Positions 1 through 64,000 of a stretch of DNA of 64,000 nucleotides are shown piece by piece. The stretch is from IMG/VR virus record IMGVR_UViG_3300042505_001288; one strand, written 5' to 3'. The translations under genes and the position numbers were made by a program. The stretch comes from an uncultured virus (IMG/VR IMGVR_UViG_3300042505_001288) (taxonomy: Duplodnaviria > Heunggongvirae > Uroviricota > Caudoviricetes). The stretch's first letter is position 1, and the number at the start of each line of letters is the position of its first letter. Below the pieces are notes generated by a model, which searched no databases, was not told the origin of the DNA, and saw nothing but the letters and a program-made list of their open reading frames with translations.

Positions 1-2796
1 ATCACTTCCGTTACCACTTGTCCCATTATTTCGAATAACGCCGCCACCCTGTCCACCGCCAACATTGGTACCGTCAAAATACCCGCCACCGCCGCCACCG
101 CCGCCACCGCCGTCATCACCATGGCCTTTAGGTCCGCCTAATAATCGAACTCCACCACCACCAGTTGATCCAATACCAGAATAACCGCCGCCGTATTGCG
201 GGGTGCTGTAATTACCACCACCACCGCCTCCGCCACCTCCGCCACCTGCTACTATAACAACGATACCATTTACAGTTATACCGGATGCACCGCCGCCACC
301 GCCTCCTGATCCAGAAGTACCATCAGCACCACCATTGCCGCTGTTGCCGCCAGACCCAAGTGAAGAATACCCACCAGCGGCTGAACCCGTGTCTCGTACG
401 TCACTAACACCATGATTACCACCAGCACCAATAATAATGGATATTATGTCACCTGGGTTAACTGGATATCCTGTACCTGATACGACATTTCCACCGCGCC
501 CAGCAAGCCCGGCATAGCTATCAGCACCACCACCACCACCACCAGCGCCATTAACTGTTACATTAATTGCGTATACATATGCTGGAACAGTCCAATTGTC
601 ATCGTTGGTCCAAGTATTTGAATATGGCGTTACACTATAAGTTATAGTTTTTGTAGCAGTTCTGCTATCACTAAAATGAAATGTATATATAAATGTCCCT
701 GGTGTCGTAGGTATGAAAGTATTGGTATGGCTGCCATACTGATCTAATGTAAGAGTAGCAGTAGTATTATTATATTGATCAGTAACGTAATATGTTCCGT
801 TGATAGGGCCATTGGCAACTAATACTGATTGAGTGGTGCCTACTACTCCGGTATTCTCCCCGGTAATCGTAATATCTTTATAGTTCACAGTAACATTTTT
901 AGTCACGGTGGTTCCATTATCAAATATAAATTTAAGAGTGTGAGCCCCTGATTTTGGGTAGAATGATATATCTCCATAGCCAGTAGTAGAAGAATATCCA
1001 CCAGAAGAATTTAAGTATAATTTTGCACCAGCTGACACCGGATATCTTCCCTTATTAGTTGGTGCAGTATCTTTCCAAAATTCCATATACCATCCATTAT
1101 TAGCAACCCCATCTGAAATACTAAATGCTGTAAAGTCTAATACATAGGTGGTTGTCGGAACTGTTACTACTGGAATAGTGATAGAAGTATCATTAACTGT
1201 AATTGAGTCACTTTCAGCAATTGCTGAACCATTTGAAGTAGCCCGTAGCTGAAGTTTGAAATTCTCTGACCCTTCCGAGAGTTGATCTAATGATAAAGTT
1301 GCAGTAATAATCTTAGTAAAATACTTATCACCATATGTATCAGTCACTAATGAAACGATGATTGGGTTATTATTATAATACCCATTTGTAAAATCTGCAG
1401 ATATAACCGTACCACTGGTTGTTAGATAATAGGTTGTGTTAGATGATAGCACCGCGTTTCCACTAATAGTAAATGTAACAATTCCACCCTCATCAACACT
1501 TGATTTATCCGCAGAGATAGAAAATGATTCAGATGTTATGGAAGTATCGTTAACCATTATTTCTGGACTGGTTGCAACTAACGTTCCAGGCGATGAACCT
1601 CTTCTCAATTCAAGTTTAAATTTTTCAACTCCTTCTGATCTTAAATCTGCTCTAACTATACTAGTATCGGCATATATAAAATTTTTATCTAAGTTTTCAC
1701 TTGTTATCAATGATACTGTAATAGGGGTACTATTGAAATAATCACCGGTGCCGAAATCGGTAGAATCTACTGTACCGGTAGTTGTTAGTGTTGTTAAATA
1801 GTATGTAGTTTCTAATGGTGGGACTGCTTGTCCTGAAATAGTTATGTCAAATGAACTGCCTTCATTTACATTTGTTGAATTTATACCAATAGCATATACT
1901 GATACAACTTCACCACCACTGAACGTGCCAGTCGCTGATGGACCAGCTACTGTTACGTAATTACCACTCGCTCTATATGTTTTTACTAGTGATACCAACG
2001 TACCATCAACATTAATATCACTAGTTCCAGTACCGTCCGCGTCAATAAAAGAAATTGTTAATATAATCGTTGTACTTGATGTTGTGGATATTTTAGCTCT
2101 AATGTTATATGAATTGCTTGTTAATCCTTCCGACGGAGATTTAGTAAATATCAAAGAATCGGTAGTAGTTAACTCACTAGCTCCTATCACAGACGTTAAA
2201 ACAGGGGTTGAACCAGTAATCTGATACGAATTATACATTCCAATTCGTATTGTACCAACCGCTGAGAGCAAAGAAGTCCATGAAGTATTTTTCGCCGTTG
2301 TTGAACCATTGGTTCTACTTGCAGATATATCAATACAACTTCCAGAATTGAAGAAATATCGCATTTCTGCCGCATTTGTAAATGTTATTGTTACAGTGTG
2401 AGTTAGGGTTGAATTCCATGATGTAAGGTTTGTACCAGTAACCAATATATCTTGTGTTGCCTGATTTAATGGTGGTATTATATACCTGTTAGTTTCACAT
2501 GATGTAGCCATATCTAAATATGATTGTCTATCGGCATCAGTGATTATAGTATCTACCGTTGGGTTTGTTAATACTTCAGTTTCAGTTGCGCCAGTTTGGT
2601 GAATTTTAGCTTTTAAAATATCTGTTCTCAAATTTGACCATTGATTGCTAGATATTTTAGCCCCTAATGATATTTGCGAGCTAAGAACAGTCTGTCCATA
2701 TCCATAATCATTAGACCCAACTCCTAATACATTAGAAATTTTTGACTGTATATCATTATAATGAATACTTTTAATTAATTTATATTGTTCTGACAT
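1..2796 (-). CDS. Tail fibre/receptor-binding-type virion protein, 3' end truncated by the window (>=932 aa); two Calx-beta/Ig-like repeats and a Gly-rich C-terminal region
   Basis: Not in the ORF track. ATG at 2796 follows an AAGGAAA SD. Reads MSEQYKLIKSIHYNDIQSKISNVLGVG..., and the same frame reads ...GTSGNGSD at base 1. Repeated EG-(x)n-EGxExF-(x)n-VNDTS units at ~1185-1880; GGGGG runs at 1-560. Confidence 0.8.
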   Translation of the reverse strand, partial: MSEQYKLIKSIHYNDIQSKISNVLGVGSNDYGYGQTVLSSQISLGAKISSNQWSNLRTDILKAKIHQTGATETEVLTNPTVDTIITDADRQSYLDMATSCETNRYIIPPLNQATQDILVTGTNLTSWNSTLTHTVTITFTNAAEMRYFFNSGSCIDISASRTNGSTTAKNTSWTSLLSAVGTIRIGMYNSYQITGSTPVLTSVIGASELTTTDSLIFTKSPSEGLTSNSYNIRAKISTTSSTTIILTISFIDADGTGTSDINVDGTLVSLVKTYRASGNYVTVAGPSATGTFSGGEVVSVYAIGINSTNVNEGSSFDITISGQAVPPLETTYYLTTLTTTGTVDSTDFGTGDYFNSTPITVSLITSENLDKNFIYADTSIVRADLRSEGVEKFKLELRRGSSPGTLVATSPEIMVNDTSITSESFSISADKSSVDEGGIVTFTISGNAVLSSNTTYYLTTSGTVISADFTNGYYNNNPIIVSLVTDTYGDKYFTKIITATLSLDQLSEGSENFKLQLRATSNGSAIAESDSITVNDTSITIPVVTVPTTTYVLDFTAFSISDGVANNGWYMEFWKDTAPTNKGRYPVSAGAKLYLNSSGGYSSTTGYGDISFYPKSGAHTLKFIFDNGTTVTKNVTVNYKDITITGENTGVVGTTQSVLVANGPINGTYYVTDQYNNTTATLTLDQYGSHTNTFIPTTPGTFIYTFHFSDSRTATKTITYSVTPYSNTWTNDDNWTVPAYVYAINVTVNGAGGGGGGADSYAGLAGRGGNVVSGTGYPVNPGDIISIIIGAGGNHGVSDVRDTGSAAGGYSSLGSGGNSGNGGADGTSGSGGGGGGASGITVNGIVVIVAGGGGGGGGGGGNYSTPQYGGGYSGIGSTGGGGVRLLGGPKGHGDDGGGGGGGGGGYFDGTNVGGGQGGGVIRNNGTSGNGSD

Positions 2797-2805
2797 AAAT
2801 TTCCT

Positions 2806-4332
2806 TTATAAAATTACTGCTTCAATTATTTTGACACCAGAATCATTACTACTTTCCAATGCTATAGCAAATATATCAATTGCATATGAGCTTGCGACCG
2901 CAGTTCCATTTTCACCTGCAACTAATCGGTCACCTTTTGTAATTGGACCCGATACTTTGACTGGTACTCTGCCTTTCAATGCAATATATATACCACCTTC
3001 CAAATGACTATTCATCATATACGCTGGATTTTCTGATATAGTACCCAATGCTCTATTTCCTGGTTGGCAGGCAGTAACTTCTTTTTCACCACCAACCATA
3101 ACAACTGTACCAACTTCATAATTTCTATCAGCCAAATATTTCTCAGCCAAATCAGCATAATATGCAGAAGTTGCAGTACCTACAAAATAAGTTGCTTTAA
3201 TTGATCCAGCAGTAGTTGCAACACCATTAATTGTTTCATTTACACTGGTTCTTGCCACAATTGTACTAGCAGCAACATCGATGCTTGCAGTTCTATATGT
3301 TCCGCCAACCGATAGTGCATCCGCTTGATCGGAAGTACCTTTAAATAAAGTTGCATATACTTTATTAAATCTATTAGTAGAAGTTCCGATAGTAGATACA
3401 TTATCCTCTCCAGGTAATACATCAATCCCAACTATTTTTAATGGGGTTTTTGTAGAATTATTAACCGTTGTTTTAAAAATAATTTGATCACTAACTTTAT
3501 TATGAATGATTGGGATTAGTGTGCCACCGCTAGTTTGTGCTTCATTATAAATCCATAATCTATAATCAGGTGAACTTCCACCAACAGTCAACCCAGCTTC
3601 AGAAAAATGCACCTGTGAAGTAAATGATGCATTATTTGACAATGCAAAATCTGATGGTAGATGACCACCCAATCTATCAGCATTAGTAGCAGTACCCCAG
3701 AATCTATGATCAGTGATCGTTTGACCTGGTTGTAAATCATCATTTGTATTTCTTAATGTAATACCTTTTTGGATTTTGGTGAAACCAGCAATAGGATTGA
3801 GCATGTCATCTAATGTAAATACAGAATCACGACTAATAATGAATATTGTTTCTCCATTTACAATACCTTGGATAATAGCATGGCTTGTATGGTCTTGGGA
3901 GGCATCTCTAACATTTTTAGAAAGCATTTCAGTGGTTTGTGTACCAGCAGCTTGTGGCCCTATAAGTACGAATTGTTCACCATCCCAAGTATTAAGTTGA
4001 TTTTGTGATGTATCAAACCACATATCACCAACTGTCAAGCCAGCTGGTGCACTATCACCGATCTCAGCACCACCAGTTGTGCGCCATTTAGAACTATCAA
4101 AGAATTTTAATTTACTAGTTCCACTGTCAAACCATATTTGACCTTTAACCGCTTTTGCTGGTGGATAAGGGTGTGAAAAATTTTCCAATAAAAATACAAA
4201 ATTTTCATTCTGTGCTTCACCATATCCGGCATAATTCTTACCGATTAATTTAATATCTAGAGTCGTATCGATAGTCCCATCCGCTACTACTGCTATTTGA
4301 TCCCCATTTGTATTATTGATGATATATGACAT
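2806..4332 (-). CDS. Fibre/baseplate protein with a C-terminal intramolecular-chaperone/peptidase G2-like domain
   Basis: N-terminal GKNYAGYGE..ENFVFLLENF..GQIWFD motif shared with the next two genes; C-terminal ATSAYYADLAEKY...ALKGRVPVKV. Confidence 0.7.
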   Translation of the reverse strand: MSYIINNTNGDQIAVVADGTIDTTLDIKLIGKNYAGYGEAQNENFVFLLENFSHPYPPAKAVKGQIWFDSGTSKLKFFDSSKWRTTGGAEIGDSAPAGLTVGDMWFDTSQNQLNTWDGEQFVLIGPQAAGTQTTEMLSKNVRDASQDHTSHAIIQGIVNGETIFIISRDSVFTLDDMLNPIAGFTKIQKGITLRNTNDDLQPGQTITDHRFWGTATNADRLGGHLPSDFALSNNASFTSQVHFSEAGLTVGGSSPDYRLWIYNEAQTSGGTLIPIIHNKVSDQIIFKTTVNNSTKTPLKIVGIDVLPGEDNVSTIGTSTNRFNKVYATLFKGTSDQADALSVGGTYRTASIDVAASTIVARTSVNETINGVATTAGSIKATYFVGTATSAYYADLAEKYLADRNYEVGTVVMVGGEKEVTACQPGNRALGTISENPAYMMNSHLEGGIYIALKGRVPVKVSGPITKGDRLVAGENGTAVASSYAIDIFAIALESSNDSGVKIIEAVIL

Positions 4333-4368
4333 CGTATTTAATTCCTTATGATAGTATATTTATTCTTA

Positions 4369-5922
4369 CTATAAGTTATTTTGAAATTCCCATACACCGG
4401 AACTACTTAATTTAAATAATCGTATAGATATATTATCCGGTTCATTACAAACCACTCTACATAATGTATTAGTAGAATAATCAGAAGATGGGAATACAAT
4501 TGACAAGTAATTTGTTGCAATACTTATATTACTAAGATTTGCAGTATTTAATGAAAGCCCAAGTGGTCTACTTTTAACTGTTGAATTTAATTTATTCAAA
4601 TTAACAGCATCAGTCCCGGCTGTTGCAGACGCAACATTAATTATTTTTGAACTACTTACATTTACTGTACCAGATCCTTTTGGAGTTAATACTATATCTC
4701 CATTTGTTTGACTTTCATTTACATAACTAATGGTAGAATCATTGATATTTATCGAATCAACCTGAAGAGAAACTAATGAACCAACACTAGTTAAACTTGA
4801 ACTTACAACTGTTGTCCCCAATGTTGTTGAATTTAATACACTAGTTCCATTAATTTTATAACCATTACCAGTTGTTACATTAATACTTTTATCTGAAAGT
4901 AAACTAGTTGAACTATTATCCCAGTTTAAAGTAATATTAGATTCTGGTCCTATTTTAAGTGCTGAAGTTGTTGTTATATTTCCTGATGATTTAACATCAC
5001 CAGTAATATCTAATGTAGACGATGGGTTATTATTAAAAATCCCAATTTTTTCAGATGCAGCATTTATTGTTATTGCTGGTTTTATACCACCACCGTTAAG
5101 AATATTAATCTTGAAATCTTGATTTGTTGCATTAGAATTTATACTAAACAGATCTGGCCTCACTTGTATCTCATTGCTACTATTTTGACCTAATACTAAT
5201 GGCTTATTATTTAATATTGTCATAATACCATAAAAGATATTATCATCATTCTTATTTACAAAAGAAGATGCAGTTAGCAAACTGCCATCAGCTGGGTTAA
5301 CCAATGCATCTGCCGAGGTTGCTCTAGTATGGAATTTTATCCCTGAGTAATTACCTGTATTAAATCCTACTTCTACATTTCCTGTAAAACCAGCGATTGG
5401 TGATTTTGGAACAAATGAGTCTTTACTGAATAACCCAATCAATACACGTCCCACATATACTAATACTATAGTATGTATATTATTACTAATATCTAAAACA
5501 TCAATAGTTTGACAACCTGAAATTCCTTGTTGATATGAATAGCCCGGACCAGCTAAAATAGTAGACACCCCATCATTGAAGTATAATTGTTGTCTATATG
5601 AATCAACCCATAAATCACCAGATGATATAGAACTGGGTACAATATTTGATACAATAGTTCCACCGCTTACTTTAAACAACGTGCCATCATATATTTTCAA
5701 TCGCCCTTCACTTGTATCATACCATAATTGCCCAGTAATCGGATTATTTGGAGCAGATGTATTAGCAAAATTTTCTAATAAATATACCAAATTTTCATTA
5801 AAAAATTCACCATACGAGCTGGAGTTTTTTCCAAGTAGTGTTAAATCAGTAGCATGATCAACAGTCCCATCTACAATTTCTGTTAATCTAGATCCATCAG
5901 TTTTGTTTATAATATAGCTCAT
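4369..5922 (-). CDS. Fibre/baseplate protein (paralogue of its neighbours)
   Basis: Same N-terminal GKN..YGE..ENLVYLLENFA..GQLWYD module; beta-rich fibre-like body; TAATG overlap with the upstream gene. Confidence 0.7.
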   Translation of the reverse strand: MSYIINKTDGSRLTEIVDGTVDHATDLTLLGKNSSSYGEFFNENLVYLLENFANTSAPNNPITGQLWYDTSEGRLKIYDGTLFKVSGGTIVSNIVPSSISSGDLWVDSYRQQLYFNDGVSTILAGPGYSYQQGISGCQTIDVLDISNNIHTIVLVYVGRVLIGLFSKDSFVPKSPIAGFTGNVEVGFNTGNYSGIKFHTRATSADALVNPADGSLLTASSFVNKNDDNIFYGIMTILNNKPLVLGQNSSNEIQVRPDLFSINSNATNQDFKINILNGGGIKPAITINAASEKIGIFNNNPSSTLDITGDVKSSGNITTTSALKIGPESNITLNWDNSSTSLLSDKSINVTTGNGYKINGTSVLNSTTLGTTVVSSSLTSVGSLVSLQVDSININDSTISYVNESQTNGDIVLTPKGSGTVNVSSSKIINVASATAGTDAVNLNKLNSTVKSRPLGLSLNTANLSNISIATNYLSIVFPSSDYSTNTLCRVVCNEPDNISIRLFKLSSSGVWEFQNNL

Positions 5923-8060
5923 TATAGTACACCAGTAAAAATTATATAATTAATTGTTAAGTATGGATTCATCACTGAAAACGGTTGTCCCAAACTTGTA
6001 TTAGGCGGAGTTAATACACCACCACTATTTGATAATGCATTTCCAGTACTAGAATTTGGCATTCCCCTTGCAGGAGTTACACCGTCACTATCATCATATT
6101 CAGCATTAGGCAATCCAACTGCATAATACTGTTGTGATTTAGTTGGTGAATCAGATTTCAAATCATGTTTATGATCTGGTATATTATTAAAAACCAATGA
6201 TTTATTTTCTGAACCAGAGTTATATCCAATAACATCAGCAGATAAATCTGTTACTCTATTGGCGGAACCACCTCCTGCATCAACTAATATGTTAGGATCT
6301 GCTTTGCTTGGTACCGTCGTATTATTATCCATATTATCACGACCAAGCGCAAATCGCCCACGTAGATCAGGTAATGAAAATGTACCAGCACCATCTAATG
6401 CATCAACACCTTTATATGTATATCCAATTAAATTATATAAATCTGTATAATCTCTGATTAAAACCTCACTTCCATCACATAACAAGTATCCAGTCGGGGC
6501 TGCTTGTCCAGCATATGGCAATATTGTGCCAATTGGTACTGTAGCTACATTCGAGAATATTGCAGCTTTTGATATTTTTTTAAGACCAATGTTTGCAACA
6601 GATGATCTATAAATTAAAAAATCATCAGTATCGATTGAAGTAGTTATGCGGCTTTTAGATGTTATTAAATCTTGAGAAATAACAGTATTAAATGTTGCAG
6701 GGCCAGACCTACCATCAAAATCAACAATGTTGGTATTAACAACATCACCAGTCATACTAAATCTAGTAGGACTTGCTAATTGTGCTGCTTTACCTGTTAT
6801 ATCACCAGTTAATGTACCAGTAATATTACCGTTCAAATCACCAATAAATTGATTTGCATATACATATCTAAATTTTTTGATTGATGAACCAATATCATAA
6901 CTTATTGTATCAGATGGTAGTATTACACTTGTATTAACTGGTAAACCAGTATTATCCAAATTACTTAGATACAATTTACCTTGTATCGTTACATCTTTAC
7001 TAAAAGTAGAGTTGTTAGCTACTAATATTCCACCAGAATTAACGATGATTCCATACCCAGTTGAATCCTTTGTACCATTAGTTATCAATGCACCACTAGT
7101 GGTTATATTTCCAAAGACATCTAATACTTCTGATGGGTTTATATTATTTGTGCCTATCCCAACTTTAGTAGCATCCATATGAACAATAGATGCAGTGTTA
7201 TTAACACTAAAATCAATTGTTTTTCCGCTTGATTTTATCATAGCAGAATTAGAAGAAGTTGTTATACTAAATAATAAATCACTTCCTATTTTAATACCAT
7301 TATCAGATCTAATACTTAATTGTACATTAGATGGTACTGTTACATCTGTTCTCAAAAAATTAGATGAATTTACAGTTTGGCCATTAATTACTAATGAATC
7401 AGCCTTTTCAGCTATTCCCCAAAATCTACTTGGCGTATTAGTGATGGTATTATCAGAATTAATACTACTTATATTAATACCTTCTTTAATTGTATTAAAA
7501 CCAATAATAGTTGTCTTAGGTGTAAATGTTGTTTTACTAATAACAGAAATTCTATTATCTGCTGAATACATCGATATAATACTATGAGAGATATTGTTAA
7601 CATCTACAACAGTTTCATTTATTGGCCCAGTTTTAGAACCTGAACTATACTGAGGGCCTACCAATAGCCATCCAGAACCTGAAAATATATTTAATTGTTG
7701 GTTGGTAGTATCAACCCATATATCACCTGCTATACTCGATTCTTTAGAAGGAGCAGTTGTTGATTTTTTAACTCCACCCGCGATTACCCACCCATTGTTA
7801 GTTCCATCATATACCTTTAATTGATTTATAGATGGAGAATTATCAAACCATAATTGACCTTGTACAGGTTTAGATGGAGGTGATACATTAGCAAAATTTT
7901 CTAACAAATGTAAAAAATTTTCCGCAACATATGGACCATATCCTGAAAAATTTTTCCCAACGAATGTTAAATCAGTTTGTACATTTAATGACTGATCTGC
8001 AACTGTTATTGCTTGTTTAGATGAATTATTTGTTTCGGTAAATGTTACTTGATATGACAT
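5922..8060 (-). CDS. Short-tail-fibre-like protein with a phage tail collar domain
   Basis: PIGTILPYAGQAAPTGYLLCDGSEV...FSLPDLRGRF collar motif; terminal NPYLTINYIIFTG; shared N-terminal module. Confidence 0.8.
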   Translation of the reverse strand: MSYQVTFTETNNSSKQAITVADQSLNVQTDLTFVGKNFSGYGPYVAENFLHLLENFANVSPPSKPVQGQLWFDNSPSINQLKVYDGTNNGWVIAGGVKKSTTAPSKESSIAGDIWVDTTNQQLNIFSGSGWLLVGPQYSSGSKTGPINETVVDVNNISHSIISMYSADNRISVISKTTFTPKTTIIGFNTIKEGINISSINSDNTITNTPSRFWGIAEKADSLVINGQTVNSSNFLRTDVTVPSNVQLSIRSDNGIKIGSDLLFSITTSSNSAMIKSSGKTIDFSVNNTASIVHMDATKVGIGTNNINPSEVLDVFGNITTSGALITNGTKDSTGYGIIVNSGGILVANNSTFSKDVTIQGKLYLSNLDNTGLPVNTSVILPSDTISYDIGSSIKKFRYVYANQFIGDLNGNITGTLTGDITGKAAQLASPTRFSMTGDVVNTNIVDFDGRSGPATFNTVISQDLITSKSRITTSIDTDDFLIYRSSVANIGLKKISKAAIFSNVATVPIGTILPYAGQAAPTGYLLCDGSEVLIRDYTDLYNLIGYTYKGVDALDGAGTFSLPDLRGRFALGRDNMDNNTTVPSKADPNILVDAGGGSANRVTDLSADVIGYNSGSENKSLVFNNIPDHKHDLKSDSPTKSQQYYAVGLPNAEYDDSDGVTPARGMPNSSTGNALSNSGGVLTPPNTSLGQPFSVMNPYLTINYIIFTGVL

Positions 8061-8061
8061 A

Positions 8062-8658
8062 TTAAACTCCTACTAATCCAGTTAAACTTTGAATACGAAC
8101 GGTGTAATCAATCTGAATTAATCTGTTCAACGATTTTTGTACAGGATGGAACATAACATGTGTAAGCAATAATCCACTTGCAGATTTTAATCCAAGTTCA
8201 TCAAATACAAATGCACTTTCATTATTATTTGTGGTGTCATATGCATTTTGTCCATCTGGTTCACCATAATCTAATAAACATGTAACAAATACATCCGTAT
8301 AATTAGTACCCGTCACATGTCGTGTCTCAATTAAGTTTCTGGTTGGGTCTCGATTTGCTGGTGAATTACCATCTACTACTTTAGTATATGTTTCATTATA
8401 TAAACTAGCATTAGATCCGGTGCTGTTTGGTGTTAAATATGTAATAATACCAGTTGGATCAATAGTTGTTCCTCCATTTCCGAATGCCATCGCGTGAATA
8501 ATACCTTGGCCGGTATTAGCAATACTCTGAGCCAAGGCAATACTCATATTTTCATAATGAATTGCATTTGTTTTATCAATGAATACCTCATCAGATGTTG
8601 GATCATATATTTTTATATGTCCTCTAATATGTACCCCTGTCATGTCTTTATTCTGCAT
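8062..8658 (-). CDS. Conserved-looking baseplate/virion structural protein
   Basis: The ORF track starts at 8688, but the late-promoter motif at 8679-8685 and a purine-rich SD favour ATG 8658 (MQNKDMTG...). Lies within the baseplate operon. Confidence 0.6.
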   Translation of the reverse strand: MQNKDMTGVHIRGHIKIYDPTSDEVFIDKTNAIHYENMSIALAQSIANTGQGIIHAMAFGNGGTTIDPTGIITYLTPNSTGSNASLYNETYTKVVDGNSPANRDPTRNLIETRHVTGTNYTDVFVTCLLDYGEPDGQNAYDTTNNNESAFVFDELGLKSASGLLLTHVMFHPVQKSLNRLIQIDYTVRIQSLTGLVGV

Positions 8659-8714
8659 ATTAATCTCTCTTATCCATATATTTATCAAGTATTATTATCT
8701 ACTGGTTTAATCAA

Positions 8715-11700
8715 TTATTTTAACAATGAATACCATATACCTGGTTCTGCTTTTAAAAATGTTGATATTGCATCAGACCCACCATAAACACTACTACTAT
8801 AATTACCAAGTCTATACCCCTGATTTAATAAATCCATATTATACCCATCCCAGTTGATCCCGGAACGTTTGACAATCGTAACTCTAGTACCAGATGATAA
8901 TTCATTAGTCAATCGTATAGTACTTGATGTACCATCAACTGCAAAATCTGCATCAAATTGTATATCACCAGATGGACTATCTTGATTTATATTAACATTA
9001 TGTACTTTATATGGTTGTTTCTTTAGACGTATATTACCAATGAAAAAATCCCATTTTAAAATATCATCATGGAATGATAACCCACTCATATGTGCTTCTT
9101 TACATCTATATGTATAACTACCTATAATCACAATATCATCAATTGCATAATTTACACTAGATACCCACATTGAACTATCATCATAACCACCAATAAATAC
9201 TTCAATATCATCCGCTTGACCATAAGTTGATGGGATGGATGAAATATATCCAGAATCATAAGTCCATGTTGTTAAAGATTTAGTTGGTATAATATCGTCC
9301 AACTCAATTACTTTAGATCCAGTTGATACTATTTGTTTTGTAATTGGTGCTTCTGAATATGGAATAGTTTCACTTGCACCGATATCCTGCACAAATGATC
9401 CGACTTCATGAATGGTAGGAGTACCAGTTCCAAGTGTTCCTCTACGTAACTTGCTAAGAATATTACCGGTAATTTCAAAATATTCAATACGCTCACCTCG
9501 TATTTCAATAATACCAGGTTTATTATTAGTTGGATTTGGTTTATCAAAATTACTTCCATCAACAACTGTAATAATTGTATCATTCCATTTCAATTCATTT
9601 ACAAGTGTAGTTTGTTTTTTCAAACTCAATCGTTTATAATGAGTTCTATTCAACATATCTTTGAATTGCATATATGCTATTGAAGGCAATAATATATTAC
9701 TTCCAAAAGTAATTATTGAAAATTCGTCTGTTGAAATTGAACCATTAACAACTTCAATAGATGATTTATTCTCATTCAACTTGAAATCAACACTAGGTAT
9801 TAATAGTATTCCATTTTTAACAACCCACACATAATTGTCATTAATAACTGGTCTATCCAATGTGATAATTCCACCTAAAATATTATTATATATATAATAT
9901 TCTGGTTCTTCTGATACTAATGTAATATCTAAATTTAAATCAGAACGTTGAATATCTAAATTGGCGTGTTGATATGAATTAATAATCTCAACAGTATTTG
10001 AACTATTATATATTTCTTTAAAATATATTTTTGCTGGTTCAGATGATGTTGCAGGTACATAAGAATAACCCTGGTCACTTATTAAACTAATAACTAATTG
10101 TTCTCCATTATATTTGGTATATGAATCTTTTGTTATTTTTACAGTTATACCACTTAGATCAATTGAATAATCTGCACCTATCGTTAACAATTTACCACCG
10201 GCATATACATTTATTGTATAAACATCATCCTTATATGGTTGTTTGTTTATTTTATTAACAGTATAATTTAATTTGTTGCTTTTTATAGTAAAATAACTAT
10301 TATTTGGTGCTTTTAATATAGCCTGATCAACACGTACAATCATTTTTGCTTCAAGCGGCAGTGAATCACCATAAGTTGTCATTAATGAATATGGCAATGC
10401 TGATGCGCGACCATCAGCCGGGATCTTTTCAATTTTAGAAAATGAAAATGATTGATTTACTCCATTACTTATTATATAATCTATATTTGAATAAACTTCT
10501 GGTGCTTCATCAAATTTAATTGCAATGAAACCATCCTGATTTATCAAAGTATATGATCCTGAAACGCCGTTTATATTAACCAAGGATGATACTGGTTGCA
10601 ACCATGGTGCACATGTTAAAAATTCTTTAGTATTACCATCTCCTATATCATGGCCTATATCCAGTAAATTATTACCACTGTATCCAATTTCGAAAATAGA
10701 TATAAGTGAATCAGCTACCGGTGCTTGACCAAAAACAATTGCATTAGTAATACCATCTATTGAATAATCCACACCAATAGATTTTATAACTGACTGATTA
10801 TTAGTACTTACTTTAACAATGATAGACTTATTGTTAGTACTACCATGTGTTATTGGAAAAGTTTTTACAATACCATCAGCATAGTAATTATCAATGTTTA
10901 TATTAGCTGAACCATTAGATTGCATATCAAATACTTTAATTGCAACAGTATCAACAACTTGTCCTGGTATTACTTCTTCTGGTGCTGGTGATGATGTCGG
11001 TGTAATAAAACCATCCCCATCTATAATAATATCATCAGCAGCCAACCCTCTTGCTGTTGAATATACTAAATCACCACCACTTAATGCAGTATCATAATCA
11101 GCTTCAAGTGGTTTTATAGAACCATCACTTGTTATCTTTCTAAAGATGAATTCATCATTTTCATTAACATCTACTGAATCTGGAATCGTTATTGTTTTAT
11201 GAATCCCATCACCAATAAACGATGACATTACCGCATTACTATTAGTTTGATCAACAGTATTATAATATTGATCATCTATTCTCAATGGATCATCTGTAGA
11301 ATCAGCCGGTTTATGATATACCGTTATTACTACTCCTGTTTCTGGAACATACGGTAAATTAAATTCTCGTGTATCAGCTGCAACATACACAATATAATCA
11401 TCAAATGTTGAATCCATAGTATCCCATTTGTCTGAATAATATGGTGAACTATCCCAACCTCTGCTTACTTCAAATCCAAGACCGCTAACAATAACACCAC
11501 CATAATCAATACCAGTCATCAGTTGAGACAAATCTTTACCTAACTCACCATCACCTGGATTGTAATAATATTGAATTCTGTCGGCAGCATTTAATAATGA
11601 CCAATCTTTTATGTATGTGATTGAAACGATTGCATTATTTGATGGTGCAGTTAAAAATGTTAATGACCCTACATAATTAGTATGACCATTAACAACTGTT

Positions 11701-14700
11701 TTTACAATTTTTAATTTATAATCATCTCGTAATGCATCAATACCATTAATGGTGACCGTTGATGTACCTACTCTAACGTCTGGTGCCCATTTTAATGGGA
11801 ATATTAAGCGAGAACCAGTTCCAGAGAATGTTTCTATCTCTTGTAATTTAGTAATATAATATGACTGTGTAATTCTATCAAATTTTATCTTAACCAGATT
11901 TGAACGAATAACACCATCACCGATTATAGCAACTGCAGTTGCAGTTGTGCCAGTAGGCGATAACCCACCATCTAACTGAATAATTGGTGCAGACAAATAC
12001 CCTGAACCAGTTGTCATTAAAATCACACGAGTAACTTTACCATTTGCAATAAAAGCTTTTGCAGTAGCTGCAATTTTTGAGTTACCATTAATTCGAACTA
12101 CTGGTTCACTAATATAACCTGAACCACCATTAACTACTGTAATACTAAGTACATTAAATCCAACATTATCCAACCAATGTTTCCATGGATATGATTGAAT
12201 ATGAGAGTCATCTATATTAATAATACCATCTGTAACTGTTGTCTCAATCATCCCAATATTTCCATTGTCATATATTGGTGGTATGTCAAAATCAGTAACT
12301 GATAATTGATTTAATTCAGTTTTATTATATGCACTAATATATTCACGTACTTTAGTTCTATATGGTTTTACTTCTGATACATATTCTTCAAAATTTGTTA
12401 GGTTATCATTTTTGTATGTAACAGATTGGTGCAATTCGCCTAAGTTATGTTTTGCTTTTATGAAACTAGTTTTAAATATCCAATCAACATAGGATTGTTC
12501 ACTTAATACATATCTTACACATGTAAAAAATAAATTTAAATATTCAGTTTTCAAATCATCAATGAAAATGTCATTTTTAATGCTATTCAATATAACTCTC
12601 AATTCAGTTGATGCACTATTATCAAATATTCCACCATCATATAACAAATTATCATATCCAACAATTGTATGAGAAAACTCATACAATGAACTACTTAATT
12701 GAATAGTACCGTCCTGTGATGCTATTAATTGATATGAACTCGTCCAATCAATTGACTGAGAATCAGCATACTTTTTCAATACGACCCACGTTCCTAAATT
12801 TGTATATCGTACTTTGACTAATTCTCCAATATTAACTTCAATTGAATTTAAATCACTATATGTATCCACTGAATATTGTATTGCACTAAATTGATTATAC
12901 CCATTATCGTACCAATCAACATAATTCCAATATTTTCTAGTATCATATGTTTGTGAACGAACTCTAGACCATAATAATGTTGTTGGATCATATGAATAAA
13001 TGCTCCATACACCAGATGATTGAGAATCACTATGAACTAATACAGAATAATCCCTTACCACTAAAATAGTACTGTCATTATATCCATATCCACTGTTAAT
13101 AATAGTAACACCATCAATTTGCCCATATCCATTAAGTTTAGCTTTAATAACAGCATTTACACCTGAACCAACAACTTCAATAAATGGTGGATTAATATAT
13201 CCTCTACCAGAACTTTTTATAGTAATACCAGTAATTCTTCCATCAATTATTTGCGGTTCTATAACAGGTCTAGAATAAGAGTTGATATTTGCAAATCTTA
13301 ATTCTGCATCAGTATCAACTATATCATCATATAATCCTCGTATAATATGTGGTTCGGTTTCATAACTTTCTAGGTTACTAATATCGCGTGTTTCAGTGAT
13401 TAATCTAGATTTTAATATTAAATTGGTCTGTTCAACATATTGTTTTAATGCCTCGTATCGATTTATAAACATGCTTTGATTAGGTCTAAATTCAACCCCA
13501 TAGCGTAATTTTAATGGCAATGTTGTATCAGGTATTACTCTTTCCTGTTCATCCTTTCCACATAGACTATCAATCCATTTTTTTTCCAATTGTGAAGGTA
13601 TGGTACTATTAACATCTGTACTCAACATTTTCCACTGTGAATGAATATTATTCTCACTGTTTTCAACTAACCAATATTCAACTGATAATACAACGTTTTT
13701 ATCATTTAATAATGATTTTACATTAACCAAGCTAAATGAATTAGAACCAGTCAATGCAAGATATTGATATCCTTCCCCACGTGGGTTTGATATTAAACTA
13801 GATATATCTTGGGCAGAAATATATCTACCAGTTGTATTAGGTGTAGTTTTTTTATTTTTAACCCAATAGTAATATGTATTTTTAAATGTTTTACTAACAT
13901 TATCATACTTTCGTTTTATACTGTATGCTGCATCTCCATATAATGATTTACCACTCATACCAATAGTCAACCCAACCTCAGTATCAGCTTGTAAATCCCA
14001 GTCAGATGGAAGATATTTTGATTCAACCCATTCATAGATATCAACAGATGCACCAGTTGCTAATGTACTCCATGTACTGTTTCTATAAACAACATCATTA
14101 TCATTACTATCAATGAATTTTGAAGTTCTCAAATCCCACCATAATGTTCCAATATTTTTAGTAGTCCATGCCATACCATCATCAACATTCACAGTTGATG
14201 TCCCAACTGTGTATATCGCTGGATCATAGAAAACTTTATATTTTATTTCCGATTCAGCAATACCTGCTATTTTACCATTTAATGGATCAATTATATCCAA
14301 GTATTTTATTAATTCATTGGTTGATTTATTATATAAGAACGCCTGTTTTATTTTTTTAACGTCTGGAATTAATATTTCACTATGTTTAATTTTCCAACTA
14401 TATACATTTGGTTGTTTTTTATATTCATATATTACTCCAGCTTTTATATTATTAGAAAAAGCATATGGTGAACTAACTAAAATATTATTATTTGAGGCAG
14501 TCAGGACAGTGCCATATCCATCAACCTCAGAATCAGTCATTTCTAAGCTTTCACTAAAAACCCACTTAGACCCATAATTGTTATAAACATCAATTCTTCC
14601 ACTATCTAAATTATTTTCATCAATAAATATGGTAGTTTTATCATCAAATGTAGTATCATCTATAAAATTACATTTCACCTGAGTGTCAGCATTTTTACTA

Positions 14701-17700
14701 TAAACCAATAATGTTTTATAATCATTTGTAAATAATAATTTAGTACCAAAATATCCAGATACTTCTATGTTATTGTTTATTAATGATTGATATAATTCAT
14801 ACTCAATACCATTGTTTTTATAAACAATAACTTTACCTTCATTATTTTTATCACCATCAAATAAAATGTCTGAAATAGAAATATATTCACCAGATGATGA
14901 AATAGTTATATCTTTTCCAAAATATGCATTAGTTCCACCAATTGTTTGTGCCAATACATCATTTTCATATACAAATACTTTACCAGGTAAATCAATGTTA
15001 CCAGGAGCTGAAATTAAAAGAGTAGATCCATCAACAGTACCAACTATTTTATTGCCATATCCACTATTTGTATTAGTACCATGTTTTGTTTTTGATGTAT
15101 TATATTTCCATTCAGTTGTAATAAACTTAATAATTCCAGTTGGGGTTGAATCAGGTTCTAGGTTTAATAATATGGTTTTATTAACAGAATCTACACTTAC
15201 TACGGTTTGTGATTTTGTAAATCCAATACCAGTTACTTTCATTCCAGGTAGTATTCCCGATACTGTAGATAATTTTATTGTGGTTCCTTTGCTTCCTATT
15301 TCATCATAGTATGCAGATACCCATTCTGTATTAGAATATTCTAATTTATACACAGTACCATTTCCATACTCAGCACCAACATATAAGCAATTAATACCAA
15401 AAAATAAACTTGAACCAAATTTTTCATTCTGAGTTGGGTTTGGACTTAAAATGGTTGCGACTAGTGTATAGATATTATTAATATCTTTTTCATATAACGA
15501 TATCACACCATGATTAACAATACTTGATGCATTTAACTGTTCATCAATAGCATTAATAAATCCATTCGTTTGATATGAACCATTACTAGTGTTAGGAGAT
15601 CCGGTTGCCATCCATCTATTATCAATAGACATTGCAATAACATTTGCAATATTTGAAACATCATTAGGATTTACATGGTCAACATCCGGGGTTATAAATG
15701 GAGTTTCAATGATTTGACGTTGTACCCATGGGCCAGTACTACTTCCTCTATCATATGTTATAACTTCTCCAGTTTCTAAGGTAGTCGCAAGTAATCTAGC
15801 ATCTGAATTTATTGAAATTACCTTACCATATTTCAAGTTATTACTTGGATTTCTATATAAATGGGTAGTACGTGTGTAAACCTGAGAGTATTCCCATGTT
15901 GACCACATTCCTGTTCCATTGTCATCAGTCCATAATAACTCATTTTCCTTTAATACTTTTGGTAGTTTTAAATCAATATTATCTATAGAATCAACACGTT
16001 GACTTATAAATGAATAAATTATGGTATTTTTATTATTTTCATATGGTAGATCTATCTGCAATCCAATTACGTCAATCGTTAATACATTTAGTTTAACATC
16101 GGAAATTTTATAAAATCCACTTATACCAGTTGTTATATATGTACCATCAACTTTTATGTTTTCTCTAATCCCAATATAAGATCCAATAGGTAATGAAATT
16201 AATGAATCAGCAGTAATAGTTAATTTATTATTGCTATAAGTAATATCATTAATTACAATATTTGCATCTGTATATCTATAAACATTCCATCCGTTTATAT
16301 CAAATGAGCACCATACGTAATCACCATTAGAAAAATTTGTAATATCTTGTGTTAAAATATCATCAATTGATTTTAAGCTAACTAATACTTCATCTTCTCT
16401 CACATACCCAGAAGTTCTTAAAAATGGTTTTTTAGATGTTAACATTGGCCATGGATTTGAATTGTATCCAACTGGTTTTAAATATACATCATTTTGTGAT
16501 TGTCTTATAATAAAATCAACAGAAGTGGTATCAATTTTATTCACCAACTCAATTCCTTGTGGATTATTTTTGAATAGTGATTCATCTAAAATAAATTCAA
16601 TATTTTCATATGAATTACTAGCGCCATATTGACCAACCCGAACTGCCCATTCTTCGTTAAATTTCAAACTTTCTTGGTTATCGGCACTTAATACATCAAA
16701 AAGTTTATTCAATACATTTTGAGTCCCTTTTTCAAGTATCATTCCTTGATAAAATTTAAACTCACTAACATCATCTTGAATAATATTTTCTAAATATTGA
16801 CGTTTTTGATATCCAATCAAATGTTGTGCCATTTTTTGTTGTGTTATATCAAAGTTATCGCTATCCAAACTATAAAAATCTTCAAATTGACTGGCTTTGT
16901 AATTCCAATTTGGAAGTAACGCTGCTTCAGGTTTTTTATCTAGTTTAATCCATAACGTATGATTAAATTCATTAGTACCATTTATAAATTTACTAGAACT
17001 ATAATAAAATTCTTTATATTTTACAATATCACCAAGCGCATAATCTTTCCATGCTTCCCAATCTTGTATTTTAGCTTGATCAAAGATAAAACCAGGCACA
17101 TCAAATGCACCATACCAACCAATACTAAGATATCCAGATACTTTTATTCTATCTTGTTTATATCCACTTTCTGGATTATATATGGTGTCATTAAACATTG
17201 TAGAATTATCTAGAATAACAACTTGCTCTTTTTGAACTAAGTAAAAGGTAGCGCCATAAATACCGTCATCACCCTGTGGTGTATAACTAACTGCATTATC
17301 TTCTCTATACGAATTCAAGAAGTTATATGGTATAGCTTGACCATCTACGCGATATATTTCATATCCATTAAATGAATTGGTAATATCATCAACAACTGAT
17401 AATGGTGAACTAAATGTTAATTTTTCAGCAGCTGGACTTAATGAAATCACCGAACTTCCAATAGAACTCAACCCATCCAATTTTGCAAAATCATGTTCGT
17501 TGAATATAGATGATTGAGAATTTCTGATTGCACGATAATAATCACCGTTATATCGCACTATTGATCCATATGATACTAATACATCAGCATCCCATTCATC
17601 CCATTTATCTTGCCCAGTTGACCAATTTTGAGTAGTCCAGAATAAAAATTCTTTCGCACTGGTTTCCCAGTTAGTTACACTGGCTATATTAGTATTAAAA

Positions 17701-20700
17701 TCATCAAAAATAAATCCTTGATCTTTTAAATATTCACCATAACCTTGTAAAAAATCTACTACTTCTTGTGTAGTTCTAAATTTAGTATTATACGGAATAA
17801 TTAATGCCGATTCTCTATCCCAACGTTTTCTTAGAATTGCATCTTTACCACCTATAATAGGCAATTCAGCTAATACTTGATAATATGATTGGTCAAATGT
17901 TGTACCAGTTGTATGTAATGATTTTACTCTATAATATTTTCCATTATAATTTACAATTTTACCAGCAGAATATTGTTGATTTGATGTCCATTGTAGATAA
18001 CTTTCTGATATACCACCAACATTTATTGTAATTCCTGATTGTTGCCATGCATAATATTTGAAATATGGAGTGGTTTTACTATATCCTTTAACTTCAAATC
18101 CATCAGCCATTTTGGTAACAATTACACCACTATATGTAATTTTTTTAATAGGATTTGAACTATTCAAAATTATATCATAATTTTCTTGCGGTACAAAAAC
18201 ACTACCAGTTGACAATGGGGTCTTGGAATCTAATAATAAATTGAATTTTTCTTTACTTGTAAAAGATCCAAGTCTATGCGATATTCTAGCTGAAATATTG
18301 GTTAAATCATATTGATATTGCGTATATGATTTTAAATTATCACTTAAAATATAATTAACTAAATAATTTATTATGCCAGCAGTCTGTTCTCTAGTATTAC
18401 TAGATTGAATACTTGGTAGTACAATATCACTTGGTTTGATTCGTAATCCTGTGTCTTTATATACTAGTTGTCCTGTTTTATTTCTAATAATCCTAGAACG
18501 ATCTAATAATACTCCGATAGATTTATTTGGGTTTAATAATAATACAGTAATTAAAATCCCAAATGAGTAGTATGAACTACGTCTCCATGCTGATTCAATT
18601 GGGCTGCTATCACCAAACACAAAATCACCACCAATTGATTCAGTTATGATCCCATTTGCCAAATCAGACATAATAGGACTCACCAATGCACCATATTCAT
18701 CTACTGGTATATGGTTTGTTATAAATGGTTTAGCATACTTTTCCAATCTAATAGTAGGCTTACCTGGTTCTTTTACATAGCCATTGCTAATGTCATCCCA
18801 CAATACAAAATTATTACTAGTATACGGCGCAGGTCCATATACATCTGTCCACCAATATGGTTCTTCAGTAAATCCTAGCATCTCCCACGGGCACAGGTGC
18901 GGTCTATCAGTATCTAAAATCCATTTATATACCCCACGCCAATATCCTGGAACGTTACTTCCATCTGGTGCTGAATGCCCTGAATAGTTATAAGTGAATG
19001 AATTACTTCTATCAAAGCTCAATGGTTTTGAAAAATCTCGATCTATTAATGATGTCCATTTATAAAAATTAGGAGCTAAAACTGTATTGAATTCTGATAA
19101 ACTATAGTCGGTTTTTCTGTTATATCCTGGAATGGTATCATTTAAATCAAATATTGTTATATCGTATTGTACTTTAATATTGTTGTAAATACGTTTTTCC
19201 AATTCTAATAACAATGCATCACGGTAATCAGGAGTACCATTAGCATCATATGTTCCATATGCCAATACTTGACTACCATCGTGTCCTTGAATCATCCATC
19301 GTGGTGTTATAAAACTAGTATCAAGATATATCATTGGTTGATATTTTGGAAATAGTCCTAGCTTTGTTGGTGTTTCAGGAACAAAACATCCATCGGTATT
19401 TTCATACTCATAAATTGTTATAATATCATCATTGATCAATTTTGATGTTATAACAACGAATCCTTGTCCATCAAAATAGTAATCACGACTATGTAATAAT
19501 TGCTCGTTGTTAACATATATAATTACAGCTTTATTAGATAATGTTTCTGTTGTGAATACAGTTGTTAATGGATAAAGTTTTATTCTATAATCAACTACTT
19601 GTATTGTGGTTTTTATACTAGCACCATATGGAACCATATCACTAAAATAATAAGGAAAAGTATTCGGTTTATCTTTGTTAATTTTATCCAATATTAGATC
19701 TATATGTGTTATTACATCAATGTCTACCCCTGTACGTTCAGCAATTTTAATAAAATTTCGTTTAAAATTACCATAATCATCTCTACTTTTTTCTATTGAT
19801 CTTATAATATTGTTAGTTTCAGTTGTTATATGGTATAAAGATAAACTTGCTGGACCGCTGTGTTGTATGAATCGAGTACCATATTGTGATATATTACCCA
19901 AATCTCTTAAATTACTAGTGCCTGGGAAATCACCAGAAAAGTTTGATAAATTATCAACAATTGAATTTACATGATCAATAACTTCACCAAGTGTAAAATC
20001 AGTCATCTCATCATTCATTGGATTGTTCTGGAGATTTAATGGTATTTCATAGTACCCGTTCCCATTAATTCCCTGTGCTGCAAATGCTCTAATAGTTAAT
20101 ATATCTGTTGGCATTACATCGGTATCTAACTGCACGACTTTATATGTTGGACCATCAATTATCTGCCATTTAGAATTATCCAATCTAGTACCATTTACAT
20201 ATACTTTTATGGTTAAATCATCCAACTCATTAATATTATCAAATATATCAATTTGAAAATCATTTAATTGAGTGGTTGATTTATAAATTCTAATCGCAGC
20301 TTGTGTGTTATCAATTGTATTTTTTTGCCAGCCATTTACATATTCAGTATTCCCAGCATAATCCATTTTTGATAAATATCCAACATTAATTTTTTTATTA
20401 ATAACTGTTGATAGTTCTTTATATATAAAGGTGTCTGAGATTAAGTTAAAATTAAAAACAATATCACCTATATTATTAATATTTTTATATGATAATGGGA
20501 ATCCTAGAACTGAGTCAGCTGGTCCTGATCCAATCTTATATGAAAATAACTTAGTTCCACTAAAAGTAGAGCCAGTAAAGGTATTAATATCACTATAACT
20601 AACACCAGTGTCATCAACAACATCAAATAATGGTGGTTGATTTAATGATGTTTTTTGCTGTGTTTTAACCCAATTATCACCATTGAACCAATACATTTCC

Positions 20701-22289
20701 CCTTGATTTTTAACACCTGAATGAATTAAAACCACTTGATCAATAGTCGGTGTGCTAACTTCAACCAAATGAATAATTTTTGATAAGGATACACCATTCA
20801 ATGATAGATGTTCAAAATCTAAAATTTCTACTTCATATATTTTATTTTTAACTAATGGATCTGTATCAGCTGCTGCTAGAATTCTATGACCAGCTAGTAA
20901 ATCCACACCATCAATGTTATACCCATGTGATCCTTCAATTGTTGAAAATATATCAGTTGTATATGTATCTATAAGATCAACATCATTAATAGCAGTTGTT
21001 CCAAAATTAAATAATCTTATATCAGCTTCAAATTCAATAATTGCACGGTTTGCTCTTGCTGATTGATCTAAGTCAGCTATTTTATTATTGAATCTAGCAC
21101 TCGATTCTATAGTATCTTTATGGAACCATCTATTATATCTAGACCAAGGATTATGATCTCTACTAGCTCTATTAATAACAATGTAATCTGGCTGCCCTGC
21201 ATATGATAATGCATCATTGAATGGCAATTTATCAAAAGGTGTTGTATCAAATTCAACATTAACTGATGATGTATAAGAACTTGTCATCTCTAATACAGAT
21301 TCATTAACCAATCTTATCGAAGACCCAATACCTTCAACATAATATTTTCCAGTAGAATATTCAGAAGGTTCTACATTTCCACCAAATGTAACTTTCATGC
21401 CATTACTTAACGGTGTCCCGTCTGGTAATTTGTATGTTTTTTTACCTAATATCTCAGTTTCTACATTGATATATGAATTTTCTTCAATCGATAAAATGTG
21501 AATTACTCCACCTAAATCAGTATCATTTTCACTTTGATAATATAATACAGATGGTGCATCATGCGGAACTGTAAAAGTTATAGTACCAGTTTCTATAGTA
21601 TTATTTTTCAACCCTATATTAGTATATCTATTACTAGAACCAGAACTTCTATGTGTTTTGAAACTAAATGGATTTCCAGGACTTGTTATTTCAAAATTGT
21701 ATGTTTGTCCTTTGAATAAAGTAAGTACTGGATTTCTATCCAATCCATTTGGGGTGAATATATATGTATTATTGTCGCCTTCAGATTCTATGTTTACAGT
21801 GTAAGTACTTTCTATAGCATGTTTCTGCCCATATATTCTAACTACATCTGGTCCATATGGTAACCAATAATAATTTTGAAAGTTCGATATTTTATCCCAA
21901 TCAATATGTGGATCCCAACTGTAAAATTCTTCTTTATTAATTCTAGAATGGTTTGATACATCACTACCAAATACGTCTAATTGATTGATATAATCAATAT
22001 AATCTTTAAACAAGGTAGTGTTGTTCAACGTATCTTTAATAACTAATCCAGGCTCTAATTGATAATTTTGTCGAACTGTATCAGTAGCAGAAACAAATAT
22101 ATCTTCCCCAGAAGTTGCTTTAGCATTTCTACGACCAATATAACCATTTACTTTTTTAACAGTGCCAGGTTTAATTAATTGATCCATTGTAGCTTGTAAA
22201 AACTTTTTATTAAAATCAGTTGCATAGATTCTTGGTAAAAAGGTTGAAGAAATGTTATTACTGGCGTTTGGTTTTGTGCTATCAGCCAT
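8715..22289 (-). CDS. Giant (4524 aa) multidomain baseplate wedge/structural protein (gp7-like position)
   Basis: Uninterrupted 13.6 kb ORF coupled (TAATG) to the gp6-like gene; contains GxGY repeats, CBM-like W..Y..G.IV.Y repeats and propeller-like repeats. Confidence 0.7.
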   Translation of the reverse strand: MADSTKPNASNNISSTFLPRIYATDFNKKFLQATMDQLIKPGTVKKVNGYIGRRNAKATSGEDIFVSATDTVRQNYQLEPGLVIKDTLNNTTLFKDYIDYINQLDVFGSDVSNHSRINKEEFYSWDPHIDWDKISNFQNYYWLPYGPDVVRIYGQKHAIESTYTVNIESEGDNNTYIFTPNGLDRNPVLTLFKGQTYNFEITSPGNPFSFKTHRSSGSSNRYTNIGLKNNTIETGTITFTVPHDAPSVLYYQSENDTDLGGVIHILSIEENSYINVETEILGKKTYKLPDGTPLSNGMKVTFGGNVEPSEYSTGKYYVEGIGSSIRLVNESVLEMTSSYTSSVNVEFDTTPFDKLPFNDALSYAGQPDYIVINRASRDHNPWSRYNRWFHKDTIESSARFNNKIADLDQSARANRAIIEFEADIRLFNFGTTAINDVDLIDTYTTDIFSTIEGSHGYNIDGVDLLAGHRILAAADTDPLVKNKIYEVEILDFEHLSLNGVSLSKIIHLVEVSTPTIDQVVLIHSGVKNQGEMYWFNGDNWVKTQQKTSLNQPPLFDVVDDTGVSYSDINTFTGSTFSGTKLFSYKIGSGPADSVLGFPLSYKNINNIGDIVFNFNLISDTFIYKELSTVINKKINVGYLSKMDYAGNTEYVNGWQKNTIDNTQAAIRIYKSTTQLNDFQIDIFDNINELDDLTIKVYVNGTRLDNSKWQIIDGPTYKVVQLDTDVMPTDILTIRAFAAQGINGNGYYEIPLNLQNNPMNDEMTDFTLGEVIDHVNSIVDNLSNFSGDFPGTSNLRDLGNISQYGTRFIQHSGPASLSLYHITTETNNIIRSIEKSRDDYGNFKRNFIKIAERTGVDIDVITHIDLILDKINKDKPNTFPYYFSDMVPYGASIKTTIQVVDYRIKLYPLTTVFTTETLSNKAVIIYVNNEQLLHSRDYYFDGQGFVVITSKLINDDIITIYEYENTDGCFVPETPTKLGLFPKYQPMIYLDTSFITPRWMIQGHDGSQVLAYGTYDANGTPDYRDALLLELEKRIYNNIKVQYDITIFDLNDTIPGYNRKTDYSLSEFNTVLAPNFYKWTSLIDRDFSKPLSFDRSNSFTYNYSGHSAPDGSNVPGYWRGVYKWILDTDRPHLCPWEMLGFTEEPYWWTDVYGPAPYTSNNFVLWDDISNGYVKEPGKPTIRLEKYAKPFITNHIPVDEYGALVSPIMSDLANGIITESIGGDFVFGDSSPIESAWRRSSYYSFGILITVLLLNPNKSIGVLLDRSRIIRNKTGQLVYKDTGLRIKPSDIVLPSIQSSNTREQTAGIINYLVNYILSDNLKSYTQYQYDLTNISARISHRLGSFTSKEKFNLLLDSKTPLSTGSVFVPQENYDIILNSSNPIKKITYSGVIVTKMADGFEVKGYSKTTPYFKYYAWQQSGITINVGGISESYLQWTSNQQYSAGKIVNYNGKYYRVKSLHTTGTTFDQSYYQVLAELPIIGGKDAILRKRWDRESALIIPYNTKFRTTQEVVDFLQGYGEYLKDQGFIFDDFNTNIASVTNWETSAKEFLFWTTQNWSTGQDKWDEWDADVLVSYGSIVRYNGDYYRAIRNSQSSIFNEHDFAKLDGLSSIGSSVISLSPAAEKLTFSSPLSVVDDITNSFNGYEIYRVDGQAIPYNFLNSYREDNAVSYTPQGDDGIYGATFYLVQKEQVVILDNSTMFNDTIYNPESGYKQDRIKVSGYLSIGWYGAFDVPGFIFDQAKIQDWEAWKDYALGDIVKYKEFYYSSSKFINGTNEFNHTLWIKLDKKPEAALLPNWNYKASQFEDFYSLDSDNFDITQQKMAQHLIGYQKRQYLENIIQDDVSEFKFYQGMILEKGTQNVLNKLFDVLSADNQESLKFNEEWAVRVGQYGASNSYENIEFILDESLFKNNPQGIELVNKIDTTSVDFIIRQSQNDVYLKPVGYNSNPWPMLTSKKPFLRTSGYVREDEVLVSLKSIDDILTQDITNFSNGDYVWCSFDINGWNVYRYTDANIVINDITYSNNKLTITADSLISLPIGSYIGIRENIKVDGTYITTGISGFYKISDVKLNVLTIDVIGLQIDLPYENNKNTIIYSFISQRVDSIDNIDLKLPKVLKENELLWTDDNGTGMWSTWEYSQVYTRTTHLYRNPSNNLKYGKVISINSDARLLATTLETGEVITYDRGSSTGPWVQRQIIETPFITPDVDHVNPNDVSNIANVIAMSIDNRWMATGSPNTSNGSYQTNGFINAIDEQLNASSIVNHGVISLYEKDINNIYTLVATILSPNPTQNEKFGSSLFFGINCLYVGAEYGNGTVYKLEYSNTEWVSAYYDEIGSKGTTIKLSTVSGILPGMKVTGIGFTKSQTVVSVDSVNKTILLNLEPDSTPTGIIKFITTEWKYNTSKTKHGTNTNSGYGNKIVGTVDGSTLLISAPGNIDLPGKVFVYENDVLAQTIGGTNAYFGKDITISSSGEYISISDILFDGDKNNEGKVIVYKNNGIEYELYQSLINNNIEVSGYFGTKLLFTNDYKTLLVYSKNADTQVKCNFIDDTTFDDKTTIFIDENNLDSGRIDVYNNYGSKWVFSESLEMTDSEVDGYGTVLTASNNNILVSSPYAFSNNIKAGVIYEYKKQPNVYSWKIKHSEILIPDVKKIKQAFLYNKSTNELIKYLDIIDPLNGKIAGIAESEIKYKVFYDPAIYTVGTSTVNVDDGMAWTTKNIGTLWWDLRTSKFIDSNDNDVVYRNSTWSTLATGASVDIYEWVESKYLPSDWDLQADTEVGLTIGMSGKSLYGDAAYSIKRKYDNVSKTFKNTYYYWVKNKKTTPNTTGRYISAQDISSLISNPRGEGYQYLALTGSNSFSLVNVKSLLNDKNVVLSVEYWLVENSENNIHSQWKMLSTDVNSTIPSQLEKKWIDSLCGKDEQERVIPDTTLPLKLRYGVEFRPNQSMFINRYEALKQYVEQTNLILKSRLITETRDISNLESYETEPHIIRGLYDDIVDTDAELRFANINSYSRPVIEPQIIDGRITGITIKSSGRGYINPPFIEVVGSGVNAVIKAKLNGYGQIDGVTIINSGYGYNDSTILVVRDYSVLVHSDSQSSGVWSIYSYDPTTLLWSRVRSQTYDTRKYWNYVDWYDNGYNQFSAIQYSVDTYSDLNSIEVNIGELVKVRYTNLGTWVVLKKYADSQSIDWTSSYQLIASQDGTIQLSSSLYEFSHTIVGYDNLLYDGGIFDNSASTELRVILNSIKNDIFIDDLKTEYLNLFFTCVRYVLSEQSYVDWIFKTSFIKAKHNLGELHQSVTYKNDNLTNFEEYVSEVKPYRTKVREYISAYNKTELNQLSVTDFDIPPIYDNGNIGMIETTVTDGIINIDDSHIQSYPWKHWLDNVGFNVLSITVVNGGSGYISEPVVRINGNSKIAATAKAFIANGKVTRVILMTTGSGYLSAPIIQLDGGLSPTGTTATAVAIIGDGVIRSNLVKIKFDRITQSYYITKLQEIETFSGTGSRLIFPLKWAPDVRVGTSTVTINGIDALRDDYKLKIVKTVVNGHTNYVGSLTFLTAPSNNAIVSITYIKDWSLLNAADRIQYYYNPGDGELGKDLSQLMTGIDYGGVIVSGLGFEVSRGWDSSPYYSDKWDTMDSTFDDYIVYVAADTREFNLPYVPETGVVITVYHKPADSTDDPLRIDDQYYNTVDQTNSNAVMSSFIGDGIHKTITIPDSVDVNENDEFIFRKITSDGSIKPLEADYDTALSGGDLVYSTARGLAADDIIIDGDGFITPTSSPAPEEVIPGQVVDTVAIKVFDMQSNGSANINIDNYYADGIVKTFPITHGSTNNKSIIVKVSTNNQSVIKSIGVDYSIDGITNAIVFGQAPVADSLISIFEIGYSGNNLLDIGHDIGDGNTKEFLTCAPWLQPVSSLVNINGVSGSYTLINQDGFIAIKFDEAPEVYSNIDYIISNGVNQSFSFSKIEKIPADGRASALPYSLMTTYGDSLPLEAKMIVRVDQAILKAPNNSYFTIKSNKLNYTVNKINKQPYKDDVYTINVYAGGKLLTIGADYSIDLSGITVKITKDSYTKYNGEQLVISLISDQGYSYVPATSSEPAKIYFKEIYNSSNTVEIINSYQHANLDIQRSDLNLDITLVSEEPEYYIYNNILGGIITLDRPVINDNYVWVVKNGILLIPSVDFKLNENKSSIEVVNGSISTDEFSIITFGSNILLPSIAYMQFKDMLNRTHYKRLSLKKQTTLVNELKWNDTIITVVDGSNFDKPNPTNNKPGIIEIRGERIEYFEITGNILSKLRRGTLGTGTPTIHEVGSFVQDIGASETIPYSEAPITKQIVSTGSKVIELDDIIPTKSLTTWTYDSGYISSIPSTYGQADDIEVFIGGYDDSSMWVSSVNYAIDDIVIIGSYTYRCKEAHMSGLSFHDDILKWDFFIGNIRLKKQPYKVHNVNINQDSPSGDIQFDADFAVDGTSSTIRLTNELSSGTRVTIVKRSGINWDGYNMDLLNQGYRLGNYSSSVYGGSDAISTFLKAEPGIWYSLLK

Positions 22290-25200
22290 TAGTTACTCCC
22301 ATATGATGAACTTGTTATTGATTGCTGTGATGATACGGTCGAATCAACCGCCGTTCCACTCACAGATTTAATATTGCTTGTAGTAATCCCAGTTATGATT
22401 TCAATATCATCAACAGTTGCGCCGTTGATAAAAAGTTGATTACTTAATGATTTAATTTCAAATAAACTTCCAAAATTTAATGTCCCCTGTCTTGGAACGA
22501 TTACTATAGTTGAAATATTTGGTGATAACTTATTCATAACATAAGTCGATAACTCTGAAAAATAAAAAGTATCTCCAAAATCCCAGTTTTCTAATGCAAA
22601 AAATTCATTAATGGCACTTATGACTTGTGATTTGATATCATTATTAGATATAACTTGACCTTGAGTTTTAATAACTTTAAAAGATGCTTGTAAATCTGGA
22701 GTTGCTTTACTTCCAAATAATATTCTATAGTTAACTGGATGATATACTATTTCATCCGATGTTGCTTTAATTAAATTTAAGTTGGTTGATAATGTATTGT
22801 ATAACTCAACGGAACTAGGTGGTAATGGCATATCCACTGATGCACCATTTAACCATTGTCTATATAATATATCATATGATTTGGTCAAGATGTAAACATC
22901 CATGATGTTACTAACCCCTGGATCTATTCTAGAATCATAATCTGCACTATGAGTATATTGAAACTTTAAATTATCTCGACCAGAATAAACTTTATAATCA
23001 AGCGTTGGAGTGAATGTTCCAGCTGGTAGTTTTAATTGTTTTACTACATCAGTATCTATAAAATAAAAATATTGTCCAGATTGGTATTGAATCAATGAGC
23101 CAACATCAGTCTGTGATTGCAAAATTTTAACCTTGGTGTCTGAATTTGAAACATATCGATAATCTTCTTGACCAATTGATATTGTATATTTTTCTAAAAC
23201 TATATACTTTGTTAATATATTATTAGAAGGAGCCACTATATTTAAAAATGATTCAGGATTATCAACTGCACCATTGAAATCAGTATCAGAAAAAGTTACT
23301 ATAATTTTTTTAGTATCGACATACCCATCTAATCCAACATATTCAGATACAATATCCCATTTTATATCGGTAGTAAATGGTTGTGTACTATCAGGTTGAT
23401 TATTTACCCCAAGTACATTAATTCTATCATAAATGATAGAATTAGTTCTACTATCATATATTTTTAAATTACTATCAAAATAAAATCTTAATTGTTTATC
23501 ACTTTCAAAAATATATCTTGATTCACGACTAGTAATTGTGTAGTATTCATTATCAGTTGTGAATAATAATATCCAACTAGAATCCTGTTGAGTATTAGTA
23601 ACGATACCTTGTTTTAACAATGAAAAATTCGAAGATGTATCTAAATTTGTTTCAAATATAACTTTCCACGCTTGTGTTGATGCATCATATCTTAACCCAA
23701 ATGGCTTATTAGCGAATATTAAATCGATCATGGTTGTAACCACTGCAGAATCAAGTGATGTTCTCCATTTTGGAATTATCTGTGTTATAATCGCATTAGT
23801 TGGTATAACTCTATTCATAGTAATTGGGCCTGTTCCATCTGATAATACACCAGTACCATTAGCACGACCATCATCAATTATCGATACAACCTCGGCCCAT
23901 ATTTCAGTTTTTGCACCCAATGGAGTAGCGACTCCATTAGTCAACTTATTATTATTGGTAGTATCAAAATATTGTCCGGTTGGGGCTGAAAATTTTACTA
24001 ATGCACCTGGTGTGATATATTTTAATAAAGTATTTACTGTACTACCAACTGCGTAAATTTCACCATCTAATATGTTACCTATATTACCAGTCGATGAATT
24101 GTAATCAGTTGTCACAGAATTCCATAGTATATTCATACTTGTGGTTACATAATTTATGTAATTTGAATAATAAAAATTTCGGATGCCGTTGTTAGAAATT
24201 ATATCTAAAACAGTATTATAAATAATACCTTCTATATCTGTTCTAGTTGCATATGAAAATCTAGTGGATGATGTATATGCTTCGGTGTATAAAACACCAT
24301 CATCAGCAAACAAGTTTGTAGTACTATACTTTCCAGTTGGATCAACTAAATCAAAATATCTACTAATACCACTTGATGTTCTATTAACTGACTTAACTTT
24401 GAGAACTTGTTGATTTACACTCAATGGACTTATATTATAATCTTCACCCGTTATCATTCTATTTTGAGTATAATAGTTTGCTGGAGCATTTGATTTAATA
24501 CTTGTATTAGTTTCAGATGCATCCGAATTGGATACCGAGGTAGCTAAACTAAGTGATAACGACAAAGTTTCAATTTGTCCGGTAACTGAAGTATATGGGA
24601 TTGCGATTGACACATTTTTTATATCTTGTGTGTTTATTGTATATGACAATCCATTACTTATTCTATAATAAGTTCTAAATGTACCAAGCGGTAAGTTTCC
24701 AAAAGTTCCATCACTAAATGTTAAACTAACTGAATCACCAACCCGTGTTGTAACACCGTATATATTTCTAATACTTTTTATAATGCTATTATAAATTATA
24801 TTATTACCCTCAAAACTAGGAACTTGAGTCCATAATTCCGATTCACTGCCATTAGCGTCCAATCGATATAACCATATATCATTATTATTAATGTTTTGTG
24901 AATCAATATCTATAGATTCGTTTGAACTAGGCTGAGTTATTGTAAATGTTCCAGTGTTCAATGAACCTTGTGTAAAATTAAAATAAAATCCAGTGCCAGC
25001 ACTACCATAACCCCTGCCATCGTCTTTATATACACAAGCAATTTTATTAGATATTTTTGGAGATTCTTCATATATATAATTCTGACCATTAAATGTTGTA
25101 CTAGTAATTTCAAAGTTCATAGTACTTCCAGATATTGATTTAGTAAAAGAATATACTGGAACATCAGCATTAGATGATTCAAATCTATATTGCTCTGTTG

Positions 25201-25747
25201 GAGTTCCTTGGATTGTAGCTCTATCAGATGGATTACCAAATTGTTGATTTGGAGAGAATGCTGCATTAATAACTTTAAAGAATTGATCATACCAATTAGA
25301 ATTTGATGGATCATTCCATGTAATTATTTGTCCAGATAAGTTTCTTCCATTACTATCGATCACATTCTCAGTGGTTTGAATAGTATTAAATTTTAACAGA
25401 CCTTGAGCAGGAATATTTCTTTTTGCATTATAACTAATCAATCGTGCCAATCTTAAAATGCTATCACGACGTTCCGCTAATTCCAAAAAGTTTTCACGAG
25501 CATTCAAATCTACTCTAAATGCAATGCTTTGACCTAAAAATGCAACTAAATCAATAAGAGCTAGATACTCAGAACTTTCAATGTAATCATTAAAATCTTC
25601 TGGGTAATTCTGTCTTATATAATCAATCATTACTCTACGTAAATTTTCAAAATCATAACTTTGAAAATCCGCATTTCGATACGATTGATATATCTTCTTC
25701 CAATCCTCAGCTAATAAAAGTCTGTTTTGTCTATCTGTTGAGCTCAT
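22289..25747 (-). CDS. Baseplate wedge subunit (T4 gp6-like)
   Basis: DFQSYDFENLR...FNDYIESSE...ENFLELAERRDSILRLARLISY N-terminus; QNRMITGEDY motif; follows the gp25-like gene. Confidence 0.8.
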   Translation of the reverse strand: MSSTDRQNRLLLAEDWKKIYQSYRNADFQSYDFENLRRVMIDYIRQNYPEDFNDYIESSEYLALIDLVAFLGQSIAFRVDLNARENFLELAERRDSILRLARLISYNAKRNIPAQGLLKFNTIQTTENVIDSNGRNLSGQIITWNDPSNSNWYDQFFKVINAAFSPNQQFGNPSDRATIQGTPTEQYRFESSNADVPVYSFTKSISGSTMNFEITSTTFNGQNYIYEESPKISNKIACVYKDDGRGYGSAGTGFYFNFTQGSLNTGTFTITQPSSNESIDIDSQNINNNDIWLYRLDANGSESELWTQVPSFEGNNIIYNSIIKSIRNIYGVTTRVGDSVSLTFSDGTFGNLPLGTFRTYYRISNGLSYTINTQDIKNVSIAIPYTSVTGQIETLSLSLSLATSVSNSDASETNTSIKSNAPANYYTQNRMITGEDYNISPLSVNQQVLKVKSVNRTSSGISRYFDLVDPTGKYSTTNLFADDGVLYTEAYTSSTRFSYATRTDIEGIIYNTVLDIISNNGIRNFYYSNYINYVTTSMNILWNSVTTDYNSSTGNIGNILDGEIYAVGSTVNTLLKYITPGALVKFSAPTGQYFDTTNNNKLTNGVATPLGAKTEIWAEVVSIIDDGRANGTGVLSDGTGPITMNRVIPTNAIITQIIPKWRTSLDSAVVTTMIDLIFANKPFGLRYDASTQAWKVIFETNLDTSSNFSLLKQGIVTNTQQDSSWILLFTTDNEYYTITSRESRYIFESDKQLRFYFDSNLKIYDSRTNSIIYDRINVLGVNNQPDSTQPFTTDIKWDIVSEYVGLDGYVDTKKIIVTFSDTDFNGAVDNPESFLNIVAPSNNILTKYIVLEKYTISIGQEDYRYVSNSDTKVKILQSQTDVGSLIQYQSGQYFYFIDTDVVKQLKLPAGTFTPTLDYKVYSGRDNLKFQYTHSADYDSRIDPGVSNIMDVYILTKSYDILYRQWLNGASVDMPLPPSSVELYNTLSTNLNLIKATSDEIVYHPVNYRILFGSKATPDLQASFKVIKTQGQVISNNDIKSQVISAINEFFALENWDFGDTFYFSELSTYVMNKLSPNISTIVIVPRQGTLNFGSLFEIKSLSNQLFINGATVDDIEIITGITTSNIKSVSGTAVDSTVSSQQSITSSSYGSN

Positions 25748-25793
25748 AATTAATCCTAATAATTGTATTTATTGAATTAATTAAGTATGTACA

Positions 25794-26237
25794 TTATTGC
25801 ATTAATAACCCATTTTCTTGGTCAAATCTTAACTGCATTGATTGTGTCATATTATAAGGCATATACGTTAATGAACATTGAATTTGAATTCCACTCTCGT
25901 ATTGTGTAACTATTACATTTTCAGCCCGTATTCTAGGGTCATAATTAATTATTTCATTAACATTTTGCAATATTAAATTCTTTACATGCTCGGTTAATGG
26001 TTCAAATAATAAATCCCATATAATTGTACCGAATGTTGGGTTCATCAACCGTTCACCTTGTCTAGTATAAAAATGATTTAATAAATCCTGTTTTATTAAT
26101 TCAAAATCATACAACTTAAAATTTTCAGTATTATTGTTTACTGTACTAAATCCCTTATACATCTTTGATGTTAATTGATTAGGTTTATGTACTGCTGGTA
26201 ATGATATTTTATCATATAATCTAGAATTTGAACTCAT
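25794..26237 (-). CDS. Baseplate wedge subunit (T4 gp25-like)
   Basis: LIKQDLLNHFYTRQGERLMNPTFGTIIWDLLFEP...YDPRI signature. Confidence 0.85.
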   Translation of the reverse strand: MSSNSRLYDKISLPAVHKPNQLTSKMYKGFSTVNNNTENFKLYDFELIKQDLLNHFYTRQGERLMNPTFGTIIWDLLFEPLTEHVKNLILQNVNEIINYDPRIRAENVIVTQYESGIQIQCSLTYMPYNMTQSMQLRFDQENGLLMQ

Positions 26238-27772
26238 TTTTCTGCTCCTTTTACTTTAGCAAATGTATCGGTAGTAGTAGTATATTTTCCATACATAATT
26301 GGGGTATCTTTAGGCTTTGCTATAGTATTATCTGTTGGTTTAATTACTGCTCCAGTTTTTTCAGGCACAAACATAGTCGGATCTAAATTCTCATGAAATG
26401 CCCATGGTTCAGGCTGAGGAACTCGTATTGGTACAGGTGCTGCCGTTGCTGCCGTTGCTGCGCTAGGACTTCCACTACTTATAGAAACTGCACCTGTTCC
26501 ACCAGCTGTTCCTGCTTGAACAGCGCATGTTATTTTTCCAGTAATATCAGCTGATACCACTGATCCTGAAAGATTAATAGCACCCTGAATATTTGTTTTA
26601 GCTGATTTTAAATTAGCAGTGGATGTTCCTTCAATAATAACATCGGTCCCAGCTTTAAAATTTAATTGTTTTTCCGCTGTTTCATTAATATTGATTTTAG
26701 CAGACATATTGATATTACCATTCATTGCATTTAAGTTTATATCTCTATTAGCAGTGAAATTAATATCATTTCCAGAATATACACTTATACTATCACCAGC
26801 ATAGATATCAATCTTTCCATTACTAGTTAATTCTATCCACGATGTACCACGGGCATTGCCAATATAAATTAAATCTTCTGAATTATGCAATAAAATTTGG
26901 TGCCCAGTTCTAGTTCTAAACCTAATTAATTCATTATGTGGAATTGTGACATCACCGCCAGTTTCTCCCTGTTCAACAGCAACATATTCAGGCCCTGCTT
27001 CTTTTGCAGGTTTTTTGCGGAGAAATTTATCATCTCCATCATCCATAACAATAGTAGAACCACCTAATCTACTAACAAATGCATTTGGTACTTGATGTTC
27101 TTTCTTTCCAATAGGTCCACGTTTAGCATTAGGTCTTTTATCAATCGGACCTGGCGTACTAATTCCAAAAACCATACTTGGAGCTTCTCTTCTAGCACTA
27201 CTAGTTGTTATCCCTCTAATATCATCTTTTATTAATCCTTGTGCTGCTAATACATCAGCCAATGGATGTTTTGGTTTTTTAACCTTTGTTGCATCTACTG
27301 TATTATCCGTTATTTTTTTATTATACTCAGCAACTGGTACTCGTCCAGTCTGGGTTTCTACTACACTTTCTGTTGCAGCAAGCCCTGGAACCATGAAATT
27401 CATGCCTTTGTCCATAACGCATCCAATCCAATAGCCACGTTTTGGATCACCATCAATGAAAATAACAACAACGGTAGACCCAGGATCTGGTGGGATCATC
27501 CACATTCCATAACTTTTTTGTGTATTATTATAATCATCCGGATCTGCAGCGGTATATGCTTCACTCGTGACTCCATAAAATGGACTCATATATTGAACTT
27601 GGTGTAATTGTCCTTCGGATGCCGTATTACCTGCTCCAGCTCTAAGTATTTCTACTTCTAAAATTCCCATATTAGTAGAATCAAGATGGCTTATAACCTT
27701 GGCCAGAAATGGGCCTGGTTTTGACTCACCCTGACTCGATGACATATGATTATTATCTGATTGATTTGTCAT
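26234..27772 (-). CDS. Baseplate hub/central spike protein (gp5/VgrG-like), no lysozyme domain seen
   Basis: OB-fold-like N-terminus (SYGMWMIPPDPGSTVVVIF..GYWIGC), RTRTGHQILLHNSE and beta-helix repeats. Probable start ATG 27772, in a TAATG overlap with the upstream gene. Confidence 0.75.
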   Translation of the reverse strand: MTNQSDNNHMSSSQGESKPGPFLAKVISHLDSTNMGILEVEILRAGAGNTASEGQLHQVQYMSPFYGVTSEAYTAADPDDYNNTQKSYGMWMIPPDPGSTVVVIFIDGDPKRGYWIGCVMDKGMNFMVPGLAATESVVETQTGRVPVAEYNKKITDNTVDATKVKKPKHPLADVLAAQGLIKDDIRGITTSSARREAPSMVFGISTPGPIDKRPNAKRGPIGKKEHQVPNAFVSRLGGSTIVMDDGDDKFLRKKPAKEAGPEYVAVEQGETGGDVTIPHNELIRFRTRTGHQILLHNSEDLIYIGNARGTSWIELTSNGKIDIYAGDSISVYSGNDINFTANRDINLNAMNGNINMSAKININETAEKQLNFKAGTDVIIEGTSTANLKSAKTNIQGAINLSGSVVSADITGKITCAVQAGTAGGTGAVSISSGSPSAATAATAAPVPIRVPQPEPWAFHENLDPTMFVPEKTGAVIKPTDNTIAKPKDTPIMYGKYTTTTDTFAKVKGAEK

Positions 27773-29985
27773 TAAAAATCCCACAATTTTGTAATATCAT
27801 TTAACATACCGGTTAATCCGGTACTAGTGTTAAATGTTTGTTCTGGTGTTGATTCCTGTTTACTTTCTTGTAGAGGCATTCGTTGTCCTTTTAATTTTTG
27901 TACAAATTCACCGCCATTAAATGTACTAACAACAGTTCGTATTTTATACATCCCACTATATTGCATAACTGGCGCTGTTTTTGATTTACCACCAAAATCA
28001 TACATACCGGATTGTTGATTTATATCAATTGGTGTTCTAAAATTAACACTAATTACTACTTCCCCATTTTGATAATTAACAGAACCATCTGCATTCAAAT
28101 TCATATATTGCGTAGGTTTTGATGTATAATTACCCATTCCACTCTGTACAATGAAATATGGATCTCCAATTATTGTCATATCTAAGTTTATTAAATCATA
28201 GCCACGAGTTACTGCATCCATAAACAATCTACCAGCTCTAGTAGCTTCAGTTTCTACGCCACCACCGCCTTTTTTATCAGTGCCAGTTATTGTTCCAATA
28301 TAATTTACAATAGTCGGAATAACCCCAAGTTCTTTACTAGGTGCATTTCCTTTCCCTAAAAGTAAACTAGCAGATGATTGTTCTGATTTCCCACTCATTT
28401 CAGCTGCTTGTTTTATATCTTGTGATTTTCGTCCACCATCAGCAGCCATTACCGAAGAAAATCCATTATTGATTTTTATTTCAAAATTTTTAACATCTAC
28501 ATTTTTTCCTGTATAAATGTAATTGTATTCTTTAACTACTTGTTTCTTAAGGTTATCGTACCCAGGTGGTTTAGTATTTGGTGGCATCATATTTCCAGCA
28601 TGAGCATTATATGGGACTACTCTATACACATATAATTTTGGTTTAACACCTTGTTCGACAGTTTCTTTTGATCCTAAGTTATAGGTTTGAACATCAATTC
28701 GCCATAATGTACGATAACCTTCTGCTGTTAAATTTGCTGCATTAAATGTATCTTTAATAAAATCACTTTGTAATAATACCTGGTTTATTGCATTAGGAAT
28801 ATCAGTATCTTGTGCAAATTTAAAATCACTCTCTTTTACATCAATAGTATTCTGTGCTCGTATAAACCCACCTGATTTCTCATCATATACTGCGTTTTCT
28901 TTCCCGATAGGAGTTGTACCAGTTCTATATTCATTAAACCCAGAACTTGCTTTTCCTATTACATTACAGTCTTTCGCATCCTGTACTAGTGATTGATTTA
29001 CAGTGCTTCTAGTAACTCCTAATTTTTTAAATATAGAGCTATCTGAACTATTGGCAGGATCAGTTACAGCTGACGAGTTATTTTCTTTCTTTGATGAATC
29101 AGCATTTGACGATGAGGAAACATCTTGTGGAAATAATATTAATATTTCATCTGCTACGCTTACTAATTTTTGATCAACTAGTTGTTTATATCGTTGATTA
29201 ACAACCGCTTGTAAACTTTTTTCACCTGTTTGTAATATTTCTTGTACTGTCTTTCCTTTAATCGAGATTTCACTTTTAAATTTGGCAACGTTATCGGCTA
29301 ATGCCGCTTGATTATAAGGCATTGCTTCACACGTATAAACACTACCAGTTTCATTAACTATCATAGTAATATCTGTAAATTTAAATGGTATTCGTTTACT
29401 AGTACCATTAATACTATCAATTTGCCCAGTTTCTTTATTTCCCTTAAAATCGATTGATAATAAAAATGGGGCATCACGCCAATTGTCATGTCCTAACTCT
29501 TGAGCAAGTTGTTGTACTGCTATAATAAACAATCCCATACTATATGGTTCTGTTATTTTAAATCGTATTTTACTTACATTAGTGTTAAATCCTTTCATAA
29601 ACCCAATTATACTTTCCAACTCAACATCATCAATAAAGAAATCAAATCTACCATATGGAGTATTCACTCTATTTGAAGGATCCGCATTTGCAGATTTACA
29701 TATTAATGGTAATCTTTTACCAGATAGATATGAGGTGTCTGGATTATGTAAGTCATCATCAGTTAATCCAGCAATACCAAGAGTATATGTATATGATGCA
29801 TATGCAAATAATGGATTTGGTAATGGGAATTTCTGTTCTGGTATTTTTGTAAATATAGAGCCAATTGATTTTAACTCACCTGATATCATATCAGTTATAG
29901 ATGATAATCCATTAACTGGTACTATTTCTGATATTTTTTTAGCTAGTGATATACCAGCTGTTGTTGCACCTATTATATCTGTCAT
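27772..29985 (-). CDS. Baseplate hub protein (gp27-like)
   Basis: Lies between the LysM/gp53-like and gp5-like genes; IIGDPYF and YSGMYKIRTVVSTFNGGEFVQKL C-terminal motifs typical of hub proteins. Confidence 0.55.
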   Translation of the reverse strand: MTDIIGATTAGISLAKKISEIVPVNGLSSITDMISGELKSIGSIFTKIPEQKFPLPNPLFAYASYTYTLGIAGLTDDDLHNPDTSYLSGKRLPLICKSANADPSNRVNTPYGRFDFFIDDVELESIIGFMKGFNTNVSKIRFKITEPYSMGLFIIAVQQLAQELGHDNWRDAPFLLSIDFKGNKETGQIDSINGTSKRIPFKFTDITMIVNETGSVYTCEAMPYNQAALADNVAKFKSEISIKGKTVQEILQTGEKSLQAVVNQRYKQLVDQKLVSVADEILILFPQDVSSSSNADSSKKENNSSAVTDPANSSDSSIFKKLGVTRSTVNQSLVQDAKDCNVIGKASSGFNEYRTGTTPIGKENAVYDEKSGGFIRAQNTIDVKESDFKFAQDTDIPNAINQVLLQSDFIKDTFNAANLTAEGYRTLWRIDVQTYNLGSKETVEQGVKPKLYVYRVVPYNAHAGNMMPPNTKPPGYDNLKKQVVKEYNYIYTGKNVDVKNFEIKINNGFSSVMAADGGRKSQDIKQAAEMSGKSEQSSASLLLGKGNAPSKELGVIPTIVNYIGTITGTDKKGGGGVETEATRAGRLFMDAVTRGYDLINLDMTIIGDPYFIVQSGMGNYTSKPTQYMNLNADGSVNYQNGEVVISVNFRTPIDINQQSGMYDFGGKSKTAPVMQYSGMYKIRTVVSTFNGGEFVQKLKGQRMPLQESKQESTPEQTFNTSTGLTGMLNDITKLWDF

Positions 29986-29986
29986 G

Positions 29987-30289
29987 TTATAATCCCAGTA
30001 CAGTTCTTAAACTACTGTTTTTTGGTATGTATATGTTTTTACCTGGTGTGAAATCAAATACTGGATCTTGTAAAACATCCAAATTTCGCTGAATAAAAAC
30101 CCACCATAATCCAGCATCACCATATAGATCAAATGCTAATAAATCAGGTCTATAAGTGTATTGCGCTTCAATCGTATATAAAAAATCATCAACTTCTGCA
30201 CTTACTGGTCTGATTGTCAATGTATCCAAATAGTTTTGTTTCAATTGAGTGTTATACCATGGACTATTATTAGAATATCTAGTTGTCAT
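29987..30289 (-). CDS. Baseplate wedge protein (gp53/LysM-like)
   Basis: YRPDLLAFDLYGDAGLWWVFIQRN...IYIP motif. Confidence 0.8.
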   Translation of the reverse strand: MTTRYSNNSPWYNTQLKQNYLDTLTIRPVSAEVDDFLYTIEAQYTYRPDLLAFDLYGDAGLWWVFIQRNLDVLQDPVFDFTPGKNIYIPKNSSLRTVLGL

Positions 30290-31290
30290 TAAATATACCC
30301 CACTGAATTATTTAAATATCCACCAGACACAAATCTATCTAAACTAAATTTACGGGCACTATCTCTACTGTAAACTGGTTGTAATGTCACCGTAAATGTG
30401 CTTTTTGTAGGAACGTGTGTTACACCACCATTTGTTGTACCACCAATTCCCAACGAACCTAAAACACTTGCAGTTTGACCAACAATTCCCAATCCTTCTG
30501 AAATATTATTGGCTAAACCAGATAACCCTGAAATACTACCACCCAATGTATCTGATAAACTTCCTAATGAGTCAGCTATTCCAGAGATTTCCCCTGCCAA
30601 ACTACCAACCACATTACACCCAATATAATCACATTCTGCATTTAATTGAATATCAATATTAGTAACAACAACTGGAACATTCTTGAAAACATAATTCCCA
30701 TATCCATTTAAGTAAATAACCGGTGGAGGATTCCCAGCTTTAGGGTCATTTCCAGTAAACATCTTAGTTAAAGATCTTAAATAATGCAATGCTGCAATCC
30801 AATACAACGCCTGTGTTGAATCTTCAACATTCATTGGAGCAATGATTTGTATCGCTCCTGGGTCACTGTTTTTATAGGATCTAAATGCGTAATTTGTATG
30901 AACTGGTGATGTACTGGTATATGTTGCTGAACTTTTTATAGTAATCTGTGGAGTATATGGAAAAATCAACCCACCTGCTTCTTTTAGCGGTGCTAAGACA
31001 GGACTAGACTTAAATGAAACCCAACTAGCAAGACTTAACCGTACTCGCCAATCATCTGAGTTAGCATCACCACCAAATGAGGAAACCGCAGACATGATAT
31101 CACCTATCGCTTCACCAGCTGCGGGAATGTTAACACTTCGTATTGCACTTAAAACACCACCAGAACTATATGAAGATGATAAGGCAGCTTTTAGATTTTG
31201 TGCTGTATTAACAGCAGAACCAATCGATCCAATTGCATTTTGTGCAGTTGATATGTTAGATTGTAAACTTTGTCCTAAATTAATTGACAT
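30289..31290 (-). CDS. Baseplate tail-tube cap/initiator (gp48/gp54-like)
   Basis: GLIFPYTPQI, PPPVIYLNGYGNYVFKNVPVVVT and VPTKSTFTVTLQP tube-fold motifs; first gene of the baseplate operon. Confidence 0.6.
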   Translation of the reverse strand: MSINLGQSLQSNISTAQNAIGSIGSAVNTAQNLKAALSSSYSSGGVLSAIRSVNIPAAGEAIGDIMSAVSSFGGDANSDDWRVRLSLASWVSFKSSPVLAPLKEAGGLIFPYTPQITIKSSATYTSTSPVHTNYAFRSYKNSDPGAIQIIAPMNVEDSTQALYWIAALHYLRSLTKMFTGNDPKAGNPPPVIYLNGYGNYVFKNVPVVVTNIDIQLNAECDYIGCNVVGSLAGEISGIADSLGSLSDTLGGSISGLSGLANNISEGLGIVGQTASVLGSLGIGGTTNGGVTHVPTKSTFTVTLQPVYSRDSARKFSLDRFVSGGYLNNSVGYI

Positions 31291-31313
31291 GATTTTTTCC
31301 TATTTCATCTCTT

Positions 31314-31320
31314 TATTTAG
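31314..31320 (-). promoter_or_regulatory. Late-promoter-like motif (CTAAATA) for the baseplate operon
   Basis: Variant of the T4 late consensus TATAAATA, ~24 nt upstream of ATG 31290. Confidence 0.55.
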
Positions 31321-31349
31321 TTGACAAAAACAACGCATCATGCTATAAT
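31321..31349 (+). promoter_or_regulatory. Consensus sigma70 promoter for gp55
   Basis: TTGACA(31321)-17 nt-TATAAT(31344) with a TGn extended -10. Confidence 0.9.
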
Positions 31350-31372
31350 TTACTAGAATATAAGGATATATA

Positions 31373-32203
31373 ATGACAACCACCCCTAAAAACTATCTTA
31401 ACAATAAGGACATGTTACTAGAGATACACAGATCAAAAACATCATATTGCAGCTTTGTTGATAAAAGTTATCACCAATATGATATAATTTTACCAAGCTT
31501 AGATAAGATAAACGTTCGTTCAATAGCAGAAGCAAAACGTAACCAAGCAAAAAGATTGTCAGAAACTGATTATTCTACTAGAAAAGCAGCAGGTGAAAAA
31601 ATAAAACTATCCGACTGTGAAATAAACTATAAAAAAATACCAAAAACTGATTTAATATTTAGAATTATGTCTTATGACCACATCCCAGCGGAACACGGGC
31701 GTAAGAAAAACCCAAAATCTGAAGCAGATAAAAGAGCAAAAGTTAACTTCAAGCCATTCCAACATTGGAAATTTGATGAAAATGATAACTTAGTATGTGT
31801 AGGAAAAAGTCATTGGAAAGGAGACTTAGAAACTGGATACTTTGATAAAAATGCAGGAAAAATAACAGATACATTGGCAAGAATGATGCTAAAATTATGT
31901 GAAAGATATGCTACTCGTGGAAACGTGAGAGGATATACTTACAATGATGAAATGCGAGGTCAAGCAATTTTACAGTTGACCCAAATTGGATTACAATTCG
32001 ATGAATCAAAATCCGATAACCCGTTTGCTTATTTTACAGCAGCGGTCACTAACTCGTTTGTTAGAGTTATTAATATTGAAAAAAGAAATCAAAATATTAG
32101 AGATGATATTTTGGAAATGAATGGACTTAACCCATCGTTTACTCGTACCAATTCGGGTGATTTTGAAGCTGGTGAAAGACGATATAACGATGATCATGAA
32201 TAG
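31373..32203 (+). CDS. 55: Late-transcription sigma factor (T4 gp55-like)
   Basis: NYLNNKDML N-terminus; CERYATRGNVRGYTYNDEM...FDESKSDNPFAYFT...EKRNQ core. Confidence 0.85.
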   Translation: MTTTPKNYLNNKDMLLEIHRSKTSYCSFVDKSYHQYDIILPSLDKINVRSIAEAKRNQAKRLSETDYSTRKAAGEKIKLSDCEINYKKIPKTDLIFRIMSYDHIPAEHGRKKNPKSEADKRAKVNFKPFQHWKFDENDNLVCVGKSHWKGDLETGYFDKNAGKITDTLARMMLKLCERYATRGNVRGYTYNDEMRGQAILQLTQIGLQFDESKSDNPFAYFTAAVTNSFVRVINIEKRNQNIRDDILEMNGLNPSFTRTNSGDFEAGERRYNDDHE

Positions 32204-32221
32204 CATGAAAAATTCATAATA

Positions 32222-32254
32222 TATGATATGAATACGAATCGTATTCATATCATA
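32222..32254. repeat. Perfect 16-bp inverted repeat between convergent genes
   Basis: TATGATATGAATACGA-A-TCGTATTCATATCATA. Confidence 0.9.
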
Positions 32255-32261
32255 AAAAAAA

Positions 32262-32900
32262 TCAAATATAAGACCAATTCTGAAATTTTTTACTACCACT
32301 TTTGCATCTTTTACAAACATTATTAGCTGTTATATTATGTGAGATCCCAGCATCTTGTAGTGAATTATAAATAATTCCATTAATTAGTACCTTTTTATAT
32401 TGTTTAGGTCTATTTTTCATTTTTTCATAAAATTCAGGATTTTTCCATAATTCTTTTCTGTAAATCGATAAACGGCGTTTAAATTCCTCATTATTTTTGA
32501 GCTTCATCAATCCAGCCAATGCAGCGGTTCTATATTCATAATTAGTTTTCCATTCGTGTTTTAATTTATCACTTTTCAATTGCTTCAAGTATGCATATAT
32601 CCTTGATGAAGTTTTGAATGTTCGGTCATGATTAGTAGTTTTCCATCTTAAAAATGATGATGCTGCATGTATCATCTTATATTGATCTTTACCACATGTA
32701 ATTTTAATCAATAACAAATGACATATATAATGCTCTCTTGCTGTTAATTGTACTAAATTTAATTTTGTATTGTCACCACCCATACTTTTTGGTATTATAT
32801 GATGTTTTTCAACATACATATCGGTAGGCAAAATTCGGTGTTGTGCATTATATATAATAGAAAAATACCACTTTTTATACTTATTATCAATAAATATCAT
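32262..32900 (-). CDS. Free-standing HNH homing endonuclease (Mob-like)
   Basis: EKHHIIPKSMGGDNTKLNLVQLTAREHYICHLLL HNH motif; basic C-terminal DNA-binding region (INGIIYNSLQDA). Confidence 0.85.
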   Translation of the reverse strand: MIFIDNKYKKWYFSIIYNAQHRILPTDMYVEKHHIIPKSMGGDNTKLNLVQLTAREHYICHLLLIKITCGKDQYKMIHAASSFLRWKTTNHDRTFKTSSRIYAYLKQLKSDKLKHEWKTNYEYRTAALAGLMKLKNNEEFKRRLSIYRKELWKNPEFYEKMKNRPKQYKKVLINGIIYNSLQDAGISHNITANNVCKRCKSGSKKFQNWSYI

Positions 32901-32970
32901 TACTGTAACTCCACTTAGTTATAGAGCAGTTAGATATCCCCATATCGTGAACTGCGTTTCTTATAAATCC

Positions 32971-32999
32971 TTGACTTATGGTTTAACAGATGTTATAAT
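32971..32999 (+). promoter_or_regulatory. Sigma70 promoter for gp47/gp46
   Basis: TTGACT(32971)-17 nt-TATAAT(32994) with TGn. Confidence 0.85.
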
Positions 33000-33006
33000 G
33001 TCCTTT

Positions 33007-33014
33007 TATTTATA
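33007..33014 (-). promoter_or_regulatory. T4-type late promoter (TATAAATA) for the HNH gene
   Basis: Exact TATAAATA on the minus strand ~107 nt upstream of the HNH ATG. Confidence 0.65.
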
Positions 33015-33031
33015 AATTCCAAGGATGGACA

Positions 33032-34042
33032 ATGAACTTATTCCACAAAGCAGCCTGTTTCACGGATATTCATTACGGCGCTAAAAGCAATAGTGAAATA
33101 CACAATCAAGATTGTTTAGATTTTACTAAATGGTTTATAGAAGTTTCTAAACAACAAAATTGTGAAACTTGTATAATTCTAGGTGATTATCACAATAATA
33201 GATCAACAATAAATACACGGACATTAGATTATATGCTTAAAAGTTTTGAATTGTTAAGCACTGCGTTTGAAAACACTTATATAATCCAAGGAAACCATGA
33301 TTTATTTTTTAAAGATAAACGTGATATCTCCAGTATAAAATGGGCATCCCATATAAAAAATATACATGTAATAGAAAAAGTTTCTTCTATTGGTAATGTA
33401 ACATTATGTCCTTGGTTGGTCGGGGATGAATGGAAATTACTTAACAAAATAAGTGGAAAATACATTTTTGGTCATTTTGAATTACCATCATTCTTTATGA
33501 ATTCTCTCGTCCAAATGCCAGATCACGGTGAAATTAGCTTGGAACAATTCCAAAACTATGAACTTGGATTTAGTGGACATTTTCATAAAAGACAAAATCG
33601 TGGAAATATGCATTATATTGGTAATGCATTTCCCCATAATTATGCAGATACGTGGGATGATGATCGTGGGATGATGATTTTAGAATGGGGTGGACAACCA
33701 GAATATCATGCATGGCCTAACCAGCCGACATTTAGAACTGTAAAACTTAGTCAATTAATTGATGATGCTGATAAAATTCTAAAACCAAAACAACATTTAA
33801 GAGTTACATTAGACATTGATATTAGTTTTGAAGAAGCTAGTTTTATTAAAGAAAAATATGTTGGTGATTATAGACTGCGTGAATTAACACTAATCGCTGA
33901 GAAAAAAGCAGTTGAAATTAATACAGATATCGATGTTCAAGCATTTGAAAGTATTGATACTATTGTAGCAAACCAAATCGTGAGTATCGAGTCAGATACT
34001 TTTAACAAAAACACTTTATTAGAAATTTATAACGGATTATGA
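33032..34042 (+). CDS. 47: Recombination endonuclease subunit (gp47, Mre11/SbcD-like)
   Basis: Metallophosphoesterase motifs DIHYG, GDYHN, GNHD, GHFE and SGHFH. Confidence 0.92.
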   Translation: MNLFHKAACFTDIHYGAKSNSEIHNQDCLDFTKWFIEVSKQQNCETCIILGDYHNNRSTINTRTLDYMLKSFELLSTAFENTYIIQGNHDLFFKDKRDISSIKWASHIKNIHVIEKVSSIGNVTLCPWLVGDEWKLLNKISGKYIFGHFELPSFFMNSLVQMPDHGEISLEQFQNYELGFSGHFHKRQNRGNMHYIGNAFPHNYADTWDDDRGMMILEWGGQPEYHAWPNQPTFRTVKLSQLIDDADKILKPKQHLRVTLDIDISFEEASFIKEKYVGDYRLRELTLIAEKKAVEINTDIDVQAFESIDTIVANQIVSIESDTFNKNTLLEIYNGL

Positions 34043-35817
34043 GTATAACCATTAAAGAATTAACCGTCAAGAATTTTATGTCGGTTGGTAATCAGACACA
34101 GGCAGTAAACTTCACAGCAGAAAATTTAACACTAGTTCTAGGTGAAAACCTAGATCAAGGTGGTGATGATTCTGGCTCAAGAAATGGTACTGGAAAAACT
34201 ACCATCGTTAATGCATTAAGTTTTGCATTGTATGGTGTTGCATTAACCAATATTAAAAAAGATAACTTAATTAATAAAATCAATAATAAAAATATGTTGG
34301 TTACATTAACATTATCTAAAGATGGTACTGATTATAAGATTGAACGTGGTAGAAAACCTGCTATATTAAACTTTATTAATGTTAGTGATCCAATAAAAAA
34401 TCAAGAAAGTGATAGTCAAGGGGAATCAAAAGATACTCAAGAAGATATCAACGATTTATTAGGAATGAGCCATGATATGTTTAAGCATATCTTAGCATTG
34501 AATACCTATTCTGAACCGTTTTTATCAATGAGAGCTGGTGATCAACGTGCCATAATTGAACAACTGTTAGGTATTACCCTGTTAAGTGAAAAAGCAGATA
34601 CCCTTGGAAAAGAGATTAAGAAAACTAAAGACTTGATATTCCAAGAAAAAGCAAACCTAGAAGCCACACAGAAAGCCAATGAAAAAATTCAACAAAGTAT
34701 TGATACATTGGTGATGAGTCAACGTGCTTGGAATGCTAAACACAAGGCTGATTTAGAGAAAATTGCTAAATCCATAGTAGAACTTGAAAGCCTTAATATT
34801 GAAAAAGAAATTCAAGCACATTCAGATGTTAAAATTTATAACGAACAATATGCTAAAATTAAAAGCTTGTCAAAAGAAAAGGCAACCTTGGATTCTGCAA
34901 TCACACAAGCATATAAAACATTATCCAAATATGTGAATGATTATGAAACATTACAATCAAAAAAATGTCCAGCATGTGATCAAGATTTACATGACCACAA
35001 ACATGATGAAATGATAGCAACTGCTAATACTAATGTTATTGAATCTCAAAAATATTACGATAAAGTAGTATCGGAATTAACTTTAATTTCAGATGAATTA
35101 TCGAGCATTCAAAATATAGGATTACAACCTGAAACATTTTATGATACATTAGAAGAAGCACTTAAACACCAGAATAATTTGTCAACATTAACAGCCCAAT
35201 TAAATGTGAAAGCCGTTGAAGTCAACCCATATGATGATCAAATCATTGAATTGAAAAGTGAAGCATTACAAGAAATTAATTGGGATATTATCAACGATTT
35301 GAATAAACTAAAAGATCACCAAGATTTTTTACAAAAACTATTGACTAATAAAGATAGTTTTATTCGTAAAAAAATCATTGATCAAAACTTATCGTATTTG
35401 AATAATCGATTAACTTATTACTTAGATAAAATGGGTTTACCACATACTGTAGTATTTCAAAATGATTTATCGGTTGAAATTACACAACTTGGTCAGGAGT
35501 TAGATTTTTTTAATCTTAGTCGAGGAGAAATGACTAGAGTTACTCTAGGGCTAAGTTTCGCATTCCGCGATGTTTACGAAAGCTTGTATTCATCTATTAG
35601 TTTATTGTTCATCGATGAATTAGTTGATAATGGATTGGATGCAAATGGTGTAGAAAATGCAATCGGTATTATGAAAAAAATTGCAAGAGAACGAAACAAA
35701 AATGTATTTTTGATTAGTCATAAAGATGAATTAGCAAGCAGAGTTAATAATGTATTAAAAGTTGTTAAGGAAAATGGTTATACTTCATACGCAACCGACC
35801 TTGAAATTATAGAATAA
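34039..35817 (+). CDS. 46: Recombination ATPase subunit (gp46, Rad50/SbcC-like)
   Basis: KNFMSVGN, Walker A NGTGKT, CPAC zinc hook, LSRGE signature, LLFIDE Walker B, ISHK H-loop. Confidence 0.93.
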   Translation: MSITIKELTVKNFMSVGNQTQAVNFTAENLTLVLGENLDQGGDDSGSRNGTGKTTIVNALSFALYGVALTNIKKDNLINKINNKNMLVTLTLSKDGTDYKIERGRKPAILNFINVSDPIKNQESDSQGESKDTQEDINDLLGMSHDMFKHILALNTYSEPFLSMRAGDQRAIIEQLLGITLLSEKADTLGKEIKKTKDLIFQEKANLEATQKANEKIQQSIDTLVMSQRAWNAKHKADLEKIAKSIVELESLNIEKEIQAHSDVKIYNEQYAKIKSLSKEKATLDSAITQAYKTLSKYVNDYETLQSKKCPACDQDLHDHKHDEMIATANTNVIESQKYYDKVVSELTLISDELSSIQNIGLQPETFYDTLEEALKHQNNLSTLTAQLNVKAVEVNPYDDQIIELKSEALQEINWDIINDLNKLKDHQDFLQKLLTNKDSFIRKKIIDQNLSYLNNRLTYYLDKMGLPHTVVFQNDLSVEITQLGQELDFFNLSRGEMTRVTLGLSFAFRDVYESLYSSISLLFIDELVDNGLDANGVENAIGIMKKIARERNKNVFLISHKDELASRVNNVLKVVKENGYTSYATDLEIIE

Positions 35818-35837
35818 ATTATTTTTTCGAATTTATT

Positions 35838-35876
35838 AAAATAGGGCTTGACAAGCCCTATTTTTTTGTGTATAAT
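35838..35876 (+). promoter_or_regulatory. Overlapping terminator-like hairpin and sigma70 promoter
   Basis: AAAATAGGGCTTG-A-CAAGCCCTATTTT inverted repeat plus T-run; TTGACA(35848)-17 nt-TATAAT(35871). Confidence 0.85.
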
Positions 35877-35883
35877 GCTTTGT

Positions 35884-36237
35884 ATGGGTAGAAAAGTTGA
35901 ACCAAAACAAGATTACGCACCGAGAGTTTATAGCTGGCAGTTAGAGCAGATTCCAACTGATGATGAAATTCACGATAAATTAATTCATGCTTTCCAACAA
36001 TATTATAAAGCTAATTTGCATTGGATCCAAGCCGGTACTAAACGTTCTGGCCAAGATGCAAGATATTGGTTAAATGAAATTAACATCCTTTCTAAACAAC
36101 AACGTAAAGTTATTTTAGAATGGCTTAATAAAATTAAAGATAAAACCAATAAAGATAGAAGTTTTAAATCAACTTCTAGAAAACAACGTAAACTTTTACA
36201 GATTCAAGGTAGGGTGAACCCATCGGAAGATAACTAA
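35884..36237 (+). CDS. Small basic helical protein, possibly nucleic-acid binding
   Basis: The track start (TTG 35848) lies inside the -35 box, so ATG 35884 is more plausible. GTKRSGQDARYWLNEI weakly recalls the KAAGxRARK motif of small histone-H1-like proteins. Confidence 0.55.
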   Translation: MGRKVEPKQDYAPRVYSWQLEQIPTDDEIHDKLIHAFQQYYKANLHWIQAGTKRSGQDARYWLNEINILSKQQRKVILEWLNKIKDKTNKDRSFKSTSRKQRKLLQIQGRVNPSEDN

Positions 36238-36304
36238 ATAATTCCACCAATATAACTTCCAAAGATAAATACATTTATTATAAAATAGTATATTGGAGGT
36301 TATA

Positions 36305-37486
36305 ATGGATTATGGACACTGGTTATTTAATGTTGAATTTACTACTGATGAATGGTTCGGTTTTATCTATAAAATTACAGAACTTGATACTGGGCGTGAA
36401 TATATTGGTAAGAAACAATTTTTTAATACTACTCGAAAAATTGTTAAAGGTAAGAAAAATAGAAAAAAAGTAATTTCTGAATCAAATTGGAAAGTTTATA
36501 CAGGTTCATCTGAGCATCTAAATTCTCAAATTAGTATAAAAGGTAAAGAAAATTACAAATTTGAAATATTATCATTACACGATTCAAAAGGATCATTACA
36601 TTACGCTGAAGTAGAATACCAAATTACACACAATGTCCTCCGGGAATTATTAGATGATGGAATTACAAAAAAATACTTTAATAGAGCAGTTGCAGGTGTT
36701 AAATTTATTCCACCGGTAGAATCTGTTGATGAAACTAGAATAGCAATCAGTAAAATTCTAACAGGAGATAATTATACAATAGCGAAAATGACTGTTGCTG
36801 ATTATGAAAAGTGGTTGGATGAGAATTTAAGAGGTGAACATAACCCAATGTTTGGTAAAATCCCTCATAATAAGAATAAGACATTTGAAGAATTATATGG
36901 TGTTGAAAAAGCAGCCAGGTTAAAAAAAATGTTAAGCAATTATGCAAAGCAACAATTTTTAAATGGTAAAATGAATCATGGTAAACATTCTGATGAAACT
37001 AAAGAAAAATTGAGACAGGCAAATATAGGCAAACACAAAGGAAAAAATAATAATATGTATGGTAAGCCATGTTACCATAAAATGGATGAAAAACAAATCG
37101 AGGCTTGGAAAGAAAACATAAGTAAAGCAACAAAGGGTAAAAAATTATCAGACACCCATAAAGCTGCAATGAAAAAAAATTGGGATAATAACCCAATTAG
37201 AAAAAAAGAATGTGCGATTCGTCGTTCTGAAATGAATAAAATGTTAAGCGACGAACATAAAAACGCAACCCGGAATTCAAATATAAAACGTGGATATGAG
37301 ACTACTAGAAAAAAAGTAGAAAATGATTTAGAAAGATATATTAATATCACTAGATTATTGAATAATGGTAGATTAGTAAAAGATATTGCTATTGAGACCG
37401 ATTCCACGTATAGATTAGTTTGGATCATTTCGAAAAAAATAGAATATTATGTATCTATAATAAATGATATTAAAGGCACACAATAG
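36305..37486 (+). CDS. GIY-YIG (Seg-like) endonuclease with NUMOD3-type repeats and a C-terminal HTH-like end
   Basis: FGFIYKITELDTGREYIGKKQF...WKVYTGSS; repeats GEHNPMFGK, HSDETKEKLRQA, GKNNNMYGK, KGKKLSDTHK. GGAGG SD before ATG 36305; ATAAATA motif at 36265. Confidence 0.8.
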   Translation: MDYGHWLFNVEFTTDEWFGFIYKITELDTGREYIGKKQFFNTTRKIVKGKKNRKKVISESNWKVYTGSSEHLNSQISIKGKENYKFEILSLHDSKGSLHYAEVEYQITHNVLRELLDDGITKKYFNRAVAGVKFIPPVESVDETRIAISKILTGDNYTIAKMTVADYEKWLDENLRGEHNPMFGKIPHNKNKTFEELYGVEKAARLKKMLSNYAKQQFLNGKMNHGKHSDETKEKLRQANIGKHKGKNNNMYGKPCYHKMDEKQIEAWKENISKATKGKKLSDTHKAAMKKNWDNNPIRKKECAIRRSEMNKMLSDEHKNATRNSNIKRGYETTRKKVENDLERYINITRLLNNGRLVKDIAIETDSTYRLVWIISKKIEYYVSIINDIKGTQ

Positions 37487-37930
37487 GTATCATCAGGCAA
37501 TTTAACCGAACACTCTAAGGCACACTCTAAGGCAACTCTAGGCTCCACACTTCTGAAATACTCGCACAGGTAGATTGATATGTGCCGTTGGCAATGGAAT
37601 GTTCTTCGCATTGAGCGCAACAACTGAGCAGAAGCAGTGACTTTTTCGACTACCTACACCTTGTGTTGTAGATGATGATTGGATACGCCTTCCGTAAAAC
37701 CAATTTCGAAAATTTGAACAAATGAAAAAAGGCTAAATGACTGGGTAATTCCCAGACGTAATAGGAATTTGACTAGAGTATTTTCCTATTGCCACCGTTG
37801 GACATCAGAAACAAAAACGCACTTCGAGGTAACGGCCAACCGCCTCTGTAATAGTGTAACTCTAGGTAATGAAGTAACTCAAATGAGAATTTATTATTTT
37901 TTGCTCCCTTCGGGGGGCAAAATGTGTAAA
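37487..37930 (+). ncRNA. Candidate large structured non-coding RNA (unassigned family)
   Basis: No ORF in the track and visibly GC-richer than the flanks. At least 8 stems, two loop-to-distal complementarities and a terminal C(UUCG)G hairpin at 37899-37922. Confidence 0.6.
37510..37543 (+). repeat. Tandem 12-bp repeat (2 perfect copies + 1 degenerate)
   Basis: ACACTCTAAGGC ACACTCTAAGGC AACTCTAGGC. Confidence 0.9.
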
Positions 37931-38006
37931 TCATAATCTAAATGAGTATAGCACATATACATTACTTTTGATAATAAGAGAACAGTGAAGAGCGATAGCG
38001 ATGAAC

Positions 38007-38024
38007 AGGGGAACATGTTCCCCT
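38007..38024. repeat. Perfect 18-bp palindrome
   Basis: AGGGGAACATGTTCCCCT, just upstream of the ATAAATA motif at 38032. Confidence 0.9.
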
Positions 38025-38059
38025 CCTATGAATAAATATATTATTGACGGATTAATAAA

Positions 38060-39124
38060 ATGAAAGTATATGAAATTGTTAGTACAAATAAAGAATTAAA
38101 TGAAGGACTCAAATCAAAAATATTTGGTGGTGCACTCGATGCAATTATGAATGTTCTTGGTAAGGGATCTGCTAAACAACACCTTGATGATTTATCTCGG
38201 TTTGTTCGGTCAAATGGGAAGCTTGATATTGATTCAATAAGAAATACTAGAAAGTATGGAAATTTTGTTGCTGATAAACTTGAAAGTGACCCTAAATTAG
38301 TTAAGCAAATAGAAAAGATAGCAAGTAATAAGATAAGCAATGCTACTTTTACAAAAAATGTAGCAGAACTTAAAGCAATTACATCTAAAATAAAAACTGC
38401 AGCTGGATCTTTACTTTGGGCAATTGATTCTGCAGCACAATTATATATTGGATTTAAAGGATTATATGAACCAATTGCAACATATTATAGCAATATTGAA
38501 ATTGCTGAAGAGCGATACTTAGATACTGGTAAATGGACACCTGAAGAATTTAATACATATCATAGACGTGAAGCTGGTGCATTGGTTGGTAAATTAACAG
38601 CCAATATAGTTGCTTTTACTGCATCCAGAATACCAGGCGCTATTGTAAAAACTGTTTTAGTAAGATTATCGAAGATATTAGGTAAAGCTGGTAATATTGG
38701 CCCATTAGAAACTATTATTTCTGGTATGAATACAGCTGCTGCTGCTGCTGCAATACAATGGATTAATAACGAACATAATGCATCAATTATTGCTAATTTG
38801 TTAGCGAAACCATTGATAGCTGACATATCAGCGAATGATATAGCTGGTGGTGCTATTACTACAGTAATTGATGCTTTTAAGGGTATTAGCAATCAATCAA
38901 CCAGTAGTAATATCAGTGGAATTCCATCTAGTGATGCTGCAATTGGAAATAACAGTAGTACAGAACCAAATAATACTGCATCCACACCAGTTAGTACACA
39001 AACACCAGCTGCAACTGGATCGGGATCACCCGCAGCGTATAATCCTGATGATTGGGAATATTATACGCCATCCTTGGTTAAAAATAAGAAAACTGGTGAG
39101 ATTAATTTCAAGCAATCAAATTAA
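38060..39124 (+). CDS. Hypothetical late protein, possibly head-internal/ejected
   Basis: 354-aa ORF after a late-promoter motif; helical with hydrophobic stretches and a Ser/Thr/Pro-rich tail. Confidence 0.6.
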   Translation: MKVYEIVSTNKELNEGLKSKIFGGALDAIMNVLGKGSAKQHLDDLSRFVRSNGKLDIDSIRNTRKYGNFVADKLESDPKLVKQIEKIASNKISNATFTKNVAELKAITSKIKTAAGSLLWAIDSAAQLYIGFKGLYEPIATYYSNIEIAEERYLDTGKWTPEEFNTYHRREAGALVGKLTANIVAFTASRIPGAIVKTVLVRLSKILGKAGNIGPLETIISGMNTAAAAAAIQWINNEHNASIIANLLAKPLIADISANDIAGGAITTVIDAFKGISNQSTSSNISGIPSSDAAIGNNSSTEPNNTASTPVSTQTPAATGSGSPAAYNPDDWEYYTPSLVKNKKTGEINFKQSN

Positions 39125-39348
39125 TGGTAGTTGAGTTTTTTTAGTATTTTCAATATTTTCTTTAATAATATTGTACATAATATCTCGATCTTCTGAGGTG
39201 TATCTATCCATTAAATCATTTACGGATACACCTCCTCTCATATACCAACTTACCTTGAAATAATCTTCTTTAAGATGTTTAATTTCTTCATCTAGCCTAA
39301 CTAGATATTCATTTATTTCTTCAGATGATAATCCAATTAGGCGTTGTC
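39116..39348 (-). CDS. Start-less gp51-like ORF, probably the -1 frameshift extension of the gp26-like gene
   Basis: Not in the track. The -1 frame reads RQRLIGLSSEEINEYLVRLDEEIKHLKEDYFKVSWYMRGGVSVNDLMDRYTSEDRDIMYNIIKENIENTKKTQLPLI* (TGA 39118-39116). Confidence 0.7.
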
Positions 39349-40161
39349 GAAAAAATTTGAATAATCTAAATCTATATTAAGAAGTGCGTCTTTACCACAC
39401 TCGCATTGTACTGACATTGGTGGAATATTCCATTTTTGTTTTGTATTTTCAATTTGTTTTTTTATAGCATCTGTGATTTCTTTATCACAATTCTCGATCC
39501 ATTCTAAAATATAACCACGTTCAGATACTGTCATATCAGTAGTTTGAACTGAATCAATACTGGCAACATATGAGTCTCTTTGGATCTCAGCCAATTCAAT
39601 CCATAATGCATTAATTGATTCTTGTTGTTCTTCTTTTGATTCTAGGTTTTCTACTTGTGATAATTTCTGTCTTAATTCAAAATTCTTGATATTAAAATCA
39701 GTAAATTGTTTATAACTAAATGGTTTGGTTTTTATAATTAAATCTCTAATTACTATTTTATTATCATACTTACATGACATAAAATGATCTATTATGGTTG
39801 ATAAATCTACTGTATATTCATTTATCTCACCACATGCTTTGCATACATGACCAATAGTCATATCATTACCAAATGTTGCAATTTTAATCGCAGCAAAAAT
39901 TAATTCACTATCCAAGGTTGAAATATCCCACCCATCTTTAATAGATGGACAACAGCTTTGAATAATTTTCACAGAACTTTCACCTGATAATAATGCATCA
40001 GGGGTTTTTGCAATAATTTCGTCCATGCCAGTCATACCATATACTGGCAATCTATCTGCTGGGCCATCAATTGTCCCAACTCTATTGTAAATTCCTTTAC
40101 TAGGTAAATCGATGAAAATCTTTGGTTGTCTAAAATAATTCTGTAATGGATTTGCTGCCAT
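39337..40161 (-). CDS. Baseplate hub assembly protein (T4 gp26-like)
   Basis: NPLQNYFRQPKIFIDLPS, MTGMDEIIAKTPDALLSG, D.ELIFAAIKIATFG, CKAC and CECG Cys pairs, terminal LDYSNFF. Confidence 0.75.
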   Translation of the reverse strand: MAANPLQNYFRQPKIFIDLPSKGIYNRVGTIDGPADRLPVYGMTGMDEIIAKTPDALLSGESSVKIIQSCCPSIKDGWDISTLDSELIFAAIKIATFGNDMTIGHVCKACGEINEYTVDLSTIIDHFMSCKYDNKIVIRDLIIKTKPFSYKQFTDFNIKNFELRQKLSQVENLESKEEQQESINALWIELAEIQRDSYVASIDSVQTTDMTVSERGYILEWIENCDKEITDAIKKQIENTKQKWNIPPMSVQCECGKDALLNIDLDYSNFFDNA

Positions 40162-40173
40162 TAATATCTCCTG

Positions 40174-40194
40174 ATAAATATAAGAGTATTTATA
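40174..40194. promoter_or_regulatory. Pair of opposed late promoters
   Basis: ATAAATA on + at 40174-40180 and TATAAATA on - at 40194-40187, between divergent genes. Confidence 0.7.
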
Positions 40195-40220
40195 TACTCA
40201 TATTTTTGGAATTTTTTATT

Positions 40221-42431
40221 ATGGCTGATCAAGAAATAGTCAATAGTTTTAAGGAAGCATTGAACTCTGTATTTGGTGGAAACTCTTCTACCATGGGTGG
40301 GAATAAAAATCCCGCTTCTTCAACGTTAGATGTTAGCAAAATAACTCAATCATTAATGAACTTGAGTCAATCAATTGTGCCTGTTATTACTGGATTTAAT
40401 AATCTTAGTAATTCAACTACTGCATTTTCTGACACGATGAAAGCTGCTGCGAGTAAATTACCGATTGGTGGTGGTGCAGTAAAGACAATAATAGAAGGTC
40501 GTGAACTGTCAAATGAAGCGGGTAAACAAGGATTGGCAAATAATAGCTTTACCGCCCTTAATCAACAAGCCGCCCAAGCTGGTATGACTATTGACCAGTA
40601 CACAAAAACAATGAGAGATGCTGAAGGCCGATTGCAGGGATTTGGTAGAAATGCCAGTGTAGCTGGTGAAAATTTTTCCGATACTGTCAAACGATCAATA
40701 GAAGGTCCTCTTGGACAACAAATGATTGTTGCTGGAATCAATACGAATGAAATAGCTAAAAGTACTGCTGTAATGGGTATGGCAACAAAAGCTAATATGA
40801 GTGATGCCAAGGAACGTCAAAAATTGGCTGATGCTAGTGCGGCGTTTGCAATACAAATTGATGAAACTGCGAGACTTACCGGTAAAAGTAGAGAATCTAT
40901 TACAAATGAAATTGATACTAGATTAAAATCTGTTGACAGTCAATTGGACCTACAGTTGATGACAGAAGAACAACGTGCCCAATATGCAAAAACACAAGCA
41001 CAGTTAGCTGATGTTGGTCCTACAATTCAAAATGCAGCTGCAAATATTGCAAGTGGCCAACAATTCACTGACGATACTATTAGAACATTGACAGCATTAG
41101 GACCAGCTGGTGATGAATTTCAACGAGCAATTGCGGCACAACAAAATGCAACAACTGCTGCCGAAAAGCAAGCCGCTGATGCCGCCATGGAAAAAGCAAA
41201 AGCTGATATTTTAGCTTACACTAATTCCCGTGAATTTGCATTAACTGCTAAAAATGGAACTGGTGAGTTACAAGATCAGATGAAGAAGCTTAAAGGCGAT
41301 ACTATTGCAATTGAAGGTCAGCGTAGAGCAGCAACACAAGAAGCAGAATTTACAGGTAAAGATCCAACAAAAGCAATAGAAGCAGCAAAAGCAGAGGTAA
41401 TTCAAAATCAACAATTGAAAGATGCCCAAGGTAGACAACTTGAGGGTGCAGTTGTCATGGGAGAACTTAATAAATCTGCTGAAGGCATGAGAAAAACCGC
41501 AGTCGGTGCAGCTGGTGCGTTAGATACCTTGAATAAAGAATTAGGAAAAACTCCAGAAAGATTAAAACCTGTGTCAGATATTTTAAAATCACTTGGTGAT
41601 TTTAATAAAACTAGTGATCAAAATAGAAAAAATTTCGAAGATCTTAAAAGTATTATAAAACCAACGACAGAAGCAAAACCAACTCCTACTGTAGTACCTA
41701 CTGAATCCAATAGTGGTGGTATAAAACCAAGTGACATAGTTCCAGGAACCCCATTGGAAAAAAGACATACTGGATCATTTGGTAAGAAAGGTACTGATAT
41801 AGAAGATTTTGGTGAAAACACCCCAATGCTTCTTGGCGGTAAAGAAACAGTTATGACCGAAGGAAGATATAATGAAATGGTGATGAAACCAAATGAAGTT
41901 TTATCACAACTGCCAAAAATGTTTTCTTCAATGACTGAAAGTGTGGGAAATATAGATTTTTCTAAACAGCTTGAATCATTAAAAGGACAATTAAGCACGG
42001 AACCTAGTAAAGAAAATGATTTACCAAGTCAATTCGAATCATTAAAAAGTGAACTAGTATCACAGCTTTCACCTAAAGACAATACTTCCATTGCTGATCA
42101 ATTCGAATCATTAAAAGGTGAACTAGTATCACAAACTTCAAAATTTACAGAATTCAATCCACCAGATACGTTCAATATTGCTCCGCAGATTACATCATTA
42201 ATTGAAAAAATAAAACCTGTTGAACAAAAACCAGAACCAGTAATTGAAAAACCACCGGTTAAAGAACAACCCGCTACTGAAATTCAATCAGTAACCATAA
42301 AAGACCTTCATGATGTGATGTCTGATGTAAATAAGAATATAATGCGTATGGTTAACCATACACAATCAATCAGTGATTCGAGTGATAAAGCTGCAAGATA
42401 TGCAGGTGAATCAACTGGTTCTAGAATATAA
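40221..42431 (+). CDS. Tape-measure/baseplate-hub-like helical protein
   Basis: Long Ala/Gln/Lys-rich helical sequence; GSFGKKG..IEDFGENTPMLLGGKETVMT motif; adjacent to gp26 and the portal. ATG 40221 is preferred over the track start, which lies upstream of the promoter. Confidence 0.6.
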   Translation: MADQEIVNSFKEALNSVFGGNSSTMGGNKNPASSTLDVSKITQSLMNLSQSIVPVITGFNNLSNSTTAFSDTMKAAASKLPIGGGAVKTIIEGRELSNEAGKQGLANNSFTALNQQAAQAGMTIDQYTKTMRDAEGRLQGFGRNASVAGENFSDTVKRSIEGPLGQQMIVAGINTNEIAKSTAVMGMATKANMSDAKERQKLADASAAFAIQIDETARLTGKSRESITNEIDTRLKSVDSQLDLQLMTEEQRAQYAKTQAQLADVGPTIQNAAANIASGQQFTDDTIRTLTALGPAGDEFQRAIAAQQNATTAAEKQAADAAMEKAKADILAYTNSREFALTAKNGTGELQDQMKKLKGDTIAIEGQRRAATQEAEFTGKDPTKAIEAAKAEVIQNQQLKDAQGRQLEGAVVMGELNKSAEGMRKTAVGAAGALDTLNKELGKTPERLKPVSDILKSLGDFNKTSDQNRKNFEDLKSIIKPTTEAKPTPTVVPTESNSGGIKPSDIVPGTPLEKRHTGSFGKKGTDIEDFGENTPMLLGGKETVMTEGRYNEMVMKPNEVLSQLPKMFSSMTESVGNIDFSKQLESLKGQLSTEPSKENDLPSQFESLKSELVSQLSPKDNTSIADQFESLKGELVSQTSKFTEFNPPDTFNIAPQITSLIEKIKPVEQKPEPVIEKPPVKEQPATEIQSVTIKDLHDVMSDVNKNIMRMVNHTQSISDSSDKAARYAGESTGSRI

Positions 42432-42472
42432 GGAAATATAAATGAATAAAAATAATAAGAAGGGGTTCAGTC

Positions 42473-44209
42473 ATGACATGGCGTAAATATTTTACCCCAG
42501 TAACATCGGGAACCGAGTTAAGTCCAGTGTCTGGAAATACATCGAAAGCTGGCCCAGCTAGAACTAATTACTCCAGTTATTTACCTGATGTTTATTCTGG
42601 TAGCCCAAATAGAATTGAACGATATCAACAATATGAAGTAATGGATAGTGATCCAGAAGTAAATGCTGCTCTTGATATATTAGCTGAATTTTGTACTCAA
42701 AAATTAAAAGATGGAAAAAGTCCATTCACAGTTAAATGGCGCAGTAAAGCTACAAATTCTGAAGTAAAAATATTGGGTGAATATCTACAACAATGGAATA
42801 AATTACAACAATTTGATACTAAAATTTTTAGAATTGTTCGTAATGTTTACAAATATGGTGATGCCTTTTTTATTAGAGATCCTGAAACACAAAAATGGTC
42901 ATGGGTAGATCCAAGTAAATTAGTAAAAGTTATCGTAAATGAAAGTGATGGTAAAAAACCAGAACAATATATTGTTAAAGATTTAGCTCCTAATTTTGAA
43001 AATTTAGTAGTTACACAAATTACTCCAAATATTAACCCAAGACAAGCGGGTGGTGGAATGACTTCTGGTGCTGGATATATGGGTTCACAATCAGCACAAC
43101 GCGGGTCATCTGGTCCATATCCAAGTTCAAGTTCTGGCAGTAGATTTGGATTAGCTGAAACTGAATATGCTATCGATGCAGAACATGTCGTTCATTTATC
43201 CTTGTCAGAAGGATTGGATAACAATTATCCATTTGGTAATAGTTTATTGGAGAATGTTTATAAAGTTTATAAACAAAAAGAGTTACTAGAAGATGCTATT
43301 TTAATTTACCGTATTCAACGTGCTCCCGAACGTCGTGTATTTCATATTGATGTTGGTAATATGCCTTCGCATATGGCTATGGCATTTGTTGAAAGAGTTA
43401 AAAACGAAATCCATCAACGTAGAATTCCAAGTCAATCAGGTGGCGGACAAAATGTAATTGATTCAGCCTATAATCCATTATCAATCAATGAGGATTACTT
43501 CTTCCCTATGACAGCGGATGGACGTGGAAGCAAGGTTGATGTATTACCTGGTGGTACAAATCTTGGTGAAATTGATGATTTAAAATACTTTACTAATAAG
43601 TTATTTCGTGGATTGCGTATACCAAGTTCATACTTACCAACTGGTGCAGATGATAGTCAAGCGTCGTTCAACGATGGTCGTGTTGGGACTGCATACATTC
43701 AAGAATTAAGATTCAACAAATATTGTGAAAGATTGCAATGGTTAATTACAGAATCATTTGATTCTGAATTTAAAATGTATATGAATTCATGCGGCGTTAA
43801 TATTGATTCTAATTTATTTGAATTAAATTTTAACCCACCAATGAATTTTGCAAGTACACGTCAAAGTGCATTGGATAGTGAACGTATTAATACTTTTAAT
43901 ACTATTCAACAAATTCCATATATGAGCAATCGATTTGCATTAAAACGTTTCCTTGGATTAACCGATGATGAAATGGCGGATAATGAACGATTATGGGCAG
44001 AAGAAAATGGTAAAGGAATGCCCACTCATACTGATGCAGCTGGTGAAATGCGAAGTGCTGGATTATCTGCTGCTGGTATAGAAGGTGATCTAGGGATGGC
44101 CGGTGATTTATCTGCTCCTGATGGAATGGAAGGTGATATACCAGTTGACATGGCAGGAACGGGTGCACCTCCAGTCGCTAGCGCACCATCTACACCACCT
44201 GTGGCATAA
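42473..44209 (+). CDS. 20: Portal vertex protein (T4 gp20-like)
   Basis: YEVMDSDPEVNAALD, LLEDAILIYRIQRAPERRVFHIDVGNMP, EDYFFP, LPGGTNLGEIDDLKYF, ELRFNKYCERLQ. Confidence 0.95.
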   Translation: MTWRKYFTPVTSGTELSPVSGNTSKAGPARTNYSSYLPDVYSGSPNRIERYQQYEVMDSDPEVNAALDILAEFCTQKLKDGKSPFTVKWRSKATNSEVKILGEYLQQWNKLQQFDTKIFRIVRNVYKYGDAFFIRDPETQKWSWVDPSKLVKVIVNESDGKKPEQYIVKDLAPNFENLVVTQITPNINPRQAGGGMTSGAGYMGSQSAQRGSSGPYPSSSSGSRFGLAETEYAIDAEHVVHLSLSEGLDNNYPFGNSLLENVYKVYKQKELLEDAILIYRIQRAPERRVFHIDVGNMPSHMAMAFVERVKNEIHQRRIPSQSGGGQNVIDSAYNPLSINEDYFFPMTADGRGSKVDVLPGGTNLGEIDDLKYFTNKLFRGLRIPSSYLPTGADDSQASFNDGRVGTAYIQELRFNKYCERLQWLITESFDSEFKMYMNSCGVNIDSNLFELNFNPPMNFASTRQSALDSERINTFNTIQQIPYMSNRFALKRFLGLTDDEMADNERLWAEENGKGMPTHTDAAGEMRSAGLSAAGIEGDLGMAGDLSAPDGMEGDIPVDMAGTGAPPVASAPSTPPVA

Positions 44210-44216
44210 ATACAAT

Positions 44217-44459
44217 ATGATTTTAAGAGAACTATTTTATATTGATCCAGATACTAGACACGTAGCGAATGACTTACGTTATAGCCCAGAGCGTGATATT
44301 ACTACTATGCATCGTAATGACACTCGAAAAACTCGTTTGTCATTACGACAGCTTAATGAATTACGAAAAGGCAGTGAAGCACATTTATTAGAACAAGAAC
44401 GCGAGTTGGAATTTATACATGATATGTATGCTACACCACCTCCAGCTTCGCCTATGTAA
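44217..44459 (+). CDS. Small hypothetical head-module protein (80 aa)
   Basis: MILRELFYIDPD...DTRKTRLSLRQLNELRK; the ATG lies 4 nt after ATAAATA (44206-44212). Confidence 0.7.
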   Translation: MILRELFYIDPDTRHVANDLRYSPERDITTMHRNDTRKTRLSLRQLNELRKGSEAHLLEQERELEFIHDMYATPPPASPM

Positions 44460-44473
44460 ATATTTTAAAAAAA

Positions 44474-44481
44474 TATAAATA
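44474..44481 (+). promoter_or_regulatory. T4-type late promoter
   Basis: Exact TATAAATA upstream of the core/protease operon; second variant GTAAATA at 44530. Confidence 0.65.
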
Positions 44482-44570
44482 AAAAACTGGCGTTTTTTAT
44501 GCATTTGAGCACTATTTTTGATAAGTAGTGTAAATATATTACAGCCTTGAAAATATCACAGGAGATTAAA

Positions 44571-45488
44571 ATGACTGATAGAGCACAATTTGAAGCTATG
44601 CTTGAAGCGTTGATCAATGAAGATCAAGAAACAGCAAAAGAAATTTTCCACAACATCGTTGTTGGAAAATCACGTGAAATTTACGAAGAATTATTAGAAT
44701 CTGATTTCCCAGGTGAGGAAGAAGAAGAAATGGATGTTGATTCTGAAGAAGATGATTCAGAAGATGATTCAGAAGATGATGCAGAAGCACCAGAATTTGG
44801 TGATGAAGAAGATGATGCAGAAGCACCAGAATTTGGTGATGAAGAAGAAGGCGAAGGTGAACTAGAAGATCGAGTTTTAGACCTTGAAGATGCATTAGAA
44901 GAATTGAAAGCAGAATTCGACCAATTATTATCTGGTGAAGAAAACGAGCCAGAACATGCTGATATGTTTGGTGATGAAGGTGATGAAGGTGATGAATTCG
45001 GCGGTGATGAATTCGGCGCAGAACCAGAAGATGAATTCGGTGCAGATTTAGGTGATGATGATGCAGAAGTTAAAGAAGTTCACATTACACATGAATTTGT
45101 AAGAGAAAATGATGCAGAATTCGAACGATTTATGGAATATGTAAATAAAGTTGCATTACCAAAACATGGTGATAATGGTATTCAAAACAAATCAGTTGTG
45201 GATAACATGAAAAATGATATGGGTGGAACAACTGCTAATATCGCACAAAACTTTTCTACAACATCAGGTGGTACAAAAGGTGGATTAGCTAAACCATCTA
45301 CACAACCACAAACTGGTGGGAACATCAACGTTCCTGGTGGAAACGCAGGTAAAACAGCGTTCAAAACAAAACAACCAGGTGGATTTGGTGACAATAAAGG
45401 TAATAAAGTAGTTGGTGCAGGTACAGGTAGTCCAAATTCTGTATCAGGTGTTAACAACAAAAGTTTAACCAAAAGATTAGGAAAATAA
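44571..45488 (+). CDS. Highly acidic prohead core protein (gp67/68-like position)
   Basis: AGGAG SD before ATG 44571; Asp/Glu-rich tandem repeats followed by a Gly/Lys-rich tail; lies between portal and protease. Confidence 0.65.
   Translation: MTDRAQFEAMLEALINEDQETAKEIFHNIVVGKSREIYEELLESDFPGEEEEEMDVDSEEDDSEDDSEDDAEAPEFGDEEDDAEAPEFGDEEEGEGELEDRVLDLEDALEELKAEFDQLLSGEENEPEHADMFGDEGDEGDEFGGDEFGAEPEDEFGADLGDDDAEVKEVHITHEFVRENDAEFERFMEYVNKVALPKHGDNGIQNKSVVDNMKNDMGGTTANIAQNFSTTSGGTKGGLAKPSTQPQTGGNINVPGGNAGKTAFKTKQPGGFGDNKGNKVVGAGTGSPNSVSGVNNKSLTKRLGK
44748..44843 (+). repeat. In-frame tandem repeats (12 bp x2, then 36 bp x2)
   Basis: GAAGATGATTCA x2, then GAAGATGATGCAGAAGCACCAGAATTTGGTGATGAA at 44772 and 44808. 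Confidence 0.9.
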
Positions 45489-45491
45489 TAT

Positions 45492-46118
45492 ATGTTATAT
45501 CTCCGAGAAAACCTCAGTTTCAACGAAGCACAGATGATCGTTGAATCTGATGATAGAGAAGGTAAAACATTGCATATGTCAGGTATCTGCATTCAAGGCG
45601 GTATCCGTAATGCAAATCAACGTGTTTACCCTGTGAGCGAGATTAGCAAGGCTGTTAAGACCCTTAACGATCAGATTCAAAACGGTTATTCAGTACTCGG
45701 AGAAGTGGATCATCCAGATGATCTAAAAATAAATTTGGACCGTGTGTCACATATGATAACTAATATGTGGATGGATGGTCCAAATGGTTATGGCAAGCTT
45801 AAAATCTTGCCAACCCCTATGGGACAACTAATTAAAACAATGTTGGAAAGCGGCGTTAAATTAGGTGTCTCCTCTAGAGGTTCTGGAAACGTCAGTAGTG
45901 ACGGGTCCAATTCAGTATCAGATTTTGAGATTATCACAGTAGATATGGTAGCCCAGCCGTCCGCTCCAGGTGCTTACCCAACACCAATTTATGAACACCT
46001 AATGAATACAAGAGGTGGTTATAATGCCTTCCGCGTAGCGCAAGAGGTGAAAGGTGATCCACAGGCGCAAAAATATCTCAAAGAATCTTTAGTTAATATT
46101 ATTAATGGATTGAAATAA
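45492..46118 (+). CDS. 21: Prohead core protease (T4 gp21-like)
   Basis: NANQRVYP, LGEVDHP, RVSHMI, LGVSSRGSG, DMVAQPSAPGAY. Confidence 0.95.
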   Translation: MLYLRENLSFNEAQMIVESDDREGKTLHMSGICIQGGIRNANQRVYPVSEISKAVKTLNDQIQNGYSVLGEVDHPDDLKINLDRVSHMITNMWMDGPNGYGKLKILPTPMGQLIKTMLESGVKLGVSSRGSGNVSSDGSNSVSDFEIITVDMVAQPSAPGAYPTPIYEHLMNTRGGYNAFRVAQEVKGDPQAQKYLKESLVNIINGLK

Positions 46119-46783
46119 TGACGATTGCTTATCTGTATAAATGGACAAATAAATTATCTGGAAAATGGTACATAGGATCTAGGACTAGAAAAGATTGTCA
46201 TCCAAATGATGGTTATATTTGTTCCAGTAAACTTGTTAGACCAATGATAATTGAAGATCGGTCTAAATGGAAAAGAACCATTTTGGTTATCGGTAATCCA
46301 CAATATATTAGAGAATTGGAAAGTAAATTATTAACTAGTTTAAATGCTGCGGACAATGACATGAGTTTTAATCAACACAATGGTGCTGGAAAATTCTCTA
46401 CTACCGGAATAGCCCCATGTAATAAAGGCAAAACTGGATTACAAGTAGCATGGAATAAAGGACTACCAAAAGAAAAACAACCGTTTTTTGGAAAATCAAT
46501 TAGTCATGAAGTTCGTGAAAAATTAAGTATTAGAAAACAGGGTGAAAATAACCCAATGTACGGTAAACCAGCATGGAACAAGGGTTTAACTGGTATAACC
46601 CATTCTGACGAATCGAATAAAAAACGCAGTGAATCGTTGAAAGGGAAATCTCGTTCACCAGAAACGATAGCAAAAATAAAAAGAACAAAAGCAGCTAACA
46701 AAGCTGCGAAACTAAATACAGCAGTAGAAATACCAACGTATAACAAAACCGAGAGCCTGTATTATACAGGAAATCTCCAATAA
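46118..46783 (+). CDS. Free-standing GIY-YIG homing endonuclease with NUMOD3-type repeats
   Basis: AYLYKWTNKLSGKWYIGSR..DGYICSS; repeated WNKG, GENNPMYGK and HSDESNKKRSESLKGK; TAATG coupling to the protease. Confidence 0.85.
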   Translation: MTIAYLYKWTNKLSGKWYIGSRTRKDCHPNDGYICSSKLVRPMIIEDRSKWKRTILVIGNPQYIRELESKLLTSLNAADNDMSFNQHNGAGKFSTTGIAPCNKGKTGLQVAWNKGLPKEKQPFFGKSISHEVREKLSIRKQGENNPMYGKPAWNKGLTGITHSDESNKKRSESLKGKSRSPETIAKIKRTKAANKAAKLNTAVEIPTYNKTESLYYTGNLQ

Positions 46784-46795
46784 TAGGAGAAACAC

Positions 46796-47884
46796 ATGTT
46801 AGATGCATTAAACAAATTATTTGAAAACAATGTGATTTCTGGTGAGATTAAAGAGTCAATTGAACAAGCTTGGGATCGTAAAATTTTAGAAAACCGTGAA
46901 CAAGTTAGTCAACAACTAAGAGAAGAATTCGCTCAAAAATACGAACACGACAAAAGCACTATGGTTGAAGCAGTAGATCGTATGATCTCTGACCAACTTC
47001 GTAGTGAAATTGGCGAGTTTGCAGATGATCGTAAGCAATTAGCAGAAATGAAAGTTAAATATGCTAAAAAAATCACTGAAAGTGCTAATGTTATGAAAAC
47101 TTTCGTAACACGTCAATTAGCATCTGAAGTTAAAGAATTGCACGAAGATCAAATGCAAATGGCAAGTAAATTTGGTGTATTGGAAAACTTCATTGTTGAG
47201 GCTCTAGCTCAAGAAATTACAGAGTTCTACAAAGATAAACAAGATTTGGCCGAAACTAAAGTTAAATTACTTCGTGAAGGCCGTAAAGAAATCAAAAAAG
47301 TAAAAGAACAATTCGTGCAACGTGCTGCAGTAATGGTCGAAAGTGTTGTAAATAAAGGACTACGTTCTGAAATTACATCATTAAAAGAAGACATTGAAGC
47401 TGCTCGTCGTCAAGAGTTCGGTCGTAAATTATTCGAGGCTTTTGCTGCTGAATATCAGACCAGTTACTTAAATGAGAATTCGGAAACTGCTAAATTACTC
47501 AAAGTCATAGACATGAAAGATCAAGCAATGCAAGAAGCAGCTAAAGCTGTTTTATCTGCAGAGAAGATTTTAGAAAGTAAACAAGCAGAAATTCGTATGT
47601 TGAAGGAATCTCAACAAAGAAAAGAAATCATGGGTGAATTGTTAGCTCCACTAAATAAAGAGCAACGTTCAATTATGGGCGAATTAATGGAGAGCGTAAA
47701 AACCTCAAAATTAAATGAAAGTTTCGAAAAGTATCTACCAGCCGTTGTAGCTGGCAAAGCTCCACAAAAGAGACAGGCACTAGTAGAGGCTAAAGAAATA
47801 ACTGGAAATAAAAATTCCACAACCACTCGTAGCAGCGAAGCGGAATCAAATATCATTGATATTCGCCGTTTAGCTGGGCTTTAA
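46796..47884 (+). CDS. 22: Prohead scaffolding protein (T4 gp22-like)
   Basis: Coiled-coil, Glu/Lys-rich; FGRKLFEAFAAEY; terminal IRRLAGL; directly before the capsid gene. Confidence 0.85.
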   Translation: MLDALNKLFENNVISGEIKESIEQAWDRKILENREQVSQQLREEFAQKYEHDKSTMVEAVDRMISDQLRSEIGEFADDRKQLAEMKVKYAKKITESANVMKTFVTRQLASEVKELHEDQMQMASKFGVLENFIVEALAQEITEFYKDKQDLAETKVKLLREGRKEIKKVKEQFVQRAAVMVESVVNKGLRSEITSLKEDIEAARRQEFGRKLFEAFAAEYQTSYLNENSETAKLLKVIDMKDQAMQEAAKAVLSAEKILESKQAEIRMLKESQQRKEIMGELLAPLNKEQRSIMGELMESVKTSKLNESFEKYLPAVVAGKAPQKRQALVEAKEITGNKNSTTTRSSEAESNIIDIRRLAGL

Positions 47885-47901
47885 ATTTAAGGAGAAATTA
47901 A

Positions 47902-49071
47902 ATGTCAGAATTACTTAATGGCCGTTGGGCAGAAACTAAAGAAGCCCTATTAGAAGGTCTACAGGGCACAAAAAAATCAGTAATGGGTGTTACTTTAGAA
48001 AACACTCGTAAATATTTGGTGGAATCACCAACCGCTGGTGCGACATCAGCAGGTAACGTTGCAACGTTAAACCGTGTAATCTTACCAGTTATCCGTCGTG
48101 TTATGCCAACTGTTATTGCTAATGAATTAGTAGGTGTACAACCATTGACCGGTCCTGTTGGACAAATCCACACTTTACGTGTACGTTATTCAGATACATC
48201 ATCAGCAGCTGGTGTTGTAGCTGGTGAAGAAGCGTTAAGCCCATTCAAAATTGCAGAAGCATATTCTGGAAACACCTCAACTGGTAAAGCAGCTTCTACA
48301 GCTACTTTAGAAGGTCAAGCTGGTAACAGAATGAGCATCCAAATCTTGAAACAAACTGTTGAAGCGAAAACTCGTAAATTGAGTGCTCGTTGGACATTTG
48401 AAGCGGCTCAAGACGCTCAAGCTCAACAAGGTATCGACGTTGAAGCGGAAATTATGGCTGCTTTAGCACAAGAAATTACAGCTGAAATCGATCAAGAAAT
48501 CTTAGCTTCATTAAGTTCATTAGCTGGTACAGCTACTCAAACTTATGACCAAGCACAAGTTTCTGGTACAGCTACATTCGTAGGTGATGAACACGCTGCA
48601 TTGGCTATCCAAATCAACCGTGTTTCTAACTTAATCGCTCAACGTACTCGTCGTGGTGCTGGTAATTGGGCTGTTGTATCTCCATTTGCATTAACAATCT
48701 TGCAATCAGCTACAACTTCAGCATTTGCTCGTACAACTGAAGGTACTTTTGAAGCTCCAACTAATACAAAATTTGTTGGTACTTTAAACAATGCATTGAA
48801 AGTTTATGTAAACAGCTATGCAAATGACAGCACCCCAATCTTAGTTGGTTATAAAGGTGGTTCAGAATCAGACGCTGCTGCGTTCTATTGCCCATATATT
48901 CCATTAATGAGCTCAGGTGTTGTTCTTGATCCATCAACATTCGAACCTACCGTTTCTTTCATGACTCGTTATGGCTATGTAGAATTAAGCAACACGGCAT
49001 CTAGTTTGGGGAATGCTGCAGATTACTTAGGTAAAGTAGCAATTACTGATGGCAATGTTAAATTTAGCTAA
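47902..49071 (+). CDS. 23: Major capsid protein (T4 gp23-like)
   Basis: PVIRRVMPTVIANELVGVQPLTGPVGQI, VEAKTRKLSARWTFEAAQD, EITAEIDQEI, FYCPYIPL, FMTRYG. Confidence 0.97.
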   Translation: MSELLNGRWAETKEALLEGLQGTKKSVMGVTLENTRKYLVESPTAGATSAGNVATLNRVILPVIRRVMPTVIANELVGVQPLTGPVGQIHTLRVRYSDTSSAAGVVAGEEALSPFKIAEAYSGNTSTGKAASTATLEGQAGNRMSIQILKQTVEAKTRKLSARWTFEAAQDAQAQQGIDVEAEIMAALAQEITAEIDQEILASLSSLAGTATQTYDQAQVSGTATFVGDEHAALAIQINRVSNLIAQRTRRGAGNWAVVSPFALTILQSATTSAFARTTEGTFEAPTNTKFVGTLNNALKVYVNSYANDSTPILVGYKGGSESDAAAFYCPYIPLMSSGVVLDPSTFEPTVSFMTRYGYVELSNTASSLGNAADYLGKVAITDGNVKFS

Positions 49072-49094
49072 TTTATACTTAGGTATAACAACAC

Positions 49095-49122
49095 AAAAGG
49101 GCTCTTCGGGGCCCTTTTTTTA
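49095..49122 (+). terminator. Intrinsic terminator after the capsid gene
   Basis: AAAAGGGCTC-TTCG-GGGCCCTTTT plus T-run. Confidence 0.92.
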
Positions 49123-49139
49123 TATCTTGGTGAATAAGG

Positions 49140-49146
49140 ATAAATA
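49140..49146 (+). promoter_or_regulatory. Late-promoter motif
   Basis: ATAAATA just after the terminator, ahead of a structured leader. Confidence 0.65.
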
Positions 49147-49234
49147 CTTACAGTCATAATAACATCTGACTAATAGTTGGATTTATGCTGAAATCCCTCA
49201 GCGTATGACCTAGAACGTCAAGGAGACAAACAAA

Positions 49235-50185
49235 ATGGGAAGACCTCTTAATAAAAAATATTTTGGTAACCGTAACATCGGTTCAATTAGTGTAACTACA
49301 GATAATGGTATAGGTGGTTCAAGTATTGCTAGTGTTACATTAAATGCATTGGGCTCATATACCGCTCGTCCTACTACCACATTTTCAGACCCACAATTAC
49401 CAAACGGTGTGAAAGCTGTGGGTACAGTAACATCACAAGTTAATATTATTACTGCATTCGGTGGAACAATGAGTGATTATACATCAGGTGATGTTGTTAC
49501 GATTGGTAATGGTACATTATTTACAATTACTGCGGTTAATGGCGCAATTACAGGTGCAACTATAAACGAACGTGGATCATATCCTTATGCAGCAGGAGCA
49601 CTTTCATCTGGTGCACAAACTGTAACTAATATTACAGTAACTAACCCAGCAGCAACTGGTGCTACTTTTACAGTAAATTACAATGCTAAAGAGGTTTTGA
49701 TTACAGAACCTGGTTCAGGATATTCATCAGCAACAGTTACCTTTACACAATCAGTAACTGCTACAACTGTTAACTTGGCTGCTGATACAGGTGCAGTTAG
49801 CTCATCAACTAATCAAGAAAATGCGATTAGTATGACAGCACAGCTTCCAGGCGGATCTGCTGGTTTGGTTGATATTATCAAACAAGTATCTGGACGTAGA
49901 TATAAAGTTACTGATGGAACACGCATTGGTATTGTCCAATTACAAGATTCTGCAGTATCTGGTGATGGGCAAGCTACAATCGTAGCAACAGATGCATCTA
50001 GTGCTACCTATTATGTTACAAAATTAACTGCACATAAAGCTACTTTAACACAAATTAGTGGCAGTTATGAATTTGCATCAGGCACAGCAGTTGCATGGAC
50101 TATGAATGGTACAACGGGTACTAAAGCATACCCTGCACAACCATACCTAGCGACAGGTGTAAATGTTCAAATCGCAAATACTTAA
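49235..50185 (+). CDS. Virion structural protein (possible head decoration/fibre)
   Basis: MGRPLNKKYFG N-terminus; Thr/Ser/Gly-rich beta sequence; IIKQVSGRRYKV; own promoter, AGGAG SD and terminator. Confidence 0.6.
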   Translation: MGRPLNKKYFGNRNIGSISVTTDNGIGGSSIASVTLNALGSYTARPTTTFSDPQLPNGVKAVGTVTSQVNIITAFGGTMSDYTSGDVVTIGNGTLFTITAVNGAITGATINERGSYPYAAGALSSGAQTVTNITVTNPAATGATFTVNYNAKEVLITEPGSGYSSATVTFTQSVTATTVNLAADTGAVSSSTNQENAISMTAQLPGGSAGLVDIIKQVSGRRYKVTDGTRIGIVQLQDSAVSGDGQATIVATDASSATYYVTKLTAHKATLTQISGSYEFASGTAVAWTMNGTTGTKAYPAQPYLATGVNVQIANT

Positions 50186-50203
50186 TTACAAAAACAAAAA
50201 CTT

Positions 50204-50226
50204 GGAGGGCACTTTGCCCTCCTTTT
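50204..50226 (+). terminator. Intrinsic terminator
   Basis: GGAGGGCA-CTT-TGCCCTCC-TTTT. Confidence 0.8.
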
Positions 50227-50239
50227 AAAGGATTTATAA

Positions 50240-53200
50240 ATGTCAAGAATATTAAAAGTTAGTCAAAGTGATTACAGATTACAAGTACAATCTGGTGGAT
50301 CGATTACCTTAGATACAGGATCGAATGCTGGTACAGTTGTTATTACTGGGAATCTTGACGTTAAAGGAACCACTACCACTGTTGAATCATCAACTACTAC
50401 TGTAAAAGATAATATTTTACAATTAAATTATGGTCAATCTGGTAATGGTATTAGCAGCACCCTTGGATATCAATCTGGTATTCAAATTGGTCGTGGTAAT
50501 TACTCGGCTGCACAACTCATATTCGATGAAAATTTACAATTTTATGATTCTCAAACGGATTCAACTTTATCAGGCGCATTTAGTTTTAAAACTGAGAATG
50601 GGCAATTAGTTGGTATAAGAACAAATTCTATTACAACTGGTGGATTTGATTTAAGTCTTATTAGTTCTGGAACTCATATCGTATCGGTTAAAGGTACAAC
50701 TGATTATGAACAACATGTATTAAATTATACAGATTGGCTTACCCCAAGTGGTTTACTACCACATAGTGGTCCGATTACATTAACAGATAACCCAGATGCA
50801 ATTCCTAATACACAGGCACTGGCTGATTATGTAGAATCTGCATTTTATTATTATGGGCCACATTTTATTCAAGAAGGTGATACCAAAGTTGAAACATTTG
50901 ATGCATCAGCTGGTCGAACCCCAAGTAGAATAACATTTAATGTTGATGGTTATGAATATGGTAAATTTACCACTGATGGTCTTACTGTTGGAAACATTAA
51001 TGTTAAAAGTAGCAATATAAAGACAATCAATACGAATAGTAATTTAACCATTTCAGCTGATGGCACTGGTGTAATTAATTTATTGAATAAAACCAATATA
51101 AAAAATGATTTACATGTATCAGGTGTACCATATGGTACAGCTCCAATTGTAACTAATGTAATTTACGTCACCATGGATGGTTCTGATACTAATGATGGTT
51201 CCGCACAGGATTCTACAAGAGCATGTAGAACTATTGGTGGTGCAATGAAATCAGCTTTATATAATGCTGGTACATCCATTAAAGTTTCACCTGGTCATTA
51301 TTTAGAAGATAATCCACTATTAGTTAAACCATATACATCTATTATTGGTAGTGATTTAAGAACTACAACGATTGAACCTATTAATAAAACTCAAGATTTA
51401 TTTCATGTTCAAAGTTCGTGTTATATTGCTCAAATGCAATTTATTAATGGTAGAAGTGGAATTGTAAATCCAAACTACGACCGTGGTGCGTATGCAGTAT
51501 CGTTTCCAACAACTGACAAAATAGATTTATATAAATCTCCATATATTCAGAATTGTACTAATCAATCTGGTCCTTGGTTATTTGATGGTACTATGTTTGT
51601 ACCTAATCAAACTGTACAAATTCCATTGGCGGTTGCAACCACATCTTTTGACAATAATCAAACAACCATTACAGTAACATTTACTGAAGGGTTATCAGAT
51701 TTAACAGCTGCAATTGCAATAAATCCTAATATATCAATCAACACTGCTCCTCAAGACCAAGGTTTCTTTTCCGCTAGAACATTGATTTTAGCAAATGAAT
51801 CATTCATTAAAGAACAAACTATTGCATATATTGAACAAACATACCCATCATTGAATTATCAACGTGAAAAATGCAGAAGAGATATTGGATACATTTTAGA
51901 AAATATATTATTTGATGCAACATTTGGAGGGAATTCAAAATCAGTTGAAGCTGGTGAATTTTATTGGAATGGTGTTACTAGTGTAATTAGTGGTGAACAA
52001 ACACAAACTAATGCAGCATTGGAATATATCATTAGTTTGATTACTGATATTATTAGTAATAATGAAATTGATATAGATAGATTGAGTACTACTGGAACAA
52101 CTATTACTGGCTCCAACATCATTACTGATATTTCATCTGATGCTATAAAACAAATTGTTGTTGGTAAATTAATAACCGGTACTTATATTCCTAATAACAC
52201 GGTTGTTGAATATGTTGATAATGTTAACTATACGATTACTATATCCAATAATGCAACTGATAGTGGTAGTACTACATTTACAACTAGTCATCAAATTTTT
52301 AACAGTAATTTAACTAACGGTAGCATAGCATTATATGCATTAACTAGAAATATTCAATTAATTGAATCTATTATAACATCTAAAACTAACATACCAGAAA
52401 TTTTTTATAGTACTGGTGCTGAAACTGGTTTAGTTAGCGCAGAAATATTATTACAAAAAAATAGATTATTCATTCAAAAAGAAATTACTGCTTATATAGC
52501 TGTAACATATCCGCAGTTTACATATAATATTAATACATGTGAAAGAGATGTTGGATTGATAGTAGATGCACTAACACAAGATATTTTATTAGGTGGTAAT
52601 GCAAATTGTATTAATGCTGGATTGTCGTATTATGAAGCAGCCGACCTATTAATAGTTGGTGAAGTATTGCAAACTAGAAGTGCTTTAGATAGATTAGTTA
52701 CGATTGCTAAATTAATTGTACAAAATCAAGCTGTATCTAAAACGTCAGGAAATAATCAAACACAATATACTAATAATAATCTTGAACGCGGCGTAATTAC
52801 TGCAACCGAGCCATCAATTATTTCTAGAAATATAGAAATAATAAAAAATATCATTACAAATGGTCCAAGTTCACAACCTATAAAATACAGTGGTAGTGGT
52901 TTATTTTCTGCAACTGGTATAAGTGCTGATGACATTAAACAATCAACGAAGGTGTTAACACTTACACAGGTATCTGGAAACACATACAATGTGGTGTTAG
53001 ATACACCAACAGTTGGTATTGGTACCAATTCAACCTTATATTTTGGGTATACTTCGGTCTATCCAGTAGTTGAATCTACTATACCTTCTCCTAGATGGGA
53101 TAGTAGAAAAGTAGATCCTTATGGCTCTATGGGTGGTATGTTAGTAGATGGTAATCAAATTACTGATATTTCACCTATTAAATCATTTGTTGTTGATGCG

Positions 53201-54739
53201 TATACACAGGTAAACCAAGGTGGGCGAGGGGTGCGTGTAACTAATAATGGATATGCACAGTTAGTATCAGTATTTACATTGTTTAGTTCTATAGCCATTC
53301 AATGTGATAGAGGTGGAATTGCATCTATAACAAATGCTAATGCAAACTTTGGTGATTATTGTATGATTGCGAAGGGTTATGGAAAACGAGAATTTAAAGG
53401 AACTGTTTATAATCCACCAGAATTACCATTGTTTCCACAAGGTAAATTCCCATCAAAAAATATTATTGAAATATTTGTTCCAGACTTACAGCAAAGACCA
53501 CACATATCATTAATTATGGAGGTTGAGCCACCAGCTGGATATATCAATAATTTAGGTACATCTGGATTTATCACATCAACATCAACTATATCAACTATAA
53601 TAACTGGTTCATTGACTATTGATGATATTGATGTAACAAATATGTTTATTGGACAACTCGTATATCTACGAGATCAATTTGGTAGTTATTCTGACCCAAT
53701 AACTGGGAATAATTACATAACCCCTGGTACTATAATTGTAGATATTGGCCCTAGAACATTGTATTTGAGTGTTCCTGTTAATAATGGAGGTGGTGATGCT
53801 AATAATCCAAACTATTTTAATTTATACACAGTTGGGAATGCATACTATACTATTATATCTAGTTCAGTTGCACCGAGACCAAATTCTGAAACATTAACTG
53901 AGAATGCATTGATATTACCAGCTGAACAAAAAGCACCACATTTAGCTGCATTAGAAAAATTGAAAACATTATTACAGGATATTGTACAGAATAATACAAT
54001 CACAAGATTGCAAACATCTATAGCACAATATAAATCATCGGTTAATAGTAATTCTACAACATCTACCCGTATTGGAACATTAATCGATATAGTTAAAACT
54101 ATTGTTGATAGTGGGATATCATCTGCTCCTACGGTGATAAAGACTGGGACAGTAACTACATCCGATGGAAATGCAAGTTCGTTAATTTTAAAAAATATAG
54201 ATTTTCTAGTAGCAGAAATATATGCATTTATGAGTATAAATTACACATTTACATATGATATAACTTTATGTAAGCGAGATGTTGAATTAATCAGTAAGTG
54301 TATATCTGACGATTTGCTAGCAGGTGGAAACTATAATTCTGTTAATTCTGGATTATCATATTTTTCACGATCTGGAACTCATCATTATGTTACGATTGAA
54401 GAAAGTACATATGATTATAATTTATTTAAGCATGGTGCATTGGTTAATTTCTATCAAAGAAGTTATATGTCAGCATCTGGATACTTATTCGAGTATGTGG
54501 GTTCAGGTTCAAATTATAGTGCATTACCACAGGTAGGACGTTTCGATCCAATACAAAATAGAGAAGTGAATATGCTAGATGGTGGTAAAGTTTTCTTTAC
54601 CTCTACCGATCAAAATGGAGATTTTAGAATCGGAACAGGGTTAGTAATTAGCCAAGCAACTGGTGTTTTAAGCGGTAGAACATTCCAGAAGAGCTTATTC
54701 GCAGAAATGACACCGTTTATACTTGCAATTGAAGGTTAA
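50240..54739 (+). CDS. Large virion/fibre protein with a beta-helix-like region and three CxRD...GGN helical repeats
   Basis: IYVTMDGSDTNDG...TIGGA...GHYLEDNPL pectin-lyase-like entry; SPYIQNCT; CxRD repeats at 51872, 52538 and 54269. Confidence 0.7.
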   Translation: MSRILKVSQSDYRLQVQSGGSITLDTGSNAGTVVITGNLDVKGTTTTVESSTTTVKDNILQLNYGQSGNGISSTLGYQSGIQIGRGNYSAAQLIFDENLQFYDSQTDSTLSGAFSFKTENGQLVGIRTNSITTGGFDLSLISSGTHIVSVKGTTDYEQHVLNYTDWLTPSGLLPHSGPITLTDNPDAIPNTQALADYVESAFYYYGPHFIQEGDTKVETFDASAGRTPSRITFNVDGYEYGKFTTDGLTVGNINVKSSNIKTINTNSNLTISADGTGVINLLNKTNIKNDLHVSGVPYGTAPIVTNVIYVTMDGSDTNDGSAQDSTRACRTIGGAMKSALYNAGTSIKVSPGHYLEDNPLLVKPYTSIIGSDLRTTTIEPINKTQDLFHVQSSCYIAQMQFINGRSGIVNPNYDRGAYAVSFPTTDKIDLYKSPYIQNCTNQSGPWLFDGTMFVPNQTVQIPLAVATTSFDNNQTTITVTFTEGLSDLTAAIAINPNISINTAPQDQGFFSARTLILANESFIKEQTIAYIEQTYPSLNYQREKCRRDIGYILENILFDATFGGNSKSVEAGEFYWNGVTSVISGEQTQTNAALEYIISLITDIISNNEIDIDRLSTTGTTITGSNIITDISSDAIKQIVVGKLITGTYIPNNTVVEYVDNVNYTITISNNATDSGSTTFTTSHQIFNSNLTNGSIALYALTRNIQLIESIITSKTNIPEIFYSTGAETGLVSAEILLQKNRLFIQKEITAYIAVTYPQFTYNINTCERDVGLIVDALTQDILLGGNANCINAGLSYYEAADLLIVGEVLQTRSALDRLVTIAKLIVQNQAVSKTSGNNQTQYTNNNLERGVITATEPSIISRNIEIIKNIITNGPSSQPIKYSGSGLFSATGISADDIKQSTKVLTLTQVSGNTYNVVLDTPTVGIGTNSTLYFGYTSVYPVVESTIPSPRWDSRKVDPYGSMGGMLVDGNQITDISPIKSFVVDAYTQVNQGGRGVRVTNNGYAQLVSVFTLFSSIAIQCDRGGIASITNANANFGDYCMIAKGYGKREFKGTVYNPPELPLFPQGKFPSKNIIEIFVPDLQQRPHISLIMEVEPPAGYINNLGTSGFITSTSTISTIITGSLTIDDIDVTNMFIGQLVYLRDQFGSYSDPITGNNYITPGTIIVDIGPRTLYLSVPVNNGGGDANNPNYFNLYTVGNAYYTIISSSVAPRPNSETLTENALILPAEQKAPHLAALEKLKTLLQDIVQNNTITRLQTSIAQYKSSVNSNSTTSTRIGTLIDIVKTIVDSGISSAPTVIKTGTVTTSDGNASSLILKNIDFLVAEIYAFMSINYTFTYDITLCKRDVELISKCISDDLLAGGNYNSVNSGLSYFSRSGTHHYVTIEESTYDYNLFKHGALVNFYQRSYMSASGYLFEYVGSGSNYSALPQVGRFDPIQNREVNMLDGGKVFFTSTDQNGDFRIGTGLVISQATGVLSGRTFQKSLFAEMTPFILAIEG

Positions 54740-54752
54740 GAGGATTTAATTC

Positions 54753-57161
54753 ATGGCATTAATACCATTAAACACATTTAAAACAAAAACTGCAGTGTTA
54801 ACAACACTGAAATATAATCAAGTAAGATGCGCTAGAGATACTGCTTTAATAGTTGACTCAATTGCATATGACTTGATATATGGTGGGAACACCCAATCTA
54901 CATTTGCAGCTGTTCAATATTGGGCACAAGGCTCTAGTAACATCCCTGGTGATATCCCACAAACATTGGCAGCAATGGAACATGCAAAAAAAGTTATTGT
55001 TCAGATTTTAAACAATCAAACAATAACAAAGTCTACGAGTAATTCTATAACTCAACCTACTCCAACTGCTCCAGCAGCATCAGCTGGTGATATTAATATA
55101 GTTATTTCTGAAATTGACTTGATTATGGATATCATTGAAAATGGTATAAGTGGTGTTACAGACAGGATCTCCCCAAATCAATCTAGTGGAGTATCATCCC
55201 GTGCTGCTACTATTTTGGCGACTAATAAATCATTCATTCAAAATGAAATTGTAGCGTATGTTAAAGATAATTTAATTGATGCTGATTATACATATGATAA
55301 AACAAAATGTAGAAGAGATTTAAAATTAATTATAGATTCTATTGTTTCTGATTTAAGATTCGGTGGAAATACTCAATCTACATTTGCTGGATTACAATAT
55401 TGGTCAATGGGTGCAACTCAAATCGCTAATGAAACATTACAAACTCAAGCGGCTATCACTCATCTGAAGTCGTTAGTTGGTCAAGTTATTTTAAACGAAT
55501 CAATCGATAAAACAGAAGCAAATACTCAATCACAGGTTATTAATAATACTAAAACTGGGACAACCACTAGCAAAGATGTAGCAGACGGTTTATTTGATAC
55601 ATTACTTGCTATATTGGTAGATGCAGCGGATGGGACAAGAACTAATGATGTAAGTAATCTTATAACTGCCAATTCTACATTAACAACTGACACTGGTATG
55701 ATCAACGCATATCAAGCTATTATCTCAAATAAATTATTTTTACAAGAAGAAATTGTTAAATGGATAGATGCACAAACTACTACACCATTTGATAATGTAA
55801 ATTTCATAGCTGCATATGATGATGCAGCGTCTGATACATGTTTCCGTGATGTTGGTTATATTTTAGATTGTATTTGTTTTGATATGAAATATGGTGGGAA
55901 TAGACAAACCATCCAAGCAGGTGTTTATTACAATGGATTTGATCAATCAACCAGTATTTTAGCAGAAAAATCATTTGCTATTAATGCGTACAAGTATTTG
56001 AAACGAATAATTGGTGATGTAATTCAAGGGCTTCCAATTACAACAGTATATCAAGATATTTATAAACAGGATATCTCACTACCTGCAGGTGGATTAGTTC
56101 AAGCTAATATAGCTGTTGAAAATCTGAATCATATTATTGATATTATTATTGATAATCCAACCACAGTTGAAAAGAAACCGATCTCATTAAATCAATTAAC
56201 TGATAAAATGTATGCATTATCAGCTGGTGCTTTGGTAACTAATGAAACATTTTTAATTGAGGAAGTTATCGCATATATCGATAATATAAACAATACTAGC
56301 TTCAATTATCCTAATTCTACATTATATAATGATACTAATAAATGCTTTAGAGATATGGGATACATTATTGATTGTATTTCATTTGATTTGACACATGGTG
56401 GGAACAGACAGGCTATTCAAGCAGGTGTTTATTATTATGGTCATTCATCAACAACATCAATTGTTCCTACTGAAAAATCAGATACATTAAATGCATATAA
56501 TTATATGAGATATGTAATTGAAAATGTTTTAACATCTACTTCAGAACTGACATCTTCCTTAAATTATCCAGCAGCACCATATCAATTTGAAACACAGAAA
56601 GTGTCATTGGCAGTATCGAGTAGTACAGTAAACACCAGTGCAAGCGCACTGATTACTACACTAAATACTATTATTAACGCTGGACCACCATCTACTTCGC
56701 CTACTCCTATTAGTTTAACAAAAGTAACCGATACCAGTGGAGATTTGGATAAAGCATTTAATTTATTACAAGCTAATAAACCGTATATAGTAGCAGAAGT
56801 AATTGGATATATGAATTCATTAAAAACACCAAATACTACTAAAATTTATACTGCACCACCAGGTGTTACAGCAATTGTTTTAATGGCTCAAGTAGCAAAT
56901 GTTACCGACCATGATATTAACATCACATTTGCACATTATCGTAATATCCCAGTATATGCAGATCCATCTACATTAAATGGAGCACAACCTGGTGATACTA
57001 TAACGGAATTAGTGGATGGATTCAGCGTCCCTGCAAATGATTCAGCATCCTTAATCCAGGGGAAAATGATTATCGAAGCCTTCGATAGTATTATAGCTTA
57101 TGCCAGTGAAGGTGCTGGTTTAAAAGTTACACTTAGCATATTAGAGACCGCCAATGCCTAA
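54753..57161 (+). CDS. Virion protein made mostly of four CxRD...GGN helical repeats
   Basis: CxRD at 54828, 55308, 55839 and 56343; C-terminal IYTAPPGVTAIVLMAQVANV...SILETANA beta domain. Confidence 0.7.
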   Translation: MALIPLNTFKTKTAVLTTLKYNQVRCARDTALIVDSIAYDLIYGGNTQSTFAAVQYWAQGSSNIPGDIPQTLAAMEHAKKVIVQILNNQTITKSTSNSITQPTPTAPAASAGDINIVISEIDLIMDIIENGISGVTDRISPNQSSGVSSRAATILATNKSFIQNEIVAYVKDNLIDADYTYDKTKCRRDLKLIIDSIVSDLRFGGNTQSTFAGLQYWSMGATQIANETLQTQAAITHLKSLVGQVILNESIDKTEANTQSQVINNTKTGTTTSKDVADGLFDTLLAILVDAADGTRTNDVSNLITANSTLTTDTGMINAYQAIISNKLFLQEEIVKWIDAQTTTPFDNVNFIAAYDDAASDTCFRDVGYILDCICFDMKYGGNRQTIQAGVYYNGFDQSTSILAEKSFAINAYKYLKRIIGDVIQGLPITTVYQDIYKQDISLPAGGLVQANIAVENLNHIIDIIIDNPTTVEKKPISLNQLTDKMYALSAGALVTNETFLIEEVIAYIDNINNTSFNYPNSTLYNDTNKCFRDMGYIIDCISFDLTHGGNRQAIQAGVYYYGHSSTTSIVPTEKSDTLNAYNYMRYVIENVLTSTSELTSSLNYPAAPYQFETQKVSLAVSSSTVNTSASALITTLNTIINAGPPSTSPTPISLTKVTDTSGDLDKAFNLLQANKPYIVAEVIGYMNSLKTPNTTKIYTAPPGVTAIVLMAQVANVTDHDINITFAHYRNIPVYADPSTLNGAQPGDTITELVDGFSVPANDSASLIQGKMIIEAFDSIIAYASEGAGLKVTLSILETANA

Positions 57162-60100
57162 ATTATTAAGTAATAGAGTAAAAGTCACTCCATCAGAACA
57201 ATTATCACAATCTAGATATCAATATGTTGAATTGAATCAGGCCCAACCAGCCCTTGGTACTCCACTTACTGATAAGAGTGTCTTACTGGCTAATCTAGAT
57301 GGTACAACAGAATGGGTATCACAGGCTGATATTACAGGAAATGTAGTACCAAATAAAAATACAATTTATGTATCAAAAAGTGGTAGTGATAGTAATATTG
57401 GTAATTCAATATCATCAACGAAATTAACAATCAAAGGAGCACTAACTGCAGCAACCGCTGGTACTTCTATTATAATTTATGCTGGTGATTATACTGAGGT
57501 AAATCCATTAGTATTACCAGAAAATGTTTCTATTATTGGGCAAGATTCACGGGTTAATGTTATACCAAAAAATCCAACTCAAGATGTATTTAAGCTTAAT
57601 AGCGGTTCATCAATTGATGGTATTACCGTAGTTAACCACAAGTACCCAAGTTTTGCATTTAGTCTTAAAAGTAATGTTAACATTAAAATATCACCGATCA
57701 TTAATAATTGTTCTAGTATAACTGGACCATTTTTAGCAGACGGTACATTATTTGTTCCGTTTGTTACTGTACAAAATGGTTCAATAACTCCAGGTGCAAC
57801 ACCATTATTAGATGCTGATGTACCAGTTGTTAATAAAAGAATTAATATAACTGGTGCTGGTGGAGGTATATTTATTGATGGTGGTGAAATAATCTCTCAA
57901 TCATTGTATAAATCTGTAATTGTTGATCAATTTATTGCCTCTAATCAAGGTGGTATTGGTGTACAAGCCACCAATAATGCTACAATAATTTTACAAAATA
58001 GTATTTCTAAATTTTGTACTGTAGGATTTAAAGCAACTAATGGTGGATATATAGATTTAACATCATGTACTACAGAATATGGTACATATGGATTAGTTAG
58101 TGATGGGTATCTATCAACACCATATATCAACTCTGGTATAATTTCTGCATCACACTTTAGTAGTGTTAGTAATGTCTCTATCACAAATCAGGGTTCAGGA
58201 TATGGTAGTACACCAACAGTTGTAGTTGGTACGCAATGGTCTACTGGTGCAACGGTTGCTACACATAGTCAACTTTTTTATGGATCAAATTTATATTTTG
58301 TAATGTCTGGTGGGGTTTTAGGGGCTATCGCTCCTACCTTTACTAATAGCACACCAACTGCAAATGGTACAGCAACATTATTATATACTGGTACAGCTGC
58401 TACTGCTACTGCTACAATGAGTGGTGGGAAAATAACAAATATCGCATTTACATCTGGTAGTGGGTATACAAGTATCCCTTCTATTACATTCGTTGGAAGT
58501 AATACTACGCCAGCAGAAGCTAGTGCTGAATTAACTGGAATATCTTTAGTTTCAGTTGGTAGCATTACTAAAAAACCACTAGTGAGTACATTAATATCAT
58601 TCCAGTATAATCCAAATTACTACTATATTACTGATGCTACTGATGTAGTTGGTACTAATTCAAATATTAAAGTATCACCCGAATTGTATTATGTATTAGG
58701 AAATTATACTGCATCATTGTATTATGAAAGTAGAATTATTGCAAATGGTCATACTTCAAAATATATTGGAGCTGGGACAACATTAAATGCATTAGCAACC
58801 AATTCTGGAACTCCTGTTTATGCAAATGAGACTGTAGAATCAAATCACGGTAAAATATTTTATACTGGGGTTAATGAAACTGGGTTATATAAAATAGGTG
58901 ATATTTTTACAGTGGATAATATCACCGGCGTATCATCTGTAAATTCAAATATATTTGATTTAACAAATGTAAGTGCAATAGGACCATTAAATCGCAGTGG
59001 TGTAATTTCTGGTGTTCAATTACGAGAAATAAGTGATGATATAACTTTAACAGCAACAACTGGGATACGTGATAGTTTTACAGCACCTACGCAACATGCG
59101 GTTTATACATTTTTACAAAATAACTACTTAGCATTAACCGGTGGAACTGTTGCAGGAACAGTAACTATTAATGATTTAATACTTTCAGGCAATATCATTA
59201 CTAGTAAAAATACAAATCAAAGTATAATATTAAACCCAGTTGGTAATGGAAATTTAGATGTATCTGGGAGTAGGGTGATTAATTCAGCCACTCCAGTTAA
59301 TAACACCGATCTTGCAACAAAGGAATATGTTGATAACGCAGTTACAGGTGTTGGTGATACATATCCATCCATTAATATTGGTGATTTTTATATTCACGGC
59401 GATGTGATTGAAAATACTATTAATGATGCTAATATTACCTTAACAACTAAAGGTACTGGACAAACAGTTATCACATCATTAATTGATAGTTCATCAAGTA
59501 TTACTGGAGCATTAGTTGTGAATGGTGGGGTTGGTATTGCCACAAAATTATACGTTGGTGATAGTGTTTATTCTACTACATTTTATGGTAATTTAGATGG
59601 TGCTGCTACTACGGCTGGTACAGTAACTACTGCCGCACAACCTGCTATTACATCAGTTGGAGCCTTAACCAGTTTACAAGTTGGTAATATTAATATAAAT
59701 GAAAACATTATTAAAAATACATCATTGGATGAAAACTTAATTCTTGGTGCGACTGGTACTGGTGATGTCATTCCGGAAATAGATAATACTATTGACTTTG
59801 GTTCAAATTCTCGTACTTGGAAAAAAGGATACTTCACTAATATAGCAGGTACATTAGATACAAGCTCACAGCCTAATATTTCATCATTGTCATCTAATGT
59901 TAAAATATTTGATAGTACATACACATTAACTCCAACATTAGATGTTGGATTTTCTAATACCAACAAATTTGAAATAGAAACACACCAAACTAGTAGTTCA
60001 TTGACATATACTAAATTTGTTAATATTAGTTCGGGTACAAATAACAATTATTTTGAATTTCATCCAGATCAAAATTTAGCTCTAACAATTGCAAATGGTC

Positions 60101-61029
60101 TAGTAACTGTTGAAAACACTTTACATATTAAAAATACATTAACAATTGATAATCCTATTTTGAAATTAGGATTAGATACTACCGATATTGAATCTAATAA
60201 TGATTTCGGGATATCATTTAGAAACAATTATAACATATATTCATATGTTACCAGTATCGATGTTACATCAACTGGTTCTGTGAATACGGTTATTATCAAC
60301 TTAAATGATACCGTAGCAAATGCTAATATCACAACAAATGATACTATACATATTGCTGGAGCAAATCTAGTTGAACTTAATGGTACATGGAATGTAACAG
60401 TAGCATCACCATCTGCAACTACTGTCACTATTAATGTAACATCACAAATCCCGGCGACTACATATGTAGATCATCCATCTGTTATTTTATTAAACAAAAT
60501 TGGATTCTTTGGGTATAACCATTCGAATGATTCATTTACTTTTATCCCTGATGCATTAATTAGTAATAATGATGTAACTGGATTAACTGGAACTATTAAT
60601 GCAAAAATTAACAGTGATAAAGTGACTATTACATCTGGAACATTGGATAATGTTATTATTGGTGGAACTACCGCAAATACTGGTATATTCACTAATGTGT
60701 TATCTGACCAAGTTACGGCCCGAACTACAATATCAATTCATGACGCTAATGGTTTTGGTGTAATTTTAGATACTTTTAATAAAAATCAAATTGATTCAGC
60801 AAAATACGTAATAAAAATTAAAAATACAACAACTAATACTATAACAGTGCAGGAATTTTTATTAGTACAAGATACTGTTGATATCTATATGACTGAATAT
60901 GCTGTTATTAATACAGGTATTTCATTTGGTGTTTTATCTGGTAGCTTTGATGGGAACAGTGTAAATGTGGTGTTCACACCATCAACAAATAACAATATTT
61001 TAATAAAATTAATAAAGTTTTACACATAA
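57154..61029 (+). CDS. Large virion/fibre protein, paralogue of 50240..54739
   Basis: IYVSKSGSDSNIG..TIKGAL, SPIINNCS..GPFLADGTLFVP, GxGY repeats, DLATKEYVD and AQPAITSVGALTSL fibre motifs. Confidence 0.7.
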   Translation: MPKLLSNRVKVTPSEQLSQSRYQYVELNQAQPALGTPLTDKSVLLANLDGTTEWVSQADITGNVVPNKNTIYVSKSGSDSNIGNSISSTKLTIKGALTAATAGTSIIIYAGDYTEVNPLVLPENVSIIGQDSRVNVIPKNPTQDVFKLNSGSSIDGITVVNHKYPSFAFSLKSNVNIKISPIINNCSSITGPFLADGTLFVPFVTVQNGSITPGATPLLDADVPVVNKRINITGAGGGIFIDGGEIISQSLYKSVIVDQFIASNQGGIGVQATNNATIILQNSISKFCTVGFKATNGGYIDLTSCTTEYGTYGLVSDGYLSTPYINSGIISASHFSSVSNVSITNQGSGYGSTPTVVVGTQWSTGATVATHSQLFYGSNLYFVMSGGVLGAIAPTFTNSTPTANGTATLLYTGTAATATATMSGGKITNIAFTSGSGYTSIPSITFVGSNTTPAEASAELTGISLVSVGSITKKPLVSTLISFQYNPNYYYITDATDVVGTNSNIKVSPELYYVLGNYTASLYYESRIIANGHTSKYIGAGTTLNALATNSGTPVYANETVESNHGKIFYTGVNETGLYKIGDIFTVDNITGVSSVNSNIFDLTNVSAIGPLNRSGVISGVQLREISDDITLTATTGIRDSFTAPTQHAVYTFLQNNYLALTGGTVAGTVTINDLILSGNIITSKNTNQSIILNPVGNGNLDVSGSRVINSATPVNNTDLATKEYVDNAVTGVGDTYPSINIGDFYIHGDVIENTINDANITLTTKGTGQTVITSLIDSSSSITGALVVNGGVGIATKLYVGDSVYSTTFYGNLDGAATTAGTVTTAAQPAITSVGALTSLQVGNININENIIKNTSLDENLILGATGTGDVIPEIDNTIDFGSNSRTWKKGYFTNIAGTLDTSSQPNISSLSSNVKIFDSTYTLTPTLDVGFSNTNKFEIETHQTSSSLTYTKFVNISSGTNNNYFEFHPDQNLALTIANGLVTVENTLHIKNTLTIDNPILKLGLDTTDIESNNDFGISFRNNYNIYSYVTSIDVTSTGSVNTVIINLNDTVANANITTNDTIHIAGANLVELNGTWNVTVASPSATTVTINVTSQIPATTYVDHPSVILLNKIGFFGYNHSNDSFTFIPDALISNNDVTGLTGTINAKINSDKVTITSGTLDNVIIGGTTANTGIFTNVLSDQVTARTTISIHDANGFGVILDTFNKNQIDSAKYVIKIKNTTTNTITVQEFLLVQDTVDIYMTEYAVINTGISFGVLSGSFDGNSVNVVFTPSTNNNILIKLIKFYT

Positions 61030-61054
61030 ATAGACATATAGGAGATTTTACGAA

Positions 61055-64000
61055 ATGTCAACAACTAATAAACAGTTTTTAACACGAGCTGGAGTAAACC
61101 TTCCAGCTGGTACAAGTACACAAGCACCATTAATATTCCAAAATGGTACCAATTTAACCACACCTGTGATTGGTGCAATGGAGTGGGATGGATATAATTT
61201 AACAATAACAGAATATTCATCGAATGGGACTAATAGTTCTGCTCCTGCAACAACTGTTCGTAGAACACTTGCATACAATGATTCAACATTATTACCAAAA
61301 GTAGATACTTTAACTGCCAATGGAACAACACAAGCTACTACAACTGCTAAAATTACTAACGATGTGGTATATGTTTCTGGTGCATCTGTATCAACTGGAC
61401 CTGGGTACAATGGTGTAATATTGCCACCAGCGGTTCCAGGTAGAAAAGTAACGATTATTAATATAAGTACTAATCCTATTAACATATGGCCATATCCAGT
61501 AGTATCTGATTTAACCGGTGTTAGTTCAACTGGTACAACATTAAATGTTAGTTCAACTACTAATTTATACCCTGGTATGATTTTAACTAATACCAATTTT
61601 GTTGGCGGCGTTGCAAAAATTATTAGTATTACAGGTAATACAACTGTAGTTATTGATGCTACTCCTACTACTGCACTATCAGGCGCAACAGTTTCAATCT
61701 CAAATGGTGGTACTGGAAGAATTAATGGAAGTGCTGTTAACCAAGCATATGCATTGGATAAATCATCATCTATTGAAATGGTGGCATATGATTCCGTATA
61801 CTGGTATACCTTGGCAGCAACTCCGCTTAATGCGACTGGGGTTAGCACCTCAAATTATACAATCGGTGACTTGATTGTTGCAAATGGTGCAACTTCATTA
61901 GGTGTTATTAATGATATTGCTGTTGGTAGCGTATTGTTATCAGGAGGAGTCGGTGCGTCACCAACCTATGGTAAAGTAAATTTAACAACGGTTGTAAGTG
62001 GTGTATTACCAGTTGCTAATGGTGGTACTGGGACTACTGGTTCTGGATTATTAGCATCTGGAAGTTCATATGATATCGTAACTACTGGCGTTACCTCATT
62101 GAATATAGGTAGTGCCGCTACATCTATCAATATTGGTGCATCTACTGGTACTACAACAATTAATAATGATTTAACAGTTGCAGGTAACTTAATCGTAGGT
62201 GGTGATCAGGTTATCAATAATACCACGAACACTTCTATTGAAGATACTATTTTTGAAATGAACCATCCATCGGCGGGATGGTTGTCTTCTGATTCTGGTG
62301 CAGATATTGGTACTAAATTTGATTGGTTCAAATCATCTGGTAATTATCTTATTGTTACAGGTGGTTCATCAACTGGAACTACTTGTACTTTAAATGTTCC
62401 AGTATATATACCAGCTGGTGCTATTATAACTATTGCTGGTGTTACACCAGCATCTTTTAATGGTACATTTGTTGTAACCAGTGCGACTTCTGGTGCAACT
62501 CCTACTATTACTTATACATCTGGAACATCATATACTGGTGCCGTAACTACTTCGGGTGCATTAGGAAGTGTAATAAAAGAAGTTAAATTCACAGGCACTA
62601 GTTTTACATGGGCTGCCAATGTCATTACAGTATCATATACTGGACCTGCACTTCCATTGGTGACAGTGTTATCTCCAACATATTCATCCGCTAGTAATAT
62701 AATTACTCATTCTGGGGCAGTAGTCGTTTATCCTGGAATGTTTTTAACTGGTGCAAATATTACTGCTGGAACATATGTTGTTTCCGTTACTGATACCACA
62801 CATTTTACAACCAATATTAAACCAACCGGGTCAAATTCTGGTTCTATATTGGCCGGTGCAATGGTTACTATTGCTGGTACTACTAATTATAACGGTACAT
62901 ACTATATTGCAACAGCGTCTGCGAATAGTTTTACTATTTCAAAAAATGGTTCTGCTGCTACTGAAAGTTCTGGTACATTTACATTCGACCATAGATATGC
63001 ATTTGCTGGATGGACCAATGATGCCCAAGCATTTGAGTATTATAAAGAAGGTGAAGAAACTAGTACTGGTGTATTCACTGGTGCTTACGGTAGTATTAAA
63101 GGTGGGCAATTTCAAACTCCTAGTTCAGCATTAAGTATTGGTAATACTGATATTACTTCTGGTATATCATTAAAAATTCCTACAAATACTGTTTATGATA
63201 TTGATAGTTCAACAAGCGCAACAGTTGCACAGGGATCGGTAATTAGTGTTGGTCAACAAACAATTGGTGCAAAAAATGCTACCATCACATACACCAACTT
63301 GGCATCATTATATATTGCCAATGCACCTACTACTGGTTCTAATGTAACTGGAACAAATAAATATGCAATTCAAGTAGCAGCAGGTAATACGTTATTAGGT
63401 GGTGATTTAGCTGTAAATGGTAGTAATTTAACCACTACACAATCTACCTTTAATTTATTAAATGTAACAGCTACAACGATTAATGCATTTGGTGCTGGTA
63501 CAACTGTAAATATTGCAACTCCTGCAACTACCGGTTCAACAGCAACATCTGTTAACATTAGTAATAAAACAACAGCTGCTACAACTTTAAGCGTTGGTAC
63601 TGCATCAACCTCAGCATCTACTTTTACATTTGGCGGTGCGATCACAACTGGCACTAATACTGTTAAAATTGGTTCTGGAACCGGTGGAACAGTCGCATTT
63701 GATTCTGGGTTGGCTGGTGCTACTGCAACATTATTTGCATCAACCACTGGTACTGTGAGAATTGCGGAAGCATCTACAACAGTAACTTTACAAAATACAA
63801 CAACTAGTGCTAGTACCTTAAATATCGCTACTGCTACTGGAAATAATAGTAATACATTAACATATGGTGGATTAGCAACCACTGCAACTAATAAAATAGT
63901 TATTAATGCAGCTAATGGCGGTATTACAACATTAGATGCTGGTAATGCTGGTGCAACTGGTAACTTATTCCCAATTATTACTGGAAATATTAATATTGGT
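61055..64000 (+). CDS. Tail-fibre-like protein, truncated by the window end (>=982 aa)
   Basis: Not in the track. ATAAATA at 61026, AGGAG SD, ATG 61055 (MSTTNKQFLTRAGVNLPAG...). Same frame reads ...GNINIG at 64000; VSGVLPVANGGTG fibre motif; T/G/S-rich. Confidence 0.8.
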   Translation, partial: MSTTNKQFLTRAGVNLPAGTSTQAPLIFQNGTNLTTPVIGAMEWDGYNLTITEYSSNGTNSSAPATTVRRTLAYNDSTLLPKVDTLTANGTTQATTTAKITNDVVYVSGASVSTGPGYNGVILPPAVPGRKVTIINISTNPINIWPYPVVSDLTGVSSTGTTLNVSSTTNLYPGMILTNTNFVGGVAKIISITGNTTVVIDATPTTALSGATVSISNGGTGRINGSAVNQAYALDKSSSIEMVAYDSVYWYTLAATPLNATGVSTSNYTIGDLIVANGATSLGVINDIAVGSVLLSGGVGASPTYGKVNLTTVVSGVLPVANGGTGTTGSGLLASGSSYDIVTTGVTSLNIGSAATSINIGASTGTTTINNDLTVAGNLIVGGDQVINNTTNTSIEDTIFEMNHPSAGWLSSDSGADIGTKFDWFKSSGNYLIVTGGSSTGTTCTLNVPVYIPAGAIITIAGVTPASFNGTFVVTSATSGATPTITYTSGTSYTGAVTTSGALGSVIKEVKFTGTSFTWAANVITVSYTGPALPLVTVLSPTYSSASNIITHSGAVVVYPGMFLTGANITAGTYVVSVTDTTHFTTNIKPTGSNSGSILAGAMVTIAGTTNYNGTYYIATASANSFTISKNGSAATESSGTFTFDHRYAFAGWTNDAQAFEYYKEGEETSTGVFTGAYGSIKGGQFQTPSSALSIGNTDITSGISLKIPTNTVYDIDSSTSATVAQGSVISVGQQTIGAKNATITYTNLASLYIANAPTTGSNVTGTNKYAIQVAAGNTLLGGDLAVNGSNLTTTQSTFNLLNVTATTINAFGAGTTVNIATPATTGSTATSVNISNKTTAATTLSVGTASTSASTFTFGGAITTGTNTVKIGSGTGGTVAFDSGLAGATATLFASTTGTVRIAEASTTVTLQNTTTSASTLNIATATGNNSNTLTYGGLATTATNKIVINAANGGITTLDAGNAGATGNLFPIITGNINIG

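What the first reader, a model, noticed from the sequence alone, without database searches (positions are those of the whole stretch)
36305..38030. GIY-YIG nuclease gene followed immediately by a candidate ~450-nt pseudoknotted ncRNA
Seen: the longest non-coding gap in an otherwise packed window starts right at the nuclease stop codon. It is GC-richer than its flanks and dense in pairings: GCACA/TGTGC (37564/37581), CTACA/TGTAG (37654/37667), ATTGG-TACG/CGTA-CCAAT (37678-37704), CTGGG/CCCAG (37741-37755), a 10-bp GTAATAGGAA/TTCCTATTGC stem (37758-37792), GCACT-GAGGT/GCCTC-AGTGT (37819-37857), TAATGAA-CTC/GAG-TTTATTA (37867-37896) and TTTTGCTCCC-TTCG-GGGGGCAAAA (37899-37922). Loop GCCTT (37687) matches AAGGC (37729), loop CTAGAGT (37773) matches ACTCTAG (37859), and CCGTT (37795) matches AACGG (37831). 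G-U pairs and a UUCG loop indicate a plus-strand RNA. Known: nuclease plus structured-RNA cassettes exist (HEARO/omegaRNA with IscB; introns carrying homing endonucleases). Inference: an undescribed ribonucleoprotein, ribozyme or RNA-guided nuclease cassette. An RNA-primed replication origin is an alternative.
Basis: partly seen in the sequence, partly recalled or inferred. Interest (0 to 1): 0.9.

Follow-up and report, generated by a model that had tools for sequence, protein, structure and literature searches.

The report
Known phage RNA beside swappable nuclease
The folded stretch after the nuclease gene is a real RNA gene of about 470 bases whose core is already catalogued (function unknown), and the nuclease beside it behaves like a mobile, replaceable neighbour and not like an enzyme guided by that RNA.

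Summary
Window 37559-38024 (+) is a large pseudoknotted RNA gene directly after a SegE-type GIY-YIG nuclease gene (36305-37486) in a T4-like phage. It is not undescribed: 37559-37715 matches Rfam RF01718 (Polynucleobacter-1 RNA) at 61 bits against a cut-off of 37. Not found in print: the phage home, a conserved ~160-nt tail, and two 8-nt boxes in that tail that co-vary in the same sense.

The nuclease link is strong but not obligate. Of 69 related viral loci, 64 have a GIY-YIG gene directly upstream, 1 has it one gene away, 3 have an unrelated PDDEXK nuclease, and 1 has none. A relative with flanks more than 99% identical carries the PDDEXK cassette in place of this Seg cassette. Bacterial short forms have no nuclease neighbour. 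Three isolate phages carrying the small nuclease showed no such RNA.

Best reading: an autonomous RNA gene with a homing-type nuclease cassette parked beside it, like T4 SegB among tRNA genes. An RNA-guided enzyme is unlikely (about 0.1). This scan reached the same conclusion earlier on other DNA (e1-5782845).

The parts
36305..37486 (+). Seg-type GIY-YIG nuclease gene, 393 aa. N-terminal SegE GIY-YIG domain at residues 11-128, then a NUMOD3-containing C-terminal extension.
   Evidence: PF19835 at E 3.8e-33; NUMOD3 at 21.3 bits (cut-off 20.4); phrog_447, phrog_7363 and phrog_314. 56-68% identical to L012 and L009, and only 34-43% identical to the small 141-150 aa form.
36238..37516 (+). Swappable nuclease cassette, 1279 nt. 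L003 has a 508-nt PDDEXK_15 cassette in its place.
   Evidence: blastn of window against L003: 99.7% identity up to 36237 and 99.1% from 37517 onward, with no match between. L003 365-883 is PF24608 at E 6.2e-28.
37510..37543 (+). Tandem 12-nt duplication ACACTCTAAGGC x2 plus a third degenerate copy, at the right junction of the cassette.
   Evidence: Read directly. Homology with L003 and L004 starts at 37514-37517.
37559..37715 (+). 5' domain of the RNA; match to Rfam RF01718 Polynucleobacter-1 over model positions 1-141.
   Evidence: 61 bits against gathering score 37, E 1.6e-10. It is the only Rfam match in the window.
37716..37866 (+). 3' domain: AAAGGCUAA linker (37727-37735), hairpin 37741-37755, long hairpin 37758-37792, nested stems 37819-37857, and a pseudoknot between 37773-37779 and 37859-37865.
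   Evidence: Present in the published alignment with a pseudoknot line. Covariation on 64 sequences.
37875..37888 (+). Box 1 (TAACTCAAATGAGA), first of two direct repeats that co-vary in the same sense.
   Evidence: Repeat pair found in 108 of 115 distinct sequences with 16 core types. Normalised mutual information with the equivalent positions of box 2 is 0.86-0.94; all other columns are 0.35 or less.
37899..37922 (+). Tail hairpin T2 (UUUUGCUCCC-UUCG-GGGGGCAAAA).
   Evidence: Helix 8: 91.6% paired, 3 pairs with changes on both sides. No U-tract follows it.
37934..37947 (+). Box 2 (TAATCTAAATGAGT), partner of box 1.
37990..38001 (+). Core of tail hairpin T6 (GAGC-GAUA-GCGA).
   Evidence: Unique in the window: 1 match against 0.08 expected. 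Inner pairs co-vary. In relatives the outer stem has 4 or more pairs in 58 of 63 sequences with 39 distinct stems, against 11% when flanks are swapped. The outer stem is weak in this window.
38007..38024 (+). Tail hairpin T7, likely the 3' end of the RNA (terminator-like, short U-tract).
   Evidence: 7 bp in this window. A hairpin of 4 or more pairs is found in 61 of 63 relatives with 31 distinct stems, but that was a fitted best-hairpin search. The consensus terminator scan did not call it.
38031..38038 (+). AATAAATA, resembling the T4-type late promoter TATAAATA, ahead of the next gene (38060-39124).
   Evidence: Read directly. L009 has TATAAATA at the equivalent place. The consensus is recalled, not tested.

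Best explanation
Window 37559-38024 encodes a stand-alone structured RNA of about 470 nt. It is the long phage form of the Polynucleobacter-1 RNA family (Rfam RF01718). It has three parts: the catalogued 5' domain, a pseudoknotted 3' domain, and a tail of about 160 nt found only in the phage form.

The gene upstream is a free-standing Seg-type GIY-YIG homing endonuclease cassette parked beside this conserved RNA gene, as T4/T6 segB sits among tRNA genes.

Shown: the RNA fold, the family membership, the near-constant nuclease neighbour, and the recent cassette swap.

Inferred: the nuclease cuts the equivalent locus of co-infecting relatives that lack it, and repair copies the cassette together with the adjoining RNA gene. 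The RNA therefore travels with the nuclease and does not guide it. The RNA itself acts in trans, with its own partners. My guess, at about one in three, is that it is a decoy or scaffold that helps the phage against the host.
For: Family membership:
- RF01718 at 61 bits against a cut-off of 37, full model.
- The 3' domain and pseudoknot match the published alignment.
- 32 of 44 tested pairs show compensatory changes in 64 relatives.

Genome type:
- T4-like. gp47- and gp46-like genes lie upstream, a gp26-like hub gene lies downstream, and gp20, gp21, gp23 and gp25 are in the window.
- Two more homing-endonuclease-like ORFs lie in the same 64 kb: 32262-32900 and 46118-46783.

Nuclease mobility:
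- Window and L003 are 99.7% and 99.1% identical on the two sides of a clean replacement, 1279 nt of Seg against 508 nt of PDDEXK_15.
- The PDDEXK form also occurs in the distant L030.

RNA without the nuclease:
- 9 bacterial short forms were found. In 5 of the 5 with flanks, the neighbour is a divergent DUF6641 gene and no GIY-YIG.
- L048 has no nuclease within 2.2 kb upstream.
- L057 and L294 have an ORF inserted between nuclease and RNA.

Nuclease without the RNA:
- The small GIY-YIG is in 310 isolate phage records, one place each.
- In 7 records inspected, the downstream neighbours were protein genes or tRNAs. None of the 3 scanned with Rfam had RF01718.

Precedent:
- SegB homologues co-localise with tRNA genes and can amplify neighbouring RNA genes (PMC13096335: abstract, section 10 and passages read).
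- PMC2330249 was seen as a search listing and abstract start only.
Against: - The association is much tighter than expected for a sporadic selfish gene. 64 of 69 loci have GIY-YIG directly upstream, and 68 of 69 have a nuclease in or next to the slot.
- 65 of 72 close small-GIY-YIG loci have the RNA downstream.
- The small proteins are well conserved, with mean column identity 73%.
- In a 99%-complete 345-kb genome there is exactly one such nuclease and one RNA, and they are adjacent.
- Every replacement seen in the slot is another nuclease.
- A relative of this window's nuclease (L012) is followed by a different large non-coding region ending in the same two hairpin types.
- No cleavage site, transcript or homing event has been observed.
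- The RNA's function is a guess.
Confidence: 0.6

Rival explanations
1. The nuclease slot and the RNA form one functional unit. The RNA binds, guides, scaffolds or is processed by whichever nuclease is encoded upstream, and the two co-varying 8-nt boxes serve as its specificity elements.
For: - 68 of 69 loci have a nuclease in or next to the slot, across three unrelated or distant nuclease types.
- The small form is a bare catalytic domain of 141-150 aa with no DNA-binding module.
- The median distance from the stop codon to the 3'-domain motif is 256 nt. This puts the RNA start about 10 nt after the stop, so co-transcription is likely.
- One nuclease and one RNA per genome, adjacent.
- The boxes co-vary with each other only.
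- L012 shows the same theme with a different RNA-like region.
Against: - The window and L003/L004 share identical boxes but carry different nucleases.
- No complement of the boxes was found in the RNA or in 5-kb loci.
- There is no variable terminal guide.
- Bacterial short forms lack a nuclease.
- 310 isolate records carry the small nuclease; in the 7 inspected the neighbours were protein genes or tRNAs, and the 3 scanned had no RF01718.
- ORFs can sit between nuclease and RNA (L057, L294).
- All loci come from one phage clade, so the counts are not independent events.
Confidence: 0.12
2. In most relatives the small nuclease in the slot is a housekeeping DNA-structure nuclease (junction-resolving or debranching) that belongs with the neighbouring gp46/gp47 recombination genes. 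On this view its adjacency to the RNA is inherited gene order only.
For: - It is single-copy and core-like in 310 isolates, and the proteins are conserved.
- It lies next to gp46 in many loci.
- Its replacement, PF24608, matches phrog_244, which is annotated 'RusA-like Holliday junction resolvase'.
- No RusA was found in three records, and that search's control genomes did give matches.
Against: - This window's enzyme is a distinct long Seg form with NUMOD3 modules, only 34-43% identical to the small form, and it is recently swapped.
- The EndoVII search is uninformative because no control genome gave a match.
- In isolates the small gene is not near gp46.
- No resolvase activity has been tested.
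Confidence: 0.18
3. The RNA is a cis-acting 3' untranslated region of the nuclease mRNA, serving as a stabiliser, terminator or autoregulatory site.
For: Same strand, about 10 nt after the stop codon in small-form loci, and it ends in a terminator-like hairpin.
Against: - About 470 nt with two pseudoknots is far more than such a role needs.
- The RNA is kept when the nuclease is replaced or separated from it.
- Bacterial forms stand alone.
Confidence: 0.05
4. The RNA, or its DNA, serves replication, as an RNA-primed origin. This was the reader's alternative and also the reading of an earlier scan note on a marine look-alike.
For: It lies between divergently oriented early and late gene blocks. 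Two direct repeats flank a hairpin.
Against: No test was possible. The boxes do not fit a DnaA-box consensus (my comparison, with the consensus recalled). UUCG-containing and GNNA loops with co-varying stems point to RNA-level selection.
Confidence: 0.04
5. A self-splicing intron carrying its homing endonuclease.
For: A nuclease ORF beside a structured RNA.
Against: - No intron family scored at E of 1 or less.
- The flanking ORFs are complete.
- In many loci the downstream genes are on the opposite strand, for example L021, L031, L044, L045, L067 and L081.
Confidence: 0.01

Closest known systems
Polynucleobacter-1 RNA motif (Rfam RF01718; Weinberg et al. 2010, PMC2864571)
   Same: The 5' domain scores 61 bits over the full model. 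The 3' domain, its conserved GGUACCGG..ACCGCC core and the hairpin-loop pseudoknot are in the authors' 16-sequence alignment.
   Different: - The paper's table lists it as probably cis-regulatory, from Burkholderiales and fresh water or estuary. Here it sits in T4-like phage genomes and is often followed by genes on the opposite strand.
- The tail of about 160 nt (two co-varying boxes and hairpins T2, T6 and T7) lies beyond the published alignment.
- The nuclease neighbour is not mentioned in the text I could read. Supplementary files S1.DOC and S3.PDF, which hold motif descriptions and gene contexts, could not be read.
T4/T6 SegB, a free-standing GIY-YIG homing endonuclease in the tRNA gene cluster (PMC2330249, listing only; PMC13096335, abstract, section 10 and passages)
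   Same: A Seg-family GIY-YIG gene sits directly beside structured RNA genes in a T4-like myovirus. The paper describes such nucleases as mobile in origin yet repeatedly retained. Here there is presence/absence and replacement polymorphism between close relatives.
   Different: The neighbour is one large RNA of unknown function, not tRNAs. Cleavage, homing and amplification are untested. No tandem amplification was seen: each of the 120 viral stretches had one match.
OMEGA systems (IscB or TnpB with omega RNA; HEARO RNA)
   Same: A nuclease gene abuts a structured RNA of several hundred nucleotides on the same strand.
   Different: The nuclease fold differs: GIY-YIG or PD-(D/E)XK, not RuvC/HNH. 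There is no HEARO match, no terminal variable guide and no obligate pairing.

Membership tests
Rfam RF01718 Polynucleobacter-1 RNA | Covariance-model score at or above the curated gathering score over the whole model | tested here: met
   61 bits against 37, model positions 1-141 of 141, E 1.6e-10.
Rfam RF01718 Polynucleobacter-1 RNA | 3' extension with hairpins, nested stems and loop-to-tail pseudoknot, as in the authors' full alignment | tested here: met
   Published SS_cons and SS_cons_1 lines. The same helices co-vary in 64 viral sequences, and the pseudoknot co-varies at 7 of 7 pairs.
Rfam RF01718 Polynucleobacter-1 RNA | Cis-regulatory position upstream of a gene, as the authors tentatively scored it | tested here: not met
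   In many loci the next genes are on the opposite strand. The same holds for bacterial short forms. This is a tentative annotation, not a defining feature of the family.
Free-standing Seg-type GIY-YIG homing endonuclease | GIY-YIG catalytic domain of the Seg type | tested here: met
   PF19835 at E 3.8e-33. The GIY and YIG motifs and the conserved Glu and Asn columns are kept.
Free-standing Seg-type GIY-YIG homing endonuclease | C-terminal DNA-binding modules | tested here: inconclusive
   NUMOD3 is just above the cut-off at 21.3 against 20.4 bits. phrog_314 'homing endonuclease' aligns over residues 18-347. No solved relative was found by sequence.
Free-standing Seg-type GIY-YIG homing endonuclease | Own ORF between genes, with presence/absence or replacement among close relatives | tested here: met
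   Clean cassette replacement in flanks more than 99% identical.
Free-standing Seg-type GIY-YIG homing endonuclease | Site-specific cleavage of the cassette-free allele and biased inheritance | not testable with these tools
   Needs enzyme assays and mixed infections.
RNA-guided nucleases (OMEGA, CRISPR-like) | Variable guide segment complementary to a target | tested here: not met
   The only variable constrained segments are the two internal boxes. No complement was found in the RNA or in the 5-kb loci.
RNA-guided nucleases (OMEGA, CRISPR-like) | Obligate co-occurrence of effector and RNA | tested here: not met
Group I or group II intron with homing endonuclease | Interrupted host gene and an intron RNA core | tested here: not met
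   No intron family scored at E of 1 or less. The flanking ORFs are intact, and downstream genes are often convergent.

The most novel reading that the evidence does not exclude
The nuclease slot and the RNA are one system. The two 8-nt boxes in the RNA tail stay identical to each other while differing between phage lineages. On this reading they are specificity elements that program, or are read by, whichever small nuclease is encoded upstream. This could work for targeted cutting, or for SegB-like amplification of the RNA gene as an anti-defence cargo.
Probability: 0.1. Interest if true: 0.85.

Novelty: new variant of a known kind. Interest (0 to 1): 0.45.

Why it matters
The Polynucleobacter-1 RNA has had no function and no known home beyond one bacterium and lake or estuary metagenomes since 2010. 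Here it turns out to be mainly a phage RNA:
- The genomes are T4-like and reach up to 345 kb.
- The RNA is about 470 nt long.
- It is almost always next to a small nuclease gene.

That gives a concrete experimental handle: which partner does it bind, and does it counter a host defence? It also extends the recently reported link between Seg nucleases and RNA genes from tRNAs to a large structured RNA.

The same-sense covariation of two short boxes is an unusual signature. It implies a shared, lineage-specific partner that has not yet been identified.

For the original claim the result is sobering. The RNA is catalogued, and the nuclease is replaceable.

Tried and rejected
- Intron: rejected.
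- tRNA or tmRNA: none in the window.
- Sigma-70 promoters and intrinsic terminators around the RNA: no more than in shuffles, 13 against 10.2 and 1 against 0.9.
- Nucleotide search of isolate phages with 36200-38100: no match.
- Nearest held virus record, G001: a 32.8-kb fragment with no RF01718 match.
- Whole-region minimum free energy: z-score only -1.46.
- Partner for the two boxes. I looked for reverse complements in the RNA and in whole loci, ran duplex folding against the upstream RNA, and compared them with the start regions of neighbouring genes. Nothing was consistent.
- Small ORFs ending at the boxes: the frame is not conserved (my reading).
- DnaA-box, sigma-70 -10 and CsrA-site resemblances: considered by eye and dropped, because the variable positions fall on their essential bases. 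These consensus sequences are recalled.
- T4 small hairpin flanking CUUCG: only 14 of 33 regex hits had 3 or more pairs, so it is present in a subset at best.
- GCCTT/AAGGC pseudoknot: the crude swap test was null.
- RNA sequencing runs: no RNA holder was listed.
- EndoVII search: no control genome gave a match, so it is uninformative.
- Literature: 'Polynucleobacter-1' occurs in one paper of the library. Searches on GIY-YIG with RNA-guided or noncoding RNA and on homing endonuclease with structured RNA and T4-like found no description of this pair. PMC10690425 has no mention of GIY or Polynucleobacter in its main text.
Full report
WHAT IS THERE. The window is part of a T4-like phage genome.
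- Upstream of the finding lie gp47-like (33032-34042) and gp46-like (34039-35817) recombination nuclease genes. Downstream lies a gp26-like baseplate hub gene (39337-40161, minus strand).
- Elsewhere in the window are gp20 portal, gp21 protease, gp23 capsid and gp25 genes.
- ORF 36305-37486 encodes 393 aa. It has an N-terminal SegE-type GIY-YIG domain (PF19835, E 3.8e-33), a NUMOD3 match just above cut-off, and matches to PHROG families annotated as homing endonucleases.
- The 573 nt up to the next gene (38060) are richer in G+C than the flanks.

THE RNA IS REAL, AND ITS CORE IS KNOWN.
- The only Rfam match in the 64 kb is RF01718, Polynucleobacter-1 RNA, at 37559-37715 (+). It scores 61 bits against a gathering score of 37 and covers the full model. 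Nothing else scores at E of 1 or less in 37300-38200.
- The family comes from Weinberg et al. 2010 (PMC2864571). I read the main-text table, the stored Stockholm alignment in supplementary file 5 and the text of the consensus drawing in file 6.
- Twelve of its 16 sequences extend about 150 nt beyond what Rfam models. That extension holds the hairpins, the GGUACCGG..ACCGCC core and a pseudoknot line that pairs the long hairpin's loop with a downstream strand.
- The paper is the only one in the library that holds the family name.

RELATIVES AND COVARIATION.
These gave 107 distinct 585-nt extracts, most only 46-56% identical to the window in a MAFFT alignment.
- On 64 diverse sequences (A2) the structure I wrote down has 95.5% of cells paired, against 77.8% in shuffles and 35-46% when partners are slid. 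32 of 44 pairs changed on both sides, and 0 of 500 shuffles reach any of these measures. The pseudoknot co-varies at 7 of 7 pairs.
- RNAalifold independently recovers most of these helices.
- Abundant G-U pairs fix the plus strand as the RNA strand.

A TAIL BEYOND THE PUBLISHED MOTIF. Conservation continues for about 160 nt after the pseudoknot. In order it holds:
- box 1 (37875-37888);
- hairpin T2 (37899-37922);
- a UGUGAC motif;
- box 2 (37934-37947);
- in a subset of relatives, a small hairpin around CUUCG;
- hairpin T6, whose core GAGC-GNNA-GCGA (37990-38001) is unique in the window;
- hairpin T7 (38007-38024).

In relatives the T6 outer stem has 4 or more pairs in 58 of 63 sequences with 39 distinct stems, against 11% when flanks are swapped. 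T7 has 4 or more pairs in 61 of 63, though that came from a fitted best-hairpin search. In this window the T6 outer stem is weak and T7 is strong.

THE TWO BOXES ARE UNEXPLAINED.
- Boxes 1 and 2 are direct repeats: NNA-CUC-core and NNA-UCU-core. The pair is present in 108 of 115 distinct sequences with 16 core types. Four more sequences have a variant prefix.
- Each variable position of box 1 shares normalised mutual information of 0.86-0.94 with the same position of box 2. No other column exceeds 0.35.
- Same-sense covariation cannot come from the two boxes pairing with each other.
- I found no complementary partner in the RNA, in the 5-kb loci or in this window.
- The window and L003/L004 have identical boxes but different nucleases, so the boxes do not track the nuclease type.
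- L015 is a natural variant lacking box 1, T2 and the pseudoknot strand.

THE NUCLEASE NEIGHBOUR.
- I called the nearest ORFs around the RNA in 75 loci. I dropped six loci that repeat the same or near-identical contigs and gave the 69 upstream ORFs to Pfam.
- 63 are SegE_GIY-YIG, 3 are PDDEXK_15 (L003, L004, L030) and 3 are something else.
- Of those last three, L051 does have the GIY-YIG gene, which my ORF picker missed because it overlaps its neighbour. L057 has it one gene further upstream. L048 has none within 2.2 kb.
- The final tally is 64 directly upstream, 1 one gene away, 3 PDDEXK and 1 none.
- In most loci the protein is a bare 141-150 aa catalytic domain. It is well conserved, with mean column identity 73%.
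- This window's 393-aa enzyme belongs to a separate subgroup with L009 and L012. It is 56-68% identical to those and only 34-43% identical to the small form.

REVERSE DIRECTION.
- Among the 80 closest viral relatives of the small protein, 72 have at least 450 nt of downstream sequence. Of these, 57 carry the 3'-domain motif and 8 more carry RF01718, making 65 of 72. The other 7 have an ORF straight after the nuclease and no RNA within the 1.5 kb held.
- More distant relatives behave differently. The protein family is in 310 isolate phage records, one place each.
- In Melnitz, S-SSM4, phiM12, P-HM1, Bellamy, C48C1 and ACP17 it is followed by protein genes or, in two cases, tRNA genes. None of the three scanned with Rfam shows RF01718.
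- The pairing is therefore a trait of one clade of uncultured phages. The counts above are not independent events.

GENOME-LEVEL COUNTS.
- A 345-kb, 99%-complete record has one RNA and one SegE-type gene, adjacent, and no PDDEXK_15.
- The 164.7-kb record behind L004 (45% complete) has one RNA, no SegE-type gene and one adjacent PDDEXK_15.
- A third record has one RNA with the adjacent GIY-YIG gene plus a partial second hit.

THE SWAP.
- Against L003 the window is 99.7% identical up to 36237 and 99.1% identical from 37517 onward for 3.5 kb.
- Between those points the window holds 1279 nt (the Seg cassette) and L003 holds 508 nt (the PDDEXK_15 cassette).
- The right junction lies in a tandem 12-nt duplication (37510-37533), about 40 nt before the Rfam start.
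- This is what turnover of free-standing homing endonuclease genes looks like.
- The window holds two further homing-endonuclease-like ORFs.

BACTERIAL SHORT FORMS.
They are in Polynucleobacter, Comamonadaceae and a bin labelled Nitrospira.
- In all 5 loci with flanks, the RNA is divergent from a DUF6641 gene. Two have a phage-type integrase about 0.7 kb downstream. None has a GIY-YIG gene.

READING.
- The RNA is autonomous. The nuclease is a neighbour that is ancestral in this clade and, in this window's subgroup, demonstrably mobile.
- The closest precedent is SegB among the T4/T6 tRNA genes. A 2026 paper reports that SegB homologues are significantly co-localised with tRNAs. It also reports that SegB-made breaks drive amplification of adjacent RNA genes to escape host defences (PMC13096335: abstract, section 10 and two passages read).
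- I therefore favour 'RNA gene plus hitch-hiking or escorting nuclease' at 0.6. I keep a functional nuclease-RNA unit at about 0.1, mainly because the slot is always filled by a nuclease and because L012 repeats the theme with a different RNA-like region.
- What the RNA does remains inference.

EARLIER NOTES OF THIS SCAN.
- e1-5782845, on another genome that shares 20 of 129 sampled words, reached the same 'swappable nuclease beside phage RNA' conclusion. My independent counts agree with it, although I find the association tighter than its wording suggests.
- e1-5735907 describes a marine look-alike and proposes a locus-acting, origin-like role. I could not test that.

Noticed in passing
window 32262-32900 (-) and 46118-46783 (+): Two more homing-endonuclease-like ORFs. 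One is 212 aa with an I-TevI DNA-binding domain and lies just before the gp47-like gene. The other is 221 aa with NUMOD3 and lies between the prohead protease and capsid genes.
   Followed up: no
L012 2327-3010: A relative of this window's nuclease (148 aa, 56% identical) is followed by a different non-coding region of about 680 nt. It has three copies of a 26-nt repeat and ends in T6-like and T7-like hairpins. No Rfam match at E of 0.1 or less.
   Followed up: partly
L165, L168, L174, L188, L202 (bacterial loci): The short 5'-domain-only form of the RNA sits divergent from a DUF6641 gene in 5 of 5 loci. A phage-type integrase lies about 0.7 kb downstream in 2 of them, which suggests a small integrated element.
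   Followed up: partly
L015 around 2526-2560: A natural variant of the RNA that lacks the pseudoknot 3' strand, box 1 and hairpin T2.
   Followed up: no
window 1742-2805 and 61849-62750: ORF-poor stretches of 1064 and 902 nt with only 41-59 aa ORFs, GC 0.35 and 0.38. No Rfam match and no similarity to the fetched loci.
   Followed up: partly
window 8715-22289 (-): A single open reading frame of about 4,500 codons, not analysed. The window's first 1435 nt are the glycine-rich end of another minus-strand gene that runs off the window.
   Followed up: no
L048 4934-5016: A weak tmRNA-like match, 24 bits against a gathering score of 47, about 2.5 kb downstream of the RNA.
   Followed up: no
S-SSM4 (L135 4609-4681) and Bellamy (L258 2135-2965): In these two cyanophage isolates the small GIY-YIG gene is followed within about 200 nt by tRNA genes, echoing the SegB-tRNA association.
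   Followed up: no

Follow-up and report, generated by a model that had tools for sequence, protein, structure and literature searches.

The window analysed here, a stretch of 64,000 nt from an uncultured T4-like phage, carries on its plus strand a gene for a SegE-type GIY-YIG homing endonuclease (Pfam SegE_GIY-YIG, 3.8e-33, and NUMOD3; PHROG homing endonuclease). A structured RNA follows directly, with a short tandem array in its 5' leader. The features are as follows.

36293..37486, +, SegE-type GIY-YIG homing endonuclease gene, 397 aa (Pfam, PHROG), directly upstream of the RNA
37510..37543, +, 5' leader of the RNA, tandem array with 2.7 units of ACACTCTAAGGC
37550..37555, +, CUUCUG, 5' pseudoknot strand, pairing with the P3 loop CAGAAG (37629-34)
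37559..37715, +, Polynucleobacter-1 core, helices P1-P5 (RF01718 match, covariation)
37684..37699, +, P5 hairpin loop holding GCCUU (37687-91; Rfam alignment)
37730..37734, +, AAGGC, likely internal partner of the P5 loop (PK1; putative pairing)
37760..37790, +, hairpin H7 (AAUAGGAA / UUCCUAUU), loop CUAGAGU at 37773-79; the stem covaries
37797..37801, +, GUUGG, candidate partner of the 3' hairpin loop CCAAC at 37836-40 (PK3; putative pairing)
37826..37846, +, 3' hairpin GAGG-UAACGGCCAACCG-CCUC; the stem covaries, GAGG/CCUC with CAGG/CCUG
37859..37865, +, ACUCUAG, true partner of the H7 loop (PK2; compensatory changes, seed annotation)
37866..37950, +, conserved 3' part: GUAAUGAAGUAACUCAAAUGA, a hairpin at 37899-37922, then GUAAAUCAUAAUCUAAAUGAGUAU (conserved in alignments)

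The repeat words that the first-pass annotation had placed at 37510, 37522, 37534, 37474 and 37495 were present at every one of these positions. Sequence checks gave exact copies of ACACTCTAAGGC at 37510-21 and 37522-33 and a shorter copy, AACTCTAGGC, at 37534-43. Tandem Repeats Finder reported 37510-37540 (period 12, 2.7 copies, 95% matches, score 55), and a repeat search returned the two exact 12-mers of the array together with AACTCTAGG, 9 nt long and directly repeated at 37534-42 and 37858-66. The array holds three AGGC words (37518-21, 37530-33 and 37540-43) with lineage-specific spacers between them, at a spacing of 12 and 10 bp, which is about one helical turn. Two extra AGGCA words, at 37474-78 and 37495-99, lie in the 3' end of the endonuclease gene and the next 40 nt. 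Over the whole 64-kb window, AGGC pairs 5-10 nt apart occurred five times versus 1.8 expected; two of the five are within the array and one is at 37017 inside the endonuclease gene. The two array units are 100% identical, and their duplication is therefore recent. Copy number, which had been proposed for comparison among homologues, indeed varied, with about 1.7 units in loci L134 and L003, one fewer than in the window.

Sequence checks also bore out the complementarity of the two repeat halves to two loops, CTAGAGT at 37773-79, in the hairpin 37760-67 / 37783-90, and GCCTT at 37687-91, in the final hairpin that the Rfam model covers (GAUUGG / CCAAUU). The annotation was equally right that the repeat words are those of the internal pseudoknot partners (ACTCTAG at 37859-65 and AAGGC at 37730-34). 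When 20,000 random 12-mer arrays of local base composition were compared with nine hand-listed hairpin loops, at least 7 nt matched one loop in 2.0% of trials, and at least 7 nt matched one loop with at least 5 nt on a second in 0.63%. The double complementarity within the window is thus somewhat above chance, because the leader words duplicate the two strands that bind these loops within the RNA itself, AAGGC (37730-34) and AACTCTAGG (37858-66).

The RNA downstream of the array matched the covariance model of the Polynucleobacter-1 RNA (RF01718) over model positions 1-141 of 141 with 61 bits (gathering score 37; E 1.6e-10), and the model matched 25 of 40 related loci scanned. This motif was described by Weinberg et al. 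(2010) from fresh water and estuary, is listed for Burkholderiales and was rated possibly cis-regulatory (PMC2864571). The published seed contains versions of roughly 300 nt with H6, H7, the 3' hairpin and the H7-loop pseudoknot, the last annotated as SS_cons_1 (PMC2864571, supplement 5). The window RNA is an extended Polynucleobacter-1 RNA of roughly 400 nt in a T4-like phage. It has in common with the known family the full-length model match, the covarying helices P1-P5 and, as in the seed, an extended 3' domain that includes the H7-loop pseudoknot. It differs in that the Rfam model, with its 141 positions, starts after the 5' pseudoknot strand of the window RNA, whose AGGC(A) leader and pseudoknot between the 5' strand and the P3 loop lie outside the published alignment, and in its place beside a homing endonuclease in a T4-like phage.

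Relatives were collected in several ways, and their counts overstate the number of independent events because many of the sequences are related. A first strict DNA pattern returned 108 stretches, mostly chance matches in coding sequence, from which 17 loci were kept by nhmmer and six clade-B loci were recognised by eye. Within the superfamily of this RNA, the 3' hairpin is the motif conserved most widely, and the pattern AGGTANCGGCYRACCGCCT built on it returned 90 stretches in viral contigs. In all, at least 545 nuclease-linked loci and at least 90 motif hits are available. A blastn search of 37440-38060 against the phage GenBank collection gave no match.

Helices P1-P5 had a covariation score of 0.280, versus 0.141 in shuffles, of which none in 500 reached the observed score, and at most 0.123 with the partners slid; both sides had changed in 21 of 43 pairs. 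The low cross-clade scores of helices 5 and 7 stem from their misplacement in the MAFFT alignment. CUUCUG and CAGAAG were 100% paired in 24 distinct rows, one pair having changed on both sides (AU in 13, UA in 11), and 50 of 57 wider relatives had a complement of at least 5 nt between the 5' strand and the P3 loop, in many different words. On its 5' side the folded RNA is bounded by CUUCUG. The stem of H7 occurred as AAUAGGAA, AUUAGGAA and AUUACGAA among the relatives. Candidate PK3 pairs, read by eye in the relatives and the seed, were GUUGG/CCAAC, GUCAG/CUGAC, GUUAG/CUAAC and GUUGU/ACAAC. The single-sequence fold of 37500-37930 had a z-score of -0.65, a value that is uninformative for a pseudoknotted RNA. 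A further pairing, of 37669-80 with 37929-40, had wobble-compatible changes and was not adopted, since locus L136 breaks a pair and the strand overlaps P4a; another, of 37586-95 with 37788-97, was rejected for uncompensated mismatches in L004 and L142. Small ORFs at 37769-37936 (+), 37773-37934 (-) and 37447-37623 (-) are probably non-coding, as the relatives show paired changes and indels that are not multiples of three.

The loop of H7 and its 3' strand changed together. Among the 12 close relatives, a set that includes the window itself, the combination was CTAGAGT/ACTCTAG in seven and CTAGCGT/ACGCTAG in five, and the latter had altered the 3' strand, not the leader. A complement of at least 6 nt for this pseudoknot was found in 34 of 38 wider relatives, in 18 distinct words. 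A leader complement of that length to the H7 loop was confined to four of the 12 close relatives (the window, L134, L003 and L004), which form one lineage; in the remaining eight it was only 3-5 nt. The outcome that the first-pass annotation had named as its own refutation, repeats that are absent in homologues or vary independently of the loops, was thus observed for the ACTCTA half, which is lineage-specific. Its complementarity to the loop arises only because the spacer of this lineage resembles the 3' pseudoknot strand. In a second lineage, that of L178, the leader spacer is also complementary to its own H7 loop, and such spacers may have a lineage-specific decoy role.

For the P5 loop, the downstream strand likewise followed the loop: GCCUU/AAGGC in 12 of 12 clade-A relatives, GCUU/AAGC in 15 of 15 clade-B relatives and GGUAU/AUACC in a published seed sequence. 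In alignment A1, none of the 13 clade-A rows departs from GCCUU. A pairing of the P5 loop with AAGGC is not marked in the published structure (PMC2864571 supplement).

The other half of the repeat behaved differently from ACTCTA. All 12 close relatives have two to four AGGC words in the leader, and AGGCA is the sole 5-mer present twice or more in every one of these leaders (per-leader shuffle probability at most 2e-4 in 11 leaders and 0.02 in one). In eight of the 12 the spacers differ while AGGC is unchanged, and the distance from word to word ranges from 8 to 55 nt. Among 46 distant relatives, 35 have AGGC within 50 nt before P1, versus 19% of 3,046 background windows, and in 31 it lies 22-28 nt upstream of helix P1. 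The word nearest the RNA stands 5-8 nt upstream of the CUUCUG strand. Its context varies, as it may fall in the last codons of the upstream gene, overlap the stop codon of that gene or lie in free leader. Most distant relatives have a single word, especially where a gene abuts the RNA, and arrays of three to four words recur in separate promoter-driven subfamilies (L171, L178, L187 and L183). The word is not indispensable, because the 50 nt before P1 lack it in 11 of the 46 distant relatives and clade B1 leaders have ACUCC or ACUCA words in its place. Taken together, the comparisons indicate that the AAGGC half is a real, selected feature. The interpretation given in the first-pass annotation is thus upheld in part: the AGGC half is conserved, whereas the ACTCTA half and recognition in two parts are not supported.

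The leader words are probably transcribed. Perfect sigma-70-like promoters (12 of 12) lie just upstream of the words in L065 and L226, and one of 9 of 12 in L004; among relatives the first word begins 2 to 15 nt downstream of the -10 box. Contigs of relatives from Logan RNA libraries (shares of at most 0.14; two runs from one freshwater sample) cover 37549-37947. These contigs carry the leader words, and one runs more than 255 nt further upstream; they may be DNA carry-over. In the window, the endonuclease gene has taken the place of the promoter that relatives have there, and a scan of 37200-38300 found sigma-70 promoter-like sites at chance level and no site resembling an intrinsic terminator, neither of which explains the array. 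We infer that the words are also transcribed in the window phage itself.

Our data demonstrate the anatomy of the RNA, its conservation and its internal pairings. We propose that the 12-nt repeat arose by recent duplication within the single-stranded 5' leader of a multiply pseudoknotted phage RNA of about 400 nt, and that its unit consists of a conserved AGGC(A) word and a 7-nt spacer free to change. The word nearest the RNA belongs to the whole RNA family, and further copies accumulate in leaders with their own promoter. Inside the fold, CUAGAGU pairs with ACUCUAG at 37859-65, and GCCUU most likely pairs with AAGGC at 37730-34. At the 5' edge of the fold, AGGCA could then serve as a docking word whose sequence is recognised by a protein or a tertiary contact rather than by a Watson-Crick guide, with extra copies adding redundancy or avidity. 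We consider the anatomy as described, together with the rejection of targeting in two parts, to be probably correct. The docking mechanism taken alone we advance tentatively, at somewhat below even chances, since what reads the words is a matter of inference.

The first-pass annotation had likened the two loops to the bipartite recognition of group II introns (EBS/IBS) and IS110 bridge RNAs, in which short loops are complementary to two adjacent words elsewhere, so that the two repeat halves would be read by two RNA loops and the repeats would be targets or products. The complementarity of both halves, at a level seen in 0.6% of random arrays, speaks for this reading, which is nevertheless very improbable. 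The analogy fails because eight of 12 leaders lack the complement and the 3' strand, not the leader, tracked the change of the loop from CTAGAGT to CTAGCGT; both loops have covarying partners within the RNA, with which the 5' copies do not covary. Group II introns have six domains including domain V and usually encode a reverse transcriptase, and IS110 bridge RNAs adjoin an IS110-type recombinase gene and have loops that covary with target and donor DNA. By contrast, no group II intron or other additional Rfam family was matched in the window, and Pfam and PHROG scans of 16 neighbouring ORFs found no reverse transcriptase or recombinase. We therefore reject the repeat as a two-part target site: only its AGGC half is kept, and both loops pair inside the RNA. 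The option of competing strands, also raised in that annotation, fared better for the AGGC half. The leader word, being transcribed first, would pair with GCCU of the P5 loop and be displaced by, or compete with, AAGGC, as a switch or folding guide, and extra copies would raise the chance of capture. AAGGC and GCCUU can form 5 bp in the window, AAGGCG stands opposite CGCCUU (6 bp) in L148 and L126, UGCCU is opposite AGGCA (5 bp) in most of the distant subfamilies, and the leader words resemble the internal partner AAGGCUAA. However, clade A combines the loop CGCCU with mostly AGGCA words, which leaves an A-C mismatch and no covariation, and clade B has the loop GCUU with ACUCC or ACUCA leader words. 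The idea is weakened because word and loop also persist apart: L185, L207 and L221 keep the word despite altered P5 loops, and L152 too has it without a GCCU loop, whereas L192, L215, L224, L199, L163 and L216 have a GCC-containing loop and no word. In L269-type relatives AGGCA occurs in the leader and twice inside the RNA, and the sole GCCU, being part of the 3' hairpin stem, is not free. Loop changes were tracked by the downstream partner and not by the leader. We regard a switch of this kind, including the capture role of extra copies, as unlikely. A pairing of AGGC with GCCU of the 3' hairpin was rejected separately, as this GCCU is in a covarying stem and no matching change is seen in the base preceding the word.

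The words could instead act at the DNA level, as origin iterons, as an operator or as the region that the neighbouring homing endonuclease recognises. Their spacing of about one helical turn in the window and the nuclease gene directly upstream in many loci are compatible with such sites, and oriE of T4 has arrays of 12-nt iterons. Replication-origin iterons are several repeats of about 17-22 bp with regular spacing, kept as units and accompanied by an initiator protein. Here just 4-5 nt are kept, the spacing is irregular even among close relatives and distant relatives mostly have one copy; the distance of the word is fixed to the RNA fold and not to the promoter, and the words persist at loci with and without the endonuclease. 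DNA sites are thus improbable. A weightier alternative, though still doubtful, is that only the word nearest the RNA matters and the upstream copies are neutral products of slippage or repair at the endonuclease junction. The identity of the two units and hence their recent duplication, the lower count, by one unit, in relatives without the endonuclease and the single word of most of the distant relatives all fit this explanation. Against it, at least two words are kept in 12 of 12 close relatives though the spacers have diverged beyond recognition, and three- to four-word arrays recur in separate subfamilies driven by promoters. The preferred reading remains a docking word with additional copies.

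A working likeness, in function only, is to CsrB and RsmZ, protein-binding RNAs with multiple sites in which GGA words are repeated, with A(N)GGA in hairpin loops. The word of the window family is likewise repeated two to five times, at irregular spacing, in single-stranded A-rich sequence and without covariation; it differs in being AGGCA and in its attachment to a large ornate fold, and its binding partner is hypothetical. GOLLD and ROOL are large ornate phage-borne RNAs, and HEARO or omega RNA lies beside nucleases. We know of no function for GOLLD and ROOL. The window RNA resembles these in being large, multiply pseudoknotted, non-coding and carried by a phage, often with an adjoining nuclease gene, but the window had no match to these families at gathering score. 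Polynucleobacter-1 has been an orphan structured RNA since it was found in 2010, to our knowledge with no known function. In T4-like water phages it now appears within a larger structure of about 400 nt that has three or more pseudoknots, and the AGGCA word, often multiplied and kept at a constant distance from the fold, is a hitherto unlisted 5' element of the family. This element provides a defined 5' boundary, a small mutable test element and a bait for pull-down. The tempting but wrong analogy to guide RNAs is thereby removed for this RNA family.

The nuclease gene upstream is variable. The same cassette end with both AGGCA words was found in L006 and L106, and L004 has a PDDEXK_15 nuclease gene at the same place instead. 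A small GIY-YIG gene was followed by a member of the RNA superfamily in 55 of 76 loci, with 21 of 76 lacking the RNA, and such a gene preceded the RNA in 39 of 92 RNA loci; some loci have the RNA but no GIY-YIG gene, and others the reverse. In many relatives the nuclease consists of a catalytic domain alone (141-144 aa), lacks a DNA-binding domain and has final codons that overlap the word. AGGCA might be a landing pad that ties the RNA to a protein, possibly the upstream SegE-type GIY-YIG nuclease, which would make this an RNA-tethered or RNA-directed nuclease of a kind not described. We think this improbable; many RNA loci, those of clade A included, have another upstream gene. The GIY-YIG and PDDEXK genes found at this one position rather resemble homing endonucleases for which a conserved RNA gene is a preferred landing site. 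The recurrent neighbouring nuclease gene offers a lead to how such RNA genes spread, or to their working partners.

In Pfam and PHROG scans, the window encodes a gp55-like late sigma factor, gp47/gp46-like nuclease subunits, a baseplate hub, a gp20 portal, a gp21 protease and a gp23 capsid protein. It is a piece of a T4-like myovirus genome, with a G+C content of ~30–35 %. The minus strand carries a single 4,524-aa ORF (8715–22289), followed by a 1,152-aa ORF and more large ORFs on the same strand. A 570-nt gap between two genes contains the RNA:

36293–37486, SegE-type GIY-YIG homing endonuclease gene, upstream of the RNA
37559–37715 (+), full-length Polynucleobacter-1 RNA (RF01718; Rfam, 61 bits, gathering score 37)
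38060–39124, ORF, function unassigned, downstream of the RNA

The window RNA is a member of RF01718. In alignments of relatives, conservation sets in sharply at ACUUCUGA (37549) and extends to about 37950; upstream of 37549, AGGC(A) words are the sole conserved element. A second conserved block lies ~40–80 nt past the RNA (37985–38024, +): GAGCG(A/T)TAGCGAT(G/A)..GAA and, after it, a perfect hairpin (AGGGGAACATGTTCCCCT in the window). Block and hairpin also occur downstream of the RNAs at loci L150, L021 and L066 and are common to clade A (the close relatives) and clade B despite their differing RNAs. The block may serve as a 3′ element or as a signal for the next gene.

For comparison, viral, metagenome and genome contigs were scanned from a protein anchor and with DNA patterns, yielding 15 clade B sequences and, for clade A, 12 distinct close relatives that have a leader. 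Rfam confirmed RF01718 in 25 of the 40 loci scanned. A scan for the 3′ hairpin motif added 90 stretches; the core profile found the RNA ~250 nt upstream in 64 of these, of which 46 were distinct. One 327-kb viral contig (L173, L175, L188, L211) has four separate copies of this motif and thus carries several paralogous RNAs. Of the five genome-contig matches, three were short contigs from Methylococcales bins and are probably phage DNA. In L124, on a short contig assigned to a Methylococcaceae genome bin, a tRNA gene (38–108, +) lies ~270 nt upstream of the RNA.

The first-pass annotation had noted that the two halves of a tandem repeat 5′ of the RNA are complementary to two of its loops, and had suggested that the repeats may be targets or products of the RNA or competing strands of a conformational switch. 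The repeat and loop words were all found where it had placed them: the array (37510–37540) has a period of 12 and 2.7 copies, the final Rfam hairpin (P5) has GCCTT in its loop, and hairpin 37760–67/37783–90 (H7) has CTAGAGT in its own. This double complementarity was matched by 0.63 % of 20,000 random 12-mer arrays and is, for this one sequence, rarer than chance. Comparison among relatives upheld the AGGC(A) half as real, selected and family-wide, but not the ACTCTA half as a target of the H7 loop. A leader complement of at least 6 nt to this loop occurred only in the window, L134, L003 and L004, whose RNAs are nearly identical; the other 8/12 close relatives reached 3–5 nt. Where the H7 loop changes, the 3′ strand is altered alongside and the leader does not follow. 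A 6-nt leader match to the H7 loop region, mostly A/T-rich, was present in 12 of 38 wider relatives, among which the leader word equals the 3′ partner word only in the window's own contig. In L178, from another lineage, the leader spacer overlaps its own PK2 partner word, by our estimate about what chance allows. In the window lineage, the third repeat unit, AACTCTAGGC, closely matches the 3′ pseudoknot strand AACTCTAGGT (direct repeat D11), which accounts for the complementarity of the ACTCTA half to the H7 loop. Two-part targeting by the RNA loops is therefore unsupported, as the ACTCTA half does not covary with the H7 loop in close relatives. Clade B leaders (L150, L147, L021, L160) have repeated words of their own, ACUCC/ACUCA, ACUCG and often CACACUC, for which we looked for a pairing partner and found none; CACACUC is also present in the window spacer GCACACUCU.

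The loops pair elsewhere in the extended fold. In PK2, the strand past the 3′ hairpin pairs with the H7 loop, as CTAGAGT/ACTCTAG in 7/12 and CTAGCGT/ACGCTAG in 5/12 close relatives; a PK2 complement of at least 6 nt was found in 34/38 wider relatives, with 18 different partner words. For the P5 loop, a downstream AAGGC is most likely the partner (PK1, without annotation in the seed), judging from GCCUU/AAGGC in 12/12 clade A and GCUU/AAGC in 15/15 clade B sequences and GGUAU/AUACC in one published seed sequence. In a 5′ pseudoknot, the P3 loop CAGAAG (37629–34) is complementary to CUUCUG (37550–55), the clade B version being CUACUG with CAGUAG. In alignment A1, all 24 distinct rows pair fully along this helix, one base pair having switched both of its bases (AU 13, UA 11), and the helix extends over at least 5 nt in 50/57 wider relatives, with words as unlike as UCGCCAA, UUGCUAA and CCGUUAAA. 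The 3′ hairpin loop CCAAC with GUUGG (37797–801) is a candidate PK3, read by eye from the relatives and the published seed.

A full-text literature search for 'Polynucleobacter-1' returned Weinberg et al. 2010 (PMC2864571) alone. Its supplement already holds the extended RNA form and PK2, the latter annotated as SS_cons_1 in the seed (supplement 5, part 207). The Polynucleobacter-1 alignment in supplement 5 begins downstream of the 5′ pseudoknot strand. That seed alignment lacks the 5′ pseudoknot as well as the leader word and its arrays.

Several counts indicate that the AGGC(A) half is a genuine family-wide 5′ element under selection. It occurs 2–4 times in the 74-nt leader of 12/12 close relatives, and AGGCA is the sole 5-mer to occur two or more times in every one of the 12 leaders; the spacers have diverged and word spacing ranges from 8 to 55 nt. 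AGGC was found at most 50 nt before P1 in 35/46 distant relatives, vs 19 % of background windows, and 22–28 nt before P1 (5–8 nt before the 5′ pseudoknot strand) in 31/46. The word is retained in the last codons of the upstream gene, across its stop codon or in free leader. L065 and L226 have perfect sigma-70-like promoters directly upstream of the AGGC words, and L239, L171, L178 and L187 show similar ones, so the words are probably transcribed. Arrays of 3–4 words are present in these promoter-driven leaders; mostly one word is present where a gene abuts the RNA. In L309, another distant relative, AAGGCATC stands twice in the leader at a spacing of exactly 12 nt (about 1325–1350), an independent small tandem array.

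The word could possibly pair with the P5 loop. The potential amounts to 4–6 bp in the window's clade and takes the form AGGCA/UGCCU in most other subfamilies, but the fifth base of the word is independent of the loop, and clade B combines a different P5 loop with different leader words. The word occurs in some relatives that have no GCCU loop, and the loop in others that have no such word; L269-type RNAs have three AGGCA words and no free GCCU. This comparative record argues against P5-loop pairing as the main role of the word. We infer that docking of a protein or a tertiary contact would fit better than a Watson–Crick guide, because the word is short, invariant, fixed in place and multiplied at irregular spacing without covariation; no partner was found. 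Group II introns, bridge RNAs, iterons, CsrB-type RNAs, GOLLD, ROOL and HEARO offer analogies; their hallmarks were absent from Rfam, Pfam and PHROG scans of the window and neighbouring ORFs.

In L004, L134, L003, L142 and L028, which lack the SegE-type endonuclease, a PDDEXK nuclease gene lies upstream of the RNA, and its 3′ end holds a promoter-like TTGATT-17-CATAAT. The window has the SegE-type gene in its place, with a cassette that adds two AGGCA words; the array at the endonuclease junction has one unit more than in L134 and L003. The N-terminal domain of the window endonuclease shares 39 % identity with a 141–144-aa SegE_GIY-YIG protein of relatives. The small gene for this protein ends 3–125 nt before the RNA in 39/92 RNA loci; conversely, 55/76 loci of this gene are followed by a superfamily RNA and 21 directly by a coding gene. 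The nuclease–RNA link is strong and not obligatory. The occupation of the same spot by different nuclease families suggests that homing endonucleases favour the conserved RNA gene as a site. Within the endonuclease ORF, AGGCAAATATAGGCAAACAC (37017–37036, +) resembles the leader arrays seen in some relatives, L142 and L136 among them; it may have arisen by chance or be left over from the homing region. A small basic protein, listed as 129 aa and conserved between the window (35848–36237, +) and L004 (1057–1446), is encoded beside the nuclease gene and RNA in both and had no Pfam or PHROG match. Two further free-standing homing-endonuclease-like genes are present at 32262–32900 (−) and 46118–46783 (+), one matching HNH and I-TevI DNA-binding domains and one NUMOD3; the gene at 46118–46783 is flanked by those for the prohead protease and the capsid protein.
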